From an uncultured Clostridium sp. (GTDB taxonomy: Bacteria > Bacillota > Clostridia > TANB77 > CAG-508): DNA of 64,000 nt. The translations under genes were made by a program, and so were the position numbers. The notes beneath the pieces are model-generated. The model had not been told where the DNA came from. It made no database searches and saw nothing but the letters and a program-made list of their open reading frames with translations. Positions within the stretch are counted from its first letter, which is position 1. Each line of letters begins with the position of its first letter. The DNA lies in NCBI GenBank assembly GCA_905213875.1, contig CAJMJN010000001.1, forward strand, positions 59,940 to 123,939. Direction: 5' to 3'. Below, piece after piece: positions 1 to 64,000 of the stretch.

Positions 1-3000
1 AGAAACAAATACAAAACATTAAAAGCAGAAGGAACCGCATATGTTAATTCAACAACAAATTCTAATTTTAAAGATGCAAGTTCACCAAAGGTTCAGACAA
101 TAATAGAAGAAGGAGAATATGTATTTGTAGGACCATATAAAATACAAAATACAGGAGCAGGAAGTATAAGCAAAGCAGTTGTAACAAAAGAAGATGGTGG
201 AACTTGTGAAGCAGATGGATGGGCAAGTTCAGCAAATCCAAATGGAGTAAACAAGATATCATCAATACCAAATGGTTCAACATTTTATTTAGCATTTAAA
301 AGTAATAAGCCAGATAGTGCAAAAGAAGTAAAAATATATAAAAAAATAAATAATATTTTAAGAGCTAGAATGGTATTTTTTGCATCAGATGGTGGACAAA
401 ATATGGCTTCATATGGTGGTAGATTAACAGGCTCAACAGAGGTAAGCATTAATTTGCCAAGGGTATATTTTACAAATATAAAAATAACAAAAAAAGATCA
501 AGATAGTGGAAAATTATTAAACAATGTTGGTTTTAAGGCTTATTGCAAAGACAGAGGTTGGGTTGTTGATGGAAGTCCAGCAACATATACTTCAGATGAA
601 AGTAAAGCAACAATTTATGTAACAAAACAAGGTGTAGCAACAATAAGAAATATAAATAAAACAGGAGATTATACAATATATGAAGTAGTAAATCCAAACT
701 TTGGATATAAAGAAGTTAGTGTATCAAGTCCAGAAGTAATGGGAAATATAAATATTTCTGCAGTAGGACAAGCAATAAATCAAACATATACAAACAAAAG
801 ATTATATGTAAAAATAAGTGGATATGTATGGGAAGATATAATATCTCAAAAAGCATCAATAAGAAATTATTTATGGAAAAATGATCAAAATGATCAAGAA
901 GACAAAAGAGTAAATAATATAACAGTAACATTGAAAAAATCAGATGGAACAATTATAGACACAAAAACAACAAAAAAAATAAATAATACAAGTGGACAAC
1001 AAGAATTAGGAGCATATCTTTTTGGTGATTACCAAAGAGACTCATCAGCTAAAAAAATACAAATAGAAGATTTAAATGGAGCATATATAGAATTTGAATA
1101 TAATGGAATGTGCTATAAATCTGTACCAGTAAAAGCAACAGTAGCAAATGGAAGCAAAGCAACAGATGATAATTTAAGAAATGACTTTAATAATAATTAT
1201 GCAACAATAGTAAAAAATGAATCTAGAAATGGTGAAAATAGAAAAGTATATAACTTAGATTATTCATATAGTGATCATGTAAGTACACTAAAATATGGTG
1301 GAAATTACATATATGGATATGATGGTCAAAAATATCCTGTAACAGGTGTAAGTAACCAATATATGCTAATAGCAAATACAAAAGATGCATCACCAGATAG
1401 ACTGTTAGGACAATCTATTACGTTAGCACAATTATATTCTAATAATGTAGAAGAAATTCCAAACATAAATCTTGGATTATATGAAAGAGAAATGCCAGAT
1501 TTAGCAATAATAGAAGACATAGAAAGTGCAAAAATACAATTAAATGGATATACACATACATATAAATATAATCAAAGATTTAATAATACAGCAGATGATG
1601 GATTTAATATGGCTGTAAAATTCGGAAATAAATGGGGTTCAGCGTCATATACAAGAGAAATGTATTCAGCAGATGTTTCATATAATCAACAAGATGGAAA
1701 TGCTGGAAAATTACAAATGTATATAACATATAAAATAGCAATTAGAAATGAATCAACAAACTTATATACACAGGCAAATCAATTAGTAAACTATTTTGAT
1801 AATAGATATGATATTGCAAGTATAATAACAGAAGATGGAGAAGACATAGCATATCAAGTAGATGAAAGCTATAATAATAATGGATATAAAAAGGTAGCAA
1901 TAGGTGCTAACCAAAAAATCGCACCACAAAAACAAAAAATAGTTTATATACAATATAAATTAAAAAATGATGCAATAAATGCAGTGTTAAATGAGGATAT
2001 AACTTTAAATTCTGTTACAGAAATAAGTTCATATTCAACATATTCAAATGAAGGATTTAGTAGTAGATATGCAGGAATAGATAAAGATTCTAATCCAGAA
2101 ACAACAGAACCAACTAATAGAGATTCATTTGAAGATGATACAGACTCAGCACCATCATTTATAGTAAAAGTACAAGAAGGTGACACTAGAGTAATAAAAG
2201 GAACTGTATGGGAAGATGCCGCAATACAAGAATTACTAGACAAAGAAGGAAAAGATAGACAAAGAAAAGGTGACGGTATATATAATACACAAAATGGTTC
2301 TAAAGATGGAACAGTAGAAAAAGTTAAAGTAGAATTACTAGAGACAAATGAAAATGGAGAAATAAAAACATCAGAAGATGGAAATGCAGTTGTTGCAACT
2401 TTATACAAAAGAGAAAAAGATGAACAAGGAAAACCAAAAACACAAGAAGCATCACAATATACAACAGGAGAAGGAGCATATGAATTTAGCGGTGTAATTC
2501 CAGGAAATTATTTAATACGTTACACATATGGAAACAATAGTGTAATACACAAATATGATGGAACAACAGAAAATATCAAGATAATCAACTATAAATCAAC
2601 TATTTATAGAGGTGGAAGCAAAAAATCAGCAAATGAAGTGGTAACAAACAAATATTGGTATAGAACAGAAACAGGAGATGCTACAAGACTATCAGATGCA
2701 AAAGATGACTTAGGAGTAAATACAGATGGAAGTAAATTTGATATAGTAGATACAAGAACAAAAGAAGAAACAATAACATATGGAACATCTACAGAACAAA
2801 ATTTACAAGACATTGAAGCAAATACTCAAAAATTTGAGATAAAATTAGATTATGATGTAAACTTAGACAATATTAGTGAATTTGGTGCAAACTTGAAATT
2901 TATATTTGATAATATAGATTTTGGTATAATTCAAAGACCTATACAAGATGTTAGAATAGGAAAAGAAATATCACATGTAAAAGTTACTTTAGCAAATGGA

Positions 3001-3726
3001 CAAGTAATAATCGATGGCGACCCAAGAACAGACGATTTACAACATGTAAAAGTATTACCAGATGGAAATATCCATGTAGAGATTGATACTGAATTAATGC
3101 AAGGTGCCACATTAGAAGTAGAATATGAAGTATCTGTAGACAATACAAGAGCTGAAATAGACTATAATGAAAAAGATTATTACATTTATGGAATAATAAC
3201 AAATCCGAATAATTGGAAAATGGCAACAGTAAGTAAACTATATGACTATTTATCAAATGACTTAGACTTTAAAGACAGTAACTTAAAAGAAAATGGAGGT
3301 TCATGGACAGTTGTAAATAGTAGAGACTTAAGCAAAGGTGGTAATTTATCAGAAAAAGCATTTGAAGCTGTACGTAAATACAATAGAATATTCCAAACAG
3401 AAGAATTTGCAAATATGGAACCAGGACAAATAAAAACTGTAAAAATGTCAACATCAAGATTATTATCAAATAACGAAAATGACTATTCATTTGATAATGA
3501 TGTAGAAACAAATGAGCTAAAAGAAAGAAAAATAAAAGACTCAATACCAGGAAATTATGTTCCATCAGAAAGTTCAACACATGAACAAGATGACAGCAAT
3601 AAAAACATTGTAATTACGGTGCCAACTGGTGAAAATAAAGATTACTTGCCATATATAATTCTAACAATAAGTGCATTAATAATAATTAGCTCAGGTGTAG
3701 TGTTAATAAAGAAAAAAGTTCTTTAA
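1..3726 (+). CDS. Cell-wall-anchored surface adhesin/pilin-like protein with Cna B-type repeats; 5' end lies outside the window. Frame 1 is open from nt 1, so the annotated Met at 370 is internal.
   Basis: No stop in frame from nt 1. Repeated G(Y/T)VWED and NYLIRYTYG motifs typical of Cna B/SdrD-B isopeptide domains. C-terminus has TVPTGE followed by a hydrophobic segment and a KKKVL tail, the architecture of a sortase substrate. Confidence 0.7.
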   Translation, partial: RNKYKTLKAEGTAYVNSTTNSNFKDASSPKVQTIIEEGEYVFVGPYKIQNTGAGSISKAVVTKEDGGTCEADGWASSANPNGVNKISSIPNGSTFYLAFKSNKPDSAKEVKIYKKINNILRARMVFFASDGGQNMASYGGRLTGSTEVSINLPRVYFTNIKITKKDQDSGKLLNNVGFKAYCKDRGWVVDGSPATYTSDESKATIYVTKQGVATIRNINKTGDYTIYEVVNPNFGYKEVSVSSPEVMGNINISAVGQAINQTYTNKRLYVKISGYVWEDIISQKASIRNYLWKNDQNDQEDKRVNNITVTLKKSDGTIIDTKTTKKINNTSGQQELGAYLFGDYQRDSSAKKIQIEDLNGAYIEFEYNGMCYKSVPVKATVANGSKATDDNLRNDFNNNYATIVKNESRNGENRKVYNLDYSYSDHVSTLKYGGNYIYGYDGQKYPVTGVSNQYMLIANTKDASPDRLLGQSITLAQLYSNNVEEIPNINLGLYEREMPDLAIIEDIESAKIQLNGYTHTYKYNQRFNNTADDGFNMAVKFGNKWGSASYTREMYSADVSYNQQDGNAGKLQMYITYKIAIRNESTNLYTQANQLVNYFDNRYDIASIITEDGEDIAYQVDESYNNNGYKKVAIGANQKIAPQKQKIVYIQYKLKNDAINAVLNEDITLNSVTEISSYSTYSNEGFSSRYAGIDKDSNPETTEPTNRDSFEDDTDSAPSFIVKVQEGDTRVIKGTVWEDAAIQELLDKEGKDRQRKGDGIYNTQNGSKDGTVEKVKVELLETNENGEIKTSEDGNAVVATLYKREKDEQGKPKTQEASQYTTGEGAYEFSGVIPGNYLIRYTYGNNSVIHKYDGTTENIKIINYKSTIYRGGSKKSANEVVTNKYWYRTETGDATRLSDAKDDLGVNTDGSKFDIVDTRTKEETITYGTSTEQNLQDIEANTQKFEIKLDYDVNLDNISEFGANLKFIFDNIDFGIIQRPIQDVRIGKEISHVKVTLANGQVIIDGDPRTDDLQHVKVLPDGNIHVEIDTELMQGATLEVEYEVSVDNTRAEIDYNEKDYYIYGIITNPNNWKMATVSKLYDYLSNDLDFKDSNLKENGGSWTVVNSRDLSKGGNLSEKAFEAVRKYNRIFQTEEFANMEPGQIKTVKMSTSRLLSNNENDYSFDNDVETNELKERKIKDSIPGNYVPSESSTHEQDDSNKNIVITVPTGENKDYLPYIILTISALIIISSGVVLIKKKVL

Positions 3727-3774
3727 TAAAATAGTAAAAAATATCAAAATTTGATAAAAAGTAAAGAATAAAAA

Positions 3775-3802
3775 AGAGGGATGATTAGCTAATCATTCCT
3801 CT
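3775..3802. terminator. 13-bp-stem hairpin between the convergent adhesin and tetR genes; likely bidirectional terminator that overlaps the tetR stop codon.
   Basis: AGAGGGATGATTA-GC-TAATCATTCCTCT with one G-U pair, flanked by A/T runs. Confidence 0.45.
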
Positions 3803-4372
3803 AATAGTCTTATACAAATAAGGCTTATATTCATCAATAGGTAAGGGTTCCTTGTATAAAATAGAATTAAAACAAGTAGAACCAACAAGTTCAATAATCA
3901 TAAACAATGTAACATCAGGATTTTCAATCTTGATGTTATTTTCTTTTATACCTTTAATAAATAAATCATAAACAGAATTTTCAGAATCCATACTTTTATC
4001 ATGCAAATTCAAAACAGTTTTATTAAAAACACCCCAAGACAAATTTTTAGAAATAAACTTTAAAAGCAAAGGATTTTTAGTTAATTCATCAATAACATAA
4101 TTAATAATATAAATAATACTATCAGAAAAATCTGAAATATAATTTTTTCTTAAAGATTTTAGTGCATCTGAAAATAATTTTTGAGATTTTTGTACAATTA
4201 AAATATCCCTAATTTCATATTTATCCTTAAAATAAAGGTAAAAAGTACCTTTTGCAACACTGGCATTATCAACTATTTCTTGTATAGAGGTATCTTTGGT
4301 ACCTTTTTCTGTAAATAATTTAAATGCTGTATTTAATAATCTATTTTGTTTTCCTTCTTTATCATTTTTCAT
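3785..4372 (-). CDS. TetR/AcrR family transcriptional regulator
   Basis: N-terminal TetR helix-turn-helix (LLNTAFKLFTEKGTKDTSIQEIVDNASVAKGTFYLYF). Divergent from the MMPL transporter gene. Confidence 0.85.
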   Translation of the reverse strand: MKNDKEGKQNRLLNTAFKLFTEKGTKDTSIQEIVDNASVAKGTFYLYFKDKYEIRDILIVQKSQKLFSDALKSLRKNYISDFSDSIIYIINYVIDELTKNPLLLKFISKNLSWGVFNKTVLNLHDKSMDSENSVYDLFIKGIKENNIKIENPDVTLFMIIELVGSTCFNSILYKEPLPIDEYKPYLYKTIRGMIS

Positions 4373-4453
4373 AATTAATCACATTCTTTCCTATATATAA
4401 TTAAAATTTAAATATTGTTCATAAAATTATCTATAGTTATTATGACATAAAAT

Positions 4454-4535
4454 TGACTAATGGTCAATAAAATTATAAAAAAGTATTGACCGTTGGTCAT
4501 AAAAGTGGTAATATATAGGAAGTGACCAACAGTCA
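4454..4535. promoter_or_regulatory. Three TGAC-N5-GTCA palindromes (4454-4466, 4487-4499, 4523-4535) that overlap a TTGACC-17-TAATAT promoter for the MMPL gene; candidate TetR operators.
   Basis: TGACTAATGGTCA, TGACCGTTGGTCA and TGACCAACAGTCA read directly. Spacing between sites is 33 and 36 bp. The -35 element lies inside site 2. Confidence 0.55.
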
Positions 4536-4561
4536 TAAAATCAAAAGAAAGGAAGACCAAA

Positions 4562-6631
4562 ATGTTAAAAATAGCAGAAAAAATATGTAAACACAAAAAG
4601 ATAATATTCATAATTGCAATGTTGTTATTAATTCCATCATTTATAGGAATGCAAGCAACAAGAGTTAATTATGATATATTAGCGTATTTACCAGATAATG
4701 TAGATACAGTTCAAGGTGAAAACATATTAACAAATGAATTTAATATGGGTTCATATTCAATTGTTATTACAGAAAACATGAGTACAAAAGATATACAAAA
4801 ATTAGAGGATAAGTTTAAAAAATTAGATAATGTAGAAAAAGTAGCAAGTGTAGCAGATGTATTAGGATCAAATACACCAGAAGAAATGCTACCAGATGAG
4901 ATAAAAAATATAGCATACAAAGATGGAGATACAGCAATTTTAGTAACATTTAAAGAAGGAATATCTTCAGACAAAACATTAGAATCAATAGAGCAATTGA
5001 GAAAAATTGCAGATAATCAATGTAAAATAAGTGGAATGTCAGCTTTAGTATTAGACACAAAAGACATTGCAAATTCAGAAATTATTGTATATGTGGTCAT
5101 TGCAGTTATTTTATGTATGATAGTTTTACAATTTGCATTAGATTCATATTTAGCACCAGTATTTTTATTAGCAAGTATAGGAATTGCAATTCTATACAAT
5201 ATGGGTTCAAATATATTTTTAGGAGAAATATCTTATATTACAAAAGCAATTAGTGCTGTTTTACAATTAGGTGTAACAATGGATTTTGCAATATTCTTGT
5301 ATCACAGTTATAAAGCAGAAAAAGAAAATTATAATAATAATGATGAAGCAATGGCACATGCAATATCAAAAACATTGATATCAGTAGTAGGAAGTTCATT
5401 AACTACAATAGCAGGATTTTTAGCACTTTGCAGTATGAACTTAACTTTAGGAAAAGACATAGGAATAGTAATGGCAAAAGGTGTATTTTTAGGAGTAGTA
5501 TCAGTTGTTACAGTATTACCAGCAATGTTATTAATATTTGATAAAGCAATAGAAAAAACAAAACATAAAGAAATATTACCAAGATTTGAAAAATTAAAGA
5601 ACTTTAATATAAAACACTATAAAGCAATAATAGTAACATTTTTAATAATATTACCAATAGCAATTTATGGATATTCAAATATCAGTGTATATTATGATTT
5701 AAACAAAACATTACCACAAACACTACCAAGTATAGAAGCAACAAATACACTAGAAGACAAATTCAATATGGTATCAACAGAACTTGCATTAGTAAGTAAA
5801 GACGTTCCAACTTACAAGGTAAATGAAATGTTAGACAAAATCCAGGATTTAGATGGAGTTGAATTTGCATTAGGATATTCTTCACTTGTTGATAATGGAA
5901 TACCAGAAGAAATAATACCAGATAGCATAAAAGATATACTTCAAAATGACAAATACCAATTAGTTGTAATTAGTTCAAAATATGAACTTGCAACAGATGA
6001 ATTAAATAATCAAGTTGATAAAATAAATTCAATAATTAAAGAATATGACAACAATGCCTTACTTGCAGGTGAAGGACCATTAATGAAAGACTTAGTAGAA
6101 ATTAGTGATCATGATTTTAATAGTGTAAATAGTGTATCAATAGCAGTTATATTTATAATAATGATATTTGTATTAAAATCAATTTCATTACCAGTAATTT
6201 TAATGATGGTAATTGAATTTGCAATATTCCTAAACATGGGAATATCAACATATACAAATACAACATTACCATTTATAGCATCAATAGTAATAGGAACAAT
6301 TCAATTAGGAGCAACAATAGATTATGCAATTTTGATAACAACAAAATATATCAATTATAGAAAAGAAGGAAAAGACAAAAAAGAAGCAGTGTCAGAAGCC
6401 TTAGGAACATCTATAAGCTCAATTATAGTTAGTGGATTATGTTTCTTTGGAGCAACATTTGGAGTTGGTGTCGTTTCTAAAATAGGAATGATTGGATCAC
6501 TATGTACACTTATGTCAAGAGGAGCAATTATAAGTATGTGTACAGTAATTATGGTATTACCAGCATTCTTATTATTATTTGATAAAATTGTATGTAAGTC
6601 TACAGTGGGAATGAGGCAAATAAAAAATTAA
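4562..6631 (+). CDS. MMPL family (RND-related) membrane transporter
   Basis: Two transmembrane bundles with large extracytoplasmic loops, and the MMPL motif GVTMDFAIFLYHSYK. 689 aa. Confidence 0.8.
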   Translation: MLKIAEKICKHKKIIFIIAMLLLIPSFIGMQATRVNYDILAYLPDNVDTVQGENILTNEFNMGSYSIVITENMSTKDIQKLEDKFKKLDNVEKVASVADVLGSNTPEEMLPDEIKNIAYKDGDTAILVTFKEGISSDKTLESIEQLRKIADNQCKISGMSALVLDTKDIANSEIIVYVVIAVILCMIVLQFALDSYLAPVFLLASIGIAILYNMGSNIFLGEISYITKAISAVLQLGVTMDFAIFLYHSYKAEKENYNNNDEAMAHAISKTLISVVGSSLTTIAGFLALCSMNLTLGKDIGIVMAKGVFLGVVSVVTVLPAMLLIFDKAIEKTKHKEILPRFEKLKNFNIKHYKAIIVTFLIILPIAIYGYSNISVYYDLNKTLPQTLPSIEATNTLEDKFNMVSTELALVSKDVPTYKVNEMLDKIQDLDGVEFALGYSSLVDNGIPEEIIPDSIKDILQNDKYQLVVISSKYELATDELNNQVDKINSIIKEYDNNALLAGEGPLMKDLVEISDHDFNSVNSVSIAVIFIIMIFVLKSISLPVILMMVIEFAIFLNMGISTYTNTTLPFIASIVIGTIQLGATIDYAILITTKYINYRKEGKDKKEAVSEALGTSISSIIVSGLCFFGATFGVGVVSKIGMIGSLCTLMSRGAIISMCTVIMVLPAFLLLFDKIVCKSTVGMRQIKN

Positions 6632-6662
6632 TTGTAATATTTTTTATAAAACACTAATTAAT

Positions 6663-6775
6663 TTAATATATATTTTTTACTTGTAACTCTTGGGCTTCGT
6701 ACAGACTGTAATTGTATAACAGTCTGTAACTTGTCGGTCCCCCCGAAATGTTACTTCATAAAAAATATATATTAA
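6663..6775. repeat. About 113-bp palindromic intergenic element. Terminal inverted repeats of about 23 bp (TTAATATATATTTTTTAC.TGTAAC / GTTAC.TCATAAAAAATATATATTAA) enclose a perfect internal inverted repeat, TACAGACTGT-N8-ACAGTCTGTA.
   Basis: Read directly. A truncated relative occurs at 24083-24137. Confidence 0.5.
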
Positions 6776-6798
6776 ATAAATAGAAATTGGGATAAAAT

Positions 6799-8814
6799 TT
6801 GGAAAGGAAGGATTCTAAAATGAAGAGTAATAAAGTAATTTCAAAAATAGTAGCAAGTACATTGTTATGCTCAATGGTAGGTTATACACTTCCTGTATTT
6901 GCATATACAAAAGATGAAACAGTATATTCAAAATTAGATAGTGAAGGGAAAAATTATAAAACAATAGTTAGTACACATATAGAAAATAGTGAATATGCTG
7001 ATACAATAAATGATATGTCAGATTTACTAAATATAAAAAATACAAGTGGTGATGAAACATATACACAAGATGGTAATAAATTTGTATGGAATGCAAATAA
7101 AAATGATATTTATTATCAAGGTGAATCAGAAAAAGAATTACCAATAGAGTGTGAAGTAAAATATGAATTAGATGGAAAAGAAGTTTCTGCAAATGAAATT
7201 GCAGGAAAAAGTGGAAAAGTAAAAATAACTTTACAATATAAAAATAAAGAAGAAAGAACAATTAATATTAATGGTAAAGATGAAAAAATGTATGTGCCAT
7301 TTGTAGTTGTTGCTGGAACTATTATAAAAAATGAAAATGCAAGAAATATAGAAATATCATCTGGTAAAGTAGTAGATGATGGAACAAAAACTGTAATAGT
7401 TGGTATGGCAATGCCAGGTTTACAAGAAAGTTTAGGAATTTCTAGTGATGAAATTGATATTCCAAATAATATAGAAATTACAATGGATGCAACAAATTTT
7501 GAAACAAGTAGTATAATGTCATATGTCACACCTAAAGTTATAGAAGAAGACGATTTAACAATATTTGACGATTTAGACGAAATGTATAATAAAGTAAATA
7601 CTTTACAAAGTTCTATGAATCAAATTCAAGATGGGGCAAACACATTAAAAGATGGAACAACAGAATTAGAAGCAGGTGCAAATACTTTAAAGAATGGTGT
7701 TAATACAGCATATAGTGGAGCTCAAACAATAACATCAGAAGTAGAAAAATCAACACAAAGTTTAAAAAATGATAATTCAGAAGCTTTAGATAATGCAACT
7801 TTAGAATCAATAAAAAAACAAGCTGCTGAAAGCAGTAAATTAACAGATGAACAAAAGGCACAAATAAAAGCTCAAGCTCAATCAGGCGCAACATTAACAC
7901 AAGAACAAAAAAATCAAATTTCTGCACAAGCTAAAGCAAAAGCAGTATTAACAGAAACACAAAAGACACAAATAACAGCAGTAGCAAAACAAGGAGCAGT
8001 ATTAACAGATGCGCAAAAAGCACAAATAAAAACACAAGCTAAAGAAAAAGCAGTATTAACAGATGCACAAAAAACACAAATAATAGCAAATGCACAATCA
8101 GCATATCCAACAACACTAACAGAAACAGAAAAAGCATTAATACTAACAACAGCTCAAAATACAGCAACACAAACAGCAGTGGCAACAGCACTAGAAACAG
8201 CCCAAAGCACAGCAACCAAAACAGCAGTAGCAACAGCATTAAATGTAGCGCAACAAATAGCAACACAGACAGCTGAAACAACAGCATTAGAAACAGCACA
8301 ACAAATAGCAACACAAACAGCAATAACAACAGCATTATCAACAGCTCAAAGTACAGCAACTACAACAGCAATGCAAACATCAACAACAGTTGCAAAACAA
8401 GTTGGAAATCAAGCTAAAAAAACATTTACAAATAAAGTAGTCTCACAAATGAGTACATTAGGAAATGGTTTAAATCAATTAACATCTGGCTTATCAGAAT
8501 TAAATAATGGAGCTACAACATTAGCAAATGGAACAACTCAAATTAATGATGGAGCAACAACTCTAGCAGATGGAATAAAAACATTTAATGAAGAAGGAAT
8601 CGAAAAAATCTGTAATTATATAAATGGAGATGCCAAAGATTTAACTACAAGAGTTGAGAAATTAACAGAATTATCTAAAGAATATAACAATTTTACAATG
8701 CTAGACGGAGAAAATTTAGGAGAAGTTAAATTTATTATGATTATTGATGCAGTAAAACAACAAACAGAAAATGAACAAAATAAAGAAGAAGCAATAGTAG
8801 AAGAAAATAAATAA
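6799..8814 (+). CDS. Secreted YhgE/Pip-like repeat protein with an N-terminal signal peptide and no C-terminal transmembrane domain. Carries Ala/Thr/Gln-rich tandem repeats.
   Basis: Signal peptide KIVASTLLCSMVGYTLPVFAYT. Pip-type TLKDGTTELEAGANTLKNG and LTSGLSELNNGATTLANG heptad segments. Six 18-aa LTDAQKAQIKTQAKEKAV-type repeats and four 15-aa TAVATALETAQSTAT-type repeats. Confidence 0.6.
   Translation: MERKDSKMKSNKVISKIVASTLLCSMVGYTLPVFAYTKDETVYSKLDSEGKNYKTIVSTHIENSEYADTINDMSDLLNIKNTSGDETYTQDGNKFVWNANKNDIYYQGESEKELPIECEVKYELDGKEVSANEIAGKSGKVKITLQYKNKEERTININGKDEKMYVPFVVVAGTIIKNENARNIEISSGKVVDDGTKTVIVGMAMPGLQESLGISSDEIDIPNNIEITMDATNFETSSIMSYVTPKVIEEDDLTIFDDLDEMYNKVNTLQSSMNQIQDGANTLKDGTTELEAGANTLKNGVNTAYSGAQTITSEVEKSTQSLKNDNSEALDNATLESIKKQAAESSKLTDEQKAQIKAQAQSGATLTQEQKNQISAQAKAKAVLTETQKTQITAVAKQGAVLTDAQKAQIKTQAKEKAVLTDAQKTQIIANAQSAYPTTLTETEKALILTTAQNTATQTAVATALETAQSTATKTAVATALNVAQQIATQTAETTALETAQQIATQTAITTALSTAQSTATTTAMQTSTTVAKQVGNQAKKTFTNKVVSQMSTLGNGLNQLTSGLSELNNGATTLANGTTQINDGATTLADGIKTFNEEGIEKICNYINGDAKDLTTRVEKLTELSKEYNNFTMLDGENLGEVKFIMIIDAVKQQTENEQNKEEAIVEENK
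7843..8380 (+). repeat. Intragenic tandem repeats inside the 6799-8814 gene: 54-bp units about six times, then 45-bp units about four times.
   Basis: Periodic LT(D/E)xQKxQI and TAxxTALxxAQ units in the translation. The DNA is visibly periodic. Confidence 0.6.
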
Positions 8815-8828
8815 AGATTTTTTAGAAA

Positions 8829-8858
8829 AGATGAACTTAAATGTTCATCTTTTTCTTT
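8829..8858 (+). terminator. Rho-independent terminator
   Basis: AGATGAAC-TTAAAT-GTTCATCT followed by TTTTT. Confidence 0.6.
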
Positions 8859-9070
8859 TAGAAAGAATGCTGTTTTTATATATCAATTTATATTGCTTTT
8901 TTCGGCAATATGTAATAAAATAAACAACGAATAATGTGATAATAAAAACGAAAATAAAAATATATATCATAAATTGTAAAAAAGTTTTTCTAGATAATAG
9001 ACTAGAAAAGACAAAAACCACAAAGGACAAGTATTAAAATTAGCTTATCAAATAATAAGAGGTGGTAAGG

Positions 9071-11509
9071 ATGTTTCAAAATATAAATGAAGATACAATA
9101 GAAATAAATAATAAAGCTGAAAAAGCAAAAAGAAATGTAAACATATTCTCAAATGTTTTAACAAAGGAAAATCTAGCAATATATGTGGTGGCATTTATGA
9201 TGTCACTAGTAGGCATTGGTGGAGATTTTTCAATATTTAGTATAAGTGTGTTAGGTGCTTGTTTTGCATCATCTGTTCCAGCATTAGGGGTAGTGGCAGT
9301 TTCACTTTTAGGAAACTTTATTAAATTTGGTGTTGGTGGAGGATTAGGTTATTTTTTAACAACACTAGTTTTAATAATAACATTATTTATATTTAAACCA
9401 CGTTATAATGAAGAAGAACGAAATGAGAAAATAAAAATAGGAAAAAACGTATTTATAGCAACATTACTAATTCAAATTGTAAAAATAGCAATGGCACAAT
9501 TTACATTATATGATGTACTTGCATCAATAACATTATCAATAATAGCATTAGTATTTTATAAAATATTTGTAAATTCTATTGTAGTAGTTCAAGAATTTTA
9601 CGAAAAAAGAGCATTTTCAATTGAAGAAGTTATAGGTGCTAGCTTAATGCTTGCAATAGCAGTTGGAGGAATTGGAGATTTTAGTGTAGCAGGATTTAGC
9701 ATTAGAAATATATTAAGTATATTAATCGTTATGGTACTTGGCTGGAAAAATGGAATGTTAATAGGAACAACATCAGGTGTTACAATAGGTGTAACATTAG
9801 GAGTAATAACAAATTCAGAGCCAATTATGATAGCTGCATATGCAATTTCAGGAATGATAGCAGGTATATTAAATAGATTTGGGAAAATAGGTGTAGTTGT
9901 AGGGTTTGCACTTGGAAATATATTGTTAGCATATGTTGCAAATGGATATACAGTAGAATTAATACATTTTAAAGAAATACTAATTGCATCAATAGGATTA
10001 CTTTTTGTTCCAAAAACATTACAAATTGATATAGAAGAATTTACAGGAAAATCAAAATTATTGCCTTCAATGTCAGATAGAGCATTGAACAAAAGCAAAG
10101 AAGTTGCAGAAAGTTTAAACAATGTATCAAATGCAATAAACGAAATGGCTACAACATATAGAGGACAAGACGATTTAGATGCAGTTGAAAAAGACAATAT
10201 TAGTTCAGACGAAAATAAAGAAATTTTTATAGGTGAATTATTAAATAATTTAGAACCTTATAAAGACAATATGCTATATGACGATATTGCTAAAGCAGAT
10301 GGAGAGATAGACAACGAGATTTTTGAATTATTATTAGAAAAGCAAGAAATAAGCAGAAAAGATTTATTACAAATATTTGCGAATTGTAATAGTTACATAG
10401 TAGGTGCAGAAGATAACAAAATAAGCAAACAATTAGAAGACAATATAATGCAAATTGTTAGAACTATAAATGTTTCATACAAAGTTGCAAAATCTAATTT
10501 TATCTGGAAGAAAAAAGAAGAACAAACTAAAAAGAACATTAGTAATCAATTAAAAAATGTATCTAATGCTATAAAAAGTATGGCAAAAGATATAGAAAAA
10601 GACATAAAAGCAGAAGAAAAATATCAAGCAGAAAGATTAGAAATAGTAGATTTATTAAGACAAAAAGAGATAGAAGTTCAAGATATAATGATAAAAAAAG
10701 ATAATAGATTTATAGTTGAAATATATCTAACTAGATTACTTGAAAATACTAAACTAGAACAAATTGCAGAAATATTAACAAACATTTTAAAAGAACCAAT
10801 TGTATTAAATGCTGAAGCAACAGTAGGCAAAAAAATAGTATATTTATCAGACGATAAATACATAATGGCAATTGGAATGGCACAAGAAACTAAAAACAAC
10901 AGTAAACAATCAGGTGATAGTATATTAAATATACGTTTAAAAGATGGAAAATATTTAGTTGCAATTAGTGATGGAATGGGAAGTGGAAAAGAAGCTAAAA
11001 ATAGTAGTAACCAAACATTACGACTATTAGAAAATTTGCTAGTATCAGGATTTGATAAAAAAGCATCTTTAGATTTAATAAATAATGCTTTAATGAATCA
11101 AAACAAAGAAACATTTGCAACTCTAGATATAGCAATTGTAGACTTATATGAAGGAAATGTCGAATTTATTAAAAGTGCAGCTTGTCCAACATATATAAAG
11201 AAAAATAAAAGAGTTCAAATGATAAAATCGAATTCATTGCCAACAGGAATATTAGAAGAAAGTAAATTAGAAACATTTGACAAAGATATAAATGATGGCG
11301 AAATTGTAGTGCTATGTTCAGATGGGATTCTAGATTCTAATGTAGAATATAAGAATAAGGAATTGTGGATAAAGTATTTGTTAGAAGATATAGAAACTAC
11401 CAATACGCAAAAGATTGCTAATTTAATTTTGGAAGAGTCTGTTGATAATAATTATGGTATTGCAAAAGATGATATGAGTGTAGTTGCATTTAAATTTAGA
11501 CAAAAGTAG
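9071..11509 (+). CDS. spoIIE: Stage II sporulation protein E (SpoIIE), a PP2C-type serine phosphatase
   Basis: About ten N-terminal transmembrane helices and a C-terminal PP2C domain (AISDGMGSGKEA ... VLCSDGILD). GAGGTGG ribosome-binding site before the ATG at 9071. Confidence 0.9.
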   Translation: MFQNINEDTIEINNKAEKAKRNVNIFSNVLTKENLAIYVVAFMMSLVGIGGDFSIFSISVLGACFASSVPALGVVAVSLLGNFIKFGVGGGLGYFLTTLVLIITLFIFKPRYNEEERNEKIKIGKNVFIATLLIQIVKIAMAQFTLYDVLASITLSIIALVFYKIFVNSIVVVQEFYEKRAFSIEEVIGASLMLAIAVGGIGDFSVAGFSIRNILSILIVMVLGWKNGMLIGTTSGVTIGVTLGVITNSEPIMIAAYAISGMIAGILNRFGKIGVVVGFALGNILLAYVANGYTVELIHFKEILIASIGLLFVPKTLQIDIEEFTGKSKLLPSMSDRALNKSKEVAESLNNVSNAINEMATTYRGQDDLDAVEKDNISSDENKEIFIGELLNNLEPYKDNMLYDDIAKADGEIDNEIFELLLEKQEISRKDLLQIFANCNSYIVGAEDNKISKQLEDNIMQIVRTINVSYKVAKSNFIWKKKEEQTKKNISNQLKNVSNAIKSMAKDIEKDIKAEEKYQAERLEIVDLLRQKEIEVQDIMIKKDNRFIVEIYLTRLLENTKLEQIAEILTNILKEPIVLNAEATVGKKIVYLSDDKYIMAIGMAQETKNNSKQSGDSILNIRLKDGKYLVAISDGMGSGKEAKNSSNQTLRLLENLLVSGFDKKASLDLINNALMNQNKETFATLDIAIVDLYEGNVEFIKSAACPTYIKKNKRVQMIKSNSLPTGILEESKLETFDKDINDGEIVVLCSDGILDSNVEYKNKELWIKYLLEDIETTNTQKIANLILEESVDNNYGIAKDDMSVVAFKFRQK

Positions 11510-11549
11510 TGTTTGTAATTATACATTTTAATTTAATACAAAAGAAGGC

Positions 11550-11722
11550 TTGAAATATAAGATTTTTATTACATTCCTCGGCTTATTACGAAATTTACGA
11601 AATTCTAACTTGTTTTTATGGAACCCTTCCATTAAAAATGAACTCTTTCCATAAAAGCTACGTAAGAATTTCTAAAATTTCTCTATGCACATTCGTCATT
11701 GCATTCAAATCTTATATTTCAA
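11550..11722 (+). repeat. MITE-like intergenic element, copy A. About 170 bp with 16-bp terminal inverted repeats TTGAAATATAAGATTT / AAATCTTATATTTCAA.
   Basis: Core TTACATTCCTCGGCTTATT...AACTCTTTCCATAAAAGCT.CGTAAGAATTTCTAAA...GCACATTCGTCATT is shared with the copies at 14669-14845 and 38741-38911. Confidence 0.6.
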
Positions 11723-11816
11723 GTCTTTCTTATAATATTAAATTATTAAAACAAATTGCTAAATCAAAAGAAATATGATATAGTAATTTAGAAATAAATT
11801 AGGAGGAATAATTGCA

Positions 11817-13334
11817 TTGAGTAGAGGAAGAAGATATGAAGAACCTAAATTAAATATGAAAAAAGTTTTTGCAGTTATAGTTGCAATAATAGTAATTATA
11901 ATGTGTATTGTAATGTTAAAAGGAATTTTAAGTAAAGATACTAAACAAGGAAAAATAGTTAGCAAAGATTATTTTGCATCATATCAAAATAACAAATGGG
12001 GAGTAATTGATTCAAATGGAGATAATGTAATAGACCCTAGTTATGCAGAAATGATAATTGTTCCTAATAGTAAAAATGATGTATTTTTATGTACATATGA
12101 TGTAGATTATGATAACAACACATATAAAACAAAGGCTTTAAATAGTGAAAATAAAGAAATTTTTACAGAATATGACCACGTTGAGGCAATATCAAATAAA
12201 GACACTGATAATAATTTATGGTATGAAAATGATGTTGTAAGAGTTGAAAAAAATGGTTTATATGGCTTAATAGATTTATCTGGAAAAGAATTATTGCAAT
12301 GTGAATATGCCAAAATAGAAGCACTAGAAGGTGTGCAAAACACATTTAAAATTACTAAAGATGGTAAAGTAGGAATTGCAGACAATAAAGGAAATGTCTT
12401 AATAACACCATCATATGCTGAAATTACAAGTTTAGATAAAGACAAAAGCCAAGGATTTATAGTAAAAAGCAGTGATGGAAAATACGGAATAGTAGATACA
12501 GCTAATAAACAAGTTTTAGAAACAAAATATGATACAGTAGAAAAAATCTATAGAAATGATTATTATGTTGTAACAGAAAATGGAAAACAAGAAGTTGTAA
12601 AAAAAGCTGGAGATAAAGTTTTAAGTGGAAATTATGACAAAATTGAAGCTATATTACAAAATCCTGAAAATGGAATTATATATAAGCAAAAAGAAAAATA
12701 CGGAATTATGAATTTATCAGGAGATGTAGTTATAAAACCAGAATATGAAAAGTTAAAAGAAGGAGCGTCTGGAAGTATTATAGCTAAAAAAGATTCAAAA
12801 TATGGAATAATAGACTTACAAGGTAATCAAAAAGTAGAATTTAAATATCAAAATCTTTCATATAATGAAAAAGCAGATTTATATATAGCTGAAGACGACC
12901 AATATGAAAATGAAATTTTAGATAGCAATTACCAAGTAAAACAAACTGGATATTTAATAGAATTAAATACAGATAAAGGATATATGGAATTAAATCAAAA
13001 TAATTCATATAAATATTACAACTTTAAATTTGAAGAACAAAATGCAGAAAACATATTTACATCAAATACATTATTTGCAAGCAAAAAAGATGGAAAATAT
13101 GGATTTGTAGATAAAAATGGAAAAACAGTTGTAGATTATATTTATGATGATGTAACAAGCCAAAATAGTTATGGATATGCTGGAATTAAAAAAGACGGAA
13201 AATGGGGAGCAATTGATAAAGACGGAAAAGTAGTAAAAGAACCAACATATAATTTAGATGATTATTTAAAAATAGACTTTATTGGTGGATGGTATCTAGG
13301 AAAAGACATAAATATGAATTATTATAGAAAATAA
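11817..13334 (+). CDS. WG-repeat (KWG motif) membrane-anchored protein
   Basis: Repeated KWGVID / KYGIVD / KYGFVD / KWGAID units. N-terminal signal anchor. TTG start with an AGGAGG ribosome-binding site. Confidence 0.7.
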   Translation: MSRGRRYEEPKLNMKKVFAVIVAIIVIIMCIVMLKGILSKDTKQGKIVSKDYFASYQNNKWGVIDSNGDNVIDPSYAEMIIVPNSKNDVFLCTYDVDYDNNTYKTKALNSENKEIFTEYDHVEAISNKDTDNNLWYENDVVRVEKNGLYGLIDLSGKELLQCEYAKIEALEGVQNTFKITKDGKVGIADNKGNVLITPSYAEITSLDKDKSQGFIVKSSDGKYGIVDTANKQVLETKYDTVEKIYRNDYYVVTENGKQEVVKKAGDKVLSGNYDKIEAILQNPENGIIYKQKEKYGIMNLSGDVVIKPEYEKLKEGASGSIIAKKDSKYGIIDLQGNQKVEFKYQNLSYNEKADLYIAEDDQYENEILDSNYQVKQTGYLIELNTDKGYMELNQNNSYKYYNFKFEEQNAENIFTSNTLFASKKDGKYGFVDKNGKTVVDYIYDDVTSQNSYGYAGIKKDGKWGAIDKDGKVVKEPTYNLDDYLKIDFIGGWYLGKDINMNYYRK

Positions 13335-13388
13335 GGTTATAGGTAATTCCTAAAAAACCTAAATATAGTAAATAAGGAACTAAAGAAA

Positions 13389-14627
13389 ATGGAACTAAAG
13401 ACGAACTATCAATATACATATTTTATACACCCTTTTGCAATAAAAGAGGGAAATTACCAAAAATATATATTAAAAATGTTAAAAGATAAAAATTGTAACT
13501 TAAAAACATTTCAAAAAGAAAAAGATTTGAGAACATATCAATACTTTTTGCCAGAAACAAGGAAATTTTTATTTTCAAGTTTTGGATTTGGAAAAGAAAA
13601 AATTAGAAAATTAGAAGAATTATCAATAGACACAAGAGCAGCATTACTTGCAAAATATCCTTGTAATATATTTGAATATTCAATACCAAAAGATATTCAA
13701 GGGAAAATAGATGATAAAAAAGGGATATTTTTTGCAATAACAAAAATTGATATTATATGTTTCAATACAGGAATATGTTTCTTATTAATGAAAACAAATA
13801 TAGAAGATGACTATAATTTCGCAAATGTCTTAAATTTCAATTATAAATTTAGAGATATAAACCAAGAAGGAAATAATTTAGATGCATATGACAACATACG
13901 TTTACAAACAAATAGTTTTGAAAGTGCAGAAACATTTAGAAATTTCTTAAGAAGAATAACAGGTTCAAGTGTAGAGAGTCTAAAACTTGACATAGATACA
14001 GAAAGATTTTTAACATATTCATATATATGTATAGACCAATCAGCATGGGGAATTTCACACGAATTTGATGAAGTGAAACATTATTTTGATAAATATATCA
14101 ACATATTACCAGCAGACGATATTAAGAATATTGAAAACAACAATAAGAAAATAATAACAATGTCAAAATGGAAATATGCAAAAATGTCACTAAACAAATT
14201 AGGCGTAATGCTATTTTCATCAAGTGAAGATATGAATAATTATACAATATTACCAAATGAATATGAAAACCAATATTTATACACATATATAATTAATTTG
14301 TATAAAAAAATATATCTAAAGAAAATAGCAGTAGAACTAAAAGACCCTAAAAAAGTGAAAAAAGCAAGGAAAAAATTTATTGAATTTACTAAAAAAATGT
14401 GGATACAAGAAATTACAGAAGACGAAATTGGAACAATGCTAAACCATAAAATACAAGAAACTTTAGAATTAGAAGAATTGTATAACGAAGTAAAAACAAA
14501 ATATGATGTGCTATACAAAGATTTGAATATAGAAAAGAATAAAAGAGTTACAATTTTAATTGGTTTGGTGTTAGTGATTTCATTAGTGTTTAATGTGCTA
14601 AATTTTGTGATACTTGCTAAGAAATAA
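13389..14627 (+). CDS. Hypothetical protein with a C-terminal transmembrane anchor
   Basis: Long open reading frame with Clostridium-like codon usage. The only hydrophobic segment is C-terminal (VTILIGLVLVISLVFNVLNFVIL). Confidence 0.5.
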   Translation: MELKTNYQYTYFIHPFAIKEGNYQKYILKMLKDKNCNLKTFQKEKDLRTYQYFLPETRKFLFSSFGFGKEKIRKLEELSIDTRAALLAKYPCNIFEYSIPKDIQGKIDDKKGIFFAITKIDIICFNTGICFLLMKTNIEDDYNFANVLNFNYKFRDINQEGNNLDAYDNIRLQTNSFESAETFRNFLRRITGSSVESLKLDIDTERFLTYSYICIDQSAWGISHEFDEVKHYFDKYINILPADDIKNIENNNKKIITMSKWKYAKMSLNKLGVMLFSSSEDMNNYTILPNEYENQYLYTYIINLYKKIYLKKIAVELKDPKKVKKARKKFIEFTKKMWIQEITEDEIGTMLNHKIQETLELEELYNEVKTKYDVLYKDLNIEKNKRVTILIGLVLVISLVFNVLNFVILAKK

Positions 14628-14668
14628 AATTTGAAATTGTTATAAGATAATGTTTTATTTAAGGAAAA

Positions 14669-14845
14669 ACTTTTAAATATGAACTTTTCATTGCGTTCCT
14701 CGGCTTATTTTGAAATTTAAGAAATTCTAACTTGTTTTATGGCACCATTCCATTAAAAATGAACTCTTTCCATAAAAGCTGCGTAAGAATTTCTAAAGTT
14801 TCTCCATTCGCATTCGTAACTTCATTCAAAGTTTATATTTAAAAG
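14669..14845 (+). repeat. MITE-like intergenic element, copy B, with 17-bp terminal inverted repeats carrying one mismatch
   Basis: CTTTTAAATATGAACTTT ... AAAGTTTATATTTAAAAG. The core matches copy A at about 85% identity. Confidence 0.6.
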
Positions 14846-14901
14846 CTTTTCCTAGAATATAAATTATTATTTTATAATTAATTAGAAAAGAGAAATGTAG
14901 T

Positions 14902-15279
14902 ATGAAAATTAAATGTGGAGTAGATATAATTGAAATTTCTAGGGTAAAAGAAAGTATAGAAAGTTTAGGAGAAAGATTTATAAATAGGGTTTTTACAGAA
15001 AAAGAAATAGAATATTGTGAAAGTAAAAATGCTCAAAAGTATCAACACTATGCAGCAAGATTTGCTGCTAAAGAAGCGACATTTAAGGCCTTGTCTTGGA
15101 AGTTGGAAGATAAATATGCAATATGTTGGAAAGATATAGAAGTAGTAGACAATGAACAAGGAAGACCATCTTTAAATATAATAGGAATGAACTTAGATGA
15201 CATAGAAAATATAGATATAAGTTTGTCACATTGCAAAGAATATGCTGTGGCAAATGTTACAGTTTTAACAAAAGCATAA
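14902..15279 (+). CDS. acpS: Holo-[acyl-carrier-protein] synthase
   Basis: 125 aa with MKIKCGVDIIEISRV and a 4'-phosphopantetheinyl transferase fold signature. Confidence 0.85.
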   Translation: MKIKCGVDIIEISRVKESIESLGERFINRVFTEKEIEYCESKNAQKYQHYAARFAAKEATFKALSWKLEDKYAICWKDIEVVDNEQGRPSLNIIGMNLDDIENIDISLSHCKEYAVANVTVLTKA

Positions 15280-15357
15280 AAAGTAAGATATAGTAATGAA
15301 AAATTTTTTCATTACTATATGTGTATTTGAACTAAAAGGAAAGGAATAGACTTTAAT

Positions 15358-16140
15358 ATGAAATTATTTGATTCACATGCTCATCTTGATGATGAAAAAT
15401 TTGACGAAGATAGAGATACAATAATAGAAGAAATACATAAAAGTGATGTAGAAAAGTTTGTGTCAGCAGGATATAGCCTAGAAGGAAGTAAGAAAGCAAT
15501 TGAACTATCCCAAAAGTATGATTTTATATATGCAACAGTAGGAATTTCGCCTAATGATATTCCACAAACTAAGGAAGAATTGTGGAAAATGTTAGAAGAA
15601 ATAGAGAATTTAGGTAAAACAAAAAAAGTGGTTGCAATAGGAGAAATTGGATTAGATTATTATTGGAATAAAGAAAATAAGGAGTTACAAAAAGAAGCGT
15701 TTATAGAACAAATAAAAATAGCCAATAAGCTAGATTTACCAATAGTAATACATACAAGAGAAGCTGTAATGGATACATTACAAATATTAAAAGAAAATAC
15801 AGTGAACAAAAAAGGAATTTTCCATTGTTGCCCTTTAAATAGAGAACTTGTAAAAGAAGCATTAAAATTAGATTTTTACATATCATTTTGTGGACCAGTA
15901 ACATTTAAAAATTCCAAAAATGCAGCTGAAATAATAGAAATGGTACCAAATGATAAAATGCTAATTGAAACAGATAGTCCATATTTATCTCCAGAACCAC
16001 TAAGAGGAAGAAGAAATGACCCAAGAAATGTAGAATATGTAGCACAAAAAATAGCAGATGTAAAAGGACTAGAAATAGAACAAATTGCTGATAGTACTTA
16101 TAAAAATGCATTAAAAATATTTAATATAAATGAAAACTAA
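15358..16140 (+). CDS. tatD: TatD family deoxyribonuclease/hydrolase
   Basis: MKLFDSHAHLDD and the conserved metal-binding His/Asp/Glu pattern. 260 aa. Confidence 0.85.
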   Translation: MKLFDSHAHLDDEKFDEDRDTIIEEIHKSDVEKFVSAGYSLEGSKKAIELSQKYDFIYATVGISPNDIPQTKEELWKMLEEIENLGKTKKVVAIGEIGLDYYWNKENKELQKEAFIEQIKIANKLDLPIVIHTREAVMDTLQILKENTVNKKGIFHCCPLNRELVKEALKLDFYISFCGPVTFKNSKNAAEIIEMVPNDKMLIETDSPYLSPEPLRGRRNDPRNVEYVAQKIADVKGLEIEQIADSTYKNALKIFNINEN

Positions 16141-16220
16141 TATTATTTTATTATTTATAATATTTGAGACAAAAGTAAAAGCCAAATAGAAATATAAATT
16201 TTCTATTTGGCTTTATATAA

Positions 16221-17162
16221 TTATTTTAAAGATAAAATTTCTTTTTCAGTTAAACCTGTTACAATGGAAATTTGTTTTATAGGAATATTTTGGAGAATCA
16301 TATTTTTGGCTATTTTTTTAATACCTATCTGTTCACCTCTTTTTATTCCACTTTCCATACCTTCATTCCAGCCTTGTTCTTTTGCATACCTCATTCCTGA
16401 ATTATAGTCTCTCATTGCTCTATCTCGGGCTTCATATAGATTCCATGCTTCTTTGTCTGCACTTAGTTCTTCTAATACTTTTTCTGCTTTTTCGATCTCT
16501 TTTACTCTTTTCTCTATATCTTTCATCTTTTCCTTCCTTCCAGCAATAAAATATAACCATTGCTCTAATTTCGTTTTGGGCTCTGGTGCTTTTTTTATGA
16601 ATTTAGGTAGTTCTATAAAATGCATTTCTAAATCTGTAGTTGCTATTTCATCTTCATCTGTATATCCCATATCTATGTATTCTTCTTTTTTAGTTTTCTC
16701 AAATTTCATATGTGCTATACTTCTATAACTATTTCTTTTGTAAAATTCAAATGCTAGTAAATTTATTCCTATAGATTTCTTTACTGCCTTATAGTCATCT
16801 CCTCGCCTCATCTCACTTGATAAATTTTTACTTATATAATATGTACTTCTATGATCTATATTCCATACGTTTTTTACTTGCATTTCTATATCACATATTA
16901 TATCTTCATCAACTCGTACTTTTATATCCATAACACCTGCTTTATTGTCAAATGAATCCACTGGTAATTCTGTATTTTGAACCTGTACTTCTTTTATATC
17001 TATGTCTAAAATAGCTTCTAATAATGACTTTAGAATATCTTCATTTCCAGGTCTTGAAAATACTGCTTTAAATATTACATCAGATGTTAATGGCAATAAT
17101 TTTTTCTTTTGATTAGTATCATTTCCCCCTAATGATATAATTTTATCGGTTTTATCTAACAA
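16221..17162 (-). CDS. Rpn/YhgA-like family (PD-(D/E)XK) recombination-promoting nuclease, sometimes annotated as a putative transposase
   Basis: N-terminal DVIFKAVF...MDIKVRVDEDIICDIEMQ motif block and a C-terminal helical repeat, typical of Rpn-family proteins. Confidence 0.65.
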   Translation of the reverse strand: MLDKTDKIISLGGNDTNQKKKLLPLTSDVIFKAVFSRPGNEDILKSLLEAILDIDIKEVQVQNTELPVDSFDNKAGVMDIKVRVDEDIICDIEMQVKNVWNIDHRSTYYISKNLSSEMRRGDDYKAVKKSIGINLLAFEFYKRNSYRSIAHMKFEKTKKEEYIDMGYTDEDEIATTDLEMHFIELPKFIKKAPEPKTKLEQWLYFIAGRKEKMKDIEKRVKEIEKAEKVLEELSADKEAWNLYEARDRAMRDYNSGMRYAKEQGWNEGMESGIKRGEQIGIKKIAKNMILQNIPIKQISIVTGLTEKEILSLK

Positions 17163-17701
17163 TTTATTTTACCTCCTTAATTATACCAGAAGTAGTTAAA
17201 TTAATCAACACTTATAAGTATATTTTTATATATTTATTTAAATACGATTATTTTTATTATAAAAAAGCTATCCTCCTTTCATTGATGAATTAGGTTCAGA
17301 ATAAAACATTTAATGATTTTAAAAATTTAGATTATAAAAGTTTCAAATAGAAATTATCGATCATAAAATATGAATTTAAAAATAGATATAAGTTCGAATT
17401 AAATACAAATGATTAAATAATAAAAGATATAATATATTTCATATTAAAACTAAGTAAGATTAAAATTAATAAAAAATTAAATTGATTAAATTTGTTATGA
17501 TAAAATATTTGAATAAAAATAATTGTATAAATGATATATCTATTAAAACATAAAATATCGAAATTTACAACAAAAAGTATTAAATATTTTAACTTTTCAT
17601 CGCAAATTTCGACATTTTATCTACCACTCGATTTGCTCAACTGGTATTGGATTTTCATTTATTTCTATTTTTTCCAATGTTACATATTTATTTCCTTTAT
17701 T

Positions 17702-18568
17702 TTACGCTTCTCTTCTCCAATAAAATAAATATTGTTGGGCTAAACCTGCTAAATTTCCAAACTTTTCTTTTGCAATTTTTTCAATCTGTTTTTTATTAAC
17801 TTTTGTTTCATCTTCATTTTTTATGTATAAATCATTCATAACTCTTCTTACCCATACATCAATCGGAAAAACTTCAAATCTTTTTAAATCTGAAAATAAT
17901 AATATACAATCTGCAACTTTAGGGCCAACACCTGATAATGTCAAAAGTTTTTCTCTTACTTCATGTGTATTATGGTTTGTTCTTAATTCTTCTAAATTGA
18001 CTTGATTTTCTAAAATCATTTTAGTAGTTTCATATAATCGTATATCTCTAAAACCTAAGCCCAATTCTCTATATTCTTGGACTGTTACATCTTTTAATTG
18101 TTCTGGTGTTGGAAATGTATAATAAGATTTTTCTTTGTATATAATCTCGTTTCCATATTTTTTAGATAATCTTTCTATTATCCCTTTTATCCTTGGAATA
18201 TTGTTATTTGCAGATATAATAAAAGATATAATTGTTTCCCATAAATCTTGATTTAAAATTCTTATTCCTTTACCATATTCAATACTAGTTTTCATATTTT
18301 GGTCTATTTTACTTAATGTTTCTTTTATTTTTTCATAATCTCTGTTTAAATCAAAATATTGTTTTACAATTTCCTCTATTTCTCCATCACACATTCCTTC
18401 AAATATGATGTCATTTCCTATTTTTGAAACATTTAAGACATTATTTTTAAATATTCCTGTGTAACTTTTGTCTTCTTGCTCATTCCATCTAAAGCATTGT
18501 CCACAATCAAATATATCTTTCAATTCAAATGAGTTTGCTTTTTTTAATATATATTTTTGTTCTTTCAT
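17702..18568 (-). CDS. ogg: 8-oxoguanine DNA glycosylase (Ogg, HhH-GPD superfamily)
   Basis: N-terminal CGQCFRW motif and a helix-hairpin-helix with GVGPKVADCILLFS. Confidence 0.7.
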   Translation of the reverse strand: MKEQKYILKKANSFELKDIFDCGQCFRWNEQEDKSYTGIFKNNVLNVSKIGNDIIFEGMCDGEIEEIVKQYFDLNRDYEKIKETLSKIDQNMKTSIEYGKGIRILNQDLWETIISFIISANNNIPRIKGIIERLSKKYGNEIIYKEKSYYTFPTPEQLKDVTVQEYRELGLGFRDIRLYETTKMILENQVNLEELRTNHNTHEVREKLLTLSGVGPKVADCILLFSDLKRFEVFPIDVWVRRVMNDLYIKNEDETKVNKKQIEKIAKEKFGNLAGLAQQYLFYWRREA

Positions 18569-18606
18569 ATTTTTTATCCTTTCGGATTCATTATAACATA
18601 TTTTTT

Positions 18607-19491
18607 TTAATTTTTGAACCCTTGTCCAACTACTTCTCTTGAATTTGTTATTACTATAAAACTTTTTGGATCTATTTCTTTAGCAATTATTTTTATTCTA
18701 GCAACATCTTTTCTATATACTGCACACATTAGTATCAATTTATTTTCATTTGTATACATACCTTTTCCATATAAACCTGTTGAACCTCTAGCTACTTTTT
18801 GGTCTATTTGTTTTGCAATTTCTTCACTTTTGTTAGAAACTATTATCATTAATTTTGTAAAATTAATTCCTTCGAAAAATATATCTATAATTTTTCCCAT
18901 TATATATATTGCTATTGCTGAATACAATCCTATTTCTATTTCTTTGAAAAAAATTACATTTAACGCAATTATAATAATATCTATAATTACAATAATATTT
19001 CCGCTTCTAACGGTTGGTTTATATTTTTTTGCTATATAACTTATCAAATCACTTCCTCCTGTTGATGATTCTGATTTTAATAATAAAGTTGTTCCTAGTC
19101 CTAATAAAATTCCTCCATATATACAAGCTAGAAACCTGTCATTTGTTAGTGGTTCGATTTTATCTAATAAATCTATAAATACTGACATTGCAACGGTTCC
19201 TAATGTTGATTTTAAGAAAAACATTTTCCCTACTTTATACATTGAAAATAAAAATAGCGGAATATTTATTGCAATTATTACAATTCCCATTGGTATATTT
19301 AACAAATAATAAAATATTGTTGCAACACCTGCTATTCCTCCAGAAGAAAGTTGATTAGGCAATAAAAACAACGATACTCCTGCTGCCATAATTAGTGCAC
19401 CTAGTATCGTTTCTAACATTTCTTTTAATATTTGTTTAAATTTATCGCTTTTACATTCTTTCATATAAAACTTGCATTCCCTTCTTCTCAT
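18607..19491 (-). CDS. YitT family membrane protein (DUF161 + DUF2179)
   Basis: Five or six transmembrane helices followed by a soluble C-terminal domain. Architecture and motifs match YitT/YpjC-like proteins. Confidence 0.7.
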   Translation of the reverse strand: MRRRECKFYMKECKSDKFKQILKEMLETILGALIMAAGVSLFLLPNQLSSGGIAGVATIFYYLLNIPMGIVIIAINIPLFLFSMYKVGKMFFLKSTLGTVAMSVFIDLLDKIEPLTNDRFLACIYGGILLGLGTTLLLKSESSTGGSDLISYIAKKYKPTVRSGNIIVIIDIIIIALNVIFFKEIEIGLYSAIAIYIMGKIIDIFFEGINFTKLMIIVSNKSEEIAKQIDQKVARGSTGLYGKGMYTNENKLILMCAVYRKDVARIKIIAKEIDPKSFIVITNSREVVGQGFKN

Positions 19492-19721
19492 AAAAAAATA
19501 TATAGAAATTTAAAATTTAATTTTTACATTTTTGCCTATATACTTTATTAATATTATTGGTAATTTTAGTAAAATTTATAACTATTTATTTGCTTTTTTA
19601 ATAGGTATAGCAACTTTTATATTTATTTGTTTTTAAGATTAATAATTCATACTTTTTTCTTCAAGTAATACATATTTTTTAACTTAATATGCTGCAAATG
19701 GAATAATTGTAGAAATTATTA

Positions 19722-19779
19722 AAATATCCTATAGGAGAATCTCAAACTTGCTTTGAGAGGTGCCTATAGGATATTTTTA
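19722..19779 (-). terminator. Nested hairpin, probably the terminator for the rnc / radical-SAM transcript
   Basis: 14-bp perfect inverted repeat AAATATCCTATAGG ... CCTATAGGATATTT around an inner CTCAAA..TTTGAG hairpin, then a T-run. Confidence 0.4.
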
Positions 19780-19880
19780 GAATTACTAGATTATGAAATG
19801 CCGCCAAATATTAAGTTAAAAAATATGTATTACTTGAAGAAGATAATTATAAATAGTATAACTTTAAAACATAATATCTA

Positions 19881-20924
19881 TTAATCTGTATAAGTTTCAG
19901 TTATTTCTATTTTTGACTTACCTTGTTTCATTTTAGGATCTTGTTTTAAAACAAGATTCACATCATATAACTCTTTAAGATTTTTGACATTTTCTTTTTT
20001 ATGTCCAATAACATTATTAGCATCTACTGGATTTACGGTTACTTCTACTTCTTTTACTTTTACATTTAATCTTTTAATTTTTTCAACAATTGCATCATAC
20101 CACATTGCAGATTCCACAAGTTGTCTAAATGCTGGATGATATGGTCCTGCAACTACTTCACTTTTTTCTGAGCCTGGTTCTGAAATTTCGTCTGTTGGTT
20201 GTAATCCAATTCGTATTATATCAATATTTTTATCATGAAATAATCTAACTATTTCTTTGCATACTTCAACTGCTTGTACCACTGTTAATGGTTTATATGT
20301 TCCTTTTTCTAGTTCTTTTTCTAATGGCGTATTTTTTATTACTAAAACTGGATAAATTCTAACCATTTTAGGTTTTAATTTTATTAGTTCTTTTGCTGTG
20401 TTTATTTCGTCTATTGTTGTACTTTCTGGTAATCCTACCATCATTTGTACACCTAGCCTAAATCCATTCCATCTTATTAGTTTTGCAGCTCTTTTTACAT
20501 CTTCAAAAGTATGTCCTCTATTAATTCTTTTTAAGATATAGTTATTTGAAGATTGAACACCTAATTCTATTGTTTTAACTTTGTATTTTTTTAATCTTTT
20601 TAAAATATTTTTGTCGATTGCATCAGGTCTTGTAGAAACTCTTATACTTGATACTTGTCCACTTTTTACAAATTCACTTGCTACTTGTAATAGTCCTTCT
20701 TGTCTTTCTTCCTCTATTGCTGTAAAACTTTCTCCAAAAAAGGCTATTTCTATTTGTGCATTTTCTTTGTCTATGCTTTTTAGGTAATTTTCTATTATTT
20801 CTTTTGCTTTTTCTTTTGTCATATTACTTTTTTGACCACTTATTGATTTTTGATTACAAAATATGCAATCATTTGGACAACCTAAATGTGGTACAAATAT
20901 TGGTATAATATACTGTTTTTTCAT
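19881..20924 (-). CDS. Radical SAM protein (ELP3-like, COG1243 type) cotranscribed with rnc
   Basis: CPNDCIFCNQ CxxxCxxC motif at the N-terminus. Conserved position downstream of rnc in Clostridia. Confidence 0.7.
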   Translation of the reverse strand: MKKQYIIPIFVPHLGCPNDCIFCNQKSISGQKSNMTKEKAKEIIENYLKSIDKENAQIEIAFFGESFTAIEEERQEGLLQVASEFVKSGQVSSIRVSTRPDAIDKNILKRLKKYKVKTIELGVQSSNNYILKRINRGHTFEDVKRAAKLIRWNGFRLGVQMMVGLPESTTIDEINTAKELIKLKPKMVRIYPVLVIKNTPLEKELEKGTYKPLTVVQAVEVCKEIVRLFHDKNIDIIRIGLQPTDEISEPGSEKSEVVAGPYHPAFRQLVESAMWYDAIVEKIKRLNVKVKEVEVTVNPVDANNVIGHKKENVKNLKELYDVNLVLKQDPKMKQGKSKIEITETYTD

Positions 20925-20940
20925 AGATTACCTCTTTCTT

Positions 20941-21621
20941 TTATAAATTTTCCAATGCTTTTTTAGCAGCTTGCATTTGTGCTTCTTTTTTGCTTTTACC
21001 TTCCCCCTTAGCCAAGAACTTTCCATCACATTCAACTTGAGCTTCAAAAGTTTTATCATGGTCTGGCCCTTTTTCATTTGTTATTGTATATTTAATATTA
21101 ACATCACCATTTACTTGAAGTTTTTCTTGTAATACGGTTTTATAATCTTTATCTCCTACGTGTTTTGTAGCTTCTTCAATTGGTTCTTTTAAATTCTCTA
21201 CTATAAATTTTTCTACTGGTTCTATTCCACCATCTTTGTACATTGCAGCAATTACTGCCTCTACACTATCAGCTAATATTGCTGTTCTTTGCCTTTCACC
21301 TGTTTTAATTTCAGATTTCCCTAAATACAAAAAATCACTAAAATTATGCAATTTTGCTACTTGGTACAAGCTTTTTTCACATACTACTGTTGCTCTAACT
21401 TTAGTCATTTCTCCTTCTTTTAGTTTTGGATAATTATTATATATGTATTTACTAGATAAAAATTCTAATATACTATCTCCTAAAAATTCTAGTTTCTCGT
21501 TACTTTCTACTCCATGTTCATATGCATAAGATGTGTGTGTTAATGCTTTTTTTAATAATGATATATTTTTGAATTTATATCCTATTTCTTTTTCTAATAT
21601 TTCTAAATTCATTATTTTCAC
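20941..21621 (-). CDS. rnc: Ribonuclease III
   Basis: RNase III signature ERLEFLGDSILE and a C-terminal dsRNA-binding domain. Confidence 0.9.
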   Translation of the reverse strand: MKIMNLEILEKEIGYKFKNISLLKKALTHTSYAYEHGVESNEKLEFLGDSILEFLSSKYIYNNYPKLKEGEMTKVRATVVCEKSLYQVAKLHNFSDFLYLGKSEIKTGERQRTAILADSVEAVIAAMYKDGGIEPVEKFIVENLKEPIEEATKHVGDKDYKTVLQEKLQVNGDVNIKYTITNEKGPDHDKTFEAQVECDGKFLAKGEGKSKKEAQMQAAKKALENL

Positions 21622-21752
21622 CTTCTTTCACATATTACTATTATATACCATTTTCTGGATTTTGCAAGTAAAAGATACTTTTTTAGCAACAATTTCTAGG
21701 AGTTTTTTGTTGAAATATGTAGACATTAAAAACTTGTTATTATATAATAGAT

Positions 21753-23213
21753 GTGTATAAATTTATAAGGAGAGAGTATAAAGCTATGTTAGATGATAAA
21801 AATTCTTATAATTATCAAGACAGAAACTTATCTGATGTCTTTAAAGAATTGCAAGAAATAAAAAATAATCCTCAAGCTCAACAAGCTTATTCAAAACAAG
21901 CTAGTAAAACAAAAAAAGTTCATTCTAGAACTACTAACATTAATAAGGTTAAGTCTAGTCCTAGTAATTTTATTTCTATGTTAAAATCTAAATCTGAGCA
22001 GAATAGTAGATCAGTTAAAACTAATGATTTAAAATTGTCTCAAATAATTACAGGTTGTGGAATTGTAATTGTCTCAATGGCTATACTTTTCCCAAAAGAT
22101 TTGTCATTTAAAGAAAGTTATGCAAAATCAGATACACAAGTTGCTGCTTCATATGAACTTAATAGACATAGATTAAACATGCAATCTATTATTTCTGAAA
22201 ATGCTGGCATGGATAGAGTTAAAGAACAAGTTGTTGAAGATAGAGATGTAGAATTTGAAACAACTTATAGTGATAATGCATCTTTACCTAAGGGTGAGGA
22301 AGTTGTTAAACAAGAAGGTATCTTAGGAAAAGATAAAGTTACAGCAGTCAAAACTTATGAAAATGGTGAATTTGTAGAAGAAACTATTCTTGCAAAAGAA
22401 AAATTATCAGATCCTACTGCAAAAATAATAGATCGTGGTACATCTGAATTTTTAGCAAAACATAAAGTACATATTGGTGATACAATGTATTTTGTTGAGA
22501 CAAGCAAATTAAAAGATAAAGCTGAAGACTCTGGTTCTGACTTAGCTGAAGTTAAAAAGAGTATAGATGTAAAATTGTTAGAATTACCTAGTGAAACTTG
22601 GGCAAAAGTTTCATTTGATGGAGTTGAAGGTTATATAAAAACTTCTAATCTAACATCTGCTTCAACTACACCTAATATTGTTGATAAAAATAGAGTTCAA
22701 AGAATTTTACTTAAAGTTAATATTGGAATGCAATTAAATAAAACAAGTGACTTAACATTAAGTGATTACAAAAAAATCTTTATAGGTTTATCTAATGATA
22801 AAAATAAGGTTTTTGAAAATAATTACAATGTATTTTACAATATGGAGAAAAAATACAATATTAATGGTATTTTCTTAGCATCAATGGCTATACATGAAAG
22901 TGCTTGGGGAACCTCTCAAATTTCTCAAGATAAAAAGAATTTATTTGGTTATGGTTCTTATGACTCAACGCCTTATGAATCTTCATTTGATTTTACAGAT
23001 TATTCTGAAGGTATAGAAACAGTTGCAAAATCTTTAGTTAAATACTATTTAAATCCATCTGGAACTAAAATTTATGATGGAGAGTTAGCTGCTGGTTGGT
23101 ATTATAATGGACCTACATTAGAGGGTGTAAATACTAGATATGCTAGTGATAGTGATTGGCACAATAAAGTATTTAATTATATGCAAATGTTATATAATAG
23201 ATTAGATTCTTAA
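21753..23213 (+). CDS. Cell-wall hydrolase with G5 and SH3-like domains and a C-terminal glucosaminidase (LytD/FlgJ-type) domain
   Basis: Glucosaminidase motif block GIFLASMAIHESAWGTSQ...NLFGYGSYDS. G5-like segment VVKQEGILGKDKVTAVKTYENGE. Confidence 0.65.
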   Translation: MYKFIRREYKAMLDDKNSYNYQDRNLSDVFKELQEIKNNPQAQQAYSKQASKTKKVHSRTTNINKVKSSPSNFISMLKSKSEQNSRSVKTNDLKLSQIITGCGIVIVSMAILFPKDLSFKESYAKSDTQVAASYELNRHRLNMQSIISENAGMDRVKEQVVEDRDVEFETTYSDNASLPKGEEVVKQEGILGKDKVTAVKTYENGEFVEETILAKEKLSDPTAKIIDRGTSEFLAKHKVHIGDTMYFVETSKLKDKAEDSGSDLAEVKKSIDVKLLELPSETWAKVSFDGVEGYIKTSNLTSASTTPNIVDKNRVQRILLKVNIGMQLNKTSDLTLSDYKKIFIGLSNDKNKVFENNYNVFYNMEKKYNINGIFLASMAIHESAWGTSQISQDKKNLFGYGSYDSTPYESSFDFTDYSEGIETVAKSLVKYYLNPSGTKIYDGELAAGWYYNGPTLEGVNTRYASDSDWHNKVFNYMQMLYNRLDS

Positions 23214-23235
23214 ATGTAAAGGAAATGATTAACAT

Positions 23236-24072
23236 ATGAAAAATTTTAATTTTAAGATAAAAAATGTAAAACTTGCATTTGCCATATTAATAATTATAGC
23301 TATAGTTTTGTTATTATTTTATTATATATTTATATTTTCTTCATTGGCTTCTAAGCATAATTTTACTAACCAAATGATAGAAATAGCTGATGAGAATGAA
23401 AAAGCTGTTTTTGGCATTCAAAAAATATTTTTTTACAGTAGTGCCAATGCAGTCGATAATTCAGATAATCAATCATTAAGCAATATGTCTATTTCACAAT
23501 TTTCTGATTTATCTATATATATTGATAATAGCTTATCTTCTAGTGATTTAACAGATGAAAATACTATAAAGGAGTTGTATATTGATAATATTTCAATATC
23601 AACAAATTCTCAAACTGGAACAAAAATCCTTAATTACAAAAATCCTTTAAATTCTGGTAAATATCAAGAAGTTGAGCAAGCCGAAAATAATAGAATTGAT
23701 TTTAACATTATAAATACAAATAAAGAAAATGAAAGTAATGATTATGATAAACCAACATTTTACTCAGACTGTTCAAATCCTATTTCTTTAGGATATTTAT
23801 ATAAAGATTTATTAACAAATTATTCTGTTTCAGATAATTCTAAAACTATTTCATTTAATGGAAAAGTTTTAAAAGAAGCAAATATTTCTTTAGAAGATAT
23901 TACACCAACATTAAATTTCACAATACATATTGTTAATAATTCTGGCGAGAAATTTGCTTATAACATGAATCTTACTGTTGATTTAAATGGTATTTATGAT
24001 GGTTATTCATATAAAGGAAAAACTACATCAGGTACAGAATATCAATTTTTTAAAGAAATTAATAATTTATAA
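23236..24072 (+). CDS. Hypothetical membrane-anchored protein with an N-terminal transmembrane helix
   Basis: ATG preceded by a ribosome-binding site. N-terminal transmembrane helix followed by an Asn/Ser-rich ectodomain. Confidence 0.4.
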   Translation: MKNFNFKIKNVKLAFAILIIIAIVLLLFYYIFIFSSLASKHNFTNQMIEIADENEKAVFGIQKIFFYSSANAVDNSDNQSLSNMSISQFSDLSIYIDNSLSSSDLTDENTIKELYIDNISISTNSQTGTKILNYKNPLNSGKYQEVEQAENNRIDFNIINTNKENESNDYDKPTFYSDCSNPISLGYLYKDLLTNYSVSDNSKTISFNGKVLKEANISLEDITPTLNFTIHIVNNSGEKFAYNMNLTVDLNGIYDGYSYKGKTTSGTEYQFFKEINNL

Positions 24073-24082
24073 ACTTTTAATT

Positions 24083-24137
24083 AGTTTAATACATTTTTTA
24101 TTCGTAACTCCCAGCTGCATAAAAAATATATTAAACT
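24083..24137. repeat. Short relative of the 6663-6775 palindromic element, lacking the inner stem
   Basis: TTTTTTATTCGTAACTCCCAGCTGCATAAAAAATATATTAAAC aligns to both arms of the longer copy at about 75% identity. Confidence 0.35.
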
Positions 24138-24208
24138 AGAAAAAATATCTAATAATTAATAAAAACCGGAAGAAATATAAAATATTTCCTCTGGTTTTAT
24201 TGTTTCTA

Positions 24209-26248
24209 TTAAGAATTGCTACTTTCGGTTTTGTTTTCCTTTTTTTGTTTGATATATTCAATACCTACTACAATTGCTACAAATACTATTAAAATTCCTA
24301 TTAGTACTCCTGCATTTTGCCATACCATTCCACTGTCTGTTTTAATTATTGCTTCTTTTATTAATCTAATACTATAATTCATTGGCATAAATGCATATAT
24401 GTTTTGGAAGAATTTTGGCACTGTTTCTATTGGGAATGTTCCTCCACTTGCCGCTAATTGTAATACCAATAATAAGATACATAAGAATTTTCCTACATCT
24501 GCAAGATTTTCTATCAAGAATAATATTATACTTGTAAATGTCATTGATATTAGCATACATGTTCCATAATATAAAGCCATATTAGTTACACTATAACCTA
24601 GTCCTAATTTTAATATAAATCCTAATACTACACCTTGTGCTGCCGCGATTACCATATACATTGCTGTACGTAAGTATGGATTTTTTGCATTTTTACTCAT
24701 TATTTTAAATCTGTTTTCTGGGTCATTATATAACATTACTAATGCTATTAATCCACCAACCCATAATGATATAGACATAAAGTATGGCGCAAATCCTAAT
24801 CCATATGATGTTATCTTACCATAGTCTGATTCTTCTACTTTTACAGGTTCTTTTACATATGTATCTAAACCATCTAATTTGCTTAGTTCTGATTTTGTAT
24901 CTGCAATTCCATTATTAATTTCATTTTCAAATGTTTTTGTTCCTTCTAATAATGTATTACTTCCTTCATATGCTTGGTTTGCTCCGCTATTTACTTGATT
25001 AATTCCATCTTTTACTTGTTTAGAACTTGTGCTTAATGTAGTTAATCCATCTTGTAATGAAGTGCTTCCTTCTTTAGCTGTTGCTAAACCTTGTTTTAAT
25101 TCTAGCATTCCTGTATTTAAGCTTTGTATTCCTGATGATAATTCACTTAATTTTGATGTTTGGCTAGATAAAGTTTTTATACTAGTATTTAATTTGCTAG
25201 CTCCTGCTTTTAATTCGCTACCTTTTGTTTCTAATGTTTGTAATCCTGATAAATCAACTGATGATGAACTCATACTTTTTAATGTTGCCATTGCTTGTTG
25301 AAAATTTGCATCATTCATTGCTTCTGGATGTTGTGCTAAATATGCTTGTAAACTTGTTCCTAATGTTGTGGCTTGTGTTTTTGTTGTAGCAACTGAACTT
25401 TTTACTTTTGAAACTGCTCCACTTACACCATCTACATATGCTGATACACTTGAATTTAATGTATTTGCTCCACTTGCAAGGGCTTCTACTCCGCTACCTA
25501 ATTTCGAAAAATCTTTTGTACTTTCAGCTAATTTGCTTGTTCCTGCATATAATGTATCTGCTCCACTTTGTAATTTTGCAAGTCCACTATTTAGGTCTGT
25601 ACTTCCTTTTGATGCACTATCGACACCTTTGTCAAATGTTTGATAACTTGTAGCTAATGTATTTGTTCCATCTTTTAGAGTTCCCAATCCACTATTTAAT
25701 TCTGATGTACCTGATGCTAATTGTGTTGCACCATCTGCTATTTCTTGCATTTTATCTGGTACACTTCTTAATTCATCAGCTAATGTAGTAACTACTTTTT
25801 GAACTACTTGACCTTTTACTTCTTTTTCCACTGAATTTACTACTTGATTTATCATTTGTGATGCTAAGTAGTTATTTTTTTGGTTTGGTGAATATGTTAT
25901 TGTTGCCATTTGCCTATCACTATTTGCTGCATTATTTAATGTTTTAGTAAAATCTTTTGGAATAGTAATTGTTGCATAATAATCTTGATTTACTAATCCT
26001 TTTTGAGCTTCATCTGAATTTTTTAATTCTTTTATTGTCATAACATCTTTATCTTCTAGAGTTTTTACTAATTCATTCCCAATGTTGTCATTTCCATCAC
26101 CTTCATCTAAATTGACAATCGCAATTTTCATGTCTTTTAAGTTACCATATGGATCCCAGAATGCTTTTAAATAGAAAAAGCTATACATTACTGGAATAAT
26201 TATTATAGCTATTATGATAACCCATTTCATAATTTTTTTCTTATCCAT
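24209..26248 (-). CDS. YhgE/Pip domain membrane protein (phage-infection-protein family)
   Basis: N-terminal transmembrane helix, a long heptad region (LASGTSELNSGLGTLKDGTNTL...) and a C-terminal six-helix membrane domain. 679 aa. Confidence 0.75.
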   Translation of the reverse strand: MDKKKIMKWVIIIAIIIIPVMYSFFYLKAFWDPYGNLKDMKIAIVNLDEGDGNDNIGNELVKTLEDKDVMTIKELKNSDEAQKGLVNQDYYATITIPKDFTKTLNNAANSDRQMATITYSPNQKNNYLASQMINQVVNSVEKEVKGQVVQKVVTTLADELRSVPDKMQEIADGATQLASGTSELNSGLGTLKDGTNTLATSYQTFDKGVDSASKGSTDLNSGLAKLQSGADTLYAGTSKLAESTKDFSKLGSGVEALASGANTLNSSVSAYVDGVSGAVSKVKSSVATTKTQATTLGTSLQAYLAQHPEAMNDANFQQAMATLKSMSSSSVDLSGLQTLETKGSELKAGASKLNTSIKTLSSQTSKLSELSSGIQSLNTGMLELKQGLATAKEGSTSLQDGLTTLSTSSKQVKDGINQVNSGANQAYEGSNTLLEGTKTFENEINNGIADTKSELSKLDGLDTYVKEPVKVEESDYGKITSYGLGFAPYFMSISLWVGGLIALVMLYNDPENRFKIMSKNAKNPYLRTAMYMVIAAAQGVVLGFILKLGLGYSVTNMALYYGTCMLISMTFTSIILFLIENLADVGKFLCILLLVLQLAASGGTFPIETVPKFFQNIYAFMPMNYSIRLIKEAIIKTDSGMVWQNAGVLIGILIVFVAIVVGIEYIKQKKENKTESSNS

Positions 26249-26497
26249 TTTTACACTCCTTCTTTCTTTTTATATTAAAACAAAATAAATAGGCTTTTTA
26301 TTAAAAACCTTTTCGTCATACTTCTCTCTATTTATTATTATAAATTGATTTTAGGATTTTGCAACTACACTTTAATCTCTTTTGTTAGTTTTTCTACATT
26401 TTAACTATATTGTATATACATTTGTATATTATCTTTACAAGTGTATAAAAACGAGTTATAATCTTTTTTGAAAAATAAATTAAAAGAGGTAGTATAG

Positions 26498-27061
26498 ATG
26501 AAAGATTTAAGAGTACAAAGAACATACATTTTATTAAAAGAGGCTTTTTTTAAATTACTAGCTAAAAAGCCTTTCGAAGAAATCAAAGTTAATGACATAT
26601 GTAATCTTGCTATGATACATAGAACAACTTTTTATCATCATTTTCAAGATAAATATGATTTACTAGAATTTTGCATTCAAGATGTTGAACAAGAATTAGT
26701 AACTAATATAACTAAAAAAAGTTATCAAAATATTCAAGAATTTTATTCTAATTTAGTAACTAGTTTATTAGAGTATATAGCTGATAAAAAAGATGTTTTT
26801 GTTAATATTTTAAAACATAATTCTAAAAGTTCTTTAACTGAAGTATTTTTAAATACTTGTGTTAATTACATATCTTCTAGGTTAAAAAAGGAATATCAAC
26901 AAGGGATTTATCCTATTGCAGATATAGATGTTATATCTCATTTTTATTCAGGGGCTGTTCTTTCAACCATTGTATGGTGGCTTGAGTCTAATAGTTCTAT
27001 GTCTGAAGCTGAACTTTGTGATATGATTATTAATTTAATTTTTAAAGTTCCTAAGAAATGA
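26498..27061 (+). CDS. TetR/AcrR family transcriptional regulator, divergent from the YhgE/Pip gene
   Basis: TetR helix-turn-helix EAFFKLLAKKPFEEIKVNDICNLAMIHRTTFYHHF. Confidence 0.8.
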   Translation: MKDLRVQRTYILLKEAFFKLLAKKPFEEIKVNDICNLAMIHRTTFYHHFQDKYDLLEFCIQDVEQELVTNITKKSYQNIQEFYSNLVTSLLEYIADKKDVFVNILKHNSKSSLTEVFLNTCVNYISSRLKKEYQQGIYPIADIDVISHFYSGAVLSTIVWWLESNSSMSEAELCDMIINLIFKVPKK

Positions 27062-27065
27062 AAAA

Positions 27066-27104
27066 AACGATAAAATGCTAATTTTTAACATTTTATCGTT
27101 TTTT
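27066..27104 (+). terminator. Rho-independent terminator of the tetR gene
   Basis: AAACGATAAAATG-N11-CATTTTATCGTTT followed by TTTTT. Confidence 0.55.
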
Positions 27105-27117
27105 ATTGGAGGCGACA
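27103..27117. repeat. 15-bp direct repeat TTATTGGAGGCGACA, distal copy; candidate attachment-site remnant
   Basis: Identical 15-mer at 30123-30137, where it covers the 3' end (CCA end plus 4 nt) of tRNA-Cys. Confidence 0.5.
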
Positions 27118-27244
27118 GTCAGGTTGAGTGTATCCTGTATTCCTCTTGTATTCTGTACTTTTGTGTTGAAAAAACCTTATTTTAACACATTTTTAACCCA
27201 ATAATTATTTTATATAACATATTGTAACACACTCTAAAAATTCA

Positions 27245-27274
27245 TTGACAAATAATTTAATTAGGGTGTATAAT
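27245..27274 (+). promoter_or_regulatory. Near-consensus sigma-A promoter, TTGACA-18-TATAAT
   Basis: TTGACA at 27245-27250 and TATAAT at 27269-27274. Confidence 0.5.
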
Positions 27275-27281
27275 ATAGATA

Positions 27282-27367
27282 GAAAATGAGAACACAAATA
27301 ATGTGTGTTACCTAAAAAGTTAAGTATACACCGCTAGCTCTGTGAAAGCGTATGTGGTGTATTTTTT
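27282..27367 (+). ncRNA. Candidate small RNA of about 85 nt driven by the consensus promoter. Two hairpins and an intrinsic terminator. Antisense to the 3' end of the convergent small-peptide transcript.
   Basis: AACACA-aataa-TGTGTT hairpin, then GTATACACC...GGTGTAT and a U-run. No open reading frame. Confidence 0.4.
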
Positions 27368-27473
27368 ATTGTTGCTTATTTGATAGTATTATGTATATAA
27401 CACTTAATAAGGCAACGTTTATAGTTATTGAAATCATAAATCCTATTATTAAGAACATTAAAAAATCTAACAT
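27366..27473 (-). CDS. 35-aa hydrophobic peptide MLDFLMFLIIGFMISITINVALLSVIYIILSNKQQ; candidate type I toxin
   Basis: Strong Shine-Dalgarno GGAGGTGGTG 5 nt before the ATG. One transmembrane helix and a polar tail. Convergent and overlapping with the small RNA. Absent from the ORF track because it is shorter than 60 aa. Confidence 0.4.
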   Translation of the reverse strand: MLDFLMFLIIGFMISITINVALLSVIYIILSNKQQ

Positions 27474-27841
27474 ATAAACACCACCTCCAATCTCTCAACT
27501 ATTGTTGAGGAATTAAAGGTAACACCCACATCTGCTTTTATCTCATTTCCTATGTAAATTATATTACAACATTTTTCTATAAAAAACAAGCGAACATTAC
27601 AAACTTTTGCAAATTATTAATGCCTATCATTGTATCATATAAAATGTAATATTCATTAAGTAGTCTTAATATACTTCCCAAAATTCTTAAATATAGTTCC
27701 AAAATCATTTTATTTAGAAATACAACAAATTATACATCTATATACTAAAATTGAAAATAAGTTCTTTAAAAGATTTAATAATAATTATATATATTATAGT
27801 TTTTACTGTATATTCATTAATATATATTTTGAGATTATATT

Positions 27842-29044
27842 TTAAAATGGCAAATCTGCAAAGTCGGTATTATATTTTTCTAATCTTCCTTGTAAATTTT
27901 GTTTTATTATTTCTCGTTGTTTATAGTTACAATTATTTAACCAATCAATACTTTGTAATATTAAAGAAGTTGGAATAGTATAAATGTCATAACATTCGCC
28001 ATCATATTGATTCCATCCAGTTGAGCTTTCGTTTACCTTTACCACTTTCCCAAAAAAGCATTCAGCAAAGTCCTTATTATTTAGTACTTTATCTTCTAGA
28101 CAATATTTTACTGAAATAGCTTCTAATTTTTGAATAATTACATTTATTTCATTGACGTTTGTACCATATTCAACGCTTTCAATTGTTTCATCTAATTTTT
28201 CAACAATTTCTTTATAAATATCCTTTTCATCTTGACTAAAAATAGCCTTATTCCTAAGTTCTTTTTCAGACATTTTGTTTTGTACTTCAGCAAATGAATT
28301 TATTCTATTTGAAACATTATATTCTATCATTTCATTAAGTACGGAGAAATATCTAAAGTTTTTTATATTATTTTCTTCAATTATTTGTTTAATTAATTGA
28401 CCTACAAAATAGATTTCAGTTTTATTATTATAAATTGGTTCATTATCATCTCTAGTATTCATTTCACTTGGTAGATTTGCAATCCAATTATTTTTATATA
28501 AAGTTAATGGGCTTACATTATTATCTGTAGAATATCTTTTTCCAAATCCAAAATCAATTATTTTCACAATACCATTTGAATTAATAAGAATATTATTGCT
28601 TCTTATATCACGATGGCACAGTTTATGTTGTTCCAAATAACAAAATCCACTTATTATTTGTTCAAAAATATTATTAAGTGTTTCCGTATTATTTCCTATA
28701 TATTCATTTAAACTTTTAGCATTTTCAACATATTCCATAATTATATAGCCTACTTGTTCATTTGGATATATATAATTATTATATATTCTTACAATATTCG
28801 GATGAACAATTTTATTTAAAATTTTTACTTCAGAAATAAATTTATCAAAATATCGTTTTTTTTCGTTAGTATCGGTTATAGTTATACTAGGTTCATACTT
28901 CTTACAGGCATATAATTCATCAATAATTTCATCTTTAATTAAAACTGTTCTTGAAAAAGAACCTGCCCCTAGATTTTGAATAAATTTATAGTCTTTAGCT
29001 CTTATAAACGGTATTATATCCCCAGATTTTAATTCTTTTTTCAT
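27842..29044 (-). CDS. Eukaryotic-like Ser/Thr protein kinase with an uncharacterized C-terminal domain of about 190 aa
   Basis: Glycine loop LGAGSFSRT, lysine in YACKKY, catalytic loop HRDIRSNNILI, and DFG. The C-terminal half has no recognisable motifs. Confidence 0.75.
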   Translation of the reverse strand: MKKELKSGDIIPFIRAKDYKFIQNLGAGSFSRTVLIKDEIIDELYACKKYEPSITITDTNEKKRYFDKFISEVKILNKIVHPNIVRIYNNYIYPNEQVGYIIMEYVENAKSLNEYIGNNTETLNNIFEQIISGFCYLEQHKLCHRDIRSNNILINSNGIVKIIDFGFGKRYSTDNNVSPLTLYKNNWIANLPSEMNTRDDNEPIYNNKTEIYFVGQLIKQIIEENNIKNFRYFSVLNEMIEYNVSNRINSFAEVQNKMSEKELRNKAIFSQDEKDIYKEIVEKLDETIESVEYGTNVNEINVIIQKLEAISVKYCLEDKVLNNKDFAECFFGKVVKVNESSTGWNQYDGECYDIYTIPTSLILQSIDWLNNCNYKQREIIKQNLQGRLEKYNTDFADLPF

Positions 29045-29256
29045 ATTTTTCCCCCTATTTTATTTATATATCATAGATATTTCTTTTTTTCAATATACTA
29101 CATATATAAGTCATGTATAATTTATGATATGATCACGGGAGTTTGACAGTTTTAAATTCAAAAAATCATTAAAAGCATTGAAATGTGTTACAAAATATGA
29201 TATATTATTTTGGTAGATAATAAAACTGACAATACGTAAAAAATAGGAGGAAAATT

Positions 29257-29779
29257 ATGGTTAAGTGTAAAACTAAAATTACTCAAAATGAATTAGATGC
29301 TTTAATAGAAATCCAATTATTAAGTAAAAAGAATAAAGAGAAAAGAAAGCTAGGTAGAATTGTATTTGTTGTATCAGCTATTCTGACGTTTTTGCTAGCG
29401 ACCAAAAGTTATTTTCATTATAATTTCGTAAGAGCAGTGATTTTTGGTGTTTTTTGTATATTCTCTGTATTTATGGCGACAGTTGGGGCAACATTAAAAC
29501 AAAAATTTATTTTAAAGAAAATGCAGAATAAAGCAGATGCAAAAATGAAATCGGGAGTAAGAGAATATGAATTCAGCGAAAAACGGAGTTACTATCGATT
29601 CTGAAACTGGACATACTAAAAGCAACTGGAATGCCTTTAAGTTATGGGGAATATATAAAAATTATATTTATGTGAGAAGAATTGATGATGGTATGATTCT
29701 TATAAATAAAAACGATTTATCAAATAGCGCGGCAGATGAATTAGAGGCTTTGCTGAATACAAATGTAAAAGAAGATTAA
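29257..29779 (+). pseudogene. YcxB-like protein (two transmembrane helices + bPH/PH-like domain) interrupted by a -1 frameshift at an A5 run, 29590-29594
   Basis: ORF 29257-29604 and ORF 29567-29779 overlap. Adding one A restores ...EYEFSEKNGVTIDSETGH..., which reads YcxB-like as one protein (KLWGIYKNYIYVRRIDDGMILINKNDL). Confidence 0.55.
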
Positions 29780-29883
29780 AAGAGGCCAATTATTGCTTAA
29801 AAATAAAATTTAATTGTACTAGAAATAGAATATTTATAGAATTAATATGAAGGATATTAAAAAAATAATTTGAATTTATGAGG

Positions 29884-29912
29884 TATTGAAATAATCAATA
29901 CCCCTTTTTTAT
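29884..29912 (+). terminator. Rho-independent terminator
   Basis: GGTATTGA-aataa-TCAATACC followed by CCTTTTTT. Confidence 0.6.
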
Positions 29913-30082
29913 ATTATAGGAAAGTGCTCATTTTGAACAAAAAACATAATAAGAAAAAAGGCATCAATAAAAGAAGCCTTCAAGAAAAAATAGACTCCTT
30001 TAAGGGGTAGTGACTGACAATTGTAAAAGTCAGTCGCAAAGGCCACTTCAGTGGTAGCCAGTAGAGAAGCCTTTTAGGCGTA

Positions 30083-30110
30083 AAGGAAAAACCACCAGCT
30101 AAGCTGGTGG
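30083..30110 (-). terminator. Terminator downstream of tRNA-Cys
   Basis: On the minus strand: CCACCAGC-TTA-GCTGGTGG followed by TTTTTCC. Confidence 0.6.
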
Positions 30111-30122
30111 AAATTTATTACA

Positions 30123-30137
30123 TTATTGGAGGCGACA
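30123..30137. repeat. 15-bp direct repeat TTATTGGAGGCGACA, proximal copy that overlaps the tRNA-Cys 3' end
   Basis: See 27103-27117. Confidence 0.5.
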
Positions 30138-30200
30138 CCCGGATTCGAACCGGGGATCGAGATTTTGCAGACCTGTGCCTTACCACTTGGCTATGTCGCC
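30127..30200 (-). tRNA. tRNA-Cys (anticodon GCA)
   Basis: Manual fold: acceptor stem GGCGACA/TGTCGCC, anticodon loop CUGCAAA, T-arm CCCGG-TTCGAAT-CCGGG, CCA encoded. One C-C mismatch at the base of the anticodon stem. Confidence 0.75.
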
Positions 30201-30233
30201 ATAATTTTATTTACTTATAGAGTATATATTTTT

Positions 30234-30308
30234 TGGAGCAGGTAACGAGAATCGGACTCGTGACTAAACCTTGGCAAGGTCTCGTTTTACCACTAAACTA
30301 TACCTGCA
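30234..30308 (-). tRNA. tRNA-Gly (anticodon GCC)
   Basis: Acceptor stem GCAGGTA/TACCTGC, anticodon loop UUGCCAA, T-arm ACGAG-TCCGATT-CTCGT, CCA encoded. Confidence 0.85.
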
Positions 30309-30505
30309 TATTTCAGATTTTAACCTTCGCCTTGCCAAGGTTATTTTTTCTGATAAATATTATTTTTTAATTCTTTTATATACTATGCACTAGCATTTAA
30401 AATAATACCAAAAATCCACCATATTGTCAAGTATTATGGTGGATTTTCTTGTAAATCCTAAGTAAAATTCCCTTTTATATTTATAAGTATTTTCAATTCT
30501 AATAT

Positions 30506-32566
30506 TTATTCTTTTTTACTACTTTTTGTTTTTCTTTTAGTTGTTTTCTTCTTTTTAGCTGATTCTTCTTTATTTTCTTCTGGTTTCCACTTTTCTCCTG
30601 GTTTTGGCTTATTCCAAGAAATAAAATCGCAAGTTTTAGGATTGTTTTCACAAATATAGTATTTTTTATTTCTTTTTGTTTTTCTTACTTGTACTTCCCC
30701 TCCACATTTTGGACAAGGTACGTTAATTGTTTCAACAATTGCTTTTGTGTTTTTACATTCTGGATATCCTGGACAAGCTAAGAATTTTCCAAACCTTCCA
30801 TATTTATAAACCATCATTCTTCCACATTTATCACATTTTACATCAGATACTTCGTCTTTAATTTCAACATGTTCCAAGTTTTTTTCTGCCTCATCCAACT
30901 CTCCTTTAAATGGTCCATAAAAATCTCTTATCATTTGTTTCCATTCTTCTTTTCCCTCTGCAATATTATCAAATTGGCTTTCTATATCTGCTGTAAATTC
31001 CACATTTACAATGTCTTTAAAATTTTCTACTAACAATTTATTTACTATTCTTCCTAATTCTGTTGGAACCAATTGTTTTTGTTGTTTTTCTATATATCTT
31101 CTTTCCAAAATAGTCGTAATTGTTGGTGAATATGTACTTGGTCTTCCTATTCCTTTTTCCTCTAAAGCTTTTACTAAGCTTGCTTCTGTATATCTTGCAG
31201 GTGGCTCTGTAAAACTTTGTTTTGGATTTATTTTTATTTTTTCTACTTCTTGACCTTCTTTTAATTCTGGTAACATTCCAGCCTCTTGTTCTTCTTGGTC
31301 TGTTCCTTCTACATATAATACCATAAATCCTTTAAATTTAATGCTTTGGCCATTTGCTTTAAATGTGTAACCATCAGCATCTATTGTAACTGCCATTGTG
31401 TTATATATTGCTGATGACATTTGGCTTGCCATAAATCTATTATATATTAATTTATATAATTTATATTGATCTTTTGTTAATGAATCTTTTATTTGTTCTG
31501 GCTCTAGGTCTGCATATGTTGGTCTTATTGCTTCATGAGCATCTTGTGAATCTTTTTTTGCTTTATAATATCTATTTTCATAATATTGCTCTCCATAAGT
31601 ATTTACTATATGCTCTTTTGCTGCCTGTCTTGCTACTTCTGAGATTCTTGTTGAGTCTGTTCTCATATATGTAATTAAACCAACTGAACCTTTTTCTGGT
31701 ATTTTTACACCTTCATATAATCCTTGAGCTACTGACATTGTTTTCTTTAATGTGAATCCTAATTTTCTAGAAGCTTCTTGTTGCATTGTACTTGTTGTAA
31801 ATGGTGGAGCTGCATTTCTCTTTTTCTCTCCTTTTTTTACTTCTTTTATAACATATTTTGCTTTTTCAATGTCTTCTAAAATTTTGTCAATTTCTTCTTT
31901 ACTGTGTATTTCTATTTTTTTGTTGTTTTTCCCATAAAATCTAGCTTCAAATTGTTTTTTGCTTTCTTTATCTTTTAAATCTGCATATATATTCCAATAT
32001 TCTTCTGGAACAAATTTTTCAATTTCTTCTTCTCTTTCAACTATTAGCTTTACTGCTACTGATTGAACACGTCCTGCAGATAATCCTCTTTTTACCTTTT
32101 TCCATAAAAGCGGACTTATTTGATATCCCACAATTCTGTCTAATACACGTCTTGCTTGTTGTGCATCTACTACATTTAAATCAATATTTCTTGGTTCTTT
32201 TATTGCTTTTTGCACAGCACCTTTAGTAATTTCGTTAAATGTTACTCTTACTATTTTATCATGTTCTTCTTTTAATATATAATCCAAATGCCATGCTATT
32301 GCTTCTCCCTCACGGTCAGGGTCAGTTGCAAGATAAATTTTCTTTGCATTTTTTGCATCTTTTTTTAGTGCTTTTATTAAATCTCCCTTTCCACGTATAT
32401 TTATATATTCTGGTTCAAAATCGTTTTCTAAATCTACACCTAATTTTGATTTAGGTAAATCTCTTATATGTCCCATTGAGGCAACTACTTTTGTACTTCC
32501 TCCTAAGAATTTTTTAATAGTGTTAGCTTTTGCTGGTGATTCCACTATTATTAACTTGTCTGCCAT
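30506..32566 (-). CDS. topA: DNA topoisomerase I
   Basis: MADKLIIVESPAKANTIKKFLG Toprim N-terminus, active-site Tyr region and C-terminal C4 zinc ribbons. Confidence 0.9.
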   Translation of the reverse strand: MADKLIIVESPAKANTIKKFLGGSTKVVASMGHIRDLPKSKLGVDLENDFEPEYINIRGKGDLIKALKKDAKNAKKIYLATDPDREGEAIAWHLDYILKEEHDKIVRVTFNEITKGAVQKAIKEPRNIDLNVVDAQQARRVLDRIVGYQISPLLWKKVKRGLSAGRVQSVAVKLIVEREEEIEKFVPEEYWNIYADLKDKESKKQFEARFYGKNNKKIEIHSKEEIDKILEDIEKAKYVIKEVKKGEKKRNAAPPFTTSTMQQEASRKLGFTLKKTMSVAQGLYEGVKIPEKGSVGLITYMRTDSTRISEVARQAAKEHIVNTYGEQYYENRYYKAKKDSQDAHEAIRPTYADLEPEQIKDSLTKDQYKLYKLIYNRFMASQMSSAIYNTMAVTIDADGYTFKANGQSIKFKGFMVLYVEGTDQEEQEAGMLPELKEGQEVEKIKINPKQSFTEPPARYTEASLVKALEEKGIGRPSTYSPTITTILERRYIEKQQKQLVPTELGRIVNKLLVENFKDIVNVEFTADIESQFDNIAEGKEEWKQMIRDFYGPFKGELDEAEKNLEHVEIKDEVSDVKCDKCGRMMVYKYGRFGKFLACPGYPECKNTKAIVETINVPCPKCGGEVQVRKTKRNKKYYICENNPKTCDFISWNKPKPGEKWKPEENKEESAKKKKTTKRKTKSSKKE

Positions 32567-32686
32567 ATACTCCTCCTTGTTTCTCCTTTTATTTACTATA
32601 TGTTATTCTAGCTTAATTTACTATATTTTGCAAGTTTTTGGCTTATTTTCCTCTATTTTATATTATTTCTTACATTCTAATTTAGA

Positions 32687-33070
32687 TTAAAAATATTTTT
32701 GATCTTGTAAAAGATCTTGCATTATATCTTGTACTCCAATTGGTGTTACTTCATTTCTTTTTAATACTTCCAAAATTTGATTGGTTTTTTCTTCATTATC
32801 TGATAAATGTTTAATTTCCTTATTCTCAGTTTTAATATCATCCTTTATATATTCAGTTTTTACTATTTTTATTCCATATTTAGCATTATCTTTATTTATA
32901 AATTCATCTTCATTTATAATTTTATAATATTCTAATTTTATTGGATTTACTATTCCAGCTTCTTCTAAATTTTCCTTTTTTATAAATGTTCCTCCAAAAA
33001 ATATATTCATATGTACCAACATCTCACTTTCGTTTTCTTTTGTAATTTTTCTTATTATAATACTACTCAT
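32687..33070 (-). CDS. Hypothetical protein
   Basis: Open reading frame with a plausible start. No recognisable motifs. Confidence 0.4.
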   Translation of the reverse strand: MSSIIIRKITKENESEMLVHMNIFFGGTFIKKENLEEAGIVNPIKLEYYKIINEDEFINKDNAKYGIKIVKTEYIKDDIKTENKEIKHLSDNEEKTNQILEVLKRNEVTPIGVQDIMQDLLQDQKYF

Positions 33071-33248
33071 TCACATTATTTTCAAGCTATTTTCGTCGCA
33101 ACATTCTACATATTTCGATGGATTTTTTAATTTTATAGTTTTATAATATATATTAATAATTAATTATTTTTTATTTTCCCTTATTTATATATATATAATG
33201 AAAATAGTAGTAATTTTAGTTACTACTATTTTTCTTATTAATTTTCTT

Positions 33249-34175
33249 TTATATTTCTTGGCTTTCTACTTGGTTTTTGCTTACTTCTTCCACATTATTA
33301 TTTTCTTTTAACGTTTTATATAGTTCCACTGATGTTGCTATTTTATATGGATTTACATATAGAATATCTAGTAATCCAAAAGTTACTGTTGATAATATTT
33401 CCCATAATATAAATGATAAATCTAATATAAATGTTTTCCATTTATTTCCCTTCATCATTTGTTTTGATCTTGCAAATGCTTCTTTTTTGTTCATATCAGG
33501 ATTTTCTGCTAATAAATAAGGTATCATTCTATATTCATATGTTTTTATTATTCCTCCTATAATTGTCAAATACCATAAAAAATTATAAAAATTTTTGAAG
33601 AACATTATTACTGCTACATTACTCCAGTTTTTTCTTTTAAAAATCTCCTTCATGACTCCCATTTTAGTATTTTCCTTTTCACTTGCAATTATAAAATATC
33701 TTCTTTCTGCAACTAATAATGGTTCTGCTAATAAAATTATATATAAAATTGCAATTATTGCAATAAGTACATATGCTATTCCTAATAAATTTTGATTCAT
33801 TATAAATAATTCAATTGCGTCCCAAATTTTGTATATATATTTTTGAGATTTTGTAAGACTATTTAAATTAGATGTAATTGTATTTACCATTTTTAATTGA
33901 TTTTCTGTTAAGTTTTTTGTTATTTCTTCAATTTTTTCTTGTTTTTCTTGAATTTCTGCTATATTATCTTTTGAAATTTCATTTTCTATTAAGTATTGAT
34001 TTTGAGTTATTACATAATCTGGTAAAACAGAATCCCCACTTTGCCAAATTCCTGTTATAGAATTACCATATTCTCCTGTTAATATTGTTATTACAAAACA
34101 TAATACTACTGCTGTCCAATAATTATTTTTGACTGTTTTTTTAGCTTTATCTTTTAAATTTTTTCTTTTCCACAT
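33249..34175 (-). CDS. Integral membrane protein, possibly DUF975-like
   Basis: Several transmembrane helices separated by a coiled/charged loop. Family assignment is tentative. Confidence 0.4.
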   Translation of the reverse strand: MWKRKNLKDKAKKTVKNNYWTAVVLCFVITILTGEYGNSITGIWQSGDSVLPDYVITQNQYLIENEISKDNIAEIQEKQEKIEEITKNLTENQLKMVNTITSNLNSLTKSQKYIYKIWDAIELFIMNQNLLGIAYVLIAIIAILYIILLAEPLLVAERRYFIIASEKENTKMGVMKEIFKRKNWSNVAVIMFFKNFYNFLWYLTIIGGIIKTYEYRMIPYLLAENPDMNKKEAFARSKQMMKGNKWKTFILDLSFILWEILSTVTFGLLDILYVNPYKIATSVELYKTLKENNNVEEVSKNQVESQEI

Positions 34176-34239
34176 TATTAATTCTCCTAATAATTTATTA
34201 TCATTTGATAATACAATTATTATAAACTATCAATATTAT

Positions 34240-34791
34240 TTAAGCAAGTAATTTCTTGTATTCTTTATAATTTGGCATGTTTTTTTCTACTAGATTCCAG
34301 AAATTCTTAGAATGGTTCATATATATTAAGTGACACATTTCGTGTAACACAACATACTCTACTGCTTTTTCATTTTTATTAGCTAATTTGCTATTTATTG
34401 AAATATTTTTATTGCTAGAGCAACTTCCCCAAGCATAATTTAATGGCTTTATTCTTACTTTTTCAGGTGTTACTTTTAATATTGTTGAATATTTTTTTAT
34501 ATATTTTTCTACCAATATCACTAAGTTTTCTATATCTTCTTTAGAGATATTTTCATTACTTTCTTTTTCTATATTTTCTTGGTTTTCTTTTAATTTTATA
34601 AATATCCATTTTTTCTTTTTTTCAATAAATTCTGTTATTTTTTCTTCTTTTAGTCTAAGTGGTGATTTTACCAATACTTTTCCATTTTTTATGTGTATAT
34701 ATAAATTTTTTATTTTATCTCTTTTTAAAATATATTGTATTTTTTCTCCATTGTAGTCTATTTCCTTTATACTTTCTTCTACTTGTCTCAT
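34240..34791 (-). CDS. YgjP-like zinc metallopeptidase (M48/DUF45, SprT-like)
   Basis: HEMCHLIYMNHSKNFW matches the HExxH...NHSxxFW motif of DUF45. Confidence 0.65.
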   Translation of the reverse strand: MRQVEESIKEIDYNGEKIQYILKRDKIKNLYIHIKNGKVLVKSPLRLKEEKITEFIEKKKKWIFIKLKENQENIEKESNENISKEDIENLVILVEKYIKKYSTILKVTPEKVRIKPLNYAWGSCSSNKNISINSKLANKNEKAVEYVVLHEMCHLIYMNHSKNFWNLVEKNMPNYKEYKKLLA

Positions 34792-34812
34792 TGCTTTATA
34801 TCCTTTATTTTT

Positions 34813-36081
34813 TTATTTAAACTTTATCTTTGTATTCATTTTGCCTGCTCTAGTTACTGTATTATAGCCATATTTGTTTTTTAAGTCATCTATTACTTTA
34901 TCTAAATTTTCTTGTTTTTTATTTTCATTTGTCGAGAATAATGACATTTGCATATTTTCTTTTTCAACTAAATTATCTACTCTTAATCCAATAAGTCTAA
35001 TTGCCATTGGTTTATGAAACATCTGAACTAATAGTTCTTTTGCTTTTGCATAAATTTCTTTTGTTGATGACGTAGGTGCAAGTAATTTTTGTTGATGTGA
35101 TTTGTCTTCAAAGTCTTTTGTTCTTAATTGCACACTTACTGTATTTGCTAGTAAATCATATTTTCTCAATCTATATGTGACTTGTTCTGCTAATGCTAAT
35201 AATATTTCTTCTAATTTTTCTATTTCTCTTGCATTTTCTGGTAATGTTATTGAATTTCCAATTCCCTTTGGTTTTTCTTTTTGATAATGTACTTCTGAGT
35301 TATCTATTCCATTTGCATATTCCCACATTTGAATCCCATGTTTTCCAAACTTTTTGCTTATCAATCTTTGGTCACATTTTGCCAATTCTCCTATTGTTTT
35401 TATTTGCATATTATACAATTTAGGGACTGTTTTTTTGCCCAACATAAATAATTCAGATACTGGTAATGTCCACATTTTTGTTTTTATTTCATTTTCAAAC
35501 AATGTGTGTACTCTATCTGGCTTTGTAAAGTCTGATGCCATTTTTGCTAAAAGTTTGTTATGTGCAACACCAACATTAACAGTAAAACCAAGCTCTTCTT
35601 TTACTCTTCTATTTATTTCTTTTCCTTTATTTAATAATGTATCTTTCATTAAATATTCTGTCATATCTAAAAAACATTCATCTATGCTAAATCTCTCGAT
35701 TTTGTCTGTATATTGTAATAATAAATTATATAATTCTTCTGAATATTTTTTATATATTTTAAAATCTGATTGAAATATTTGTATATTAGGACATTTTATT
35801 CTTGCTTGATATATTGTGTCTGCTGTTTTTATTCCACATTCTTTTGCTTTCATACTTTTAGCTAACACTATACCTGACCTTTTAGTTTCATCTCCACCTA
35901 TTATTGCAGGTATTTCTCTTATATCTACTTTGCTTCCATTTTTTAGCATTTCTACTGCTGTCCAACTTAAAAATGCATTATTAACATCTACGTGTAATAT
36001 TTGTCTTTCCATAATATCACCGCTTTCATTATAGAATGTTTGTTCGTTTTTGTCAACTTTTTTAACAAATTTGTTATACAT
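34813..36081 (-). CDS. dinB: DNA polymerase IV (Y-family)
   Basis: ILHVDVNNAFLSWTAV...IGGDETKRSGIVLAKS and a little-finger domain at the C-terminus. Confidence 0.8.
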   Translation of the reverse strand: MYNKFVKKVDKNEQTFYNESGDIMERQILHVDVNNAFLSWTAVEMLKNGSKVDIREIPAIIGGDETKRSGIVLAKSMKAKECGIKTADTIYQARIKCPNIQIFQSDFKIYKKYSEELYNLLLQYTDKIERFSIDECFLDMTEYLMKDTLLNKGKEINRRVKEELGFTVNVGVAHNKLLAKMASDFTKPDRVHTLFENEIKTKMWTLPVSELFMLGKKTVPKLYNMQIKTIGELAKCDQRLISKKFGKHGIQMWEYANGIDNSEVHYQKEKPKGIGNSITLPENAREIEKLEEILLALAEQVTYRLRKYDLLANTVSVQLRTKDFEDKSHQQKLLAPTSSTKEIYAKAKELLVQMFHKPMAIRLIGLRVDNLVEKENMQMSLFSTNENKKQENLDKVIDDLKNKYGYNTVTRAGKMNTKIKFK

Positions 36082-36165
36082 TTTTTAGTAGTTTCATTGT
36101 GCAATTTTAAGCAATTTTGTTGTGCAAATTTCAGTGCAATATAATAAAAACTCTGCTAGTTTTTT

Positions 36166-37038
36166 CTAAGCAGAGCCTTGTATTTTTCTTTTTTGAACTT
36201 TATATGTTATTTTTGCAACAAAATTTGATGGTGCTATTTTCGCTCCAAATCTTGCTAGTTTTACATCAATTCCAGGTACTATATAAAACTTACCTTTTTC
36301 TAATTTTCTAATTGCATATTTTGCAACCTGCATACTATTAGCCTCTCTTAAGCTAAATTTTACATTTGCAACTTTGTTAAAATTTGTTTCTACTGGTCCT
36401 GGACATAATATGCTTATTTGTACTTTTGATTTTTCCTTTTTTAATTCTTCTCTTATTGCCTCTGATATCCTAACAATATAATTTTTTGTAGCATAATATG
36501 TTGCCATTAATGGGCCTGGCATAAATCCTGCTATTGATGCTACATTTAATATTTTTCCGCTATTTTTCTTTTTCATTTCTTTTAAATATAATTTAGTTAA
36601 AATATGGTATGCAATTACATTTGTTTTTATCATTGAAATATCTTTGTTTAAATCTGTTTCACTAAATCTTCCACAATCTCCAAAGCCTGCATTATTAATT
36701 AGTATATCAATATCTTTTACTTTATTTGCTAATTCTATGCAATTTTGTTCTTCACTTAAATCCATTTGAATTATTTCAATTTTGTTGGTTGCTTTTTTGC
36801 TATTTTTATATGCTTTTTCTATTTTGTTGGTTGCTTTTTTGCTATTTTTATATGCTTTTTCTATTTTATTATTTTCAATTGTTGGTTCGTTTTGAACTGA
36901 TTTTTCCAACTCTTTTTTGGTTTGTTCTAATTTTTCTATGTCTCTTGCTACTAATACTAAATTATATCCTTTTTGATTTAGTATTTTTGCCATATCTTTT
37001 CCTATTCCAGAAGATGCTCCTGTTATTAAAGCTTTCAT
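36166..37038 (-). CDS. SDR family oxidoreductase with an inserted lysine-rich segment that contains an in-frame 42-bp tandem duplication
   Basis: TGASSGIGKD Rossmann motif and YxxxK. The insertion reads NKIEKAYKNSKKATNKIEKAYKNSKKATNKIE. Confidence 0.8.
   Translation of the reverse strand: MKALITGASSGIGKDMAKILNQKGYNLVLVARDIEKLEQTKKELEKSVQNEPTIENNKIEKAYKNSKKATNKIEKAYKNSKKATNKIEIIQMDLSEEQNCIELANKVKDIDILINNAGFGDCGRFSETDLNKDISMIKTNVIAYHILTKLYLKEMKKKNSGKILNVASIAGFMPGPLMATYYATKNYIVRISEAIREELKKEKSKVQISILCPGPVETNFNKVANVKFSLREANSMQVAKYAIRKLEKGKFYIVPGIDVKLARFGAKIAPSNFVAKITYKVQKRKIQGSA
36786..36869. repeat. Perfect 42-bp tandem duplication (two copies) inside the SDR gene
   Basis: GTTGGTTGCTTTTTTGCTATTTTTATATGCTTTTTCTATTTT occurs twice in direct succession. 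Confidence 0.8.
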
Positions 37039-37058
37039 AAAAAATTCTTTCCCTTCTT

Positions 37059-38117
37059 TTAACCAATAATTTTCCCTCCACCTAAAACAATGTCGCCTAT
37101 GTAAAATACTGCAGATTGACCTGGTGTAATTCTAGCCACTGGTTCTTCAAAAGTTACTTTTATTGTGTTCTTATCTTGCATTTCTATTGTTGCATTTTCT
37201 TCTTTGCTTGAATATCTAGTTTTTACTGATACTTTAATTGGTTCTTTTATTTCGTCTACTAATAATAAATTTATATCATTTACTAGCATTTCTGTTTTAT
37301 ATATATCAGCTTTTGTTCCAACAATTAGTTCATTTTTTGCTTTATTAAATCCTATTACAAAAAGTGGTTCTTTATAGCTTATTCCAAGTCCTTTTCTTTG
37401 ACCTATAGTGTAATGATATAAGCCATTATGTTTTCCTAATATTGTTCCATCTTTTGTAACAATATTTCCTTCTTTAGGTTTTAGAGTTGAATTTGTTTCT
37501 AGAAATTTTGCATAATCACCATCTGGAACAAAGCATATATCTTCACTGTCTGGCTTGTTTGCAACTTTTAAATTGTTTTCTCTTGCTATTTCTCTTATTT
37601 CATCTTTACTTTCAAAATTAGCAAGTGGAAAAACTACATGGCTTATTAAATCTTTAGGAATATTCCATAATACATAACTTTGGTCTTTTTTTCCTGCATT
37701 TGATTTTTTTAATACCCATCTTCTATATTCTTCACTATATTCTGTTTTTGCATAATGACCTGTTGCTATATATTCACATCCTAGTTCTTTTGCTTTTTCC
37801 CACATATATCCAAACTTCATATATTTATTACATTCAATACAAGGGTTTGGGGTTTTACAATTTGCATAACAATTTATAAAATCTTTTATAACATATTTTG
37901 CAAATTGTGGCTTACAATCATCTGTAAAGTGTGGCATTCCTATTGAATTACACACATTTTTTGCATCTATATATGTATTTATATTACAGCAACTACTTCC
38001 TGCAAATAGTTCTAATGTTATTCCTATTGGTTCATATCCTTGCTGTTTTAAAAGCAATGCAGATACTGAGCTGTCAACTCCTCCACTCATTCCTAATAAT
38101 ACTTTTTTATTTTCCAT
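37059..38117 (-). CDS. mnmA: tRNA 2-thiouridine(34) synthase MnmA
   Basis: PP-loop LLGMSGGVDSSV and conserved cysteines. 352 aa. Confidence 0.85.
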   Translation of the reverse strand: MENKKVLLGMSGGVDSSVSALLLKQQGYEPIGITLELFAGSSCCNINTYIDAKNVCNSIGMPHFTDDCKPQFAKYVIKDFINCYANCKTPNPCIECNKYMKFGYMWEKAKELGCEYIATGHYAKTEYSEEYRRWVLKKSNAGKKDQSYVLWNIPKDLISHVVFPLANFESKDEIREIARENNLKVANKPDSEDICFVPDGDYAKFLETNSTLKPKEGNIVTKDGTILGKHNGLYHYTIGQRKGLGISYKEPLFVIGFNKAKNELIVGTKADIYKTEMLVNDINLLLVDEIKEPIKVSVKTRYSSKEENATIEMQDKNTIKVTFEEPVARITPGQSAVFYIGDIVLGGGKIIG

Positions 38118-38258
38118 TTATTGGCCCTCTCTTAACTTCATATCTTTAGTTGGAAAAGAATTAAATTTTGGCAAGGAAAGTTTTATTTAAAAGGCAAAGG
38201 CGCATACATTTGTATGTAACTGCGTTTTAAATGAAATTTGACATAGCCAAAATTGTAA

Positions 38259-38705
38259 TTATTTTTCAACACTGTTACTCTTGTCTAAAATATCCTCCAT
38301 AGTATGCCAAGCAAGCAACGCACACTTCACCCTAGCTGGCATATTTGCAATATTTCTAAAAGCAATTGCATCTTCCAATTTTTCTAATTCTTTTTCATCT
38401 GTTATTTCCCTTTTTATCATTTCTATAAAAGTTTCTATTATCTCTTTCGCTTGTTCAATTGTTTTTCCTCTTAGAGTATCAATCATAATAGAAGTAGATG
38501 CTTGAGAAATAGCACAACCATGACCAGTAAATGCCATATCTTCTATTACATCTCCATCTAGTTTTAATTCTATTGATATTTCGTCTCCACAATTAGGATT
38601 ATGCCCTAATTCGCAATAATCTGCATCATCTAGCTTTTTCTTGTTATATGAATTCATACTATGTTCCATAATTAAATCATTATATACTTCTTCTAAATTA
38701 TCCAT
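38259..38705 (-). CDS. sufU: Fe-S cluster assembly scaffold SufU/IscU-like
   Basis: NPNCGDE...GHGCAISQAS...C pattern. Sits in the suf operon. Confidence 0.75.
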   Translation of the reverse strand: MDNLEEVYNDLIMEHSMNSYNKKKLDDADYCELGHNPNCGDEISIELKLDGDVIEDMAFTGHGCAISQASTSIMIDTLRGKTIEQAKEIIETFIEMIKREITDEKELEKLEDAIAFRNIANMPARVKCALLAWHTMEDILDKSNSVEK

Positions 38706-38740
38706 TTTGAATTCCTCTCTCTATTTATTTAGTATTAACT

Positions 38741-38911
38741 TACAGATATAATTTTATATGAAATGACGAATGTGCATGAAAAAGCTTTAAAAATTCTTAT
38801 GTAATTTTATGGAAAGAGTTCTTTTTTAATTGAAGGGTGCCATAAAATAAATTAGAATTTTTTAAGATTTGCAGTAATCCGAGGAATGTAATAAAAAATT
38901 TATATCTGTAC
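38741..38911 (-). repeat. MITE-like intergenic element, copy C, in minus orientation and inserted between sufS and sufU
   Basis: The reverse complement matches copies A and B (TTACATTCCTCGGATTA...AACTCTTTCCATAAAA...GCACATTCGTCATT). Terminal inverted repeats TACAGATATAATTTT / AAAATTTATATCTGTA. Confidence 0.6.
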
Positions 38912-38953
38912 GTTGCAACAACTGTGAAATGATTTTTTGCTCCGTCCCCAAAA

Positions 38954-40162
38954 TCATTTTATGAACTTTTTGAACATATCATAAGCCTTATCCAAACCAT
39001 GCACAAGTTTATCTATATCTTCTTTTGTATTATAAAAATACAAACTAGCTCTACAAGTTGAATCTATTCCTAAAGACCTCAATAATGGTTGTGCACAATG
39101 ATTTCCAGACCTTACATACACGTTTTCTGTATCTAATATTGAAGCTACATCATGTGGGTGCACACCTTTTATATTAAATGAAAATACTGAAGAATGATTT
39201 TCCTTGTTTGGTGTTAAATACAAGTCCAAATAATCTAATTTTGATAATTTTTCTCTTGCATATTCTGTTAGTTCTTTTTCCACTTCCGCAATTTTATCAT
39301 AACCAATTTCATTTATATAATCTATTGCTGCACCTAAACCTATTACACCTTCTACATTTTGTGTTCCTGCTTCAAATTTATTTGGTAATGGTGCAAATGT
39401 TGTTTTTTGTTCATACACGTATTCTATCATATCTCCACCCATTAAAAATGGCTTCATTTTTTGTAATAATTCTTTTTTTCCATATAATACGCCTATTCCT
39501 AAAGGTGCTAACATTTTATGTCCTGAAAATACTAAAAAGTCTGCATCTAAGTCTTGTACATCTATTTTCATATGTGGAATACTTTGTGATGCATCAACTA
39601 TTACTATTGCTCCTTTTTTATGTGCATATTTTATTATTTCTTTTACAGGATTTATAGTTCCTAAAACATTTGATATATGTGTAATTCCAACAATTTTGGT
39701 TTTGTCTGTAATTTTACTTTCAATTTCTTCTTTTGATATTTCAAAATTATCATTTATATACATATATTTTAATGTACTTCCTGTTTTGTTAGTTACATAT
39801 TGCCAAGGAACCAAATTAGAATGATGTTCCATTATTGAGATTACAACTTCATCTTCTTTTTCTAGGTTATCTAATCCATATGAATATGCTAATAAATTTA
39901 AGCTTTCAGTTGCATTTTTAGAAAATATTATTTCTTCTGGATAACGTGCATTTATAAATTTTGCTATTTTCCCTCTTGTACTTTCATATGCTTCTGTTGC
40001 CTCTATACTTAAGCTGTATGCACCTCTGTGTGGATTAGCATTTTCATGTTCATAAAAACTTTCAACTGCATCTAATACTTTTTGTGGTTTTTGTGTTGTT
40101 GCTCCACTGTCTAAATAAGCCATATCTCTATTTTTTAAAATTGGAAAATCTTCTTTTCTCAT
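38954..40162 (-). CDS. sufS: Cysteine desulfurase SufS (class V aminotransferase)
   Basis: PLP-lysine region VFSGHKMLAPLGIGVL and active-site cysteine region RSGNHCAQP. Confidence 0.8.
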   Translation of the reverse strand: MRKEDFPILKNRDMAYLDSGATTQKPQKVLDAVESFYEHENANPHRGAYSLSIEATEAYESTRGKIAKFINARYPEEIIFSKNATESLNLLAYSYGLDNLEKEDEVVISIMEHHSNLVPWQYVTNKTGSTLKYMYINDNFEISKEEIESKITDKTKIVGITHISNVLGTINPVKEIIKYAHKKGAIVIVDASQSIPHMKIDVQDLDADFLVFSGHKMLAPLGIGVLYGKKELLQKMKPFLMGGDMIEYVYEQKTTFAPLPNKFEAGTQNVEGVIGLGAAIDYINEIGYDKIAEVEKELTEYAREKLSKLDYLDLYLTPNKENHSSVFSFNIKGVHPHDVASILDTENVYVRSGNHCAQPLLRSLGIDSTCRASLYFYNTKEDIDKLVHGLDKAYDMFKKFIK

Positions 40163-41208
40163 TAATCTAATCTCCTATCTATTTCTTCTATAACTTCTTG
40201 CTTTAGTTTTTCGTCATTTACTTTTTCTATTAAATCATAAAATTTTGCTTTTACTATTAATTTTATAGCCTCATTTCTACTAAGACCTCTACTCATAATG
40301 TAAAATAATTCTTTTTCATCTGCTTTACCTGAAGATGTACTATGTTCTCCATCAACATCTTCTTCTGTACATAATAACATTGGTAAAGCAAGTGATTTAG
40401 CTTTATCTGATAATAACATACAAGCTTCGTTTTCGGTTCCTTTAGCTTTTTTTGAACCTTTTTTGAAATCAATTGTTCCTTTAAAATTTTTCTTACTTTC
40501 GTCTTTTAAGGCTCCTTGTAATTCCATATTCATTTTAGTTTTTGGCCCTCTTAATTCAGCTATATAATTAATATCTTTTACTTGGTCTTTAGCTCCTAAA
40601 TATACTGTATTTATTTCGTTTTCTGCTTTTTCTCCAATTAAATTTGAATAATAATTTGTAACACTATATTTTCCGCCAAAATCCATTACTGTATAATGCA
40701 CATTTGCACTATTTTTTATTTCATTTTCTACAGCTTCTAAATGGGTACTAGCTATATTTAAGAAATTTACAATTGTCACATTTACATTTGCATTATCATT
40801 TGCTATTACTTTTATTTTTCCATTATGATAACATTCTTTTTCTGTATTTGTTCTATATTCAATTATAATATTTGCATCTTCTTTTAAATTAAATTCTATA
40901 TTATTTATTAAATATTTATTTTGTTCGTCAAATGTATATATAATTTTAATATTTTCTTTTTTATCTGTTTTTATACTAATTTTACTATTTGTTAATTTTG
41001 TAATTTCCGCTTCTTGTTCTTCACCAATTCCATAAGTAAATGGTAGGTTTTCCACAGTTTCCTCACAATTTGTGGATTGTGTAGTAATTTGCACATTTTT
41101 AAATTCATTTATTTTTTCTGGAATTTCTGGAGCATTTATTGTAATATTATTTATTTTAAAATTTCTTGATGTTCGTATTGGTGTTTCATTTATTTTTATT
41201 GTATTCAT
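40162..41208 (-). CDS. sufD: Fe-S cluster assembly protein SufD
   Basis: SufB/SufD family C-terminal beta-helix. Position is between sufB and sufS. Confidence 0.75.
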   Translation of the reverse strand: MNTIKINETPIRTSRNFKINNITINAPEIPEKINEFKNVQITTQSTNCEETVENLPFTYGIGEEQEAEITKLTNSKISIKTDKKENIKIIYTFDEQNKYLINNIEFNLKEDANIIIEYRTNTEKECYHNGKIKVIANDNANVNVTIVNFLNIASTHLEAVENEIKNSANVHYTVMDFGGKYSVTNYYSNLIGEKAENEINTVYLGAKDQVKDINYIAELRGPKTKMNMELQGALKDESKKNFKGTIDFKKGSKKAKGTENEACMLLSDKAKSLALPMLLCTEEDVDGEHSTSSGKADEKELFYIMSRGLSRNEAIKLIVKAKFYDLIEKVNDEKLKQEVIEEIDRRLD

Positions 41209-42608
41209 TATCCTATGCTCCCTTCTAATTCTAGATTTATTAAGTTATTCATTTCTACTGCATATTCTACAGGTAATTCTTTTGATATTGGATATGCAAA
41301 TCCTCTTACTATCATTGCTTTTGCGTCTTCTTCTGATAATCCTCTTGACATTAAATAAAATATTTCTTTGTCACTTATTTTTCCTATTTTAGCCTCATGT
41401 GAAAATTCAACTTCGTCTGTTTTTATGTCATTTACTGGTATTGTATCTGACCTTGATATATCGTCTAACATTAACGATTCACAGCTTACACTACATTTTG
41501 AATTTTTTGCATTTTCATTTATACGTACTAAAGCTCTATATGTACAAGCTCCTCCATCTTTTGAAATTGATTTTGAATTTACAACTGATGATGTGTTTGG
41601 TGCATTATGAATTACTTTGAAACCTGTATCTAAGTTTTGATTTCCTCCTGCAAATGTTATTCCAGTGTATTCTGTTTTAGCTCCTTCTCCATTTAATATG
41701 CTCATTGGATATAACATTGATACTTTTGAACCAAATGAACCTGTAACCCAATCAACTTGACCATTTTTTCCTACTATAGCTTTTTTTGTATTTAAGTTCA
41801 TCATGTTTTTAGACCAGTTTTCTATTGTTGAATATCTTAAATATGCGTCATCTCCAACATATAGTTCAACACATCCTGCATGTAAGTTTACTTTATTATA
41901 TTTTGGTGCTGAACATCCTTCTATAAAGTGAAGTTTTGCTCCTTTTTCTACTATAATCATTGTATGTTCAAATTGACCAGATTCTGGTGAATTTAGTCTA
42001 AAATATGATTGTAATGGAATTCCTACATCTACCCCTTCTGGAACATATACAAATGAGCCTCCTGACCATACAGCTGCATGTAATGCAACAAATTTATGGT
42101 CTGTTATTGGAACACATTTCATAAAATGTTTTTTCACTATTTCTGGGTATTCTCTTACAGCTGTTTCCATATCTGTGTATATTACGCCTTTTTTCTTTAA
42201 GTCTTCTTTCATACTATGGTAAACAACTTCTGAATCATATTGTGCACCAACACCTGCTAAAGATTTCTTTTCAGCTTCTGGAATTCCTAGTTTGTCAAAT
42301 GTATCTTTTATTTCTTCTGGTACATCTTCCCAATTATGATTCAATTTTGTTTTTGGTCTTACATATGTTGCAATTTCCTCCATATTTAATTCTGATAAAT
42401 CTGGTCCCCAAGTTGGTAATTCTAATTTCTCATATGCTTCTAATGCTTTTAGTCTAATTTCTCTCATCCAATCTGGATCATTTTTTTGTTTTGATATTTC
42501 CTCTACTATTTCTCTATTTAATCCTTTTTCCATTTTGAAGTCATAGTCATCTTTGTTTTTTATATCATATATATTTCTGTTGACATCTTCTATTTGAGTT
42601 TTTGCCAT
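41208..42608 (-). CDS. sufB: Fe-S cluster assembly protein SufB
   Basis: 466-aa SufB with conserved motifs (FVYVPEGV, GAKTEYTGITFAGG). Confidence 0.85.
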   Translation of the reverse strand: MAKTQIEDVNRNIYDIKNKDDYDFKMEKGLNREIVEEISKQKNDPDWMREIRLKALEAYEKLELPTWGPDLSELNMEEIATYVRPKTKLNHNWEDVPEEIKDTFDKLGIPEAEKKSLAGVGAQYDSEVVYHSMKEDLKKKGVIYTDMETAVREYPEIVKKHFMKCVPITDHKFVALHAAVWSGGSFVYVPEGVDVGIPLQSYFRLNSPESGQFEHTMIIVEKGAKLHFIEGCSAPKYNKVNLHAGCVELYVGDDAYLRYSTIENWSKNMMNLNTKKAIVGKNGQVDWVTGSFGSKVSMLYPMSILNGEGAKTEYTGITFAGGNQNLDTGFKVIHNAPNTSSVVNSKSISKDGGACTYRALVRINENAKNSKCSVSCESLMLDDISRSDTIPVNDIKTDEVEFSHEAKIGKISDKEIFYLMSRGLSEEDAKAMIVRGFAYPISKELPVEYAVEMNNLINLELEGSIG

Positions 42609-42725
42609 TATATATAAACTCCTTGTTTAACATATTTAGGTTTTGTCTGGTTCCTATAAACCATTTACTAATTTTGCTATTGCCATAATTTTTTCTGTTA
42701 TTTTTTTACATTATTATATTTTTTA

Positions 42726-43481
42726 TTATCCTAATTTTTTATATTTTTCATATCCGTTTTCTTCGATTTCTTTTGCTAGGCTTGCATCACCTGTTTTAAC
42801 GATTTTTCCATTTACTAAAATGTGCACATAATCTACTTTTAAATTCTCTAAAATACGTGTATTATGTGTGATTATCATTACTGAATTTTCTTCGTTATGA
42901 TACATTTGTATTCCTTTTGATACAGTTCTTATTGCATCTACATCAAGCCCTGAGTCTGTTTCGTCTAATATTGCAAGTTTTGGCTTTAATACAAGCATTT
43001 GTAAAATCTCATTTTTCTTTTTTTCTCCACCAGAAAATCCTACATTTAAGTTTCTTTGTATCAAATGTGGGTTCATGTTTAATTCTTCTACATCTTTTTC
43101 TATTTCTTTTTTTAATTCAAAAACTTTTACTGGTTTTCCTGTTATTTTATTTTTTGCATATTTTAAGAAATTCATTGTTGAAATTCCTGGTATTTCTTCT
43201 GGTGATTGAAATGACATAAATACACCTTTTTGTGCAATTTCATGTGTTGGTGTTTTGGTTATATCTTCACCTTCAAATTCAACATTTCCCTCTATTTTTT
43301 TGTATTCTGGATTGTTTAATATAACATTTGCAAGTGTTGATTTTCCAGCTCCATTAGGTCCCATTATAACATGTGTTTCACCTTTTTTTATTTCTAAGTT
43401 TAGTCCTTTTAATATCTCTTTTTCTCCTGCATTTACATATAAATCATTTATTTTTAATAATGTTTCCATTTTAAAATTCAT
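42726..43481 (-). CDS. sufC: Fe-S cluster assembly ATPase SufC
   Basis: Walker A GPNGAGKST, ABC signature FSGGEKKK and Walker B ILDE. Confidence 0.85.
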   Translation of the reverse strand: MNFKMETLLKINDLYVNAGEKEILKGLNLEIKKGETHVIMGPNGAGKSTLANVILNNPEYKKIEGNVEFEGEDITKTPTHEIAQKGVFMSFQSPEEIPGISTMNFLKYAKNKITGKPVKVFELKKEIEKDVEELNMNPHLIQRNLNVGFSGGEKKKNEILQMLVLKPKLAILDETDSGLDVDAIRTVSKGIQMYHNEENSVMIITHNTRILENLKVDYVHILVNGKIVKTGDASLAKEIEENGYEKYKKLG

Positions 43482-43537
43482 TCCTTTCTTGCTTTTTATA
43501 AAGACCTCTATAATAATAAAATTTTATTTACTTTTAT

Positions 43538-43945
43538 CTATTGTTCTTTTTTTATAAAATCTGCTAAAGTAATACTATCTATATAATCATTAATTACTTT
43601 GTCTAGTCCTTCCCAGAAAAATAGTGTTTTACAGTCTCCTTTTTTATTACATTCGCCATCTTCTGATAAGCACATTATTGGTGCTAAATCTCCTTCTGAT
43701 GCTCGTAATATATCTCCTATTGTATATTGTTCTGGTTTTCTTGCTAATTTATATCCTCCATTATTTCCTCTGGCAGTTTTTAAATCTCCTGCTTTGTTTA
43801 ATAATGCTACTATTTGTTCTGCATATTTGATAGATATTCCTTGTCTTTTGGATATATCTTTTAAGGAAATAAAGTTTCCACCATTGTTTTCTGCAAGGTC
43901 TATCATTACTCTTAATGCATATCTTCCTTTTGTGGATATTTTCAT
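43538..43945 (-). CDS. Rrf2 family transcriptional regulator (IscR/CymR-like), upstream of the suf operon
   Basis: MKISTKGRYALRVMIDLA helix-turn-helix and three cysteines in the C-terminal half. Confidence 0.8.
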   Translation of the reverse strand: MKISTKGRYALRVMIDLAENNGGNFISLKDISKRQGISIKYAEQIVALLNKAGDLKTARGNNGGYKLARKPEQYTIGDILRASEGDLAPIMCLSEDGECNKKGDCKTLFFWEGLDKVINDYIDSITLADFIKKEQ

Positions 43946-44212
43946 AATAAATCCCCTTTCCTGTAATGAACACATTTTAGTTTAATAAGATTATTCTTTT
44001 CTAACTTTCTACACTAGTTCATTTTTAAAGCGTTTATATTATACTACTATTTTAGTAGGAATTCAATATATTTACATAAAAATATTAAATTACACATGCA
44101 TGTTTTTTAATGTCAATATTATTTTTCAATTTTTTTAATTAATAACATATATAAAAAATAAAAACTTGATAATTATAGCTAGTTTATAGCTTATATTATC
44201 AAGTCTTTATCT

Positions 44213-44884
44213 TTATATATGTTTTTTTACTTCATTATATATTTCTTGGTGTATGTCCTCAATTGTCCTTATTTCATTATTTTTTACACATTTTATTTCA
44301 TACCAATTATATTTTTTAGAAACGTCGCAAGCTGCTTCATATGCATCTTTTAAATGATTTATATCTCTTTCGTGTATATCTTTTTTCTCTTGGTGTGTGA
44401 ATTTATTTTCTCTATTCTTCATAAGTTCTATTGATTTTTCTACTGGCATATTCAAAAAAAATACTTCATTTGGTACTGGCAATCCATATAAGTTAAATTC
44501 AAAATCCCATAACCAATTTAAAAATTTTTCTCTTTCTTTTTCGTCTTTTATTTTTCCTGCTTGGTGAACCATATTAGCAGTTGTATATCTATCTGCTAGT
44601 ATTATTCCTCCATCTTCATAATATTTTTTATATCCTTTTTGGAATGTTGCATATCTATCTGCTGCATAAAATGTTGATGCAATATATGGGCTTATTTCTT
44701 TTGCATTTTCTCCAAATTCTCCAGATAAATACATTTTTACTAATGATGAACTTGGACTATCATAATTTGGAAAGCTTACTACTTTATAATCTATTCCATC
44801 CTTTGTTAAACTTTCTTGTAATTTTTGAAATTGTGTTTGTTTCCCACTTCCGTCTGTTCCATCTATAACAAATAATTTTCCCAT
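44213..44884 (-). CDS. Thymidylate kinase-like nucleoside/nucleotide kinase
   Basis: P-loop FVIDGTDGSGKQTQ. ATG at 44884 is preceded by AAAGGAGA. Confidence 0.65.
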   Translation of the reverse strand: MGKLFVIDGTDGSGKQTQFQKLQESLTKDGIDYKVVSFPNYDSPSSSLVKMYLSGEFGENAKEISPYIASTFYAADRYATFQKGYKKYYEDGGIILADRYTTANMVHQAGKIKDEKEREKFLNWLWDFEFNLYGLPVPNEVFFLNMPVEKSIELMKNRENKFTHQEKKDIHERDINHLKDAYEAACDVSKKYNWYEIKCVKNNEIRTIEDIHQEIYNEVKKHI

Positions 44885-44949
44885 CTCTATATTTCTCCTT
44901 TTCAAAGTACTATTTTTAGTAAACTATCAAGATATATGTACTTTGTTTC

Positions 44950-45090
44950 TTAGTTTCTTTCTTCTTTTTTTACTTCAGTTTCTTCATTAGTTTCTTCTGA
45001 ATTTTTTCTATTTTTTTCTAACATCTTATTTATTGAATTTAATATGTCATCTGCATTTTCGTCAAAATCATCTCTCATTAAATTTAGCAT
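44950..45090 (-). CDS. Small acidic protein of 46 aa (MLNLMRDDFDENADDILNSINKMLEKNRKNSEETNEETEVKKEERN)
   Basis: AGGAGGAAG ribosome-binding site 7 nt before the ATG. Shorter than the ORF-track cutoff. Confidence 0.35.
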   Translation of the reverse strand: MLNLMRDDFDENADDILNSINKMLEKNRKNSEETNEETEVKKEERN

Positions 45091-45337
45091 TTTACTTCCT
45101 CCTTATTTTAATATAAAACTTTTTTTCTCTAATAAATATATAACATTTTTATTTAATTATCAATATGATTTTTTGTAATTTTATATAAAAAATATTTATG
45201 CAAAATCTAAGAAACAAACTATTCTCTTTTTAGTAACTTTTATTAATATCTAGACTTTTTATGTTTTTTATTATAGACTTATGTGTATATAAATTTAGAA
45301 AGGGAGCAATATTTAATATTGCTTATGTGAATATATT

Positions 45338-46543
45338 ATGAAAGATTCTTTTAAAAATTGTGCAATGACACCTTTTAATTCTAAATGGGAAAATGTTATT
45401 TCTAGATTATCTCCTTTAGAAAAACGCTATGATGATATAAGAACTGAATTTGATCGTGACTATACTCGTATTATTCATTCAAATGCTTATAGAAGATTAA
45501 AGCATAAAACTCAAGTATTTTTTTCTCCTGAAAATGATCATATTTGTACAAGGATAGAACATGTTACTCATGTTGATTCTATTAGTTATACTATTGCAAG
45601 TTATTTAGGATTAAATACTGAATTAACAAAAGCAATTGCTGTTGCTCATGATTTAGGACATAGTCCTTTTGGACATGAAGGAGAAAAAATTCTTTCCAAA
45701 ATTTCTCAAAGAGATTTAAAAACTTCTTTTTGGCATGAGAAAAATGGGGTACACCTTGTTGATTCAATAGAACTTTTAGAAGGTCATGATGGATATAAGA
45801 AAAATTTAAATCTATGTTATGGAGTTCGTGATGGAATAATTTCTCATTGTGGTGAAATTGATGAAAACTCTTTAAAACCACGTGATAAATTTATAGATTT
45901 AAACGACTATATTCATCCTAATCAATATTCACCATATACTTGGGAAGGTTGTGTTGTAAAAATTGCAGATAAAATTTCTTATATTGGTAGAGATATAGAA
46001 GATGCAATATCTTTGGGGATTTTAGATAATCATTTAGATGAGCTTTATGATGTTTTAAATTATAATTCATCTGAAAGTCTAAATAATAGTACTATTATAA
46101 ACTATCTTGTTTGTGATTTGTGTAAGAATTCGTCTCCTGATAATGGCTTATGTTTTTCAGATGATGCATTTAATTTACTAAATAAAGTTAAAGATTTTAA
46201 TTATAAACATATATATTTTAGTAATAAAATTCGTAATTCTGTTCCATATTTCGAATTAGTTATTAATAAAATTTATGATATACTTTATGATTGTTTTGAC
46301 GAAAAATCTACTTTACAAAATTTATATAATTTAAAACACTCTTATCCTAAACTTATAACTAGTTTCTACAATTTTATAGAAAATTATTGTAGTTTTGCTG
46401 ATAGAAATAAATTAAAATTAAACAATACTATTGTTTTTGATATTTCTAAAAAAGACGATTTCTGTAAAGCTCTATTGTCTTATATTTCTGGTATGACTGA
46501 TAATTTTGCAATAGACATTTATAATGAAATAATTAGATTTTAG
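45338..46543 (+). CDS. dGTP triphosphohydrolase-like HD-domain protein
   Basis: FDRDYTRIIHSNAYRRLKHKTQVF and HD motif AHDLGHSPFGH. Confidence 0.75.
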   Translation: MKDSFKNCAMTPFNSKWENVISRLSPLEKRYDDIRTEFDRDYTRIIHSNAYRRLKHKTQVFFSPENDHICTRIEHVTHVDSISYTIASYLGLNTELTKAIAVAHDLGHSPFGHEGEKILSKISQRDLKTSFWHEKNGVHLVDSIELLEGHDGYKKNLNLCYGVRDGIISHCGEIDENSLKPRDKFIDLNDYIHPNQYSPYTWEGCVVKIADKISYIGRDIEDAISLGILDNHLDELYDVLNYNSSESLNNSTIINYLVCDLCKNSSPDNGLCFSDDAFNLLNKVKDFNYKHIYFSNKIRNSVPYFELVINKIYDILYDCFDEKSTLQNLYNLKHSYPKLITSFYNFIENYCSFADRNKLKLNNTIVFDISKKDDFCKALLSYISGMTDNFAIDIYNEIIRF

Positions 46544-46559
46544 TATTTATAAATTATAA

Positions 46560-46922
46560 TTACTGAAAAGCTTGTTTTATTTGTTTAATTTTATAATTAC
46601 TATTATTTATTAATATTTCTATAACATCATATCTACTTGGAATATCATATAATCCATACATATAATTATAATATGAAGCAACTGATTTAATATGTTTTTG
46701 TTTTATTTTTGAAACCGAATCTCTTGGTTCCCCATATTTTGAACCTGTTCTAGTTTTAACTTCTACAAAAACTATTTCTTCTGTTGTTTCATCATATACT
46801 ATTATATCTATCTCACCTTGTTTACATCTAAAATTTTTTTCTATTATTCTATATTTATTTTTTTGAAAATATTGTACCGCTATATTTTCTCCATCAACAC
46901 CTAATTCATGTTGTTTATACAT
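46560..46922 (-). CDS. yraN: YraN family protein (UPF0102, predicted endonuclease)
   Basis: ENIAVQYFQKNKYRIIEKNFRCKQGEIDIIVYD. 120 aa. Confidence 0.7.
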   Translation of the reverse strand: MYKQHELGVDGENIAVQYFQKNKYRIIEKNFRCKQGEIDIIVYDETTEEIVFVEVKTRTGSKYGEPRDSVSKIKQKHIKSVASYYNYMYGLYDIPSRYDVIEILINNSNYKIKQIKQAFQ

Positions 46923-47806
46923 ATATATCCTCCATTTCTTTTTTGTATATATTGATTTATTTCTAATATTAATAAGTTTTCATTTATTTTATTTATTGGC
47001 ATTTGTACTTTTTGACATATATCATTTATTGATACTATTTTCTCACTACCACTATTGTTCAAAATATTATAAATGCATTCTTGTTCTTTGTTTTCAAATT
47101 TTATTTTTGATTTAATTTTTTCATTTATCTTCGTTTCATATTCCTGTATTTCCTTATATTTTAGAAATTCAAATTCATCTATTATTTCTTTAGTTTTTGT
47201 TATTAATATAGCACCTTTTCTTATTAATCTATTTGTTCCTACTCCATGTTTGTCATTTATTTCATGTGGTATTACAAATACCTTTTTTCCCTGTTTTTGG
47301 GCAAGTGATGCTGTTACACTTGTTCCACTCCTGTGTCCTGCTTCAACTACTAATACTCCTATTGATAAGCCACTTACAATCCTATTTCGTTCCAAAAATC
47401 TTGAAGAACATGGTTCAATATTAGGTTTATATTCGCTTATTATTAATCCTTTATTTTCTAATATTTCTTTATATAAATTTGTATTTTCTTTTGGAAATAT
47501 ATTATTTAATCCACTTCCTAATACTGCTATTGTTTTTCCTTTAGCCCTTAACGTTCCTTTATGAGCTTCACTATCAATTCCTTTTGCCATACCACTTATA
47601 ATGATTATTCCTTGGTTTGATAATTCAATTGCAAATTTTTGTGCTAATTTTTTACCATTTTCTGAACAATTTCTTGAACCTATTATTGCAATACAATTTT
47701 TATTTAATAATTCTATATTTCCTTCTACATATAACTGTTTTGGTGGATTATCTATTTTTAATAAACTTTTTGGATATTTTTTATCATTAATTGTTATTTT
47801 TTGCAT
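46901..47806 (-). CDS. dprA: DNA processing protein DprA/Smf
   Basis: AIIGSRNCSENGKKLAQKFAIELSNQGIIIISGMAKGIDSEAH Rossmann-like DprA core. Confidence 0.85.
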   Translation of the reverse strand: MQKITINDKKYPKSLLKIDNPPKQLYVEGNIELLNKNCIAIIGSRNCSENGKKLAQKFAIELSNQGIIIISGMAKGIDSEAHKGTLRAKGKTIAVLGSGLNNIFPKENTNLYKEILENKGLIISEYKPNIEPCSSRFLERNRIVSGLSIGVLVVEAGHRSGTSVTASLAQKQGKKVFVIPHEINDKHGVGTNRLIRKGAILITKTKEIIDEFEFLKYKEIQEYETKINEKIKSKIKFENKEQECIYNILNNSGSEKIVSINDICQKVQMPINKINENLLILEINQYIQKRNGGYICINNMN

Positions 47807-47811
47807 TTATT

Positions 47812-49354
47812 TTAACTCCAATATTTTCTGTCTAAATTTCTATATTGTATTGCTTCTGCTATATGACTTATTTCTATTTTTTCTTTTTCTTCTAAATCAG
47901 CTATGGTTCTAGCTATTTTTAAAATTTTATTATATCCTCTTGCACTAAGTCCTAAATTTTTAAAAGCCTTTTCTAATAATTCTTTACTTTTATCATCTAT
48001 TTTACAATATTTTTCTATTAAACTAGGAGTTAGCTCTGCATTTGAATAAATTTTATATTTTTTGTATCTTTCTATTTGCCTGTTTCTTGCTTTATTCACT
48101 CTTCCCCTTATCTCATCTGATGTTTCTAATTTTACTTGGTTTTCTAATTGAGTGTATTCCACATTTTCTACTTCTATATGTAAATCAATTCTGTCTAAAA
48201 GTGGACCACTAATTTTGCTTATATATTTCTTTATTTGTTCCGGTTTACATGTACATTTTTTCACATTTGATCCATAATAGCCACATGGACATGGATTCAT
48301 ACTGGCTATAAAAATAAAATTACATGGATATGTTATTACTGAATTTGTTCTACTGATAGTGACTTGTTTATCTTCCAATGGTCCTCTTAATGTTTCTAAT
48401 ACATTTTTGTCAAATTCTGTTAATTCATCTAAAAATAGAACACCATAATGGGCTAAACTTATTTCTCCGTGGTTTTGGTATTCTTCCTCCTCCAATTAAG
48501 GATGCAATAGTTATGTTATGATGTGGACTTCTAAATGGCCTTTGCTGTATTAATGGATTTTCTTGATTTGCTAGTCCTGAAATACTATATATTTTTGTTG
48601 TTTCTAATGATTCTTCAAAGTTCATATCAGGAAGTATTGAAGGTAATCTTTTAGCTAACATTGTTTTTCCTACCCCAGGGCTTCCTATTAAACAGCAGTT
48701 ATGTCCTCCTGCTGCTACGATTTCCAAAGCTCTTTTTACACTTTCTTGTCCTTTAACTTCTGAAAAATCAACTTCATATTTATTTTCAGTTTTTACATCT
48801 ATTTTTCTTTTTTCTACTTCTTTTAATTTTTGGTTTCCATTTAAATATTCAATTAGTTCATTTAAATATTCTACTGGTAATATTTGTATTCCATCTATTA
48901 TAGATGCTTCTTTTATATTTTCTTTTGGAAGTATAATTCTTTTTATTCCTAGTCTTTTAGCTTCTATAACTATTGCTAAAATTCCATTTACTTTTTCGAT
49001 TTTTCCATTTAATGATAATTCCCCAATAAAAGCTGTTTCTTTTAAAAATTTATTTAAATCTTTATTTTTGATTTCCTTATTAGAAATTAAAACTCCAATT
49101 GCTATTGGTAAATCAAATTTTGATCCTTCTTTTCTTGTATTTGCAGGTGCTAAATTTATAATAATTTTTTTACTATTTAAATGTATTCCTGTATTTTTTA
49201 TTGCCGTTTTTACTCTTTCTTTTGATTCTTTTACACTCATATCTGGTAAACCAACAATTTCAAAATATGGTAATCCATCTGATATATCTACTTGAATAGA
49301 AACTAGATATCCGTCTAAACCATTTAGTGCTATGCTTTGTACTATTGATAACAT
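47812..49354 (-). pseudogene. comM: YifB/ComM family Mg-chelatase-like AAA+ ATPase split by a +1 frameshift (an extra C near 48470) into 309-aa and 227-aa reading frames
   Basis: The N-terminal ORF ends ...LIGGGRIPKP and the C-terminal ORF continues ...GEISLAHYGVLFLDE. Deleting one C from CCAAAACCACGGAGAA fuses them into a canonical YifB. Confidence 0.7.
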
Positions 49355-49368
49355 TTTTTCCTTTCTTA

Positions 49369-49534
49369 CATGTTTAGATTTCTGAGGCCACTATATGTTA
49401 TTATCTAAAATGGGGATTTAGAGAAATTATACGATTAAAATCGGGGGATAGTAATTTTAAGATCTTTGATTTAAACAATTACATGTTTACTTAATAATAG
49501 GGGTACATATAATGACCTCAGAAATCTAAACACA
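49369..49534. repeat. Inverted-repeat element: two arms of about 30 bp (27 of 30 complementary) separated by about 106 bp
   Basis: CATGTTTAGATTTCTGAGGCCACTATATGT ... ACATATAATGACCTCAGAAATCTAAACACAT. Confidence 0.4.
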
Positions 49535-49779
49535 TATATAATTTTTATTTTGGATTTTGTTTCGATTAAAATTCGAATGACTAAATAAATTTGATTTAAA
49601 TTTTGTTTATCATACTCTCGTTTTTTTATTTTGTCAATATCTTTTTAAAAAATATTTACAATTTTTTCAATTTTTTGTAATTTTTTAACTTTTTTTGCAT
49701 TATTCAGATTTTTCGACATTTTTTTCACTTTTTATTTGTTATACTTTTCCTATTAAATCAATAAAAAGGGGGGTTCTTT

Positions 49780-49914
49780 ATGGAGAAACTAATAGGAAAA
49801 GTTACAGTTTCTGTATTCAAAAATGAAGATGGCACTACTTCTTTTATTGTTTCATCAGATGAAGAAGTATTACCTGTTTCGTACGTTATTGAAGACATTT
49901 TAAAATTATATTAA
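49780..49914 (+). CDS. Small protein of 44 aa (MEKLIGKVTVSVFKNEDGTTSFIVSSDEEVLPVSYVIEDILKLY)
   Basis: AAAAGGGGGG ribosome-binding site before the ATG. Shorter than the ORF-track cutoff. Confidence 0.4.
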   Translation: MEKLIGKVTVSVFKNEDGTTSFIVSSDEEVLPVSYVIEDILKLY

Positions 49915-49982
49915 AACAAATTTAAAGTGAACTAAGATTATTAATTCTAACCGTTTTTGTTCACTTTATTTTTCTAATATTT

Positions 49983-50540
49983 TTATTCTAACCCATAATT
50001 TCCTGTTGTAAAATCTCTAAACAAATTCACTTCTGGTGAATAATATGTGAATAAAATAAAGCAAAATAATAAAAATACTAATATTATTATTGCCAATATT
50101 TTTGTTTTTTCATTACTCTCATTTTTTCTTGTCATTAGTTTATATGCAACACATTCTCCAATAATAATGCTTAAAATAAATATTAATATATCTATAAAAA
50201 ATATACCTGCACCTATAATTCCTGTATATGTAAAATATGCTACTATTATGAAGAAAATTGCTACAAATATCCCTATGGTTTTTGCCTCTAAATAATTGTT
50301 AACTCTATTTTTTACTATAAAATATTCTATAATTGCAAATATTCCCATTGGATAAAATACTAATTTTAGGTGTTCCCATATGCTTTCATTTACTGGAACA
50401 AATGCTGCTATTATTTTATTTTCTCCTGTCCATTGATATACAAAATGAAACAGAGTTCCACATATTATGCTAAATATTATTGCTACTATTTGTATTTGTA
50501 ATACTTTACTTTTCTTAACTTTTGTTAATATTGATTCCAT
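49983..50540 (-). CDS. Integral membrane protein with five or six transmembrane helices, downstream of the histidine kinase
   Basis: Hydrophobicity pattern. No AgrB-type His/Cys pair. Confidence 0.5.
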   Translation of the reverse strand: MESILTKVKKSKVLQIQIVAIIFSIICGTLFHFVYQWTGENKIIAAFVPVNESIWEHLKLVFYPMGIFAIIEYFIVKNRVNNYLEAKTIGIFVAIFFIIVAYFTYTGIIGAGIFFIDILIFILSIIIGECVAYKLMTRKNESNEKTKILAIIILVFLLFCFILFTYYSPEVNLFRDFTTGNYGLE

Positions 50541-50602
50541 ATAAAAAAGCCCTCCTTATATCTATTTATTAATTTTTATGTAGATATAACTTGGACTTAT
50601 TC

Positions 50603-52033
50603 TTATCTTTCAATATTTTCTATTATTAATTTATTTTCTTCATCTTTTTCTTTTAATTCTTTTCCCTTATAAGATATAATCTTGTATTCATTTTTATTGT
50701 TAAATTTAAATTTTAATACTTTTGTAAAATTACTTTTTGATGGCTTTCCAATTTCTTCTATTTCTAGACTACCTTTAGTTTTGCTTAATGTTTTAAAAGT
50801 ATTCATAAATCCCATACCTGTTCCGCCTTCACTCTTATGTGTTGTTATTGGAATTTTCCCTAAGTTTAATAGTGTATTAAATTCAAACTCAATACCACTA
50901 TCATAAAAATATACTCCATATATACCATCTATTTTTCCAATTTTTACCAATATACTTTTATTAATGTTTTCACAATGATTTATTGCTATAATTGCATCTT
51001 TTATGTGATCTGCAAGTAAAATTTCTAAATCTTCTTTAGGAATATAATTATTAATCATATGATATATATTACCATTTATTTGTAGTTGAAATTCAATATC
51101 ATTTTCTACACATTTCGCTTGCATGCAATCAAGCATATCATCTACTATTTCTATTCCAGTTTTCTCAAGTTCTATTTTTGTTTTCTTTCTTAAATCTTTT
51201 GTTATATTATCTATTTGAGCATTTATTGAGATTTCATCTGCAAATTCTGTATTTTTAGATAACTTTTCTAGCTTATGTTTTAATGAATCTTGTCTATGAG
51301 CTATTGAATGACTTATTTCACTAAAGCTTAAATTTTCAGCTTCTAGTTTTTTTACTTCTTCTGTCTTATCTGCTAGATCTTTTTGTGTTTTCTCTAATAC
51401 TTTTTCTAACATTTGTTGTTTATAATATAATTGTAATGATTTCCATATTGTTATAAACATTACTATTGCAAATATAATTAGCATTACTCCAAATTTAGAA
51501 GTTATACCTTCTTGATAATTTGAAATTATAACTATTAAGAATAATATTGCACTACTAGCATTTAATAATAATAAATTTATATATTCGTCATTTTTCCATT
51601 TCTTTAGGAATGTTATTCCATTACGAATTCTTTTAATTTTCCAAAATAGAAATAGTAGTATAGCCTGAACTAATGCAATTAATATGAATGCTAAATATCT
51701 ATTTTCTATATTTAGTAGTTTCATTGGAAAATATATAAATGTCGATGCAATATAGAATAAAATTTGATTTATTGAAATTGACACTGCAGATATTAGCATC
51801 GAGTACATTATTTTAAACTTATATATAATAGTATAAATTATGCTTATACAGATCAAAGTAAAGATAGTTGTATTTATTTCTCTGTTTAATAACATGCTCA
51901 TACAAATATAGAGAATTGCCGTTATTATATACATTATTGCCCACTTATAATTTATTTTTTCTTCTAAATTTAATACTTTTTTATTGCTATATGATGTAAA
52001 TAAACTCATCACTAACATTTTGATACACAACAT
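50603..52033 (-). CDS. GHKL-domain sensor histidine kinase of the AgrC/HPK10 type, with six or seven N-terminal transmembrane helices
   Basis: Transmembrane bundle, coiled linker, H-box-like FSEISHSIAHRQD, N-box LLADHIKDAIIAIN, G-boxes YFYDSGIEF and GGTGMGFMN. Probable start is the second Met, which has a GGAGG ribosome-binding site. Confidence 0.7.
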   Translation of the reverse strand: MLCIKMLVMSLFTSYSNKKVLNLEEKINYKWAIMYIITAILYICMSMLLNREINTTIFTLICISIIYTIIYKFKIMYSMLISAVSISINQILFYIASTFIYFPMKLLNIENRYLAFILIALVQAILLFLFWKIKRIRNGITFLKKWKNDEYINLLLLNASSAILFLIVIISNYQEGITSKFGVMLIIFAIVMFITIWKSLQLYYKQQMLEKVLEKTQKDLADKTEEVKKLEAENLSFSEISHSIAHRQDSLKHKLEKLSKNTEFADEISINAQIDNITKDLRKKTKIELEKTGIEIVDDMLDCMQAKCVENDIEFQLQINGNIYHMINNYIPKEDLEILLADHIKDAIIAINHCENINKSILVKIGKIDGIYGVYFYDSGIEFEFNTLLNLGKIPITTHKSEGGTGMGFMNTFKTLSKTKGSLEIEEIGKPSKSNFTKVLKFKFNNKNEYKIISYKGKELKEKDEENKLIIENIER

Positions 52034-52060
52034 TTCTTTTTCCTCCACGTTTTATTATAT

Positions 52061-52100
52061 AAAAAAAGAGAAAAGAATTCAATATTCTTTTCTCTTTTTT
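52061..52100. terminator. Bidirectional intrinsic terminator between the micro-ORF and the histidine kinase gene
   Basis: AGAGAAAAGAAT-tcaat-ATTCTTTTCTCT flanked by A7 and T5 runs. Confidence 0.5.
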
Positions 52101-52111
52101 AATTTTAAATT

Positions 52112-52159
52112 CTATTTAAACCAATAGCTAATCCATTTCCAGTAATCTTCCCAACTCAT
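52112..52159 (-). CDS. 15-codon Trp-rich micro-ORF MSWEDYWKWISYWFK; leader or signalling-peptide candidate
   Basis: Shine-Dalgarno AAGGTGGTGG 5 nt before the ATG. 4 of 15 codons are Trp. The terminator lies 17 nt downstream. Confidence 0.3.
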   Translation of the reverse strand: MSWEDYWKWISYWFK

Positions 52160-52307
52160 ATTTTCCACCACCTTTTTATTAGTTTTTTAATCTTTTGTCT
52201 GTCTCTTCTTGTCTAATAAAAAGATACCAATTATTTGCTTAAAATAACTGGTATTTGGTGATAGAGAAAACTGGTTGAAAATAAAAAAATCTAGTATTTT
52301 TTAAATA

Positions 52308-53096
52308 CTAGATTTCTTTTCTTATTTTCTCTGCATAATGATAAATTAATTCCATAGGTGTTGGTTCACCTGTTTTATAATTTACTACTGCTGTATAATT
52401 TTTCATCAATTCATCTAATGGCGTTTTAGCCCATGCATGTGATATTGCATTTTGAATTCCATTAGTAATTGTACTTTCTGTTCTTTGATGCTTTTTAGTC
52501 AAATATCTTATTACATTTATGTCGCTATCTTCATTTTGCACTAAAAACATAATTGCATCATGGATATATCTTCTGCCTTTCATTTTTGCTGTTATTCCTA
52601 TCAAGTCTAACTCTCTGTCTATACTTTTTGATATTTTATTTTCCAAATCTTGTTTTTCTAATTCATATGTTTCTGGTAGTTCTTCTATTTCTTCTTTCCT
52701 ATAAGTTAAGAGCGTATTAAATACATTTTCACTAGAATAGTTTGCTTGTTCTTTATACATTATTAAATCTACATTATCTCTATGAAGTATTTCATATGTT
52801 CTTTTTGACTTTACATGTGTAGTAACAATAATAACTGGTTCATAATTTGGACTAATCTTTCTCAGTTTTGAAACAATTCCCATTGAACTCACATTTCCAT
52901 TACTACTATTATTCAATTCTAAGTCTAATATAATTCCTTCTGGCCTTTTTTCTTTTGCATACTCTAAACCATCAATATCTGAATCTGTTATTTTTACTAT
53001 TTGTATATCATTTCTTCTTTTAGCACATTCTCTAAATTTATTGCATGCATTCACATCATCTTCTATTATTAATATTGTCATAGGCTTAAAATTCAT
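52308..53096 (-). CDS. Response regulator with a receiver domain and a Spo0A_C-type DNA-binding domain; divergent Spo0A paralogue
   Basis: Receiver domain with EDD and ILDLEL (phospho-Asp). The C-terminus aligns to Spo0A_C: LDLIGITAKMKGRRYIHDAI / TITNGIQNAISHAW / EPTPMELIYHYAEKIR against Spo0A [20 protein letters not shown] / RVERAIRHAIEVAW / KPTNSEFIAMVADKLR. Confidence 0.7.
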   Translation of the reverse strand: MNFKPMTILIIEDDVNACNKFRECAKRRNDIQIVKITDSDIDGLEYAKEKRPEGIILDLELNNSSNGNVSSMGIVSKLRKISPNYEPVIIVTTHVKSKRTYEILHRDNVDLIMYKEQANYSSENVFNTLLTYRKEEIEELPETYELEKQDLENKISKSIDRELDLIGITAKMKGRRYIHDAIMFLVQNEDSDINVIRYLTKKHQRTESTITNGIQNAISHAWAKTPLDELMKNYTAVVNYKTGEPTPMELIYHYAEKIRKEI

Positions 53097-53113
53097 AATT
53101 TCTCTCCCCTTTT

Positions 53114-53141
53114 TGACATAATATATCATAATTTATCATAA
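53114..53141. promoter_or_regulatory. Three direct 8-bp repeats at a 10-bp period (TGACATAA, TATCATAA, TATCATAA) immediately upstream of the response-regulator start. The minus strand reads TGTCAAA, one mismatch from a 0A box.
   Basis: Read directly. The repeats overlap the likely -10 region of the response-regulator promoter. Confidence 0.35.
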
Positions 53142-53217
53142 AATACCACATTTTACCATCAGATTATATCAAGTTATTTCCTTTTTCTTCCTGTAAAATG
53201 AACGAAAAGTATATGAG

Positions 53218-53574
53218 GTGACATTCGTAAAAATGAATACTAGTATTGAAATGGACGAAAAAGTCGAAAGAGGAAAACGTATTAAAGATATCAGGGAAAA
53301 CGAATTACACATGACAAAAATTCAACTTGGAAAAGAAATTGGTATTTCAGGACAATTTTTAGGATTAATAGAAAATGGTAGAGGAAATCTTGTTTATCCT
53401 TCTTTAAAAAAATTAATGAATATTAGTGGACATTCTGCTGATTACATTTTATTTGGATTAGATGACTCTATAATTAGTAATACTCAGAAAATTTTAGATA
53501 AATACCAAGATAAACAAATTATTGAAAGTATAAAATTAATTGAAAATATTTCAATTTTTATGAAAAATTTATAA
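53218..53574 (+). CDS. XRE family helix-turn-helix transcriptional regulator, divergent from the response regulator
   Basis: MTKIQLGKEIGISGQFLGLIENGRGN helix-turn-helix. Confidence 0.7.
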   Translation: MTFVKMNTSIEMDEKVERGKRIKDIRENELHMTKIQLGKEIGISGQFLGLIENGRGNLVYPSLKKLMNISGHSADYILFGLDDSIISNTQKILDKYQDKQIIESIKLIENISIFMKNL

Positions 53575-53689
53575 TTATATACACTTAAATTAGTTTTTAA
53601 TTTTCTAATTAATAATTCTTTTATTAATTAGTTAAACATATATTTGCAATCCAAGAAAGGTACAACATAAGTTGTACCTTTCTTGCTTT

Positions 53690-54772
53690 CTATTTTTCTG
53701 ATATTTCTGTAGGCATATTTTCATATAATGGAATTATAAAGTTTAAATTACTATCAACTGTATCTGATGCTTTATATATTTTTAGCATACTTTTTGCTTC
53801 TGACTGTGGTGCCATTAAATTTTGCATATATTGATTTTTGTATAATGAATTATCACCATTTACAACATCAAATTTTTGTAAATATAATGTGTTTTGTCCT
53901 TTATTTATATAATCTTCTTTTACATATTCAATTCCACCAACAATTGCTTTTTCTAACGAATCCCATCCCTGTTCATATGCATATTGGGCTGCATTGCTTA
54001 ATATTTCCGAACTTGAATTTCCTTTTGCACCTATATTAAATGGATTATAAACTATATTTTCTTCATTATATTGATATCCTTTGGACAATACAGTTCCTTT
54101 TTTTCCTTGTTCTTGAATCAATCGTGAAGCTACAAAATATGGATCTATATTAGCCTTTTCGCCAGCTTCTATCAATGCTTTTTGAACAGCTTCGTTATCT
54201 AAAAATGTATTTTTAGTTATTACTTTTAGCCCTTTTTCAGTTTGTGCATTTTTTACATATTTTAATTCTATAAATTGAAATATATTATCATCATTTAATA
54301 TGTTTCTAGGATCCATTTGACATTTTATTGCTTTATCAGATGCACATAGCCATGTTCCATTATCAAATTTTTTATCTTTATCAATCTCACATTTCCAATC
54401 TTCTGGATAATCATTTGAATCTGGTATTAAATTAGTTGGATATTTTACATTATCTTTATGCCCTTCATTTTCTATTACTTCTTCCCAATTCAATTTTGTA
54501 TAAAATAGTGTAAATTCCCAATTTGGATGTAATTCTTTTAAATTATCTATTAATTCTTTATAGCCTGGATATCTTACTTCATTTAAATTTTTTCCATCAT
54601 ATGCTACATATTTTTGTTCTTTGTTTTCTTTAAACAGCATATTTATTCCAGTAATTATTCCTATTAATATTAATATACCAGCAACTATTTTTATTGTTTT
54701 TTGTGGATTATCTTTTATTATTTTTATAATTTTTCTTATGCAATTATTTATTTTATCTTTATATCTTTTCAT
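53690..54772 (-). CDS. Membrane-anchored putative peptidoglycan hydrolase (glucosaminidase-like)
   Basis: N-terminal transmembrane helix. C-terminal region is weakly LytD/FlgJ-like (YNPFNIGAKG, QYAYEQGW). Confidence 0.45.
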   Translation of the reverse strand: MKRYKDKINNCIRKIIKIIKDNPQKTIKIVAGILILIGIITGINMLFKENKEQKYVAYDGKNLNEVRYPGYKELIDNLKELHPNWEFTLFYTKLNWEEVIENEGHKDNVKYPTNLIPDSNDYPEDWKCEIDKDKKFDNGTWLCASDKAIKCQMDPRNILNDDNIFQFIELKYVKNAQTEKGLKVITKNTFLDNEAVQKALIEAGEKANIDPYFVASRLIQEQGKKGTVLSKGYQYNEENIVYNPFNIGAKGNSSSEILSNAAQYAYEQGWDSLEKAIVGGIEYVKEDYINKGQNTLYLQKFDVVNGDNSLYKNQYMQNLMAPQSEAKSMLKIYKASDTVDSNLNFIIPLYENMPTEISEK

Positions 54773-55096
54773 GTTTTTAATTATAACATATTTTTTCTTA
54801 AAAATAACATTCTTTTTCTAAATTTATTTCTCCTATATGAACATTTTTTCTTTTACAGTCATTGTTCTTTTGTTGTTTCTATTATTTATATATCTTTTGT
54901 ATTGTGTTTCCATAAAATTTTTCAAAAATAATTTATCATTTCATCCAATGCTTTAACACTACTCGATATGTTACTAATGAAGATCTTATTTTTGCATATC
55001 TTGTATCCCAAGAATGGATGAAAATAGTATATCCTGAATTTTCGTAATTTTATTAAGTTAAAACACAGCAAGTGATAATTCACTTACTGTGTTTTT

Positions 55097-55408
55097 TTAT
55101 TTTGATAACATTTCCAATATTTCTTTTTTATCAACAACACCTACTGATCTAGAAACTTCTTTACCACCTTTTATAACAACCAATGTTGGTATTGACATTA
55201 CTTTATAGTCTAATGCTATATTAGGATTTTCATCTACATTGACTTTAGCTACTTTTATATCATCATTTTCTTGTGCTATCTCGTCAACAATTGGCGCTAA
55301 CATTTTACATGGTCCACACCAATCCGCATAAAAATCAACTAGTACTGACATTTCACTTTGTAGTACTTCTGTTTTAAAATTATCGTTTGTTATTTTTTCA
55401 ATTTTCAT
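55097..55408 (-). CDS. trxA: Thioredoxin
   Basis: WCGPC active site. 103 aa. Confidence 0.9.
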   Translation of the reverse strand: MKIEKITNDNFKTEVLQSEMSVLVDFYADWCGPCKMLAPIVDEIAQENDDIKVAKVNVDENPNIALDYKVMSIPTLVVIKGGKEVSRSVGVVDKKEILEMLSK

Positions 55409-55576
55409 TTATCTTACCTCCATATACATTTTTATTTTATTATTTGCTATTTTTTATATACTATATACATAATTTTAAATTTATGCAATATATTTTTTTA
55501 TATTGTAATATTTTTTAATATTTTTCATATAATATATAAATGAGTTATAGTTTTCATGGTAATTTTGAAAAAACTA

Positions 55577-55606
55577 TTGACAAAATTAATATCTAGGTTG
55601 TATAAT
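55577..55606 (+). promoter_or_regulatory. Consensus sigma-A promoter TTGACA-18-TATAAT that drives tRNA-fMet
   Basis: TTGACA at 55577-55582 and TATAAT at 55601-55606. The tRNA starts 17 nt downstream. Confidence 0.55.
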
Positions 55607-55622
55607 TAATTTGTTGAAACAT

Positions 55623-55698
<76 letters not shown>

Positions 55699-55699
55699 C

Positions 55700-55730
55700 A
55701 AAGTTTAAAAACAAACTTTTACTTTTGGGT
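55700..55730 (+). terminator. Terminator after the tRNA
   Basis: AAAGTTT-AAAAAC-AAACTTT followed by TACTTTT. Confidence 0.5.
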
Positions 55731-55865
55731 AGATGGTTTTGCAATATCTTGCAGTTTACCAGAAAAGTAATAAGTAGTGTAAAAATAAGTTAAATAATTA
55801 TTTATTTAGCTTATTTTTTTTTTGCGTAAAATATTATTAGAATAATATAATAGGAGGAATTAGAA

Positions 55866-56147
55866 ATGAAAGAGAAAATAGATAAAACAACAGCATTAAT
55901 AAGATTATTGGAACATAATGAAGCAATTAGCATAATAGGTAAGAATAATCAAAGGATTAATAGCTTAAAAGATTTAAAAGGAAATTTTAAAAATATTATT
56001 GATTTATCTTATTCAATAAACATACTTTTAGATAGTTCAAATATAGAAGGATTTGATTTCTTAATTATGACGGTTTCTGATATAACAAAAATAGAAGAAA
56101 CTTTGACTGATTTGTTAGAAAAGCTAAAGGTATCACAAAATTTATAA
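55866..56147 (+). CDS. Hypothetical protein (island)
   Basis: AGGAGGAAT ribosome-binding site. First gene after the tRNA. Confidence 0.5.
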   Translation: MKEKIDKTTALIRLLEHNEAISIIGKNNQRINSLKDLKGNFKNIIDLSYSINILLDSSNIEGFDFLIMTVSDITKIEETLTDLLEKLKVSQNL

Positions 56148-56165
56148 ACAAGAAGGTCAAGAAAA

Positions 56166-56372
56166 ATGTTAAGAGTAGTTGAATTAAAAGAAACAGTATT
56201 AGATAGCTCTGTATATGAAAATGCCTATAAAATAAAAGATTTGTCAGAACATATTATAGAAGAACTGCAATTACATCCTGAAATAAACAAAGATGATTAT
56301 AATTATTTAGAAATAGTATTAGAAAAGACCAAAACAAATTTACAAAAATCATATATGGTTATGAAACTATAA
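56166..56372 (+). CDS. Hypothetical small protein (island)
   Basis: Tightly spaced open reading frame on the same strand. Confidence 0.45.
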   Translation: MLRVVELKETVLDSSVYENAYKIKDLSEHIIEELQLHPEINKDDYNYLEIVLEKTKTNLQKSYMVMKL

Positions 56373-56499
56373 AAGTGCTAAAACACCTGGAATGACTGAA
56401 TTACCACCTTTACCAAATTCAAAAGATGTAGTAAAATTATTATAATATTAGAATATCTAATATATATAACATATATACAATGTTGTGGAGGTGGTAAAA

Positions 56500-56928
56500 A
56501 TGTGTTTAAAAACGAATTTGGTGTGTCAAAATAATAATTTAGAACAAGATGTAATACAACAAGCAAAAGAAATAATAAACTTATTGGAAAACGGTAGACA
56601 AAAGGAACAGCTACTAAAATATGAAGTTGTAAGGCAACAAGGCTATTACAATATGTTTGACCCACGAGCAAGAAAATTAACAGGGCTTTCTGAAAAAGAA
56701 TATATTAATATTCAAAACCATTATTCTGAATTAATGCAGAAATATCCTAATGTAAAAGAACAAGCTAGGAAAAACTTAGGTTATATGAAGTCAGCTGCTA
56801 TTGCAAAAGTAATCGCTCTAAATGGCTGTAAGAAATGTAAAAGAATAGTAAGTAACAAATTAGATGTAACACTAAAAGATTTATGTGAGAATTGTAGAAA
56901 AATAGTAAAACCTTACATTACTCAATAA
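56500..56928 (+). CDS. Hypothetical protein with a C-terminal CxxC-N14-CxxC zinc ribbon
   Basis: GGAGGTGG ribosome-binding site before the ATG at 56500. C-terminal motif GCKKCKRIV...CENCRKIV. Confidence 0.5.
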   Translation: MCLKTNLVCQNNNLEQDVIQQAKEIINLLENGRQKEQLLKYEVVRQQGYYNMFDPRARKLTGLSEKEYINIQNHYSELMQKYPNVKEQARKNLGYMKSAAIAKVIALNGCKKCKRIVSNKLDVTLKDLCENCRKIVKPYITQ

Positions 56929-56971
56929 ATTAAGTGGAACATCTAATTTTTTGTAGGTAAAGAGGTGTGAA

Positions 56972-57358
56972 ATGGAATTTATAAAATATAATAATAATCC
57001 CAAAAATAAAAAAACTGGCGACTGTGTAATTAGAGCAATAGCAACAGCAACAAATAGTAGTTGGGAATATGTATATATTAAATTAGCTGAACTAGGAATA
57101 AGAAAAGGGTTAATTATTAATGACCCTAATAATTGGCAGAAATATTTAGAAATATTAGGGTATGAAAAACAAAAAATGCCACGAAGATCCGACAGGACAA
57201 GATATACTTTAGAAGAATTTGCAACAGAGATAGCAGAAGAAAACAAAATATATCTTGTAAGGTTGGCTGGTCATCTTACAGTTATAAAAAATAAAAATTT
57301 AATTGATACATGGAATTGTAGTTATAAATCAGTTGGAAACTATTGGATAGTGGTGTAA
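56972..57358 (+). CDS. Predicted papain-fold (C39-like) cysteine peptidase-like protein
   Basis: N-terminal TGDCVIRAIATAT (Gly-Asp-Cys) and a later LAGHLTVI (Gly-His), consistent with a Cys-His dyad. Confidence 0.4.
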   Translation: MEFIKYNNNPKNKKTGDCVIRAIATATNSSWEYVYIKLAELGIRKGLIINDPNNWQKYLEILGYEKQKMPRRSDRTRYTLEEFATEIAEENKIYLVRLAGHLTVIKNKNLIDTWNCSYKSVGNYWIVV

Positions 57359-57388
57359 TACAAAGAAAGGAACTTTGGAATCTTGAAA

Positions 57389-57694
57389 ATGATAAAAATT
57401 TTAGTAGTAGAACCAAATAAAAAAATGTATGAAAAAACGATAAAAAATACAATAAATGAAATTTATGGGTTGGTATTTTATCCATACGAAGAAATAGAAA
57501 TACAAAAAGATGTATTTGTAATTTATAGTAAAGAAGCAACACTACTAAGGGATAAAATGTTCAAAGAGAATAGAAAAATCAATAATATTGATATTTTTGG
57601 AACTTTTGTAATAGTAGCAAAGAAAAACAACAAACTAATATCTTTAACAGATTATCAAGTACAAGAAATTAAAAATTTATTTTTAGAAAGGTAA
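57389..57694 (+). CDS. DUF3846 domain protein, common in ICE and prophage accessory regions
   Basis: MIKILVVEPNKKMYEKTI...GTFVIVAKK matches the DUF3846 pattern. Confidence 0.55.
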   Translation: MIKILVVEPNKKMYEKTIKNTINEIYGLVFYPYEEIEIQKDVFVIYSKEATLLRDKMFKENRKINNIDIFGTFVIVAKKNNKLISLTDYQVQEIKNLFLER

Positions 57695-57758
57695 TAAAAT
57701 ATGATAATTAGAAGTACATTGAAAACAAATCTATATACAGAAATCTTAGAAAGGTACT

Positions 57759-58112
57759 TTGATGATGGACGGACCTTTTGTTTTAACATATTATAATTCC
57801 AAAAAGGAATTTAAAGATTTTAAAAAATATGTTAAGGAATTGGAAAATTATAATCCACATTTTGATAACAGAAAAGAGATAAAAAGTAAAATCGGAAATG
57901 TAGTAAAACAAAATTTTAACAATTATATTAATAGCATAGAAACAAATAGTAAATGGCATACAAAATCGTTTAATATTAGAAGATTAAATACATATAAAAA
58001 TTTTATTTTGGAAAACATTGAAATAAAAATAGTAGATTTAATGGCAGATATTTCATTAAATAAAGAAGTGGTATTTTATATATCTCAAGCCAGACAATAT
58101 ATAACATTGTAA
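57759..58112 (+). CDS. Hypothetical protein (island)
   Basis: Open reading frame in a compact same-strand array. Confidence 0.4.
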   Translation: MMMDGPFVLTYYNSKKEFKDFKKYVKELENYNPHFDNRKEIKSKIGNVVKQNFNNYINSIETNSKWHTKSFNIRRLNTYKNFILENIEIKIVDLMADISLNKEVVFYISQARQYITL

Positions 58113-58126
58113 AGGTGGGATTGAAT

Positions 58127-58291
58127 ATGGAAGAAAAACAAAAATGTAAATATTGTAACAAAGAAATAAATGGATATGTAGAGACATCAAGATTAGACCC
58201 AAGAATAAAATTATGTAGTAATTGTTACTATATGGAAATGTTTGAAATGGCAATTACAAAAATAGTATCAGAAAGTGAGAAAAATAAGTGA
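58127..58291 (+). CDS. 54-aa zinc-ribbon protein (CKYCNK ... CSNCYY)
   Basis: AAAGGTGGGA ribosome-binding site. Stop codon overlaps the next start (GTGA). Shorter than the ORF-track cutoff. Confidence 0.45.
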   Translation: MEEKQKCKYCNKEINGYVETSRLDPRIKLCSNCYYMEMFEMAITKIVSESEKNK

Positions 58292-58776
58292 AAGATTTAA
58301 TTGAAATAATAAAAATGGTGGCACAACAATATAAAAATATTAAGCTTGATATAATAGAAAATAAACTAAAATTAAAATTTTATATAATGAATAACATATA
58401 TAAAACATTAGAAATAACACAAGAAAAGGGTAAATTAAAAGTGCTAATAGTAGAAGATAAAATTACAAAAATTATGAAGTTAGAGGAATTAAAAGAATTG
58501 ATTTTAATTTTATATAAACAAAGTAATGCTAGAGAATACAGCAAAGAAGAAATTAAACTAATAAAACAAAAATATGTGCCTGGTACTAAAATTGAGTTAA
58601 TAAAAATGTACGATTACATAAAACCAATTCCACCAATGACAAGAGGTATGGTTGATTTTGTAGATGACTTAGGGACAATTCATGTGATATGGGAAAATGG
58701 TAGTAATTTAGGTTTAGTAGTTGGAACAGATATATTTAAAACAATATGTCCATTATGCAACCAAGAAATAAAATAA
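58288..58776 (+). CDS. DUF4314-domain protein, a family found on conjugative elements and prophages
   Basis: The C-terminal segment YVPGTKIELIKMYDYIKPIPPMTRGMVDFVDDLGTIHVIWENGSNLGLVVGTD has the DUF4314 pattern. Confidence 0.5.
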   Translation: MKDLIEIIKMVAQQYKNIKLDIIENKLKLKFYIMNNIYKTLEITQEKGKLKVLIVEDKITKIMKLEELKELILILYKQSNAREYSKEEIKLIKQKYVPGTKIELIKMYDYIKPIPPMTRGMVDFVDDLGTIHVIWENGSNLGLVVGTDIFKTICPLCNQEIK

Positions 58777-58897
58777 TAATTAAAAACAATTTAAAATAGT
58801 TTTACTATTTATGATATAAAATTATACAGTAAATATATAAAAACGTGAATATGACAGTATTACGGTACAAATTGAAGTATAAAATTAGGAGGAGTAA

Positions 58898-59389
58898 ATG
58901 AATAAAAATGAAGAATTAAAAGAAAAAATCAAAAATATGGAAACAGAAGATTTAATGAAAGCTTTGGTAAATAAAATGGGTTATGAATTTTCAAACGAAA
59001 CTATTATTAGTGAAAAAGCTGATAACTATAATGAAGAAAAAGAAGATTTGTATACAGGTTATTTGCTAGGGTTTGATGAAGTATTTGAAACACATACACA
59101 AGAAAGATTAAAAGAAACACCATTACTTATGGACCTATTTCAAAATTTTATACAAGAATTATACAAGCCAAGTAAATTATATAACATTGCAATAGAAATA
59201 AAAAGTAGAATAAATGAAGAACTAAAAAATACATTAGATGTTGACCAAAGAAAGTTACTTGAACAATGGCAGTTTTGTGAAGATAGAATACTAGATGATA
59301 TGATAGAACAAGCATTTATATATGGTTATGCAATGTCAGCACAGCTAAGATATGAAGCAATAAAGAAATATCCATACAAAAAAGAGTAG
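58898..59389 (+). CDS. Hypothetical protein (island)
   Basis: AGGAGGAG ribosome-binding site. Acidic helical protein. Confidence 0.45.
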   Translation: MNKNEELKEKIKNMETEDLMKALVNKMGYEFSNETIISEKADNYNEEKEDLYTGYLLGFDEVFETHTQERLKETPLLMDLFQNFIQELYKPSKLYNIAIEIKSRINEELKNTLDVDQRKLLEQWQFCEDRILDDMIEQAFIYGYAMSAQLRYEAIKKYPYKKE

Positions 59390-59400
59390 TATTATGTGTG

Positions 59401-59769
59401 CTACTCTTTGGAACTAGAACTATTATTTACAAGAAATTGTAAATAACGGTCAAAACATTTTTGATCTTCATTTGATAATGAATTATATTTATTTAAAATA
59501 TCAGCATTTTTTACATTATTATTTTGAGCAAGATATTTAATTGGTGTAGTAATATCAGTTAATCCTAAAAGATAATCAGTAGAACAGTTAAAATACTGAG
59601 CAATTTTTATTATCATATTAGGTTGAGGGAAAGAACTGCCAACTTCGTAACGAGAAATAAGTTCTTGACTAACATTTAAGTCAATACTTAATTTTAATTG
59701 TGTTATATTTTTGGATTCTCTTAATTTCTTTAGATTTTCTAATTTATCTATAACTTTATTATCGTTCAT
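59401..59769 (-). CDS. XRE family helix-turn-helix regulator (repressor-like) of the island, divergent from the downstream module
   Basis: ITQLKLSIDLNVSQELISRYEVG helix-turn-helix. Confidence 0.65.
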   Translation of the reverse strand: MNDNKVIDKLENLKKLRESKNITQLKLSIDLNVSQELISRYEVGSSFPQPNMIIKIAQYFNCSTDYLLGLTDITTPIKYLAQNNNVKNADILNKYNSLSNEDQKCFDRYLQFLVNNSSSSKE

Positions 59770-59937
59770 AAAACCCCTCCATCAAACTATAAGTATTATA
59801 TTAGTTATTTTTGCCAACGACAGCAAAAACATTAATATTTTCTATGAGTAATACTTGTACAAAATATGAATTAGTGCTATACTGGAAATAAAGTATTATT
59901 TTGTCAAAAAAGACAAAAAAATGAAAGGAGTATAAAT

Positions 59938-61458
59938 ATGGGAAAGTTGGAAAAATTAGAACAACTACAAAAATTAAAAGAAAGTGGTAGCCTAACAGAG
60001 GAAGAATTTAAGCAAGAAAAAGAAAAGCTGTTAAGTGGAGAAAACAAGAAAAGTAAAAAAGTAATTATTATTATTTTGACAGTTGTACTATTAGTTTGCA
60101 TTGTAGGTGGAATATATTATTTTATATCAAATAAATCTGCTGAAACAAGTTCAAGTGGTAACTCAAAAAAAGATGAAAGTGGATTTGAGCAAGCAAGTAA
60201 AAATAAGCAAGCAAGTGAAACAAAAAATTTGAGTTTTAGCAGTATGAGTGCAGATGATGAAGGACTTAGCGACACTCAAAAAGATATAGTTAATTATTTT
60301 GATTACGATTATTTTTCATTTTATAGTAAAGATTTACAAAGGTATCCTCAAATATTTAATAATGCCAAAGTCCAAACAATAGGTGTTGTTGTAAAAGTAT
60401 TAGAGTCTTCAAATGATGAATTCAAAGTTGTAGTTGCCCAAGGTGGTGGAAAAACTATGAGTGGAAGAAGTGAAGATGACTCTCCAAGAATATACGATGA
60501 AGGATTAGGAAGTCAATCAATTGATGACATTGATACAAACATATTATTTGTTTTAAGTGGAAAACAATTAGAAGAAAGATTGTTAAAAGGTGATGTCATA
60601 CAAATGTATGGAAGATATGAAAATGTATCAAATTTCGAAATTGATGGCAAGACATATGAGTTACCACTTGTAAATTCAATTACAACATATAGATTATCTG
60701 ATAACGATGGTAAATTTAAAGAGCAAAAAGTAAAAAATATAGCAGAATATATTTTTTCTAAAGATATAAAATTTTCAAAAATTGGTTCGGGAGTAGAAGG
60801 AACATCTTATAATGTAGTTTTAGATAATCAATCTAATGGAAACTTTAAAGCCTTTATTATGGGTAATGAAGGTGGTCCTATACTTTATGATTCAGATTAC
60901 AATAATCTTAGTTACAATATTACAAAAAAATTATGGGTAGGAGCAGATTTTGAAAATTATTTCGTAACAACATATGATGAAGGAACTAAACATGCATACT
61001 TAGAAGCTTTTAATAAAGATTTGAAAAAAATTTGGCCTTTGGAATTTGATATAAAAGATAATAGTACCTATAGTCAAATGCCAATAGATTTTACAAAATC
61101 TAAAATAGCAATAGTAGTGGATAATGATTTATATATAATTAATGCAGAAACAGGAGAATTTTTAACCAAACCAATACTTGTAGGTAATAAAGTAAAAGTT
61201 AATATAGTAGATGATGGTATAATATTAATAGGAAACTCTAATAAAGATACAATTATGAAAGTATCATTTGACGGAGAAATTTTAGAAAGACAAGATGCAG
61301 ATTCTAGTTTATCTACTATTAATTCAGCATATACCCAAATGATTGATAATAAAATGGTAATATGCTTAGAAGGTGATTCATTAGTAAGAAAATTTATAAT
61401 TATTGATGAAAATGGTCATATAGAATCAAATTCAAAAGATTTGGAATATGGAGAATAA
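59938..61458 (+). CDS. SHOCT-domain membrane protein with a large ectodomain (about 430 aa)
   Basis: N-terminal SHOCT motif LEQLQKLKESGSLTEEEFKQEKEKLL, then a single transmembrane helix, then the ectodomain. Confidence 0.5.
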   Translation: MGKLEKLEQLQKLKESGSLTEEEFKQEKEKLLSGENKKSKKVIIIILTVVLLVCIVGGIYYFISNKSAETSSSGNSKKDESGFEQASKNKQASETKNLSFSSMSADDEGLSDTQKDIVNYFDYDYFSFYSKDLQRYPQIFNNAKVQTIGVVVKVLESSNDEFKVVVAQGGGKTMSGRSEDDSPRIYDEGLGSQSIDDIDTNILFVLSGKQLEERLLKGDVIQMYGRYENVSNFEIDGKTYELPLVNSITTYRLSDNDGKFKEQKVKNIAEYIFSKDIKFSKIGSGVEGTSYNVVLDNQSNGNFKAFIMGNEGGPILYDSDYNNLSYNITKKLWVGADFENYFVTTYDEGTKHAYLEAFNKDLKKIWPLEFDIKDNSTYSQMPIDFTKSKIAIVVDNDLYIINAETGEFLTKPILVGNKVKVNIVDDGIILIGNSNKDTIMKVSFDGEILERQDADSSLSTINSAYTQMIDNKMVICLEGDSLVRKFIIIDENGHIESNSKDLEYGE

Positions 61459-61660
61459 TTAGTAAATAGAAAAAAGTTCGCTTAAAATATTATAAAGCGA
61501 ACTTTTTGACTTGTGAAATTTAAAATATGGTTATAAAATTAAATTGCTACAATACTAAATATTTGTCTGCCATTATTACTAGCCCCTTATTAAATCTAGT
61601 AATACCTACAATACTAAAATGTATTGTAGCATTTATTATATATGAAAAAAAGGAATCAAA

Positions 61661-62479
61661 ATGAAAACAAATTTAGAAATGCTAGATAAGATAGTAAACT
61701 TAAATAACCCAAAGTTACTTATGATTTGTGGAAAAAACGATATTGAAAAAATATTTAATATAAATTTAGTATCAACAATTACTTTAGAGCAACAAAGTCC
61801 AACAGCTATATTCTATAATAAAAAAAATGAAAATTTAGAAGATACTACAAGCATACAGGATAAAATATTATCAAATTATTATCACATAGATATACAAGAA
61901 ATTAGTAATTATAGGTTAGCAGAAAGTTGTAACGTAAGAGAAAATTATAACTGGACACAAAACGAATATGTGTACTTAGATGGTGGAGATCTAAAACTAA
62001 AGATACCCAATAAAGAAAATCAAGATAAATTGAAATATAGATATGAAGAAATAGAAAAGTCAAATTTATATATTAATGCCATAGAAACAACTACATTAGA
62101 AGATTTAAAAACAAAATGCAGAAAGCTAAAACAAAAAAATGATGTAAAATTAATCATTATCAACGATTTAGAAATACTTAAGACTTACAATGTAATAGCT
62201 GTTAAAGAATTAAAACAGCTATCTATTGAACTTGGTATTGTAATAATAGTTAGTTCCCCTATCATATTAAATTTGGAAATACCATTAGAAAAACAGATAA
62301 GAGATACAGAAAAGATAGTAGAAAATAGCGATATAGTTATATATATGAATAAGCCAAATACCAAATTAGAAGAAATAATAAAAATAGTAATAGCAAAGAA
62401 CAATGGTGGAAAAACTGGAATTATTGAAGTCGCATATATTGATAAATACTGTAAGATTTGTAATTTGGCTAAGATATAA
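61661..62479 (+). CDS. DnaB-helicase C-terminal (RecA-fold) domain protein with a degenerate Walker A; lacks the DnaB N-terminal domain
   Basis: The C-terminal 120 aa align to the DnaB C-terminus (LIIINDLEIL...ELGIVIIVSSPIILNLE...DSDIVIYMNKP...IVIAKNNGGKTGIIEVAY). The Walker A position reads LLMICGKND. Confidence 0.5.
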   Translation: MKTNLEMLDKIVNLNNPKLLMICGKNDIEKIFNINLVSTITLEQQSPTAIFYNKKNENLEDTTSIQDKILSNYYHIDIQEISNYRLAESCNVRENYNWTQNEYVYLDGGDLKLKIPNKENQDKLKYRYEEIEKSNLYINAIETTTLEDLKTKCRKLKQKNDVKLIIINDLEILKTYNVIAVKELKQLSIELGIVIIVSSPIILNLEIPLEKQIRDTEKIVENSDIVIYMNKPNTKLEEIIKIVIAKNNGGKTGIIEVAYIDKYCKICNLAKI

Positions 62480-62499
62480 AATAAAAAAGGAGAAACTAA

Positions 62500-63366
62500 A
62501 TGAGTTGTTTTATAACGTGTAGAAGAATTGTCATAGGAAAAACAAAAAAGAAAGCACTAATAACAGTATGTAAAAATTGTAATGATTATGGAATACCACA
62601 TTTTAACTATATTTCAAAAAAATACGAAGTAACATTTAGCCTTTTATCTTCTGAATTCGTAGATACATTCGAAAATATAGAATTAGAAGATAGAACAGAT
62701 ACGGAAGAATTTTTGAATACAATAGTAGATATAACAGATGTGAAAAAAACAAATAGAACAATTAGAAAGTTAAATAAACAATTTTTTAGAAAACAAAAAA
62801 TAAGAAAAATAAAATATGCAAATATATATGAAACTCTAAATGAGGGCAATAAATATTTTGAAGTAGACATTGCAGATATTGAGCCAGATATGACATATTG
62901 GGAATTAATAGTAAAATTATGGAATAAAAATAACGAAGAAAAAACACCAACTAATTTACTAAAGCCATATTACAGAAATTTTATAGAATATATTGACACA
63001 GCAACTTTTGGACTTAAAAAACATTTAAACGGTGGAACGTGTTACACTAAACAAGACCAAGAAAGAACACCACATTTTATTTATAAAGTACCAACAGGAG
63101 AAGAATTTGCAATTTTATTTGAAAAGGCAGAATACTTACAACCAACACCAAGAAAACTAACACAAAAGGAATTAGATGTATTGGTAAAGTTTCTAAATAC
63201 AGAATATAAAATCCAAGAAGAAGTAGAAACTTATTGGCAGTCCGGTGTATGGTTATGGAATAACCAAAATTATGAGTATAACGAATATTCTCCAAAGTGG
63301 TTTCCAAAATATAAGAAAATAGCTGATAATGTGAAAATGCCTGATTATACCAAATTAAATAATTAA
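62500..63366 (+). CDS. Hypothetical protein with an N-terminal C4 zinc ribbon
   Basis: CFITCRR...CKNCNDY motif. AAGGAGAAA ribosome-binding site. Confidence 0.45.
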   Translation: MSCFITCRRIVIGKTKKKALITVCKNCNDYGIPHFNYISKKYEVTFSLLSSEFVDTFENIELEDRTDTEEFLNTIVDITDVKKTNRTIRKLNKQFFRKQKIRKIKYANIYETLNEGNKYFEVDIADIEPDMTYWELIVKLWNKNNEEKTPTNLLKPYYRNFIEYIDTATFGLKKHLNGGTCYTKQDQERTPHFIYKVPTGEEFAILFEKAEYLQPTPRKLTQKELDVLVKFLNTEYKIQEEVETYWQSGVWLWNNQNYEYNEYSPKWFPKYKKIADNVKMPDYTKLNN

Positions 63367-63457
63367 ATGAAAAATTACAGTAATGTAACTTTATTGTTTT
63401 AAAATAAAAACACGTTAAAATTGATTTTGGTACGTTGAAAAGTATTGAAAATCCATA

Positions 63458-64000
63458 TTAAGTATTGATTTTTATTTCATTTTTATATTTATAATATGTG
63501 TTACGTGAAATCCCTATTAATTTCAAACACTCTACATCAGACAAAACACCATTGAAGTCCTTAGAATATTTCTTGATTAAAGATTTAGATTCTAAGGATT
63601 TTTTTGTAGTTAATTTTGCCCCTTTAGGAGTTCCAATCCTTTTTCCAGCTAGTTTTGCAGTTTCTATTCCTTCACTGGTACGAATATGTAAATCTTCAAG
63701 TTCTTTTTGTGCTTGTTCAAAAACTTTACGAATTTGTTCTTTGGCTAAGGCTATTGTGTAATCATTTAATGCTTGAATAATAGCATTTATAAATTTATCA
63801 GTAGCTTGGTTTCCTGTTTGCACTTGAAGTTTTATTTGATTATCTAAAGCATTTTTAAAGACTTCCGTATTTATTTGTGGCTCTTTTAAAAATTCAATAC
63901 TAACATTATGCTTAAATAAATCTTCGTATAAATTACAACCACCCTCACTATTCCTGCTCATTCTACTAGCACTATCAAATACCAACTTATACTTTTTATT
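63458..64000 (-). CDS. Serine recombinase (resolvase/invertase family), partial; N-terminus lies beyond the window end
   Basis: The frame stays open to nt 64000. LVFDSASRMSRN resolvase catalytic-domain motif. C-terminal helix-turn-helix ISRNTYYKY. Confidence 0.7.
   Translation of the reverse strand, partial: NKKYKLVFDSASRMSRNSEGGCNLYEDLFKHNVSIEFLKEPQINTEVFKNALDNQIKLQVQTGNQATDKFINAIIQALNDYTIALAKEQIRKVFEQAQKELEDLHIRTSEGIETAKLAGKRIGTPKGAKLTTKKSLESKSLIKKYSKDFNGVLSDVECLKLIGISRNTYYKYKNEIKINT

Follow-up and report, generated by a model that had tools for sequence, protein, structure and literature searches.

The window, a 64,000-nucleotide stretch of one contig (CAJMJN010000001.1) of an uncultured Clostridium sp., raises the question of what role is played by a protein kinase whose gene lies in a small islet next to tRNA genes. 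The original prediction, which saw a resemblance to the abortive-infection kinase Stk2, described a stand-alone kinase with intact catalytic motifs and without transmembrane or PASTA domains, unlike the housekeeping kinases of the PrkC type, and all four points were borne out by the analyses below. The ORF is confirmed as a genuine gene; it begins with an ATG preceded by an AGGGGG ribosome-binding site (RBS), and many human-gut metagenome contigs carry exactly the same protein. The features of the locus are collected in Table 1.

Table 1. Features of the kinase gene, its protein, and the surrounding islet (positions in the window; a dot marks features without strand).
Feature	Position	Strand	Basis or remark
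Kinase gene	27842..29044	-	ORF of 400 aa plus stop codon
Hanks-type protein kinase domain, residues 16-256	28277..28999	-	PF00069, invariant catalytic residues, 4eqm profile match, AF2
Inter-domain linker, residues 257-268	28241..28276	-	pLDDT ~64 (residues 261-270), poorly conserved
Uncatalogued alpha/beta C-terminal domain, residues 269-390	27875..28240	-	AF2, database searches
Flexible acidic tail YNTDFADLPF	27845..27874	-	Terminal D-L-P-F-COOH, an SSB-type tip; homologue conservation
Strain-variable 3.0-kb islet	27118..30122	.	Precise 3,021-bp insertion, L092 versus L098
att-like direct repeat, copy 1	30123..30137	.	Covers the final 11 nt of tRNA-Cys and 4 further nt
att-like direct repeat, copy 2, distal islet boundary	27103..27117	.	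Repeat search, empty-site comparison
tRNA-Cys(GCA), integration target	30127..30200	-	ARAGORN; Rfam 61.6 bits
tRNA-Gly(GCC), adjoins tRNA-Cys	30234..30307	-	ARAGORN, Rfam
YcxB-like membrane protein gene	29257..29779	+	Two overlapping ORFs; PF14317 matches the second
Small-peptide module	27366..27597	-	Promoter-like element, conserved leader, GGAGGTGGTG RBS, 35-aa hydrophobic ORF (27366-27473)
Perfect-consensus sigma-70 promoter	27245..27274	+	12/12 match; antisense to the small ORF

The protein belongs to the Hanks-type (PF00069) superfamily. Its match to the Pfam Pkinase model spans residues 19 to 189 (E=4.4e-29; 102 bits; cutoff, 31.7), and the best solved-structure match in a profile search is Staphylococcus aureus PknB (4eqm; E=3e-32, positions 10 to 282). 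The catalytic residues, from the glycine-rich loop (G26-A-G28-S-F) through K48 (in ACKK), E72, H144-R145-D146, N151, D164-F165-G166, and the APE-like P192-x-E194 to R247, are invariant or nearly so among 101 homologues with 33 to 99% identity to the window protein. The sole deviation from the Hanks-type criteria is an unusual catalytic loop, HRDIR, in which HRDxR replaces HRDxK; lysine is usual at this position in Ser/Thr kinases. The pLDDT of the AF2 model is mostly above 85 in this domain. Judged by its motifs, the kinase is catalytically intact and probably active. No transmembrane segment was found in the protein (the 19-aa Kyte-Doolittle mean peaks at 0.70), nor any Pfam match to a PASTA domain. 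The kinase is cytoplasmic and soluble.

An ordinary PknB/PrkC-like signaling kinase that happens to adjoin tRNA genes would account for PknB being the best structural match and for PknB_PASTA_kin (NF033483) being the top NCBIfam match, but this explanation is contradicted by the tests and is hardly credible. The NF033483 match scores 82.5 (cutoff, 450) and covers residues 17 to 171 only, no PP2C phosphatase gene adjoins the kinase (its neighbors are a TetR regulator gene, the YcxB-like pseudogene, and the tRNA genes), and the gene lies within a precise 3-kb indel. Neither the housekeeping synteny (a PP2C phosphatase gene alongside, in a cell-division/rsgA neighborhood) nor the combination of a transmembrane helix with extracellular PASTA repeats that characterizes the PknB/PrkC/Stk1 class is shared by the window kinase.

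The kinase fold ends at about residue 256, as judged by the APE-like P-x-E, helix alphaF, and the invariant R247. Because the fold runs this far, the additional module consists of residues 269 to 390 and a 10-residue tail, about 135 aa in all, instead of the 190 aa originally assigned to the C-terminal part. AF2 confidently predicts an alpha/beta fold for this domain (pLDDT, 91.1; pTM, 0.82), with conserved positions at Y277, L316-E317, F330, and N383. Searches with the domain returned no match in Pfam, PADLOC, or PHROGs, and Foldseek found nothing in PDB or BFVD (best E values, 0.93 and 0.77), so the module appears to be specific to the family and without detectable relatives. It is held by 445 representative clusters (50% identity), always at the C-terminal end. 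Stand-alone forms (∼152 aa) and forms of ∼281 aa were rejected as architectures and represent truncated gene calls; they begin at Met239 and Met103, which are invariant in the family. A protein with an adh_short N terminus ahead of the C-terminal domain (P0144) still contains the end of the kinase C-lobe and was likewise set aside, its gene call being regarded as either chimeric or deleted.

The most informative feature of the protein had been overlooked. [quoted passage not shown] The SSB tip docks into pockets on RecQ, PriA, ExoI, RecO, RecG, the chi subunit of Pol III, DnaG, and other proteins. In the kinases, P399 and F400 are invariant across the 101 sequences, and [LIVMF]PF occupies the true C terminus in 109/120, 78/79, and 141/149 family members in three sets, while this ending is absent from all of ∼3,010 other ORFs (≥80 aa, kinases excluded) in 1.47 Mb. 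The family tip is an acidic [D/E][D/E]-[L/I/V]-P-F-COOH, with DD[LI]PF-COOH as its consensus, compared with DDDIPF or DDDLPF for bacterial SSBs (PMC5531588). A beta-clamp-binding motif (QL[SD]LF type) was also considered for the tail and rejected, as Gln and Leu are missing from the required positions; SSB-Ct is preferred because the acidic run followed by [IL]PF-COOH fits it. The sequence features expected of an SSB-Ct-type tip are present across the family. The window protein is less acidic than the canonical DDDLPF, with one acidic residue in its last six (FADLPF), and its TDFADLPF retains the P-F and one Asp. No SSB or OB Pfam domain was found in the window protein, whose N terminus is the kinase domain; without an OB fold or a tetramerization domain, the kinase is no SSB. 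A limited literature search found no kinase with an SSB-type tail, which is no proof of novelty.

The likeness to SSB, as read from the residues, extends past the last four positions. Three beta-proteobacterial kinases (L032, L035, and L081) end in DFDDDIPF, which matches enterobacterial SSB (MDFDDDIPF) at every one of its 8 final residues, and Firmicute kinases end in LDIDDDDLPF or FDIDNDDLPF, compared with IDISDDDLPF in Gram-positive SSB (PMC5531588). As in SSB, the tip carries a free carboxylate and follows an acidic run and a flexible linker whose length varies. In the kinases, 10 to 20 aa come after the last helix (19% D, 11% P), with lowered pLDDT, and the linker, at about 5 to 12 aa, is far shorter than in SSB (30 to 110 aa). 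SSB tips vary by lineage among DLPF, DIPF, and DVPF, with DLPF in Flavobacterium and Psychroflexus and DIPF in gamma-proteobacteria (PMC3991886, Table 1). We compared the kinase tails with the published SSB tips of their host lineages, and the same choice between I and L was found. In a tally of family loci, LPF occurs in 36/36 kinases of Bacteroidota/FCB, whereas IPF occurs in 19/21 from Proteobacteria-type hosts; an alphaproteobacterial MAG with LPF (L028) is an exception. Members from Firmicutes also have LPF. This correlation was downgraded as independent evidence, since the kinase neighbor-joining tree largely tracks the host phyla and the I/L pattern is thus confounded by phylogeny.

Two other functions could be proposed for such a tip. 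The terminal [L/I]PF might act mainly as a ClpXP-type degron that limits a potentially toxic kinase, the resemblance to SSB stemming from a shared degron. LPF alone sends GFP and SsbA/SsbB to ClpXP in Streptococcus mutans UA159 (PMC5143411), and abortive infection often relies on toxic effectors that are unstable. However, this recognition is strain specific within S. mutans and absent in Escherichia coli and Streptococcus gordonii (PMC5143411), whereas the kinase tip is kept across more than 10 phyla; the acidic run, the DFDDDIPF and DIDDDDLPF matches, and the I-versus-L pattern are marks of recognition by SSB partners, not of a 3-residue degron. We consider this explanation very doubtful.

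Alternatively, the tip may act internally or between subunits, for instance by binding to the kinase part or to the C-terminal domain in autoinhibition or oligomerization; its likeness to SSB-Ct would then be convergent and have no functional relation to SSB partners. The acidic tip of SSB can itself fold back onto its own OB fold, and in the AF2 model a short beta-strand just ahead of the tip (residues 392 to 394) lies against the C-terminal domain. The pLDDT nevertheless falls to 63 to 71 in the last residues, the core of the C-terminal domain is not basic (median net charge, −1), and an internal contact would predict neither the lineage switch between I and L nor the 8-residue identity with enterobacterial SSB, which makes internal docking quite unlikely.

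The setting of the gene is that of a mobile cassette. The locus L092 equals L098 plus an exact 3,021-bp insertion, with alignment blocks that overlap by the 15-nt repeat, and the empty site in L098 holds a single repeat copy abutting the native tRNA terminator. In the window, the displaced native terminator (27062-27104) follows repeat copy 2. The two copies are perfect (15/15 nt) and are the only 2 matches in the window, with 0 expected from 100 shuffles. The islet, initially taken to be flanked by tRNA genes, is therefore real and strain variable, as the occupied and empty pair demonstrates, but a tRNA gene lies on one side only; the other side is bounded by the repeat of the tRNA-Cys 3′ end. 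The interval occurs in four configurations within one species. Close homologues of the kinase lie at other tRNA genes. The same tRNA-Cys/tRNA-Gly pair precedes the kinase in L009, and similar repeat-bounded cassettes of ∼2 kb are found at tRNA-Cys in L009 and at tRNA-Pro in L089. The kinase cassette is thus a site-specific insertion at the 3′ end of tRNA-Cys that is present only in some strains, others of the same species having an empty site. No integrase ORF was found within 27118-30122, no relaxase or oriT was identified in the islet, and an Rfam scan of positions 26900 to 30500 returned the two tRNAs and nothing else.

The islet contains a frameshifted YcxB-like gene, the kinase gene, and a small-peptide module, the kinase being the single intact cargo gene. 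The YcxB-like gene is split by a +1 frameshift in an A5 run (29579-29583); deletion of one A restores an ORF of 173 aa, and the split recurs in 8 metagenome contigs. The 35-aa peptide of the small-peptide module (Kyte-Doolittle mean, 2.5) aligns with conserved copies in L009, L010, and L093, and the RBS of the module is sequestered in a hairpin (z=−3.6). The opposing sigma-70 promoter, conserved as TTGACA-N17/18-TGTATAAT in L009, L010, L092, and L093, is a candidate promoter of an antitoxin RNA.

The kinase family is widespread and unstudied, with members in no fewer than 80 species from many phyla; the sole annotation they bear is "protein kinase family protein". No member was found in phages or plasmids by tblastn, and 2.9 million viral contigs of IMG/VR yielded 3 true members, the other matches being generic giant-virus kinases. 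The family is therefore a cellular gene, essentially absent from phages, plasmids, and viral contigs. All-against-all clustering of 990 neighboring ORFs revealed no conserved partner gene, any one neighbor family occurring in 8 of the 79 loci at most. Homologues at 71 to 84% identity share no flanking genes, and the finding that would have overturned the original prediction, a housekeeping family with conserved synteny, was thus not obtained. The window kinase itself is flanked by topA, the tRNA genes, and genes for TetR and an ABC-2 permease. Defense and mobility genes are frequent neighbors of the homologues, often of distant ones, and include Shedu SduA (five cases), Schlafen/AlbA (five cases), integrases (eight cases), AbiLi, AriA (PARIS), NsnB, a type IIG restriction-modification system, DpdF, and PsyrT; such co-occurrence with defense genes had been proposed as a check on the original prediction. 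Many other neighbors of family members are ordinary housekeeping genes. In two members, a DnaG CHC2 zinc finger stands at the N terminus (PF01807; E=2e-20 and 1e-36), a fusion that provides an independent link of the family to replication.

These neighborhoods also bear on the possibility of a regulatory checkpoint kinase for DNA damage, replication, or competence, recruited by its tip to the SSB interactome and tuning host repair and replication with no immune function. Parallels are the Bacillus subtilis kinase YabT, which responds to DNA, and eukaryotic ATR-ATRIP, which is recruited to RPA-coated ssDNA. A general connection with genome maintenance is indicated by the SSB-type tip and by the fusions to the DnaG zinc finger, the many housekeeping neighbors would fit a checkpoint role, and Hanks kinases in DNA-related processes have been reviewed (PMC4754617). 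On the other hand, a kinase that varies among strains of one species, sits in cassettes at tRNA genes, lacks common synteny among close homologues, and recurs beside defense and integrase genes would be unusual as a core component, and we judge a checkpoint role unlikely.

We tentatively favor a different role, in a reading that stops a little short of probable: an accessory cassette kinase that is tethered by its mimic of the SSB tip to genome-maintenance proteins that bind the SSB tip, likely for defense against phages and other mobile genetic elements (MGEs). The protein combines a complete kinase domain, the family alpha/beta domain, and a short, variable, Asp/Pro-rich linker with an invariant tip. 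By copying the SSB tip, the kinase could be tethered to proteins that read it, either enzymes of host genome maintenance or replication and recombination proteins with which phages and plasmids hijack the SSB of the host. Where ssDNA is metabolized, the tethered kinase might phosphorylate the tip-bound proteins or be activated by them. We infer the binding of the tip to SSB-tip pockets, the substrates of the kinase, and the defense role, and interference with phages or MGEs, through a single-gene kinase triggered during infection in the manner of Stk2, appears the most likely role because the distribution is mobile, strain variable, and associated with defense islands.

A more specific form of this proposal, which we regard as somewhat unlikely, sees a large and so far undescribed family of mobile, single-gene immune kinases that use mimicry of the host SSB tip as a bait or tether. 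Phage or plasmid proteins of replication and recombination that need the host SSB tip would capture the kinase instead; they would then either become its substrates or activate it, and the infection would be aborted. The tip would co-evolve with the SSB tip of each lineage, and the novel C-terminal domain would be what links engagement of the tip with activation of the kinase.

SSB, together with the partners docking at its C-terminal tip, is increasingly recognized as a focus of conflict between phages and hosts, and Retron-Eco8, DARNA, Hna, and DRT10 are defense systems reported, in preprints and papers, to sense phage SSB. If true, kinases bearing an SSB tip would represent a new wiring of a signaling enzyme into the SSB hub. 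The hypothesis is concrete and cheaply testable for a family found in so many species, and E. coli reagents are directly usable because E. coli SSB ends in the same 8 residues as some proteobacterial kinases. The locus also documents a minimal system of integrase-less cassettes by which single cargo genes accumulate at the tRNA genes of gut Clostridia.

Among known elements, the islet resembles the CIME-like, integrase-less tRNA islets in its tRNA 3′-end repeats at both boundaries, in the empty site of sister strains, and in the tandem accretion of cassettes at one tRNA; it differs in being very small, 3 kb with one intact cargo gene. Among kinases, YabT is a membrane-anchored Hanks kinase of B. 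subtilis that is activated by direct DNA binding, acts on RecA and other proteins, and is encoded by a conserved, sporulation-related gene. Both kinases are of the Hanks type, and the functional tie to ssDNA and genome maintenance that they may share is only proposed for the window kinase, which is soluble and mobile and whose link to DNA metabolism would run through a peptide tip.

The best PADLOC matches of the kinase are to mad6 (E=7e-36) and PD-T4-6 (E=8e-30), but membership in mad6, PD-T4-6, or MkoA was rejected since only the kinase N-lobe through DFG (residues 16 to 176) is matched. The best PD-T4-6 model (PDLC04047) is covered at profile positions 9 to 157 of 327 only, short of a full-length match, and models of this kind also match the universal housekeeping PASTA kinase of Streptococcus thermophilus (PMC11514479). 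NCBIfam scores are 66.1 against a cutoff of 460 for Mad6 and 28.7 against 990 for PglW, and none of the MADS/BREX partners (methyltransferase, PglX, and PglZ) was found in the islet. The likeness to Mad6, PglW, and the single-gene E. coli defense kinase PD-T4-6 is thus limited to the kinase domain.

No Stk2 model is among the best 25 of the 33 PADLOC matches, and the comparison with Stk2 is one of organization and logic. Stk2 is an abortive-infection kinase of Staphylococcus (Depardieu et al. 2016; summarized in PMC6532042 and PMC11341870) that is triggered by the phage protein PacK, kills the cell by phosphorylating host proteins, and is known from a few staphylococci. Both it and the window kinase are host-encoded, single-locus, soluble Hanks-type kinases that vary among strains and carry a non-kinase C-terminal region, and the window kinase likewise has no obligatory partner. 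The proposed logic would also be alike: infection would activate the kinase, which would then phosphorylate targets in the cell. To our knowledge, an SSB-type tip has not been described for Stk2. The kinase family described here, in contrast, spans many phyla and is defined by its distinct C-terminal domain together with this tip.

The kinase ORF exists, and a ribosome-binding site (AGGGGG) lies 8 nt 5′ of the kinase ATG, and the product matches the Pfam protein kinase domain (PF00069) over residues 19 to 189 (E = 4.4e-29). In agreement with the original prediction of intact motifs, the catalytic set is complete (Gly-rich loop G26-A-G28-S-F, K48, E72, H144-R145-D146, N151, D164-F165-G166, an APE-like P192-x-E194, and R247). 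The motifs that define the Hanks-type kinase superfamily were all checked and all present, and the window protein is a member of it. The HRDIR(x)xN catalytic loop carries a nearly invariant Arg in the family alignments (A1 and A2), where Ser/Thr kinases normally have Lys (HRDxKxxN). Tyrosine kinases typically have Arg at this place, and the substrate specificity may not be simply Ser/Thr. That the Pfam match ends at the DFG is due solely to an unusual activation segment (family motif KSISLNW); the family alignment and AlphaFold model show a C-lobe complete to residue ∼256. The extra module is therefore ∼135 aa (residues 269 to 390) plus a 10-residue tail, which shortens the 190 aa originally predicted.

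Also as predicted, the protein has no transmembrane segment (maximum 19-residue hydropathy, 0.70) and no PASTA domain, and its score with the NCBIfam PknB_PASTA model is 82.5 bits (cutoff, 450). PASTA kinase identity was rejected on these results, and an ordinary PknB-like kinase is highly improbable. Mad6 and PglW were likewise set aside (scores far under the cutoffs, partner genes absent), as was PD-T4-6, for which the match is confined to the N-lobe and the models lack specificity (PMC11514479).

A C-terminal-domain profile searched against 1.84 billion representatives retrieved 445 clusters (360 at E ≤ 1e-10), with the domain at the extreme C terminus in the 150 best matches listed of the 445. 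Forms of ∼152 and ∼281 aa were rejected as separate architectures, being truncated gene calls that start at invariant Met239 and Met103; the domain is therefore essentially always joined to this kinase. Its AlphaFold2 model (48 homologues) is alpha/beta and confident (pLDDT, 91.1; pTM, 0.82). The predicted novelty held in profile and structure searches: there was no match in Pfam, PADLOC, or PHROGs, no sequence relative among solved structures, and no Foldseek neighbor of the model, the best E values being 0.93 in PDB and 0.77 in BFVD. One 328-aa protein found with the profile (P0258) carries the domain and an EELPF(N) tail on a nonkinase N terminus, whose weak match (PF05014; E = 3e-4) is nucleoside 2-deoxyribosyltransferase-like, and may represent an effector swap on the same targeting module.

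The C-terminal region, in which no recognizable motif had been seen, does end in one. The true C terminus of the family is an invariant P-F, preceded by L, I, or V and usually by 2 to 3 acidic residues before it; P399 and F400 are invariant across 101 sequences with a mean column identity of 43%. An [LIVMF]PF ending is found in 109 of 120 database matches (those without it are mostly fragments), 78 of 79 full genome ORFs, and 141 of 149 representatives. As a control, every mechanical ORF of 80 aa or more was listed from 1.47 Mb (window plus loci); of these 3,092, 82 end in this way, and all 82 are kinase-family genes. By its sequence, the tail carries the hallmark of the C-terminal tip of bacterial SSB, which reads DDDIPF in Gram-negative and DDDLPF in Gram-positive bacteria and recruits SSB partner proteins (PMC5531588). 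The resemblance extends past four residues: several beta-proteobacterial kinases end in DFDDDIPF, the last 8 residues of the enterobacterial SSB motif MDFDDDIPF, and Firmicute kinases end in LDIDDDDLPF or FDIDNDDLPF, compared with the Gram-positive SSB consensus IDISDDDLPF. The tip of the window protein (TDFADLPF) keeps D-L-P-F with an acidity below the family consensus.

SSB tips differ by lineage, with DLPF in Flavobacterium and Psychroflexus, DIPF in gamma-proteobacteria, and DVPF in Desulfotalea (PMC3991886, Table 1). Kinase tips are LPF in all Firmicutes and in 36/36 Bacteroidota/FCB hosts and IPF in 19/21 Proteobacteria-type hosts. The I/L choice follows host lineage as in SSB, a correlation that the counts overstate, given that the kinase tree largely mirrors host phyla. 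L-type tips are scattered over several separate parts of that tree, and the identified hosts in these groups belong to the FCB group or Firmicutes, except for one alphaproteobacterial MAG (L028). The segment from the last helix to the tip is 10 to 20 residues of variable length (Asp, 19%; Pro, 11%) with lowered model confidence, and the kinases share the linker-plus-tip design of SSB in miniature. The window protein has the tip motif in common with SSB but no OB fold, and hence is not an SSB. A zinc finger of the DnaG CHC2 type is present at the N terminus of two family members (PF01807; E = 2e-20 and 1.2e-36) and lends independent support to a tie with ssDNA metabolism. Set beside the lineage-matched tips, a purely internal role of the tail in autoinhibition or oligomerization seems improbable. 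That the tip is a ClpXP degron is likewise doubtful: LPF acts as one in certain strains of S. mutans and in neither E. coli nor S. gordonii (PMC5143411). Single-gene accessory Hanks kinases are themselves known; the SSB-tip mimic on a novel C-terminal domain distinguishes this family, and no kinase with an SSB-type tail was found described in the literature searched.

Compared with 5.8 billion proteins, the window protein gave 1,445 matches (E ≤ 0.001), some of them probably generic to the kinase domain. Within the best 120, full-length relatives outside the window protein's own clade have 360 to 425 aa, 33 to 47% identity, and 80 to 100% query coverage; these relatives include Burkholderia, Paraburkholderia, Psychrobacter, and Bacteroides proteins, named solely "protein kinase family protein." A scan of one genome per species gave 415 candidate loci, the best 80 of which lie in Clostridia, Bacteroidota, Proteobacteria, Campylobacterota, Spirochaetes, Planctomycetota, Acidobacteriota, Cyanobacteria, Actinomycetota, Chloroflexota, and one bin labeled Halobacteria. 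Judged by these searches, the family is widespread and uncharacterized, and the window protein is no orphan. No member was found in the phage and plasmid collections searched, and 3 of 2.9 million viral contigs hold true members. The kinase is a cellular accessory gene, often in defense or mobile neighborhoods.

In the window, the kinase lies between two copies of a perfect 15-nt direct repeat (its only two matches there, with none expected by chance), one of which comprises the last 11 nt of tRNA-Cys(GCA) plus 4 nt. Contigs assigned to the same species by the identity of their flanking TetR protein fall into four configurations of the TetR-to-tRNA-Cys interval. L092 differs from L098 by a precise 3,021-bp insertion, and the two alignment blocks have exactly the 15-nt repeat in common, which is present twice in occupied sites and once in the empty site. 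A hairpin terminator directly follows the tRNA in the empty site and lies just past the distal repeat in the window. Since the insertion is precise and repeat-bounded and the empty site is known from the same species, the kinase resides on a genuine strain-variable 3.0-kb islet, inserted site-specifically, which bears out the small islet originally predicted. The islet has no integrase. The interval is a hotspot of alternative or stacked single-gene cassettes that differ by strain, and the 426-aa cassette protein has no Pfam or PADLOC match.

Coordinates of the features (L handles denote contigs with kinase homologues or the same tRNA-Cys interval)
Feature	Locus	Coordinates	Strand	Remark
Kinase ORF	window	27842-29044	-	400 aa
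Catalytic loop HRDIR, residues 144-148	window	28601-28615	-	
Direct repeat TTATTGGAGGCGACA, distal copy	window	27103-27117		
Direct repeat TTATTGGAGGCGACA, tRNA-Cys copy	window	30123-30137		
Hairpin terminator	window	27062-27104		
Hydrophobic peptide MLDFLMFLIIGFMISITINVALLSVIYIILSNKQQ	window	27366-27473	-	35 aa
Type I toxin-antitoxin-like module	window	27245-27597		
Same module	L009	~11313-11652		
Same module	L010	~11421-11779		
Same module	L093	8452-8832		
YcxB-like membrane protein gene, split	window	29257-29779	+	ORFs of 115 aa and 70 aa
A5 run in YcxB-like gene	window	29579-29583		
Configuration A	window, L091			kinase and YcxB
Configuration B	L092 and others			426-aa gene, then kinase and YcxB
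Configuration C	L093 and others			HAD hydrolase alone
Configuration D	L098			426-aa gene alone
426-aa cassette gene	L092	7621-8901	-	also in L098
HAD-family hydrolase cassette	L093	7636-8325	-	
Broken kinase frame	L009	10001-11202		ORFs of 72 aa and 298 aa
Short-chain dehydrogenase ORF	window	36166-37038	-	290 aa
Sign changes of GC and AT skew	window	~16000; ~55000-56000		

The islet also contains a module that resembles a type I toxin-antitoxin system. The strong RBS of its peptide is hidden in a leader hairpin (−25.8 kcal/mol; z = −3.6), and the opposite strand carries a perfectly conserved consensus promoter, TTGACA-N17/18-TGTATAAT. Since other strains have the same module next to the unrelated HAD cassette, it may serve these cassettes as a stabilizing or shared element. 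The YcxB-like gene is split by one extra A, without which a 173-aa ORF is restored; the identical frameshift occurs in 8 independent metagenome contigs and so is real, reflecting either a pseudogene or a slippery run. Elsewhere in the window, the short-chain dehydrogenase, 276 aa in same-species metagenome contigs, contains the 14-aa unit NKIEKAYKNSKKAT twice in tandem, suggesting that 42 bp were duplicated in frame in this strain. Both GC skew and AT skew change sign at ∼16 kb and again at ∼56 kb, flips that seem to track blocks of co-oriented genes.

The closest homologue in another species (84% identity; L009, a wild-mouse Clostridia MAG) follows a tRNA-Gly/tRNA-Cys pair and is bracketed by a ∼55-nt repeat (tRNA end plus terminator) with copies 2,007 bp apart; its broken frame could reflect gene decay or assembly error. 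A 74% identical homologue (L089) sits between two copies of a 17-nt repeat from the tRNA-Pro 3′ end, spaced by 2,129 bp, and another contig (L090) encodes a protein identical to the window kinase but with a resolvase/RadC/HTH region upstream of it. In L009 and in a further locus, L010, the 10 kb on either side of the kinase contain none of the genes that flank it in the window. There is no conserved partner gene, the largest neighbor cluster being integrases (8/79 loci). The co-occurrence with defense genes that an anti-phage role had led one to look for was found: Shedu SduA (convergent and overlapping in Burkholderiaceae) and Schlafen/AlbA-HATPase proteins each adjoin the kinase in 5 loci, and a large helicase-REase, AbiLi, PARIS AriA, NsnB, DpdF, PsyrT, type IIG and MmeI R-M enzymes, a C5 methylase, and Mob and RT genes also recur, amid numerous ordinary metabolic genes.

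Collectively, we observe an intact kinase, a conserved novel domain, a strongly constrained, lineage-matching SSB-type tip, occasional primase zinc-finger fusion, mobility, strain variability, and defense-rich neighborhoods. The tip would dock into the pockets that read the SSB C terminus and place the kinase at genome-maintenance proteins of the host or an invader, as substrates or activators, and the kinase, like the single-gene kinase Stk2, would interfere with phages or other mobile elements. We give this composite reading slightly less than an even chance. The same tether might instead serve a regulatory, nonimmune role, which we regard as unlikely. Docking through an SSB-tip mimic would be a specific, testable mechanism for the family. 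The intact kinase, novel domain, and islet of the original prediction stand with the corrections given above, its interpretation is supported in part, and the anti-phage role it proposed is still a putative one. Stk2 is host encoded, activated by a phage protein, and kills through phosphorylation of host proteins (PMC6532042, PMC11341870); the likeness of the window kinase to it is one of architecture.

Follow-up and report, generated by a model that had tools for sequence, protein, structure and literature searches.

A response regulator with a Spo0A-type output domain and a polytopic membrane kinase lie side by side in a 64,000-nucleotide stretch of DNA from an uncultured Clostridium sp. (hereafter, the window), and the question is what this odd pair is for. 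The initial annotation suggested either a second input into 0A-box regulons or a quorum-type circuit. Comparison of the locus with its relatives indicates that the pair most likely serves communication between bacterial cells, in a system not described before, and that the regulator–peptide–kinase locus, often with an XRE-family regulator alongside, probably represents a new family of peptide quorum-sensing cassettes with three components. The core gene order is regulator, mini-ORF, kinase, in three transcription units as read or predicted from the sequence. The features, with positions counted from the first letter of the window, are as follows.

9062–11509: spoIIE, found in the window
49983–50540, minus strand: accessory multi-pass membrane protein of the DUF6512 family, transcribed in the same direction as the kinase (PF20122)
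50603–52033, minus strand: membrane histidine kinase, 476 aa, seven predicted transmembrane (TM) helices and a GHKL ATPase domain (profiles, AF2 model, alignment)
51620–52160, minus strand: hypervariable cassette of peptide ORF, spacer, and kinase codons 1 to ~135, i.e., TM1–TM5 (DNA and protein alignment)
52054–52082, minus strand: predicted sigma-70-type kinase promoter TTGAAT-17-TATAAT, overlapping the terminator (sequence)
52062–52100, minus strand: intrinsic-terminator-like hairpin (17 pairs) with a T-run, after the peptide ORF (sequence, folding)
52112–52159, minus strand: mini-ORF of 15 codons and a stop, MSWEDYWKWISYWFK, proposed pheromone or precursor (sequence, conservation)
52224–52255, minus strand: imperfect palindrome ATACCAGTTATTT-TAAGC-AAATAATTGGTAT with a T-run (read from the sequence)
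52247–52280, minus strand: conserved block TTTCAACCAGTTTTCTCTATCACCAAATACCAGT upstream of the peptide gene, candidate promoter/operator (32 loci, nhmmer)
52278–52311, minus strand: hairpin CTAGTATTT-AAAAA-ATACTAG with a T-run, likely regulator terminator (read from the sequence)
52308–53096, minus strand: response regulator, receiver and Spo0A_C output, 262 aa (Pfam, TIGR02875, structure alignment)
53218–53574, plus strand: HTH_3 regulator of the XRE family, transcribed divergently to the response regulator (Pfam HTH_3, 25 bits)

The regulator has the normal receiver domain and the block-for-block Spo0A_C alignment with which it was originally described. It scores 30.9 bits with Pfam Response_reg (PF00072; cut-off 30.2), and its phospho-acceptor set (E12, D13, D14, D58, T92/T93, K115) is invariant in the family. 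With Spo0A_C (PF08769; cut-off 25) the score is 53.1 bits over profile positions 2–104 of 104, and the C-terminal half can be aligned along its full length with two solved structures of the Spo0A DNA-binding domain, 1FC3 and 1LQ1 (E ~1e-6); the alignment with Spo0A covers the whole output domain, helix-turn-helix and C-terminal helix included. With the equivalog model for Spo0A, TIGR02875, it reaches 70.9 bits, the cut-off being 200, and a 272-residue alignment with B. subtilis Spo0A shows ~22% identity; both values support the proposal that it is a paralogue. Searching the window and all 99 loci with B. subtilis Spo0A (tblastn) gives a sole match, the paralogue itself. Canonical spo0A, a master regulator gene present in single copy, is typically found beside spoIVB, with no adjacent cognate kinase, whereas the neighbours here are the XRE gene, the peptide ORF, and a dedicated kinase.

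The recognition helix of the regulator is TITNGIQNAISHAW. The Spo0A block SRVERAIRHAIEVAW reads STITNGIQNAISHAW here, as had been noticed at the outset, and the charged residues R, E, R, and R of the Spo0A helix SRVERAIR are replaced by T, T, N, and Q, invariantly in 27 family members; T209, I210, N212, and G213 are likewise invariant across 27 relatives. One strain carries a nonsense mutation in the regulator gene (E147*), i.e., a natural null allele; natural null alleles are also seen in agr. A literature search covering Spo0A paralogues, Spo0A_C/PF08769, DUF6512, Trp-rich pheromones, and small ORFs beside kinases yielded only a count of Spo0A paralogues in 11 Clostridiales genomes, given with no function (bioRxiv 10.1101/2022.02.25.481979), and the second Spo0A of C. 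thermocellum, which is 49% identical to B. subtilis Spo0A, closer than the window regulator.

The kinase ORF spans 50603–52048, the true start being most likely the ATG at 52033. Its AF2 model (pLDDT 83.8) agrees with the 6–7-TM architecture originally proposed, showing seven predicted TM helices, probably N-out, followed by a long coiled-coil/DHp helix and an alpha/beta ATPase domain. The helices are at residues 2–21, 29–48, 52–71, 75–106, 112–132, 150–171, and 177 onward, with loops of 3–17 residues; the predicted external loops have only 3–8 residues, and there is no large extracellular domain. His242 (codon 51308–51310) is invariant in 54/54 family members and aligns with the H-box His of ZraS. 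Among the same members, the G1 (D378-x-G380) and G2 (G403-G404-x-G406-x-G408) boxes are invariant or nearly so, and the N-box position 346 is Asp in 31 and Asn in 23, the window protein having D346, not Asn. Analyzed alone, the window kinase passes no Pfam threshold (HATPase_c scores 14.3 bits with E 0.056, and HATPase_c_5 is not matched). Across the family, 31 of the 54 members hit HATPase_c; HATPase_c_5 (PF14501) is matched by three of them (best E 1.8e-4). The best PDB matches of the family profile are KinB (E 1.1e-6) and ZraS (E 2.9e-5; H-box and ATPase domain). Foldseek gives 96 PDB matches at E<=1e-3; among the 50 matches listed all are histidine kinases, with AgrC at rank 38. By its conserved boxes and modelled fold, the protein is a histidine protein kinase with predicted catalytic activity. 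The AgrC/HPK10 label is rejected by the Pfam, profile, and fold searches and is apt as a functional analogy only; nor is the partner of the LytTR type, as its output domain is Spo0A_C. The rest of the initial description, i.e., a Spo0A_C regulator, a polytopic kinase, and their neighbours, stands.

Among the neighbours, the small multi-pass membrane protein following the kinase is a DUF6512 protein (PF20122; 120.5 bits, above the Pfam gathering threshold, profile positions 11–181 of 181), the divergent XRE regulator is an HTH_3 protein, and spoIIE is indeed present in the chromosome. In other strains the XRE gene is called as 113 aa from the ATG at 53233; its homologue stands beside the regulator in most related loci, either divergently or between the regulator and the peptide gene (the L038 group). 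DUF6512 was considered as an AgrB-like partner for processing or export, but its restriction to certain lineages (the window species, L001/L037, L003–L006, and L067) and its invariance between pherotypes (99–100% conserved) exclude it from the core.

Between the regulator and kinase genes there is a mini-ORF that was overlooked in the earlier reading. It has a strong Shine–Dalgarno sequence (AAAGGTGGTGG, 52165–52175), and a mini-ORF with a strong Shine–Dalgarno sequence is seen at the same place in two GTDB genomes and in metagenome loci. Overall, 66 of 87 related loci have an equivalent ORF, and these encode 39 distinct peptides of 13–20 aa. Trp is near-invariant at positions i, i+7, and i+11 (37–39 of 41 sequences at the three aligned positions), and Asp or Glu is found at i+2 in 39 of 41. 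The Trp content of the window peptide, 4 in 14 residues versus 0.6% in the window proteins, is far above expectation (P ~1e-6). The peptide probably forms an amphipathic helix with the three Trp residues on one face; the net charge of the window peptide is ~0. It carries neither a signal sequence nor a double-glycine leader, its secretion being presumed, and Pfam and locus comparison reveal no exporter, peptidase, or modifying enzyme in the core cassette. Mini-ORFs with a strong Shine–Dalgarno sequence in the corresponding position also accompany distant kinases, those of L094 and L098 (29–30% identity to the window kinase) and of L093 (~26–27%); the mini-ORF of L098 has a single Trp, and the distant loci L096 and L097 have no clear mini-ORF.

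The intergenic elements are consistent with separate transcription of the three genes. The hairpin of the likely regulator terminator stands directly after the stop codon and is conserved in L003–L006 and L074. The block upstream of the peptide gene has the family form TTT[ACG]CCAT-N7-TCTATCA-N2-3-AAATACC, common to 32 non-identical loci. Its nhmmer profile gives 67 matches, a single one in each locus and all of them in the interval from regulator to kinase, with no significant match elsewhere in the loci; a regulon search with the block consensus gives one weak extra match, in the spacer of the XRE regulator, at chance level (2 found, 1.58 expected). This block is a candidate autoinduction promoter/operator to which the regulator may bind. 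The palindrome at 52224–52255, a candidate second terminator or operator, stands with its T-run between the block and the mini-ORF; the loci share its outer ATACC/GGTAT but differ in the inner arms. Downstream of the mini-ORF, all 36 unique loci have a stable hairpin (MFE −12 to −28 kcal/mol in 80 nt) and a predicted kinase promoter TTGxxT-16/17-TATAAT scoring at least 9/12, and at least 10/12 in 28 loci. No Rfam family matched the intergenic regions.

The peptide co-varies with the sensor part of the kinase. Within a species, the regulator and the catalytic half of the kinase are 96–100% identical, whereas the peptide and TM1–5 diverge sharply. For the window and the same-species loci L016 and L017, DNA identity in the hypervariable cassette is 59–71%, compared with 95–100% on both sides, and the edges of the divergent block are at the peptide start and at approximately kinase codon 135. 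The sensor part shows dN of 0.28–0.45 and dS of 0.75–1.3; for the rest of the kinase, dN is 0.001–0.024 and dS 0.016–0.16. We compared 189 pairs of loci with regulators at least 93% and kinase C-terminal 270 aa at least 90% identical. The sensors are at least 96% identical in the 80 pairs with identical peptides, and 25–77% identical (median 41) in the 109 pairs with different peptides; the Spearman coefficient is 0.91, the 189 pairs not being phylogenetically independent. A single regulator cluster (at least 96% identity) contains eight peptides among nine loci. Hypervariable, co-varying signal–receptor pairs are the known signature of agr, comCD, and comQXPA. Because of this pherotype signature we propose a new peptide quorum-sensing family with a Spo0A-derived regulator; the quorum-type circuit suggested initially is strongly supported by the peptide gene and its strain-level co-variation with the sensor, the rest of the locus being conserved.

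The family is found in Clostridia, mostly in human-gut metagenomes. The kinase has at least 996 clusters of relatives (50% identity) at E<=0.001, the regulator has 973 relatives at E<=1e-5, and the index of the assembly collection lists the kinase allele of the window in 272 blocks. The regulator–kinase pairing, whose phylogenetic distribution had been in question, is kept in four of five distant kinase relatives checked. A check for a mobile-element origin gave no plasmid match and three weak matches (23–34% identity) in unannotated gut phage records.

In the proposed mechanism, the Trp-rich 15-residue peptide would be translated from a small transcript of its own, encoded in the interval that separates regulator and kinase. 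Possibly without processing, it would arrive at the outer membrane face, where TM1–5 of the kinase would recognise it by direct binding within the membrane. The kinase, expressed from its own constitutive-looking promoter, would autophosphorylate on His242 and pass the phosphoryl group to Asp58 of the regulator. The regulator would then act on a DNA motif of its own rather than on the 0A box. Only one candidate target is visible, the block that precedes the peptide gene, and its conservation and uniqueness within the locus support autoinduction indirectly. As many co-varying peptide/sensor alleles occur within one species, strains would respond only to their own dialect.

The signalling model has to be weighed against other roles of the peptide. 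Instead of being secreted, it could be a private membrane-resident modulator of the kinase in a same-cell feedback loop, similar to MgrB–PhoQ or Sda–KinA/KinB, in which a tiny protein is likewise encoded to serve a histidine kinase and is presumed to act on it. The core cassette indeed has no export or processing gene, physical partners co-evolve under any topology, and the peptide, being short, amphipathic, and uncharged overall, could enter the membrane from inside. However, a private modulator gives no reason for many ancient, sharply bounded alleles within one species (sensor dS ~1 versus 0.02–0.16 in the flanks; the eight peptides in nine loci noted above), which is the pattern of social signal–receptor systems; MgrB–PhoQ and Sda–KinA/KinB show neither within-species polymorphism nor a cassette co-varying with the sensor, and 13–20 residues are too short for a membrane span. 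We consider this reading unlikely. Quite unlikely, in our view, is that the peptide is primarily a membrane-active antimicrobial or lytic agent sensed by the kinase and regulator to induce production or immunity, as nisin is with NisK/NisR, with DUF6512 or a glucosaminidase-like gene as immunity or effector function. The Trp-rich, amphipathic composition would fit, and in the sub-clade of the window the cassette is syntenic with DUF6512 and with a homologue of SagB-like glucosaminidase (72.8 bits against a cut-off of 425); yet most loci have neither gene, DUF6512 does not co-vary with the peptide, and the near-zero charge of the window peptide differs from that of typical cationic antimicrobial peptides. 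Pheromone and bacteriocin roles frequently coincide, and this reading overlaps the signalling model rather than excluding it.

The remaining alternatives concern the regulatory logic of the locus. The mini-ORF could be a cis-acting, Trp-codon-rich leader, whose translation controls terminator read-through into the kinase gene; with 3–4 Trp codons in 15 and a terminator-like hairpin directly 3′ of the mini-ORF, ahead of the kinase gene, the layout resembles attenuation. This is rejected, since the kinase carries its own conserved promoter (TTGxxT-17-TATAAT, between the terminator and the start in 36/36 unique loci); moreover, the conserved acidic and basic positions and the Trp spacing indicate a functional peptide, and attenuation does not predict co-variation with the TM sensor, leaving it hardly credible. 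A second route into the Spo0A regulon via a dedicated kinase, the other suggestion of the initial annotation, agrees with homology to Spo0A_C over the whole output domain, with the presence of spoIIE in the organism, with the near-canonical helix SIEKAMRHAIEATW kept in the distant L094, and with 0A-like CGACAT repeats upstream of the peptide gene in L093. It is nevertheless very improbable for the window: the charged helix residues are replaced invariantly in the window clade (TITNGIQN), every residue that contacts DNA is retained in canonical Spo0A from Bacillus to C. difficile (PMC3485338), and the conserved upstream motif is TTT[ACG]CCAT, not TGTCGAA.

The quorum-sensing cassette proposed here shares its population pattern with known systems and differs from them in parts. 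Similar to agr (AgrB-AgrD-AgrC-AgrA of staphylococci and clostridia), the peptide and sensor are hypervariable and co-vary, while the regulator and catalytic half are conserved, and natural null alleles occur. In contrast to agr, there is no AgrB-like protein and no conserved Cys or Ser for a thiolactone or lactone ring; the ORF has 13–20 codons for amino acids versus a precursor of ~46 aa; the kinase is not HPK10; the regulator has Spo0A_C rather than LytTR output; and the order is regulator–peptide–kinase in three transcription units. With comQXPA of Bacillus subtilis, the locus shares mosaic polymorphism (variable signal and kinase N-terminus, conserved C-terminus and regulator) and the central role of tryptophan in the signal; however, ComX is cut from a precursor of ~55 aa and isoprenylated at Trp by ComQ, for which there is no similar gene here, and the kinase ComP and the regulator ComA (NarL-type output) are members of different families. 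The comCDE/blpCHR/plnABCD systems of streptococci and lactobacilli resemble the proposed scheme in having a linear, unmodified, amphipathic helical pheromone, a polytopic kinase, an autoinduced peptide gene, and pherotypes, but rely on a double-glycine leader, a dedicated ABC exporter, HPK10 kinases, and LytTR regulators, none of which is present here.

There is about an even chance that the locus is the founding example of a widespread, undescribed quorum-sensing family of Clostridia, in which a new family of 7-TM kinases senses, within the membrane, a leaderless, probably unmodified peptide of 13–20 residues with a three-Trp stripe, with output via a regulator derived from a Spo0A duplication, and with many mutually private dialects per species. 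Only a handful of families of peptide quorum sensing are known in Firmicutes (agr, com/blp/pln, comQXPA, RRNPP); if the proposal is true, one more would be added, built from entirely different parts, among them the Spo0A DNA-binding domain re-used with a changed recognition helix, and the unexplained Spo0A paralogues of Clostridiales would gain a function. Direct synthesis of such short, linear, and apparently unmodified peptides is possible, so that the hypothesis can be tested at low cost; the system would also be attractive for orthogonal signalling applications, with dozens of natural peptide–receptor pairs for studies of specificity. The hosts are abundant, mostly uncultured gut Clostridia of very low GC content; for these, the pherotype polymorphism would serve as a marker in strain typing and as a means of studying how kin are discriminated in the gut, and the system may link the density of kin cells to a decision on development or the cell envelope.

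The window, with a G+C content of about 26%, comes from a common, uncultured member of the human-gut Clostridia; many metagenome contigs (up to 352 kb) carry the locus at 99–100% protein identity, and in the closest species-representative genome the regulator is 68% identical. Both the small membrane protein, here assigned to DUF6512, and the divergent XRE gene placed beside the regulator–kinase pair by the initial annotation are there, as is spoIIE, on the same stretch of chromosome at 9062–11509.

Genes at the locus and around it (window coordinates, strand)
55097–55408, minus: thioredoxin
53690–54772, minus: membrane-anchored SagB-like glucosaminidase homologue, 360 aa (weak match, 72.8 bits against a cut-off of 425)
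53218–53574, plus: XRE regulator, divergent
52308–53096, minus: response regulator
50603–52033, minus: kinase
49983–50540, minus: DUF6512
47812–49354, minus: comM, split
46901–47806, minus: dprA

The regulator has the expected architecture of a receiver (Response_reg, 30.9 bits, cut-off 30.2) and a Spo0A_C output domain (53.1 bits, cut-off 25, full profile), and the solved Spo0A DNA-binding domains 1FC3 and 1LQ1 align with it over their whole length (E about 1e-6). Its proposed divergence from housekeeping Spo0A also holds: the Spo0A equivalog model TIGR02875, whose cut-off is 200 bits, gives 70.9, identity to Bacillus subtilis Spo0A is approximately 22%, and the recognition helix SRVERAIRHAIEVAW of Spo0A is changed to STITNGIQNAISHAW. 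In 27 relatives (57–68% identical), the phospho-acceptor set E12, D13, D14, D58, T92, T93, and K115 is unchanged; in the recognition helix, so are T209, I210, N212, and G213. True Spo0A, from Bacillus to Clostridioides difficile, keeps all DNA-contacting residues and targets TGTCGAA (PMC3485338); with its helix changed, the regulator very probably reads a different DNA sequence. On its sequence it is classed as a Spo0A_C-domain protein and putative paralogue, not Spo0A. Two Spo0A copies occur in ten Clostridiales genomes, and three in Anaerostipes hadrus, with no function given (bioRxiv 10.1101/2022.02.25.481979); the second Spo0A of Clostridium thermocellum is much closer to Spo0A than the window regulator is (PMC4890492).

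Two variants of the regulator are seen among the related loci. In L011, a locus of the window species, a single G-to-T change at 9376 turns codon 147 into a stop, parting the receiver from Spo0A_C; by analogy, this is a natural signal-blind allele, recalling agr-null variants. At L045, L061, L069, L077, L086, L090, and L092, a regulator subfamily (54–57% identical) has neither peptide ORF nor kinase downstream, and the gene that comes next encodes a conserved membrane-anchored protein (about 333 aa); judged from gene content, these are orphan Spo0A-like regulators.

The kinase alone (476 residues) reaches no Pfam threshold and has no significant PDB match; its 120 closest relatives are likewise all without precomputed Pfam domains. 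A word-indexed search yields 2150 relatives, and at least 996 clusters at 50% identity match the family (E ≤ 0.001). In an alignment of 54 members, 24–55% identical to the window protein, His242 and the G1 motif D378-x-G380 are invariant, as is G2, G403-G404-x-G406-x-G408, save G403 (52/54); the N-box position holds Asp in 31 members, the window protein included, and Asn in 23. Against the PDB, a profile of the family picks up the sporulation kinase KinB (1.1e-6) and, over a stretch that begins with the H-box and includes the ATPase domain, ZraS (2.9e-5). Among the family members, 31 of 54 match HATPase_c, 3 match the AgrC-type HATPase_c_5, and none matches a Pfam DHp model. In the AlphaFold model (pLDDT 83.8), seven membrane helices are joined by short loops (3–8 residues on the inferred outer face), and the last runs on into a long helix bearing His242, followed by an alpha/beta domain; all 50 matches listed by Foldseek against the PDB are histidine kinases, with AgrC at rank 38. 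The invariant residues, the profile matches, and the predicted fold together argue that the protein is a genuine histidine kinase with AgrC-like topology, outside the AgrC/ComD family. Thus, of the AgrC/HPK10-type assignment, the membrane histidine kinase and its topology stand, while the family label does not.

The regulator and the kinase are separated by 274 nt, with the following elements, listed 5′ to 3′ on the gene strand.

Elements of the regulator–kinase spacer (window coordinates, strand)
directly after the regulator stop codon, minus: hairpin with a T-run
52247–52280, minus: conserved block
52224–52255, minus: palindrome with a T-run
before the 15-codon ORF, minus: Shine-Dalgarno sequence AAAGGTGGTGG
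52112–52159, minus: 15-codon ORF, MSWEDYWKWISYWFK
52062–52100, minus: terminator-like hairpin, 17 pairs
52054–52082, minus: promoter TTGAAT-17-TATAAT, immediately 5′ of the kinase ribosome-binding site

The peptide of this mini-ORF has four Trp among 14 residues, compared with 0.6% Trp across the window proteins (P about 1e-6). The two species-representative genomes recovered, L001 (MSWEDFWKYISRVFG) and L002 (MNWLDALIRWMRKWGQP), have the same arrangement, as do loci with a 58%-identical regulator. With 80 loci added by a metagenome scan, the mini-ORF is present in 66 of 87 loci, giving 39 distinct peptides of 13–20 residues; the loci without it are mostly short contigs or belong to the kinase-less regulator subfamily. 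Alignment of 41 sequences, including two peptides from distant loci, reveals Trp in three columns (37/41, 39/41, and 37/41) spaced i, i+7, i+11, which would line them up along a single side of an alpha helix; position i+2 is acidic in 39/41, and the middle Trp is followed by a hydrophobic residue and then by basic or polar ones. Distant kinases keep the mini-ORF at the same place: L094 and L098 (29–30% identical), where it and the kinase adjoin a receiver–Spo0A_C regulator, and L093 (about 26–27%), whose contig retains the regulator only as a Spo0A_C-like C-terminal fragment. Their hosts have higher G+C than the window (55% in L098), and their peptides, as a set, are MSLWEYLYWLFHRGH, MWGWVAAWGTWASGLARR, and MATFMAIWQYVCDCFRDVFK; no clear mini-ORF is seen in two other distant loci.

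A mini-ORF in this place might be a leader peptide. However, in 36/36 unique loci the interval from the peptide stop to the kinase start contains a promoter TTGxxT-16/17-TATAAT (at least 9/12 matching), with a perfect TATAAT in 33, and in all 36 there is a stable hairpin after the peptide ORF. As the kinase has its own promoter beyond that hairpin, translation of the mini-ORF should not control it, and the peptide gene is predicted to be a separate, terminated transcription unit. Upstream of it, the block TTT[ACG]CCAT-N7-TCTATCA-N2-3-AAATACC is common to 32 non-identical loci, often with extra TTT[ACG]CCAT copies about 21 bp further upstream; the block profile gives a single match at each locus and no other in the window and related-locus DNA searched. 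The distant loci have other direct repeats instead, CATTTGCA three times in L098 and a CGACAT type in L093, each type pairing with a different recognition helix. We infer regulator binding at the block and repeats, and autoinduction of the peptide gene. The proposed second route to the 0A regulon has in its favour the L093 repeats, which resemble the 0A box, but is not supported, the recognition helix being altered relative to Spo0A.

The suggested quorum-type circuit is strongly supported by the comparative data: beside the conserved mini-ORF, the peptide and the sensor (kinase TM1–5) co-vary, while the regulator and the kinase C-terminal half stay constant. Loci L003–L006 share one identical regulator and have three different peptides and kinases of unequal length; nine loci of one regulator cluster have eight peptides. 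We compared 189 locus pairs with regulators at least 93% and kinase C-terminal halves at least 90% identical. Sensor regions are at least 96% identical in the 80 same-peptide pairs, and 25–77% identical (median 41) in the 109 different-peptide pairs (Spearman 0.91, pairs not independent).

The window species has five peptide alleles: MSWEDYWKWISYWFK, MSWEDYWKWISHWFG, MSWEDFWKWVSGWFG, MSWEDLWKWVSHWFG, and MSWEDFWKFVSHWFG. For kilobases on both sides, including the XRE gene, regulator, DUF6512 gene, and comM, DNA identity between alleles is 95–100%; from the peptide ORF start to about kinase codon 135 it drops to 59–71%, and the protein alignments break exactly at FW(K/R)IKRIRNG, after TM5. Divergence is high in the sensor (dN 0.28–0.45, dS 0.75–1.3) and low in the rest of the kinase (dN 0.001–0.024, dS 0.016–0.16) and in the regulator (dS 0.013–0.077). 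The variants are old alleles that have been maintained or swapped as one cassette. The agr specificity groups, comCD/blp pherotypes, and comQXPA show the same kind of mosaic. At L022, a remnant second peptide-gene start (ribosome-binding site and MNWYED...), about 217–344 nt past the regulator stop, is joined to an additional copy of the conserved promoter block, and the intact peptide gene lies downstream of both; the remnant has the look of a scar left when cassettes recombined.

The core of the cassette consists of the regulator, the peptide ORF, and the kinase, which stay together and are accompanied in most lineages by the XRE gene; DUF6512 is confined to the window's sub-clade, where it is 99–100% conserved between pherotypes. 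In the same sub-clade (L001/L037, L003–L006) the SagB-like gene keeps its synteny with the cassette, and is a candidate regulated neighbour. comM, a Mg-chelatase-like competence gene, consists of two overlapping ORFs (48425–49354 and 47812–48495); as 6/6 same-species contigs from other samples have the same split, it is no artefact of assembly but a frameshift or pseudogene that has become fixed, or else a programmed shift. Directly upstream, at 49371–49532, lies an inverted repeat (28 nt, 93% complementary, arms 106 nt apart) whose arm sequence is absent from the rest of the window; a structured leader, a pair of operators, and a miniature mobile element are all possible readings. The 630-nt DUF6512–comM spacer contains a 44-aa ORF (49780–49914, plus), called in all same-species contigs, with no family match on record. 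After tRNA-Met (55623–55698), within 55623–64000, comes a strain-specific island of phage-family small proteins, an XRE repressor (59401–59769), and a DnaB-like helicase (61661–62479), likely an element integrated at the tRNA; in other strains of the species a Fic gene and cell-wall genes take its place. Two large ORFs, at 370–3726 (plus, 1118 aa) and 6799–8814 (plus, 671 aa), match no Pfam family at E ≤ 1e-5.

The comparisons support a peptide-pheromone two-component quorum-sensing system resembling agr, com, and comQXPA in its working, but falling outside each by their family tests: the HPK10 catalytic domain is absent, the output domain is neither LytTR nor NarL, and AgrB, ComAB, and ComQ are all lacking. 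A full-text literature search, whose coverage is incomplete so that an earlier description is possible, found none of the cassette, the peptide family, or DUF6512. Less probable rival readings take the peptide for a non-secreted private modulator or an autoinducing antimicrobial; the cassette encodes no exporter, peptidase, or modifying enzyme.

We consider the signalling mechanism, taken whole, reasonably probable. The putatively exported peptide, which probably folds as an amphipathic helix bearing a Trp stripe, would enter the outer leaflet and be recognized, putatively directly, by TM1–5 of the kinase; the phosphoryl group would pass from His242 to Asp58 of the regulator, whose altered Spo0A-type domain would work on the peptide promoter and on further targets. 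Within one species, many private peptide–sensor dialects would exist side by side.
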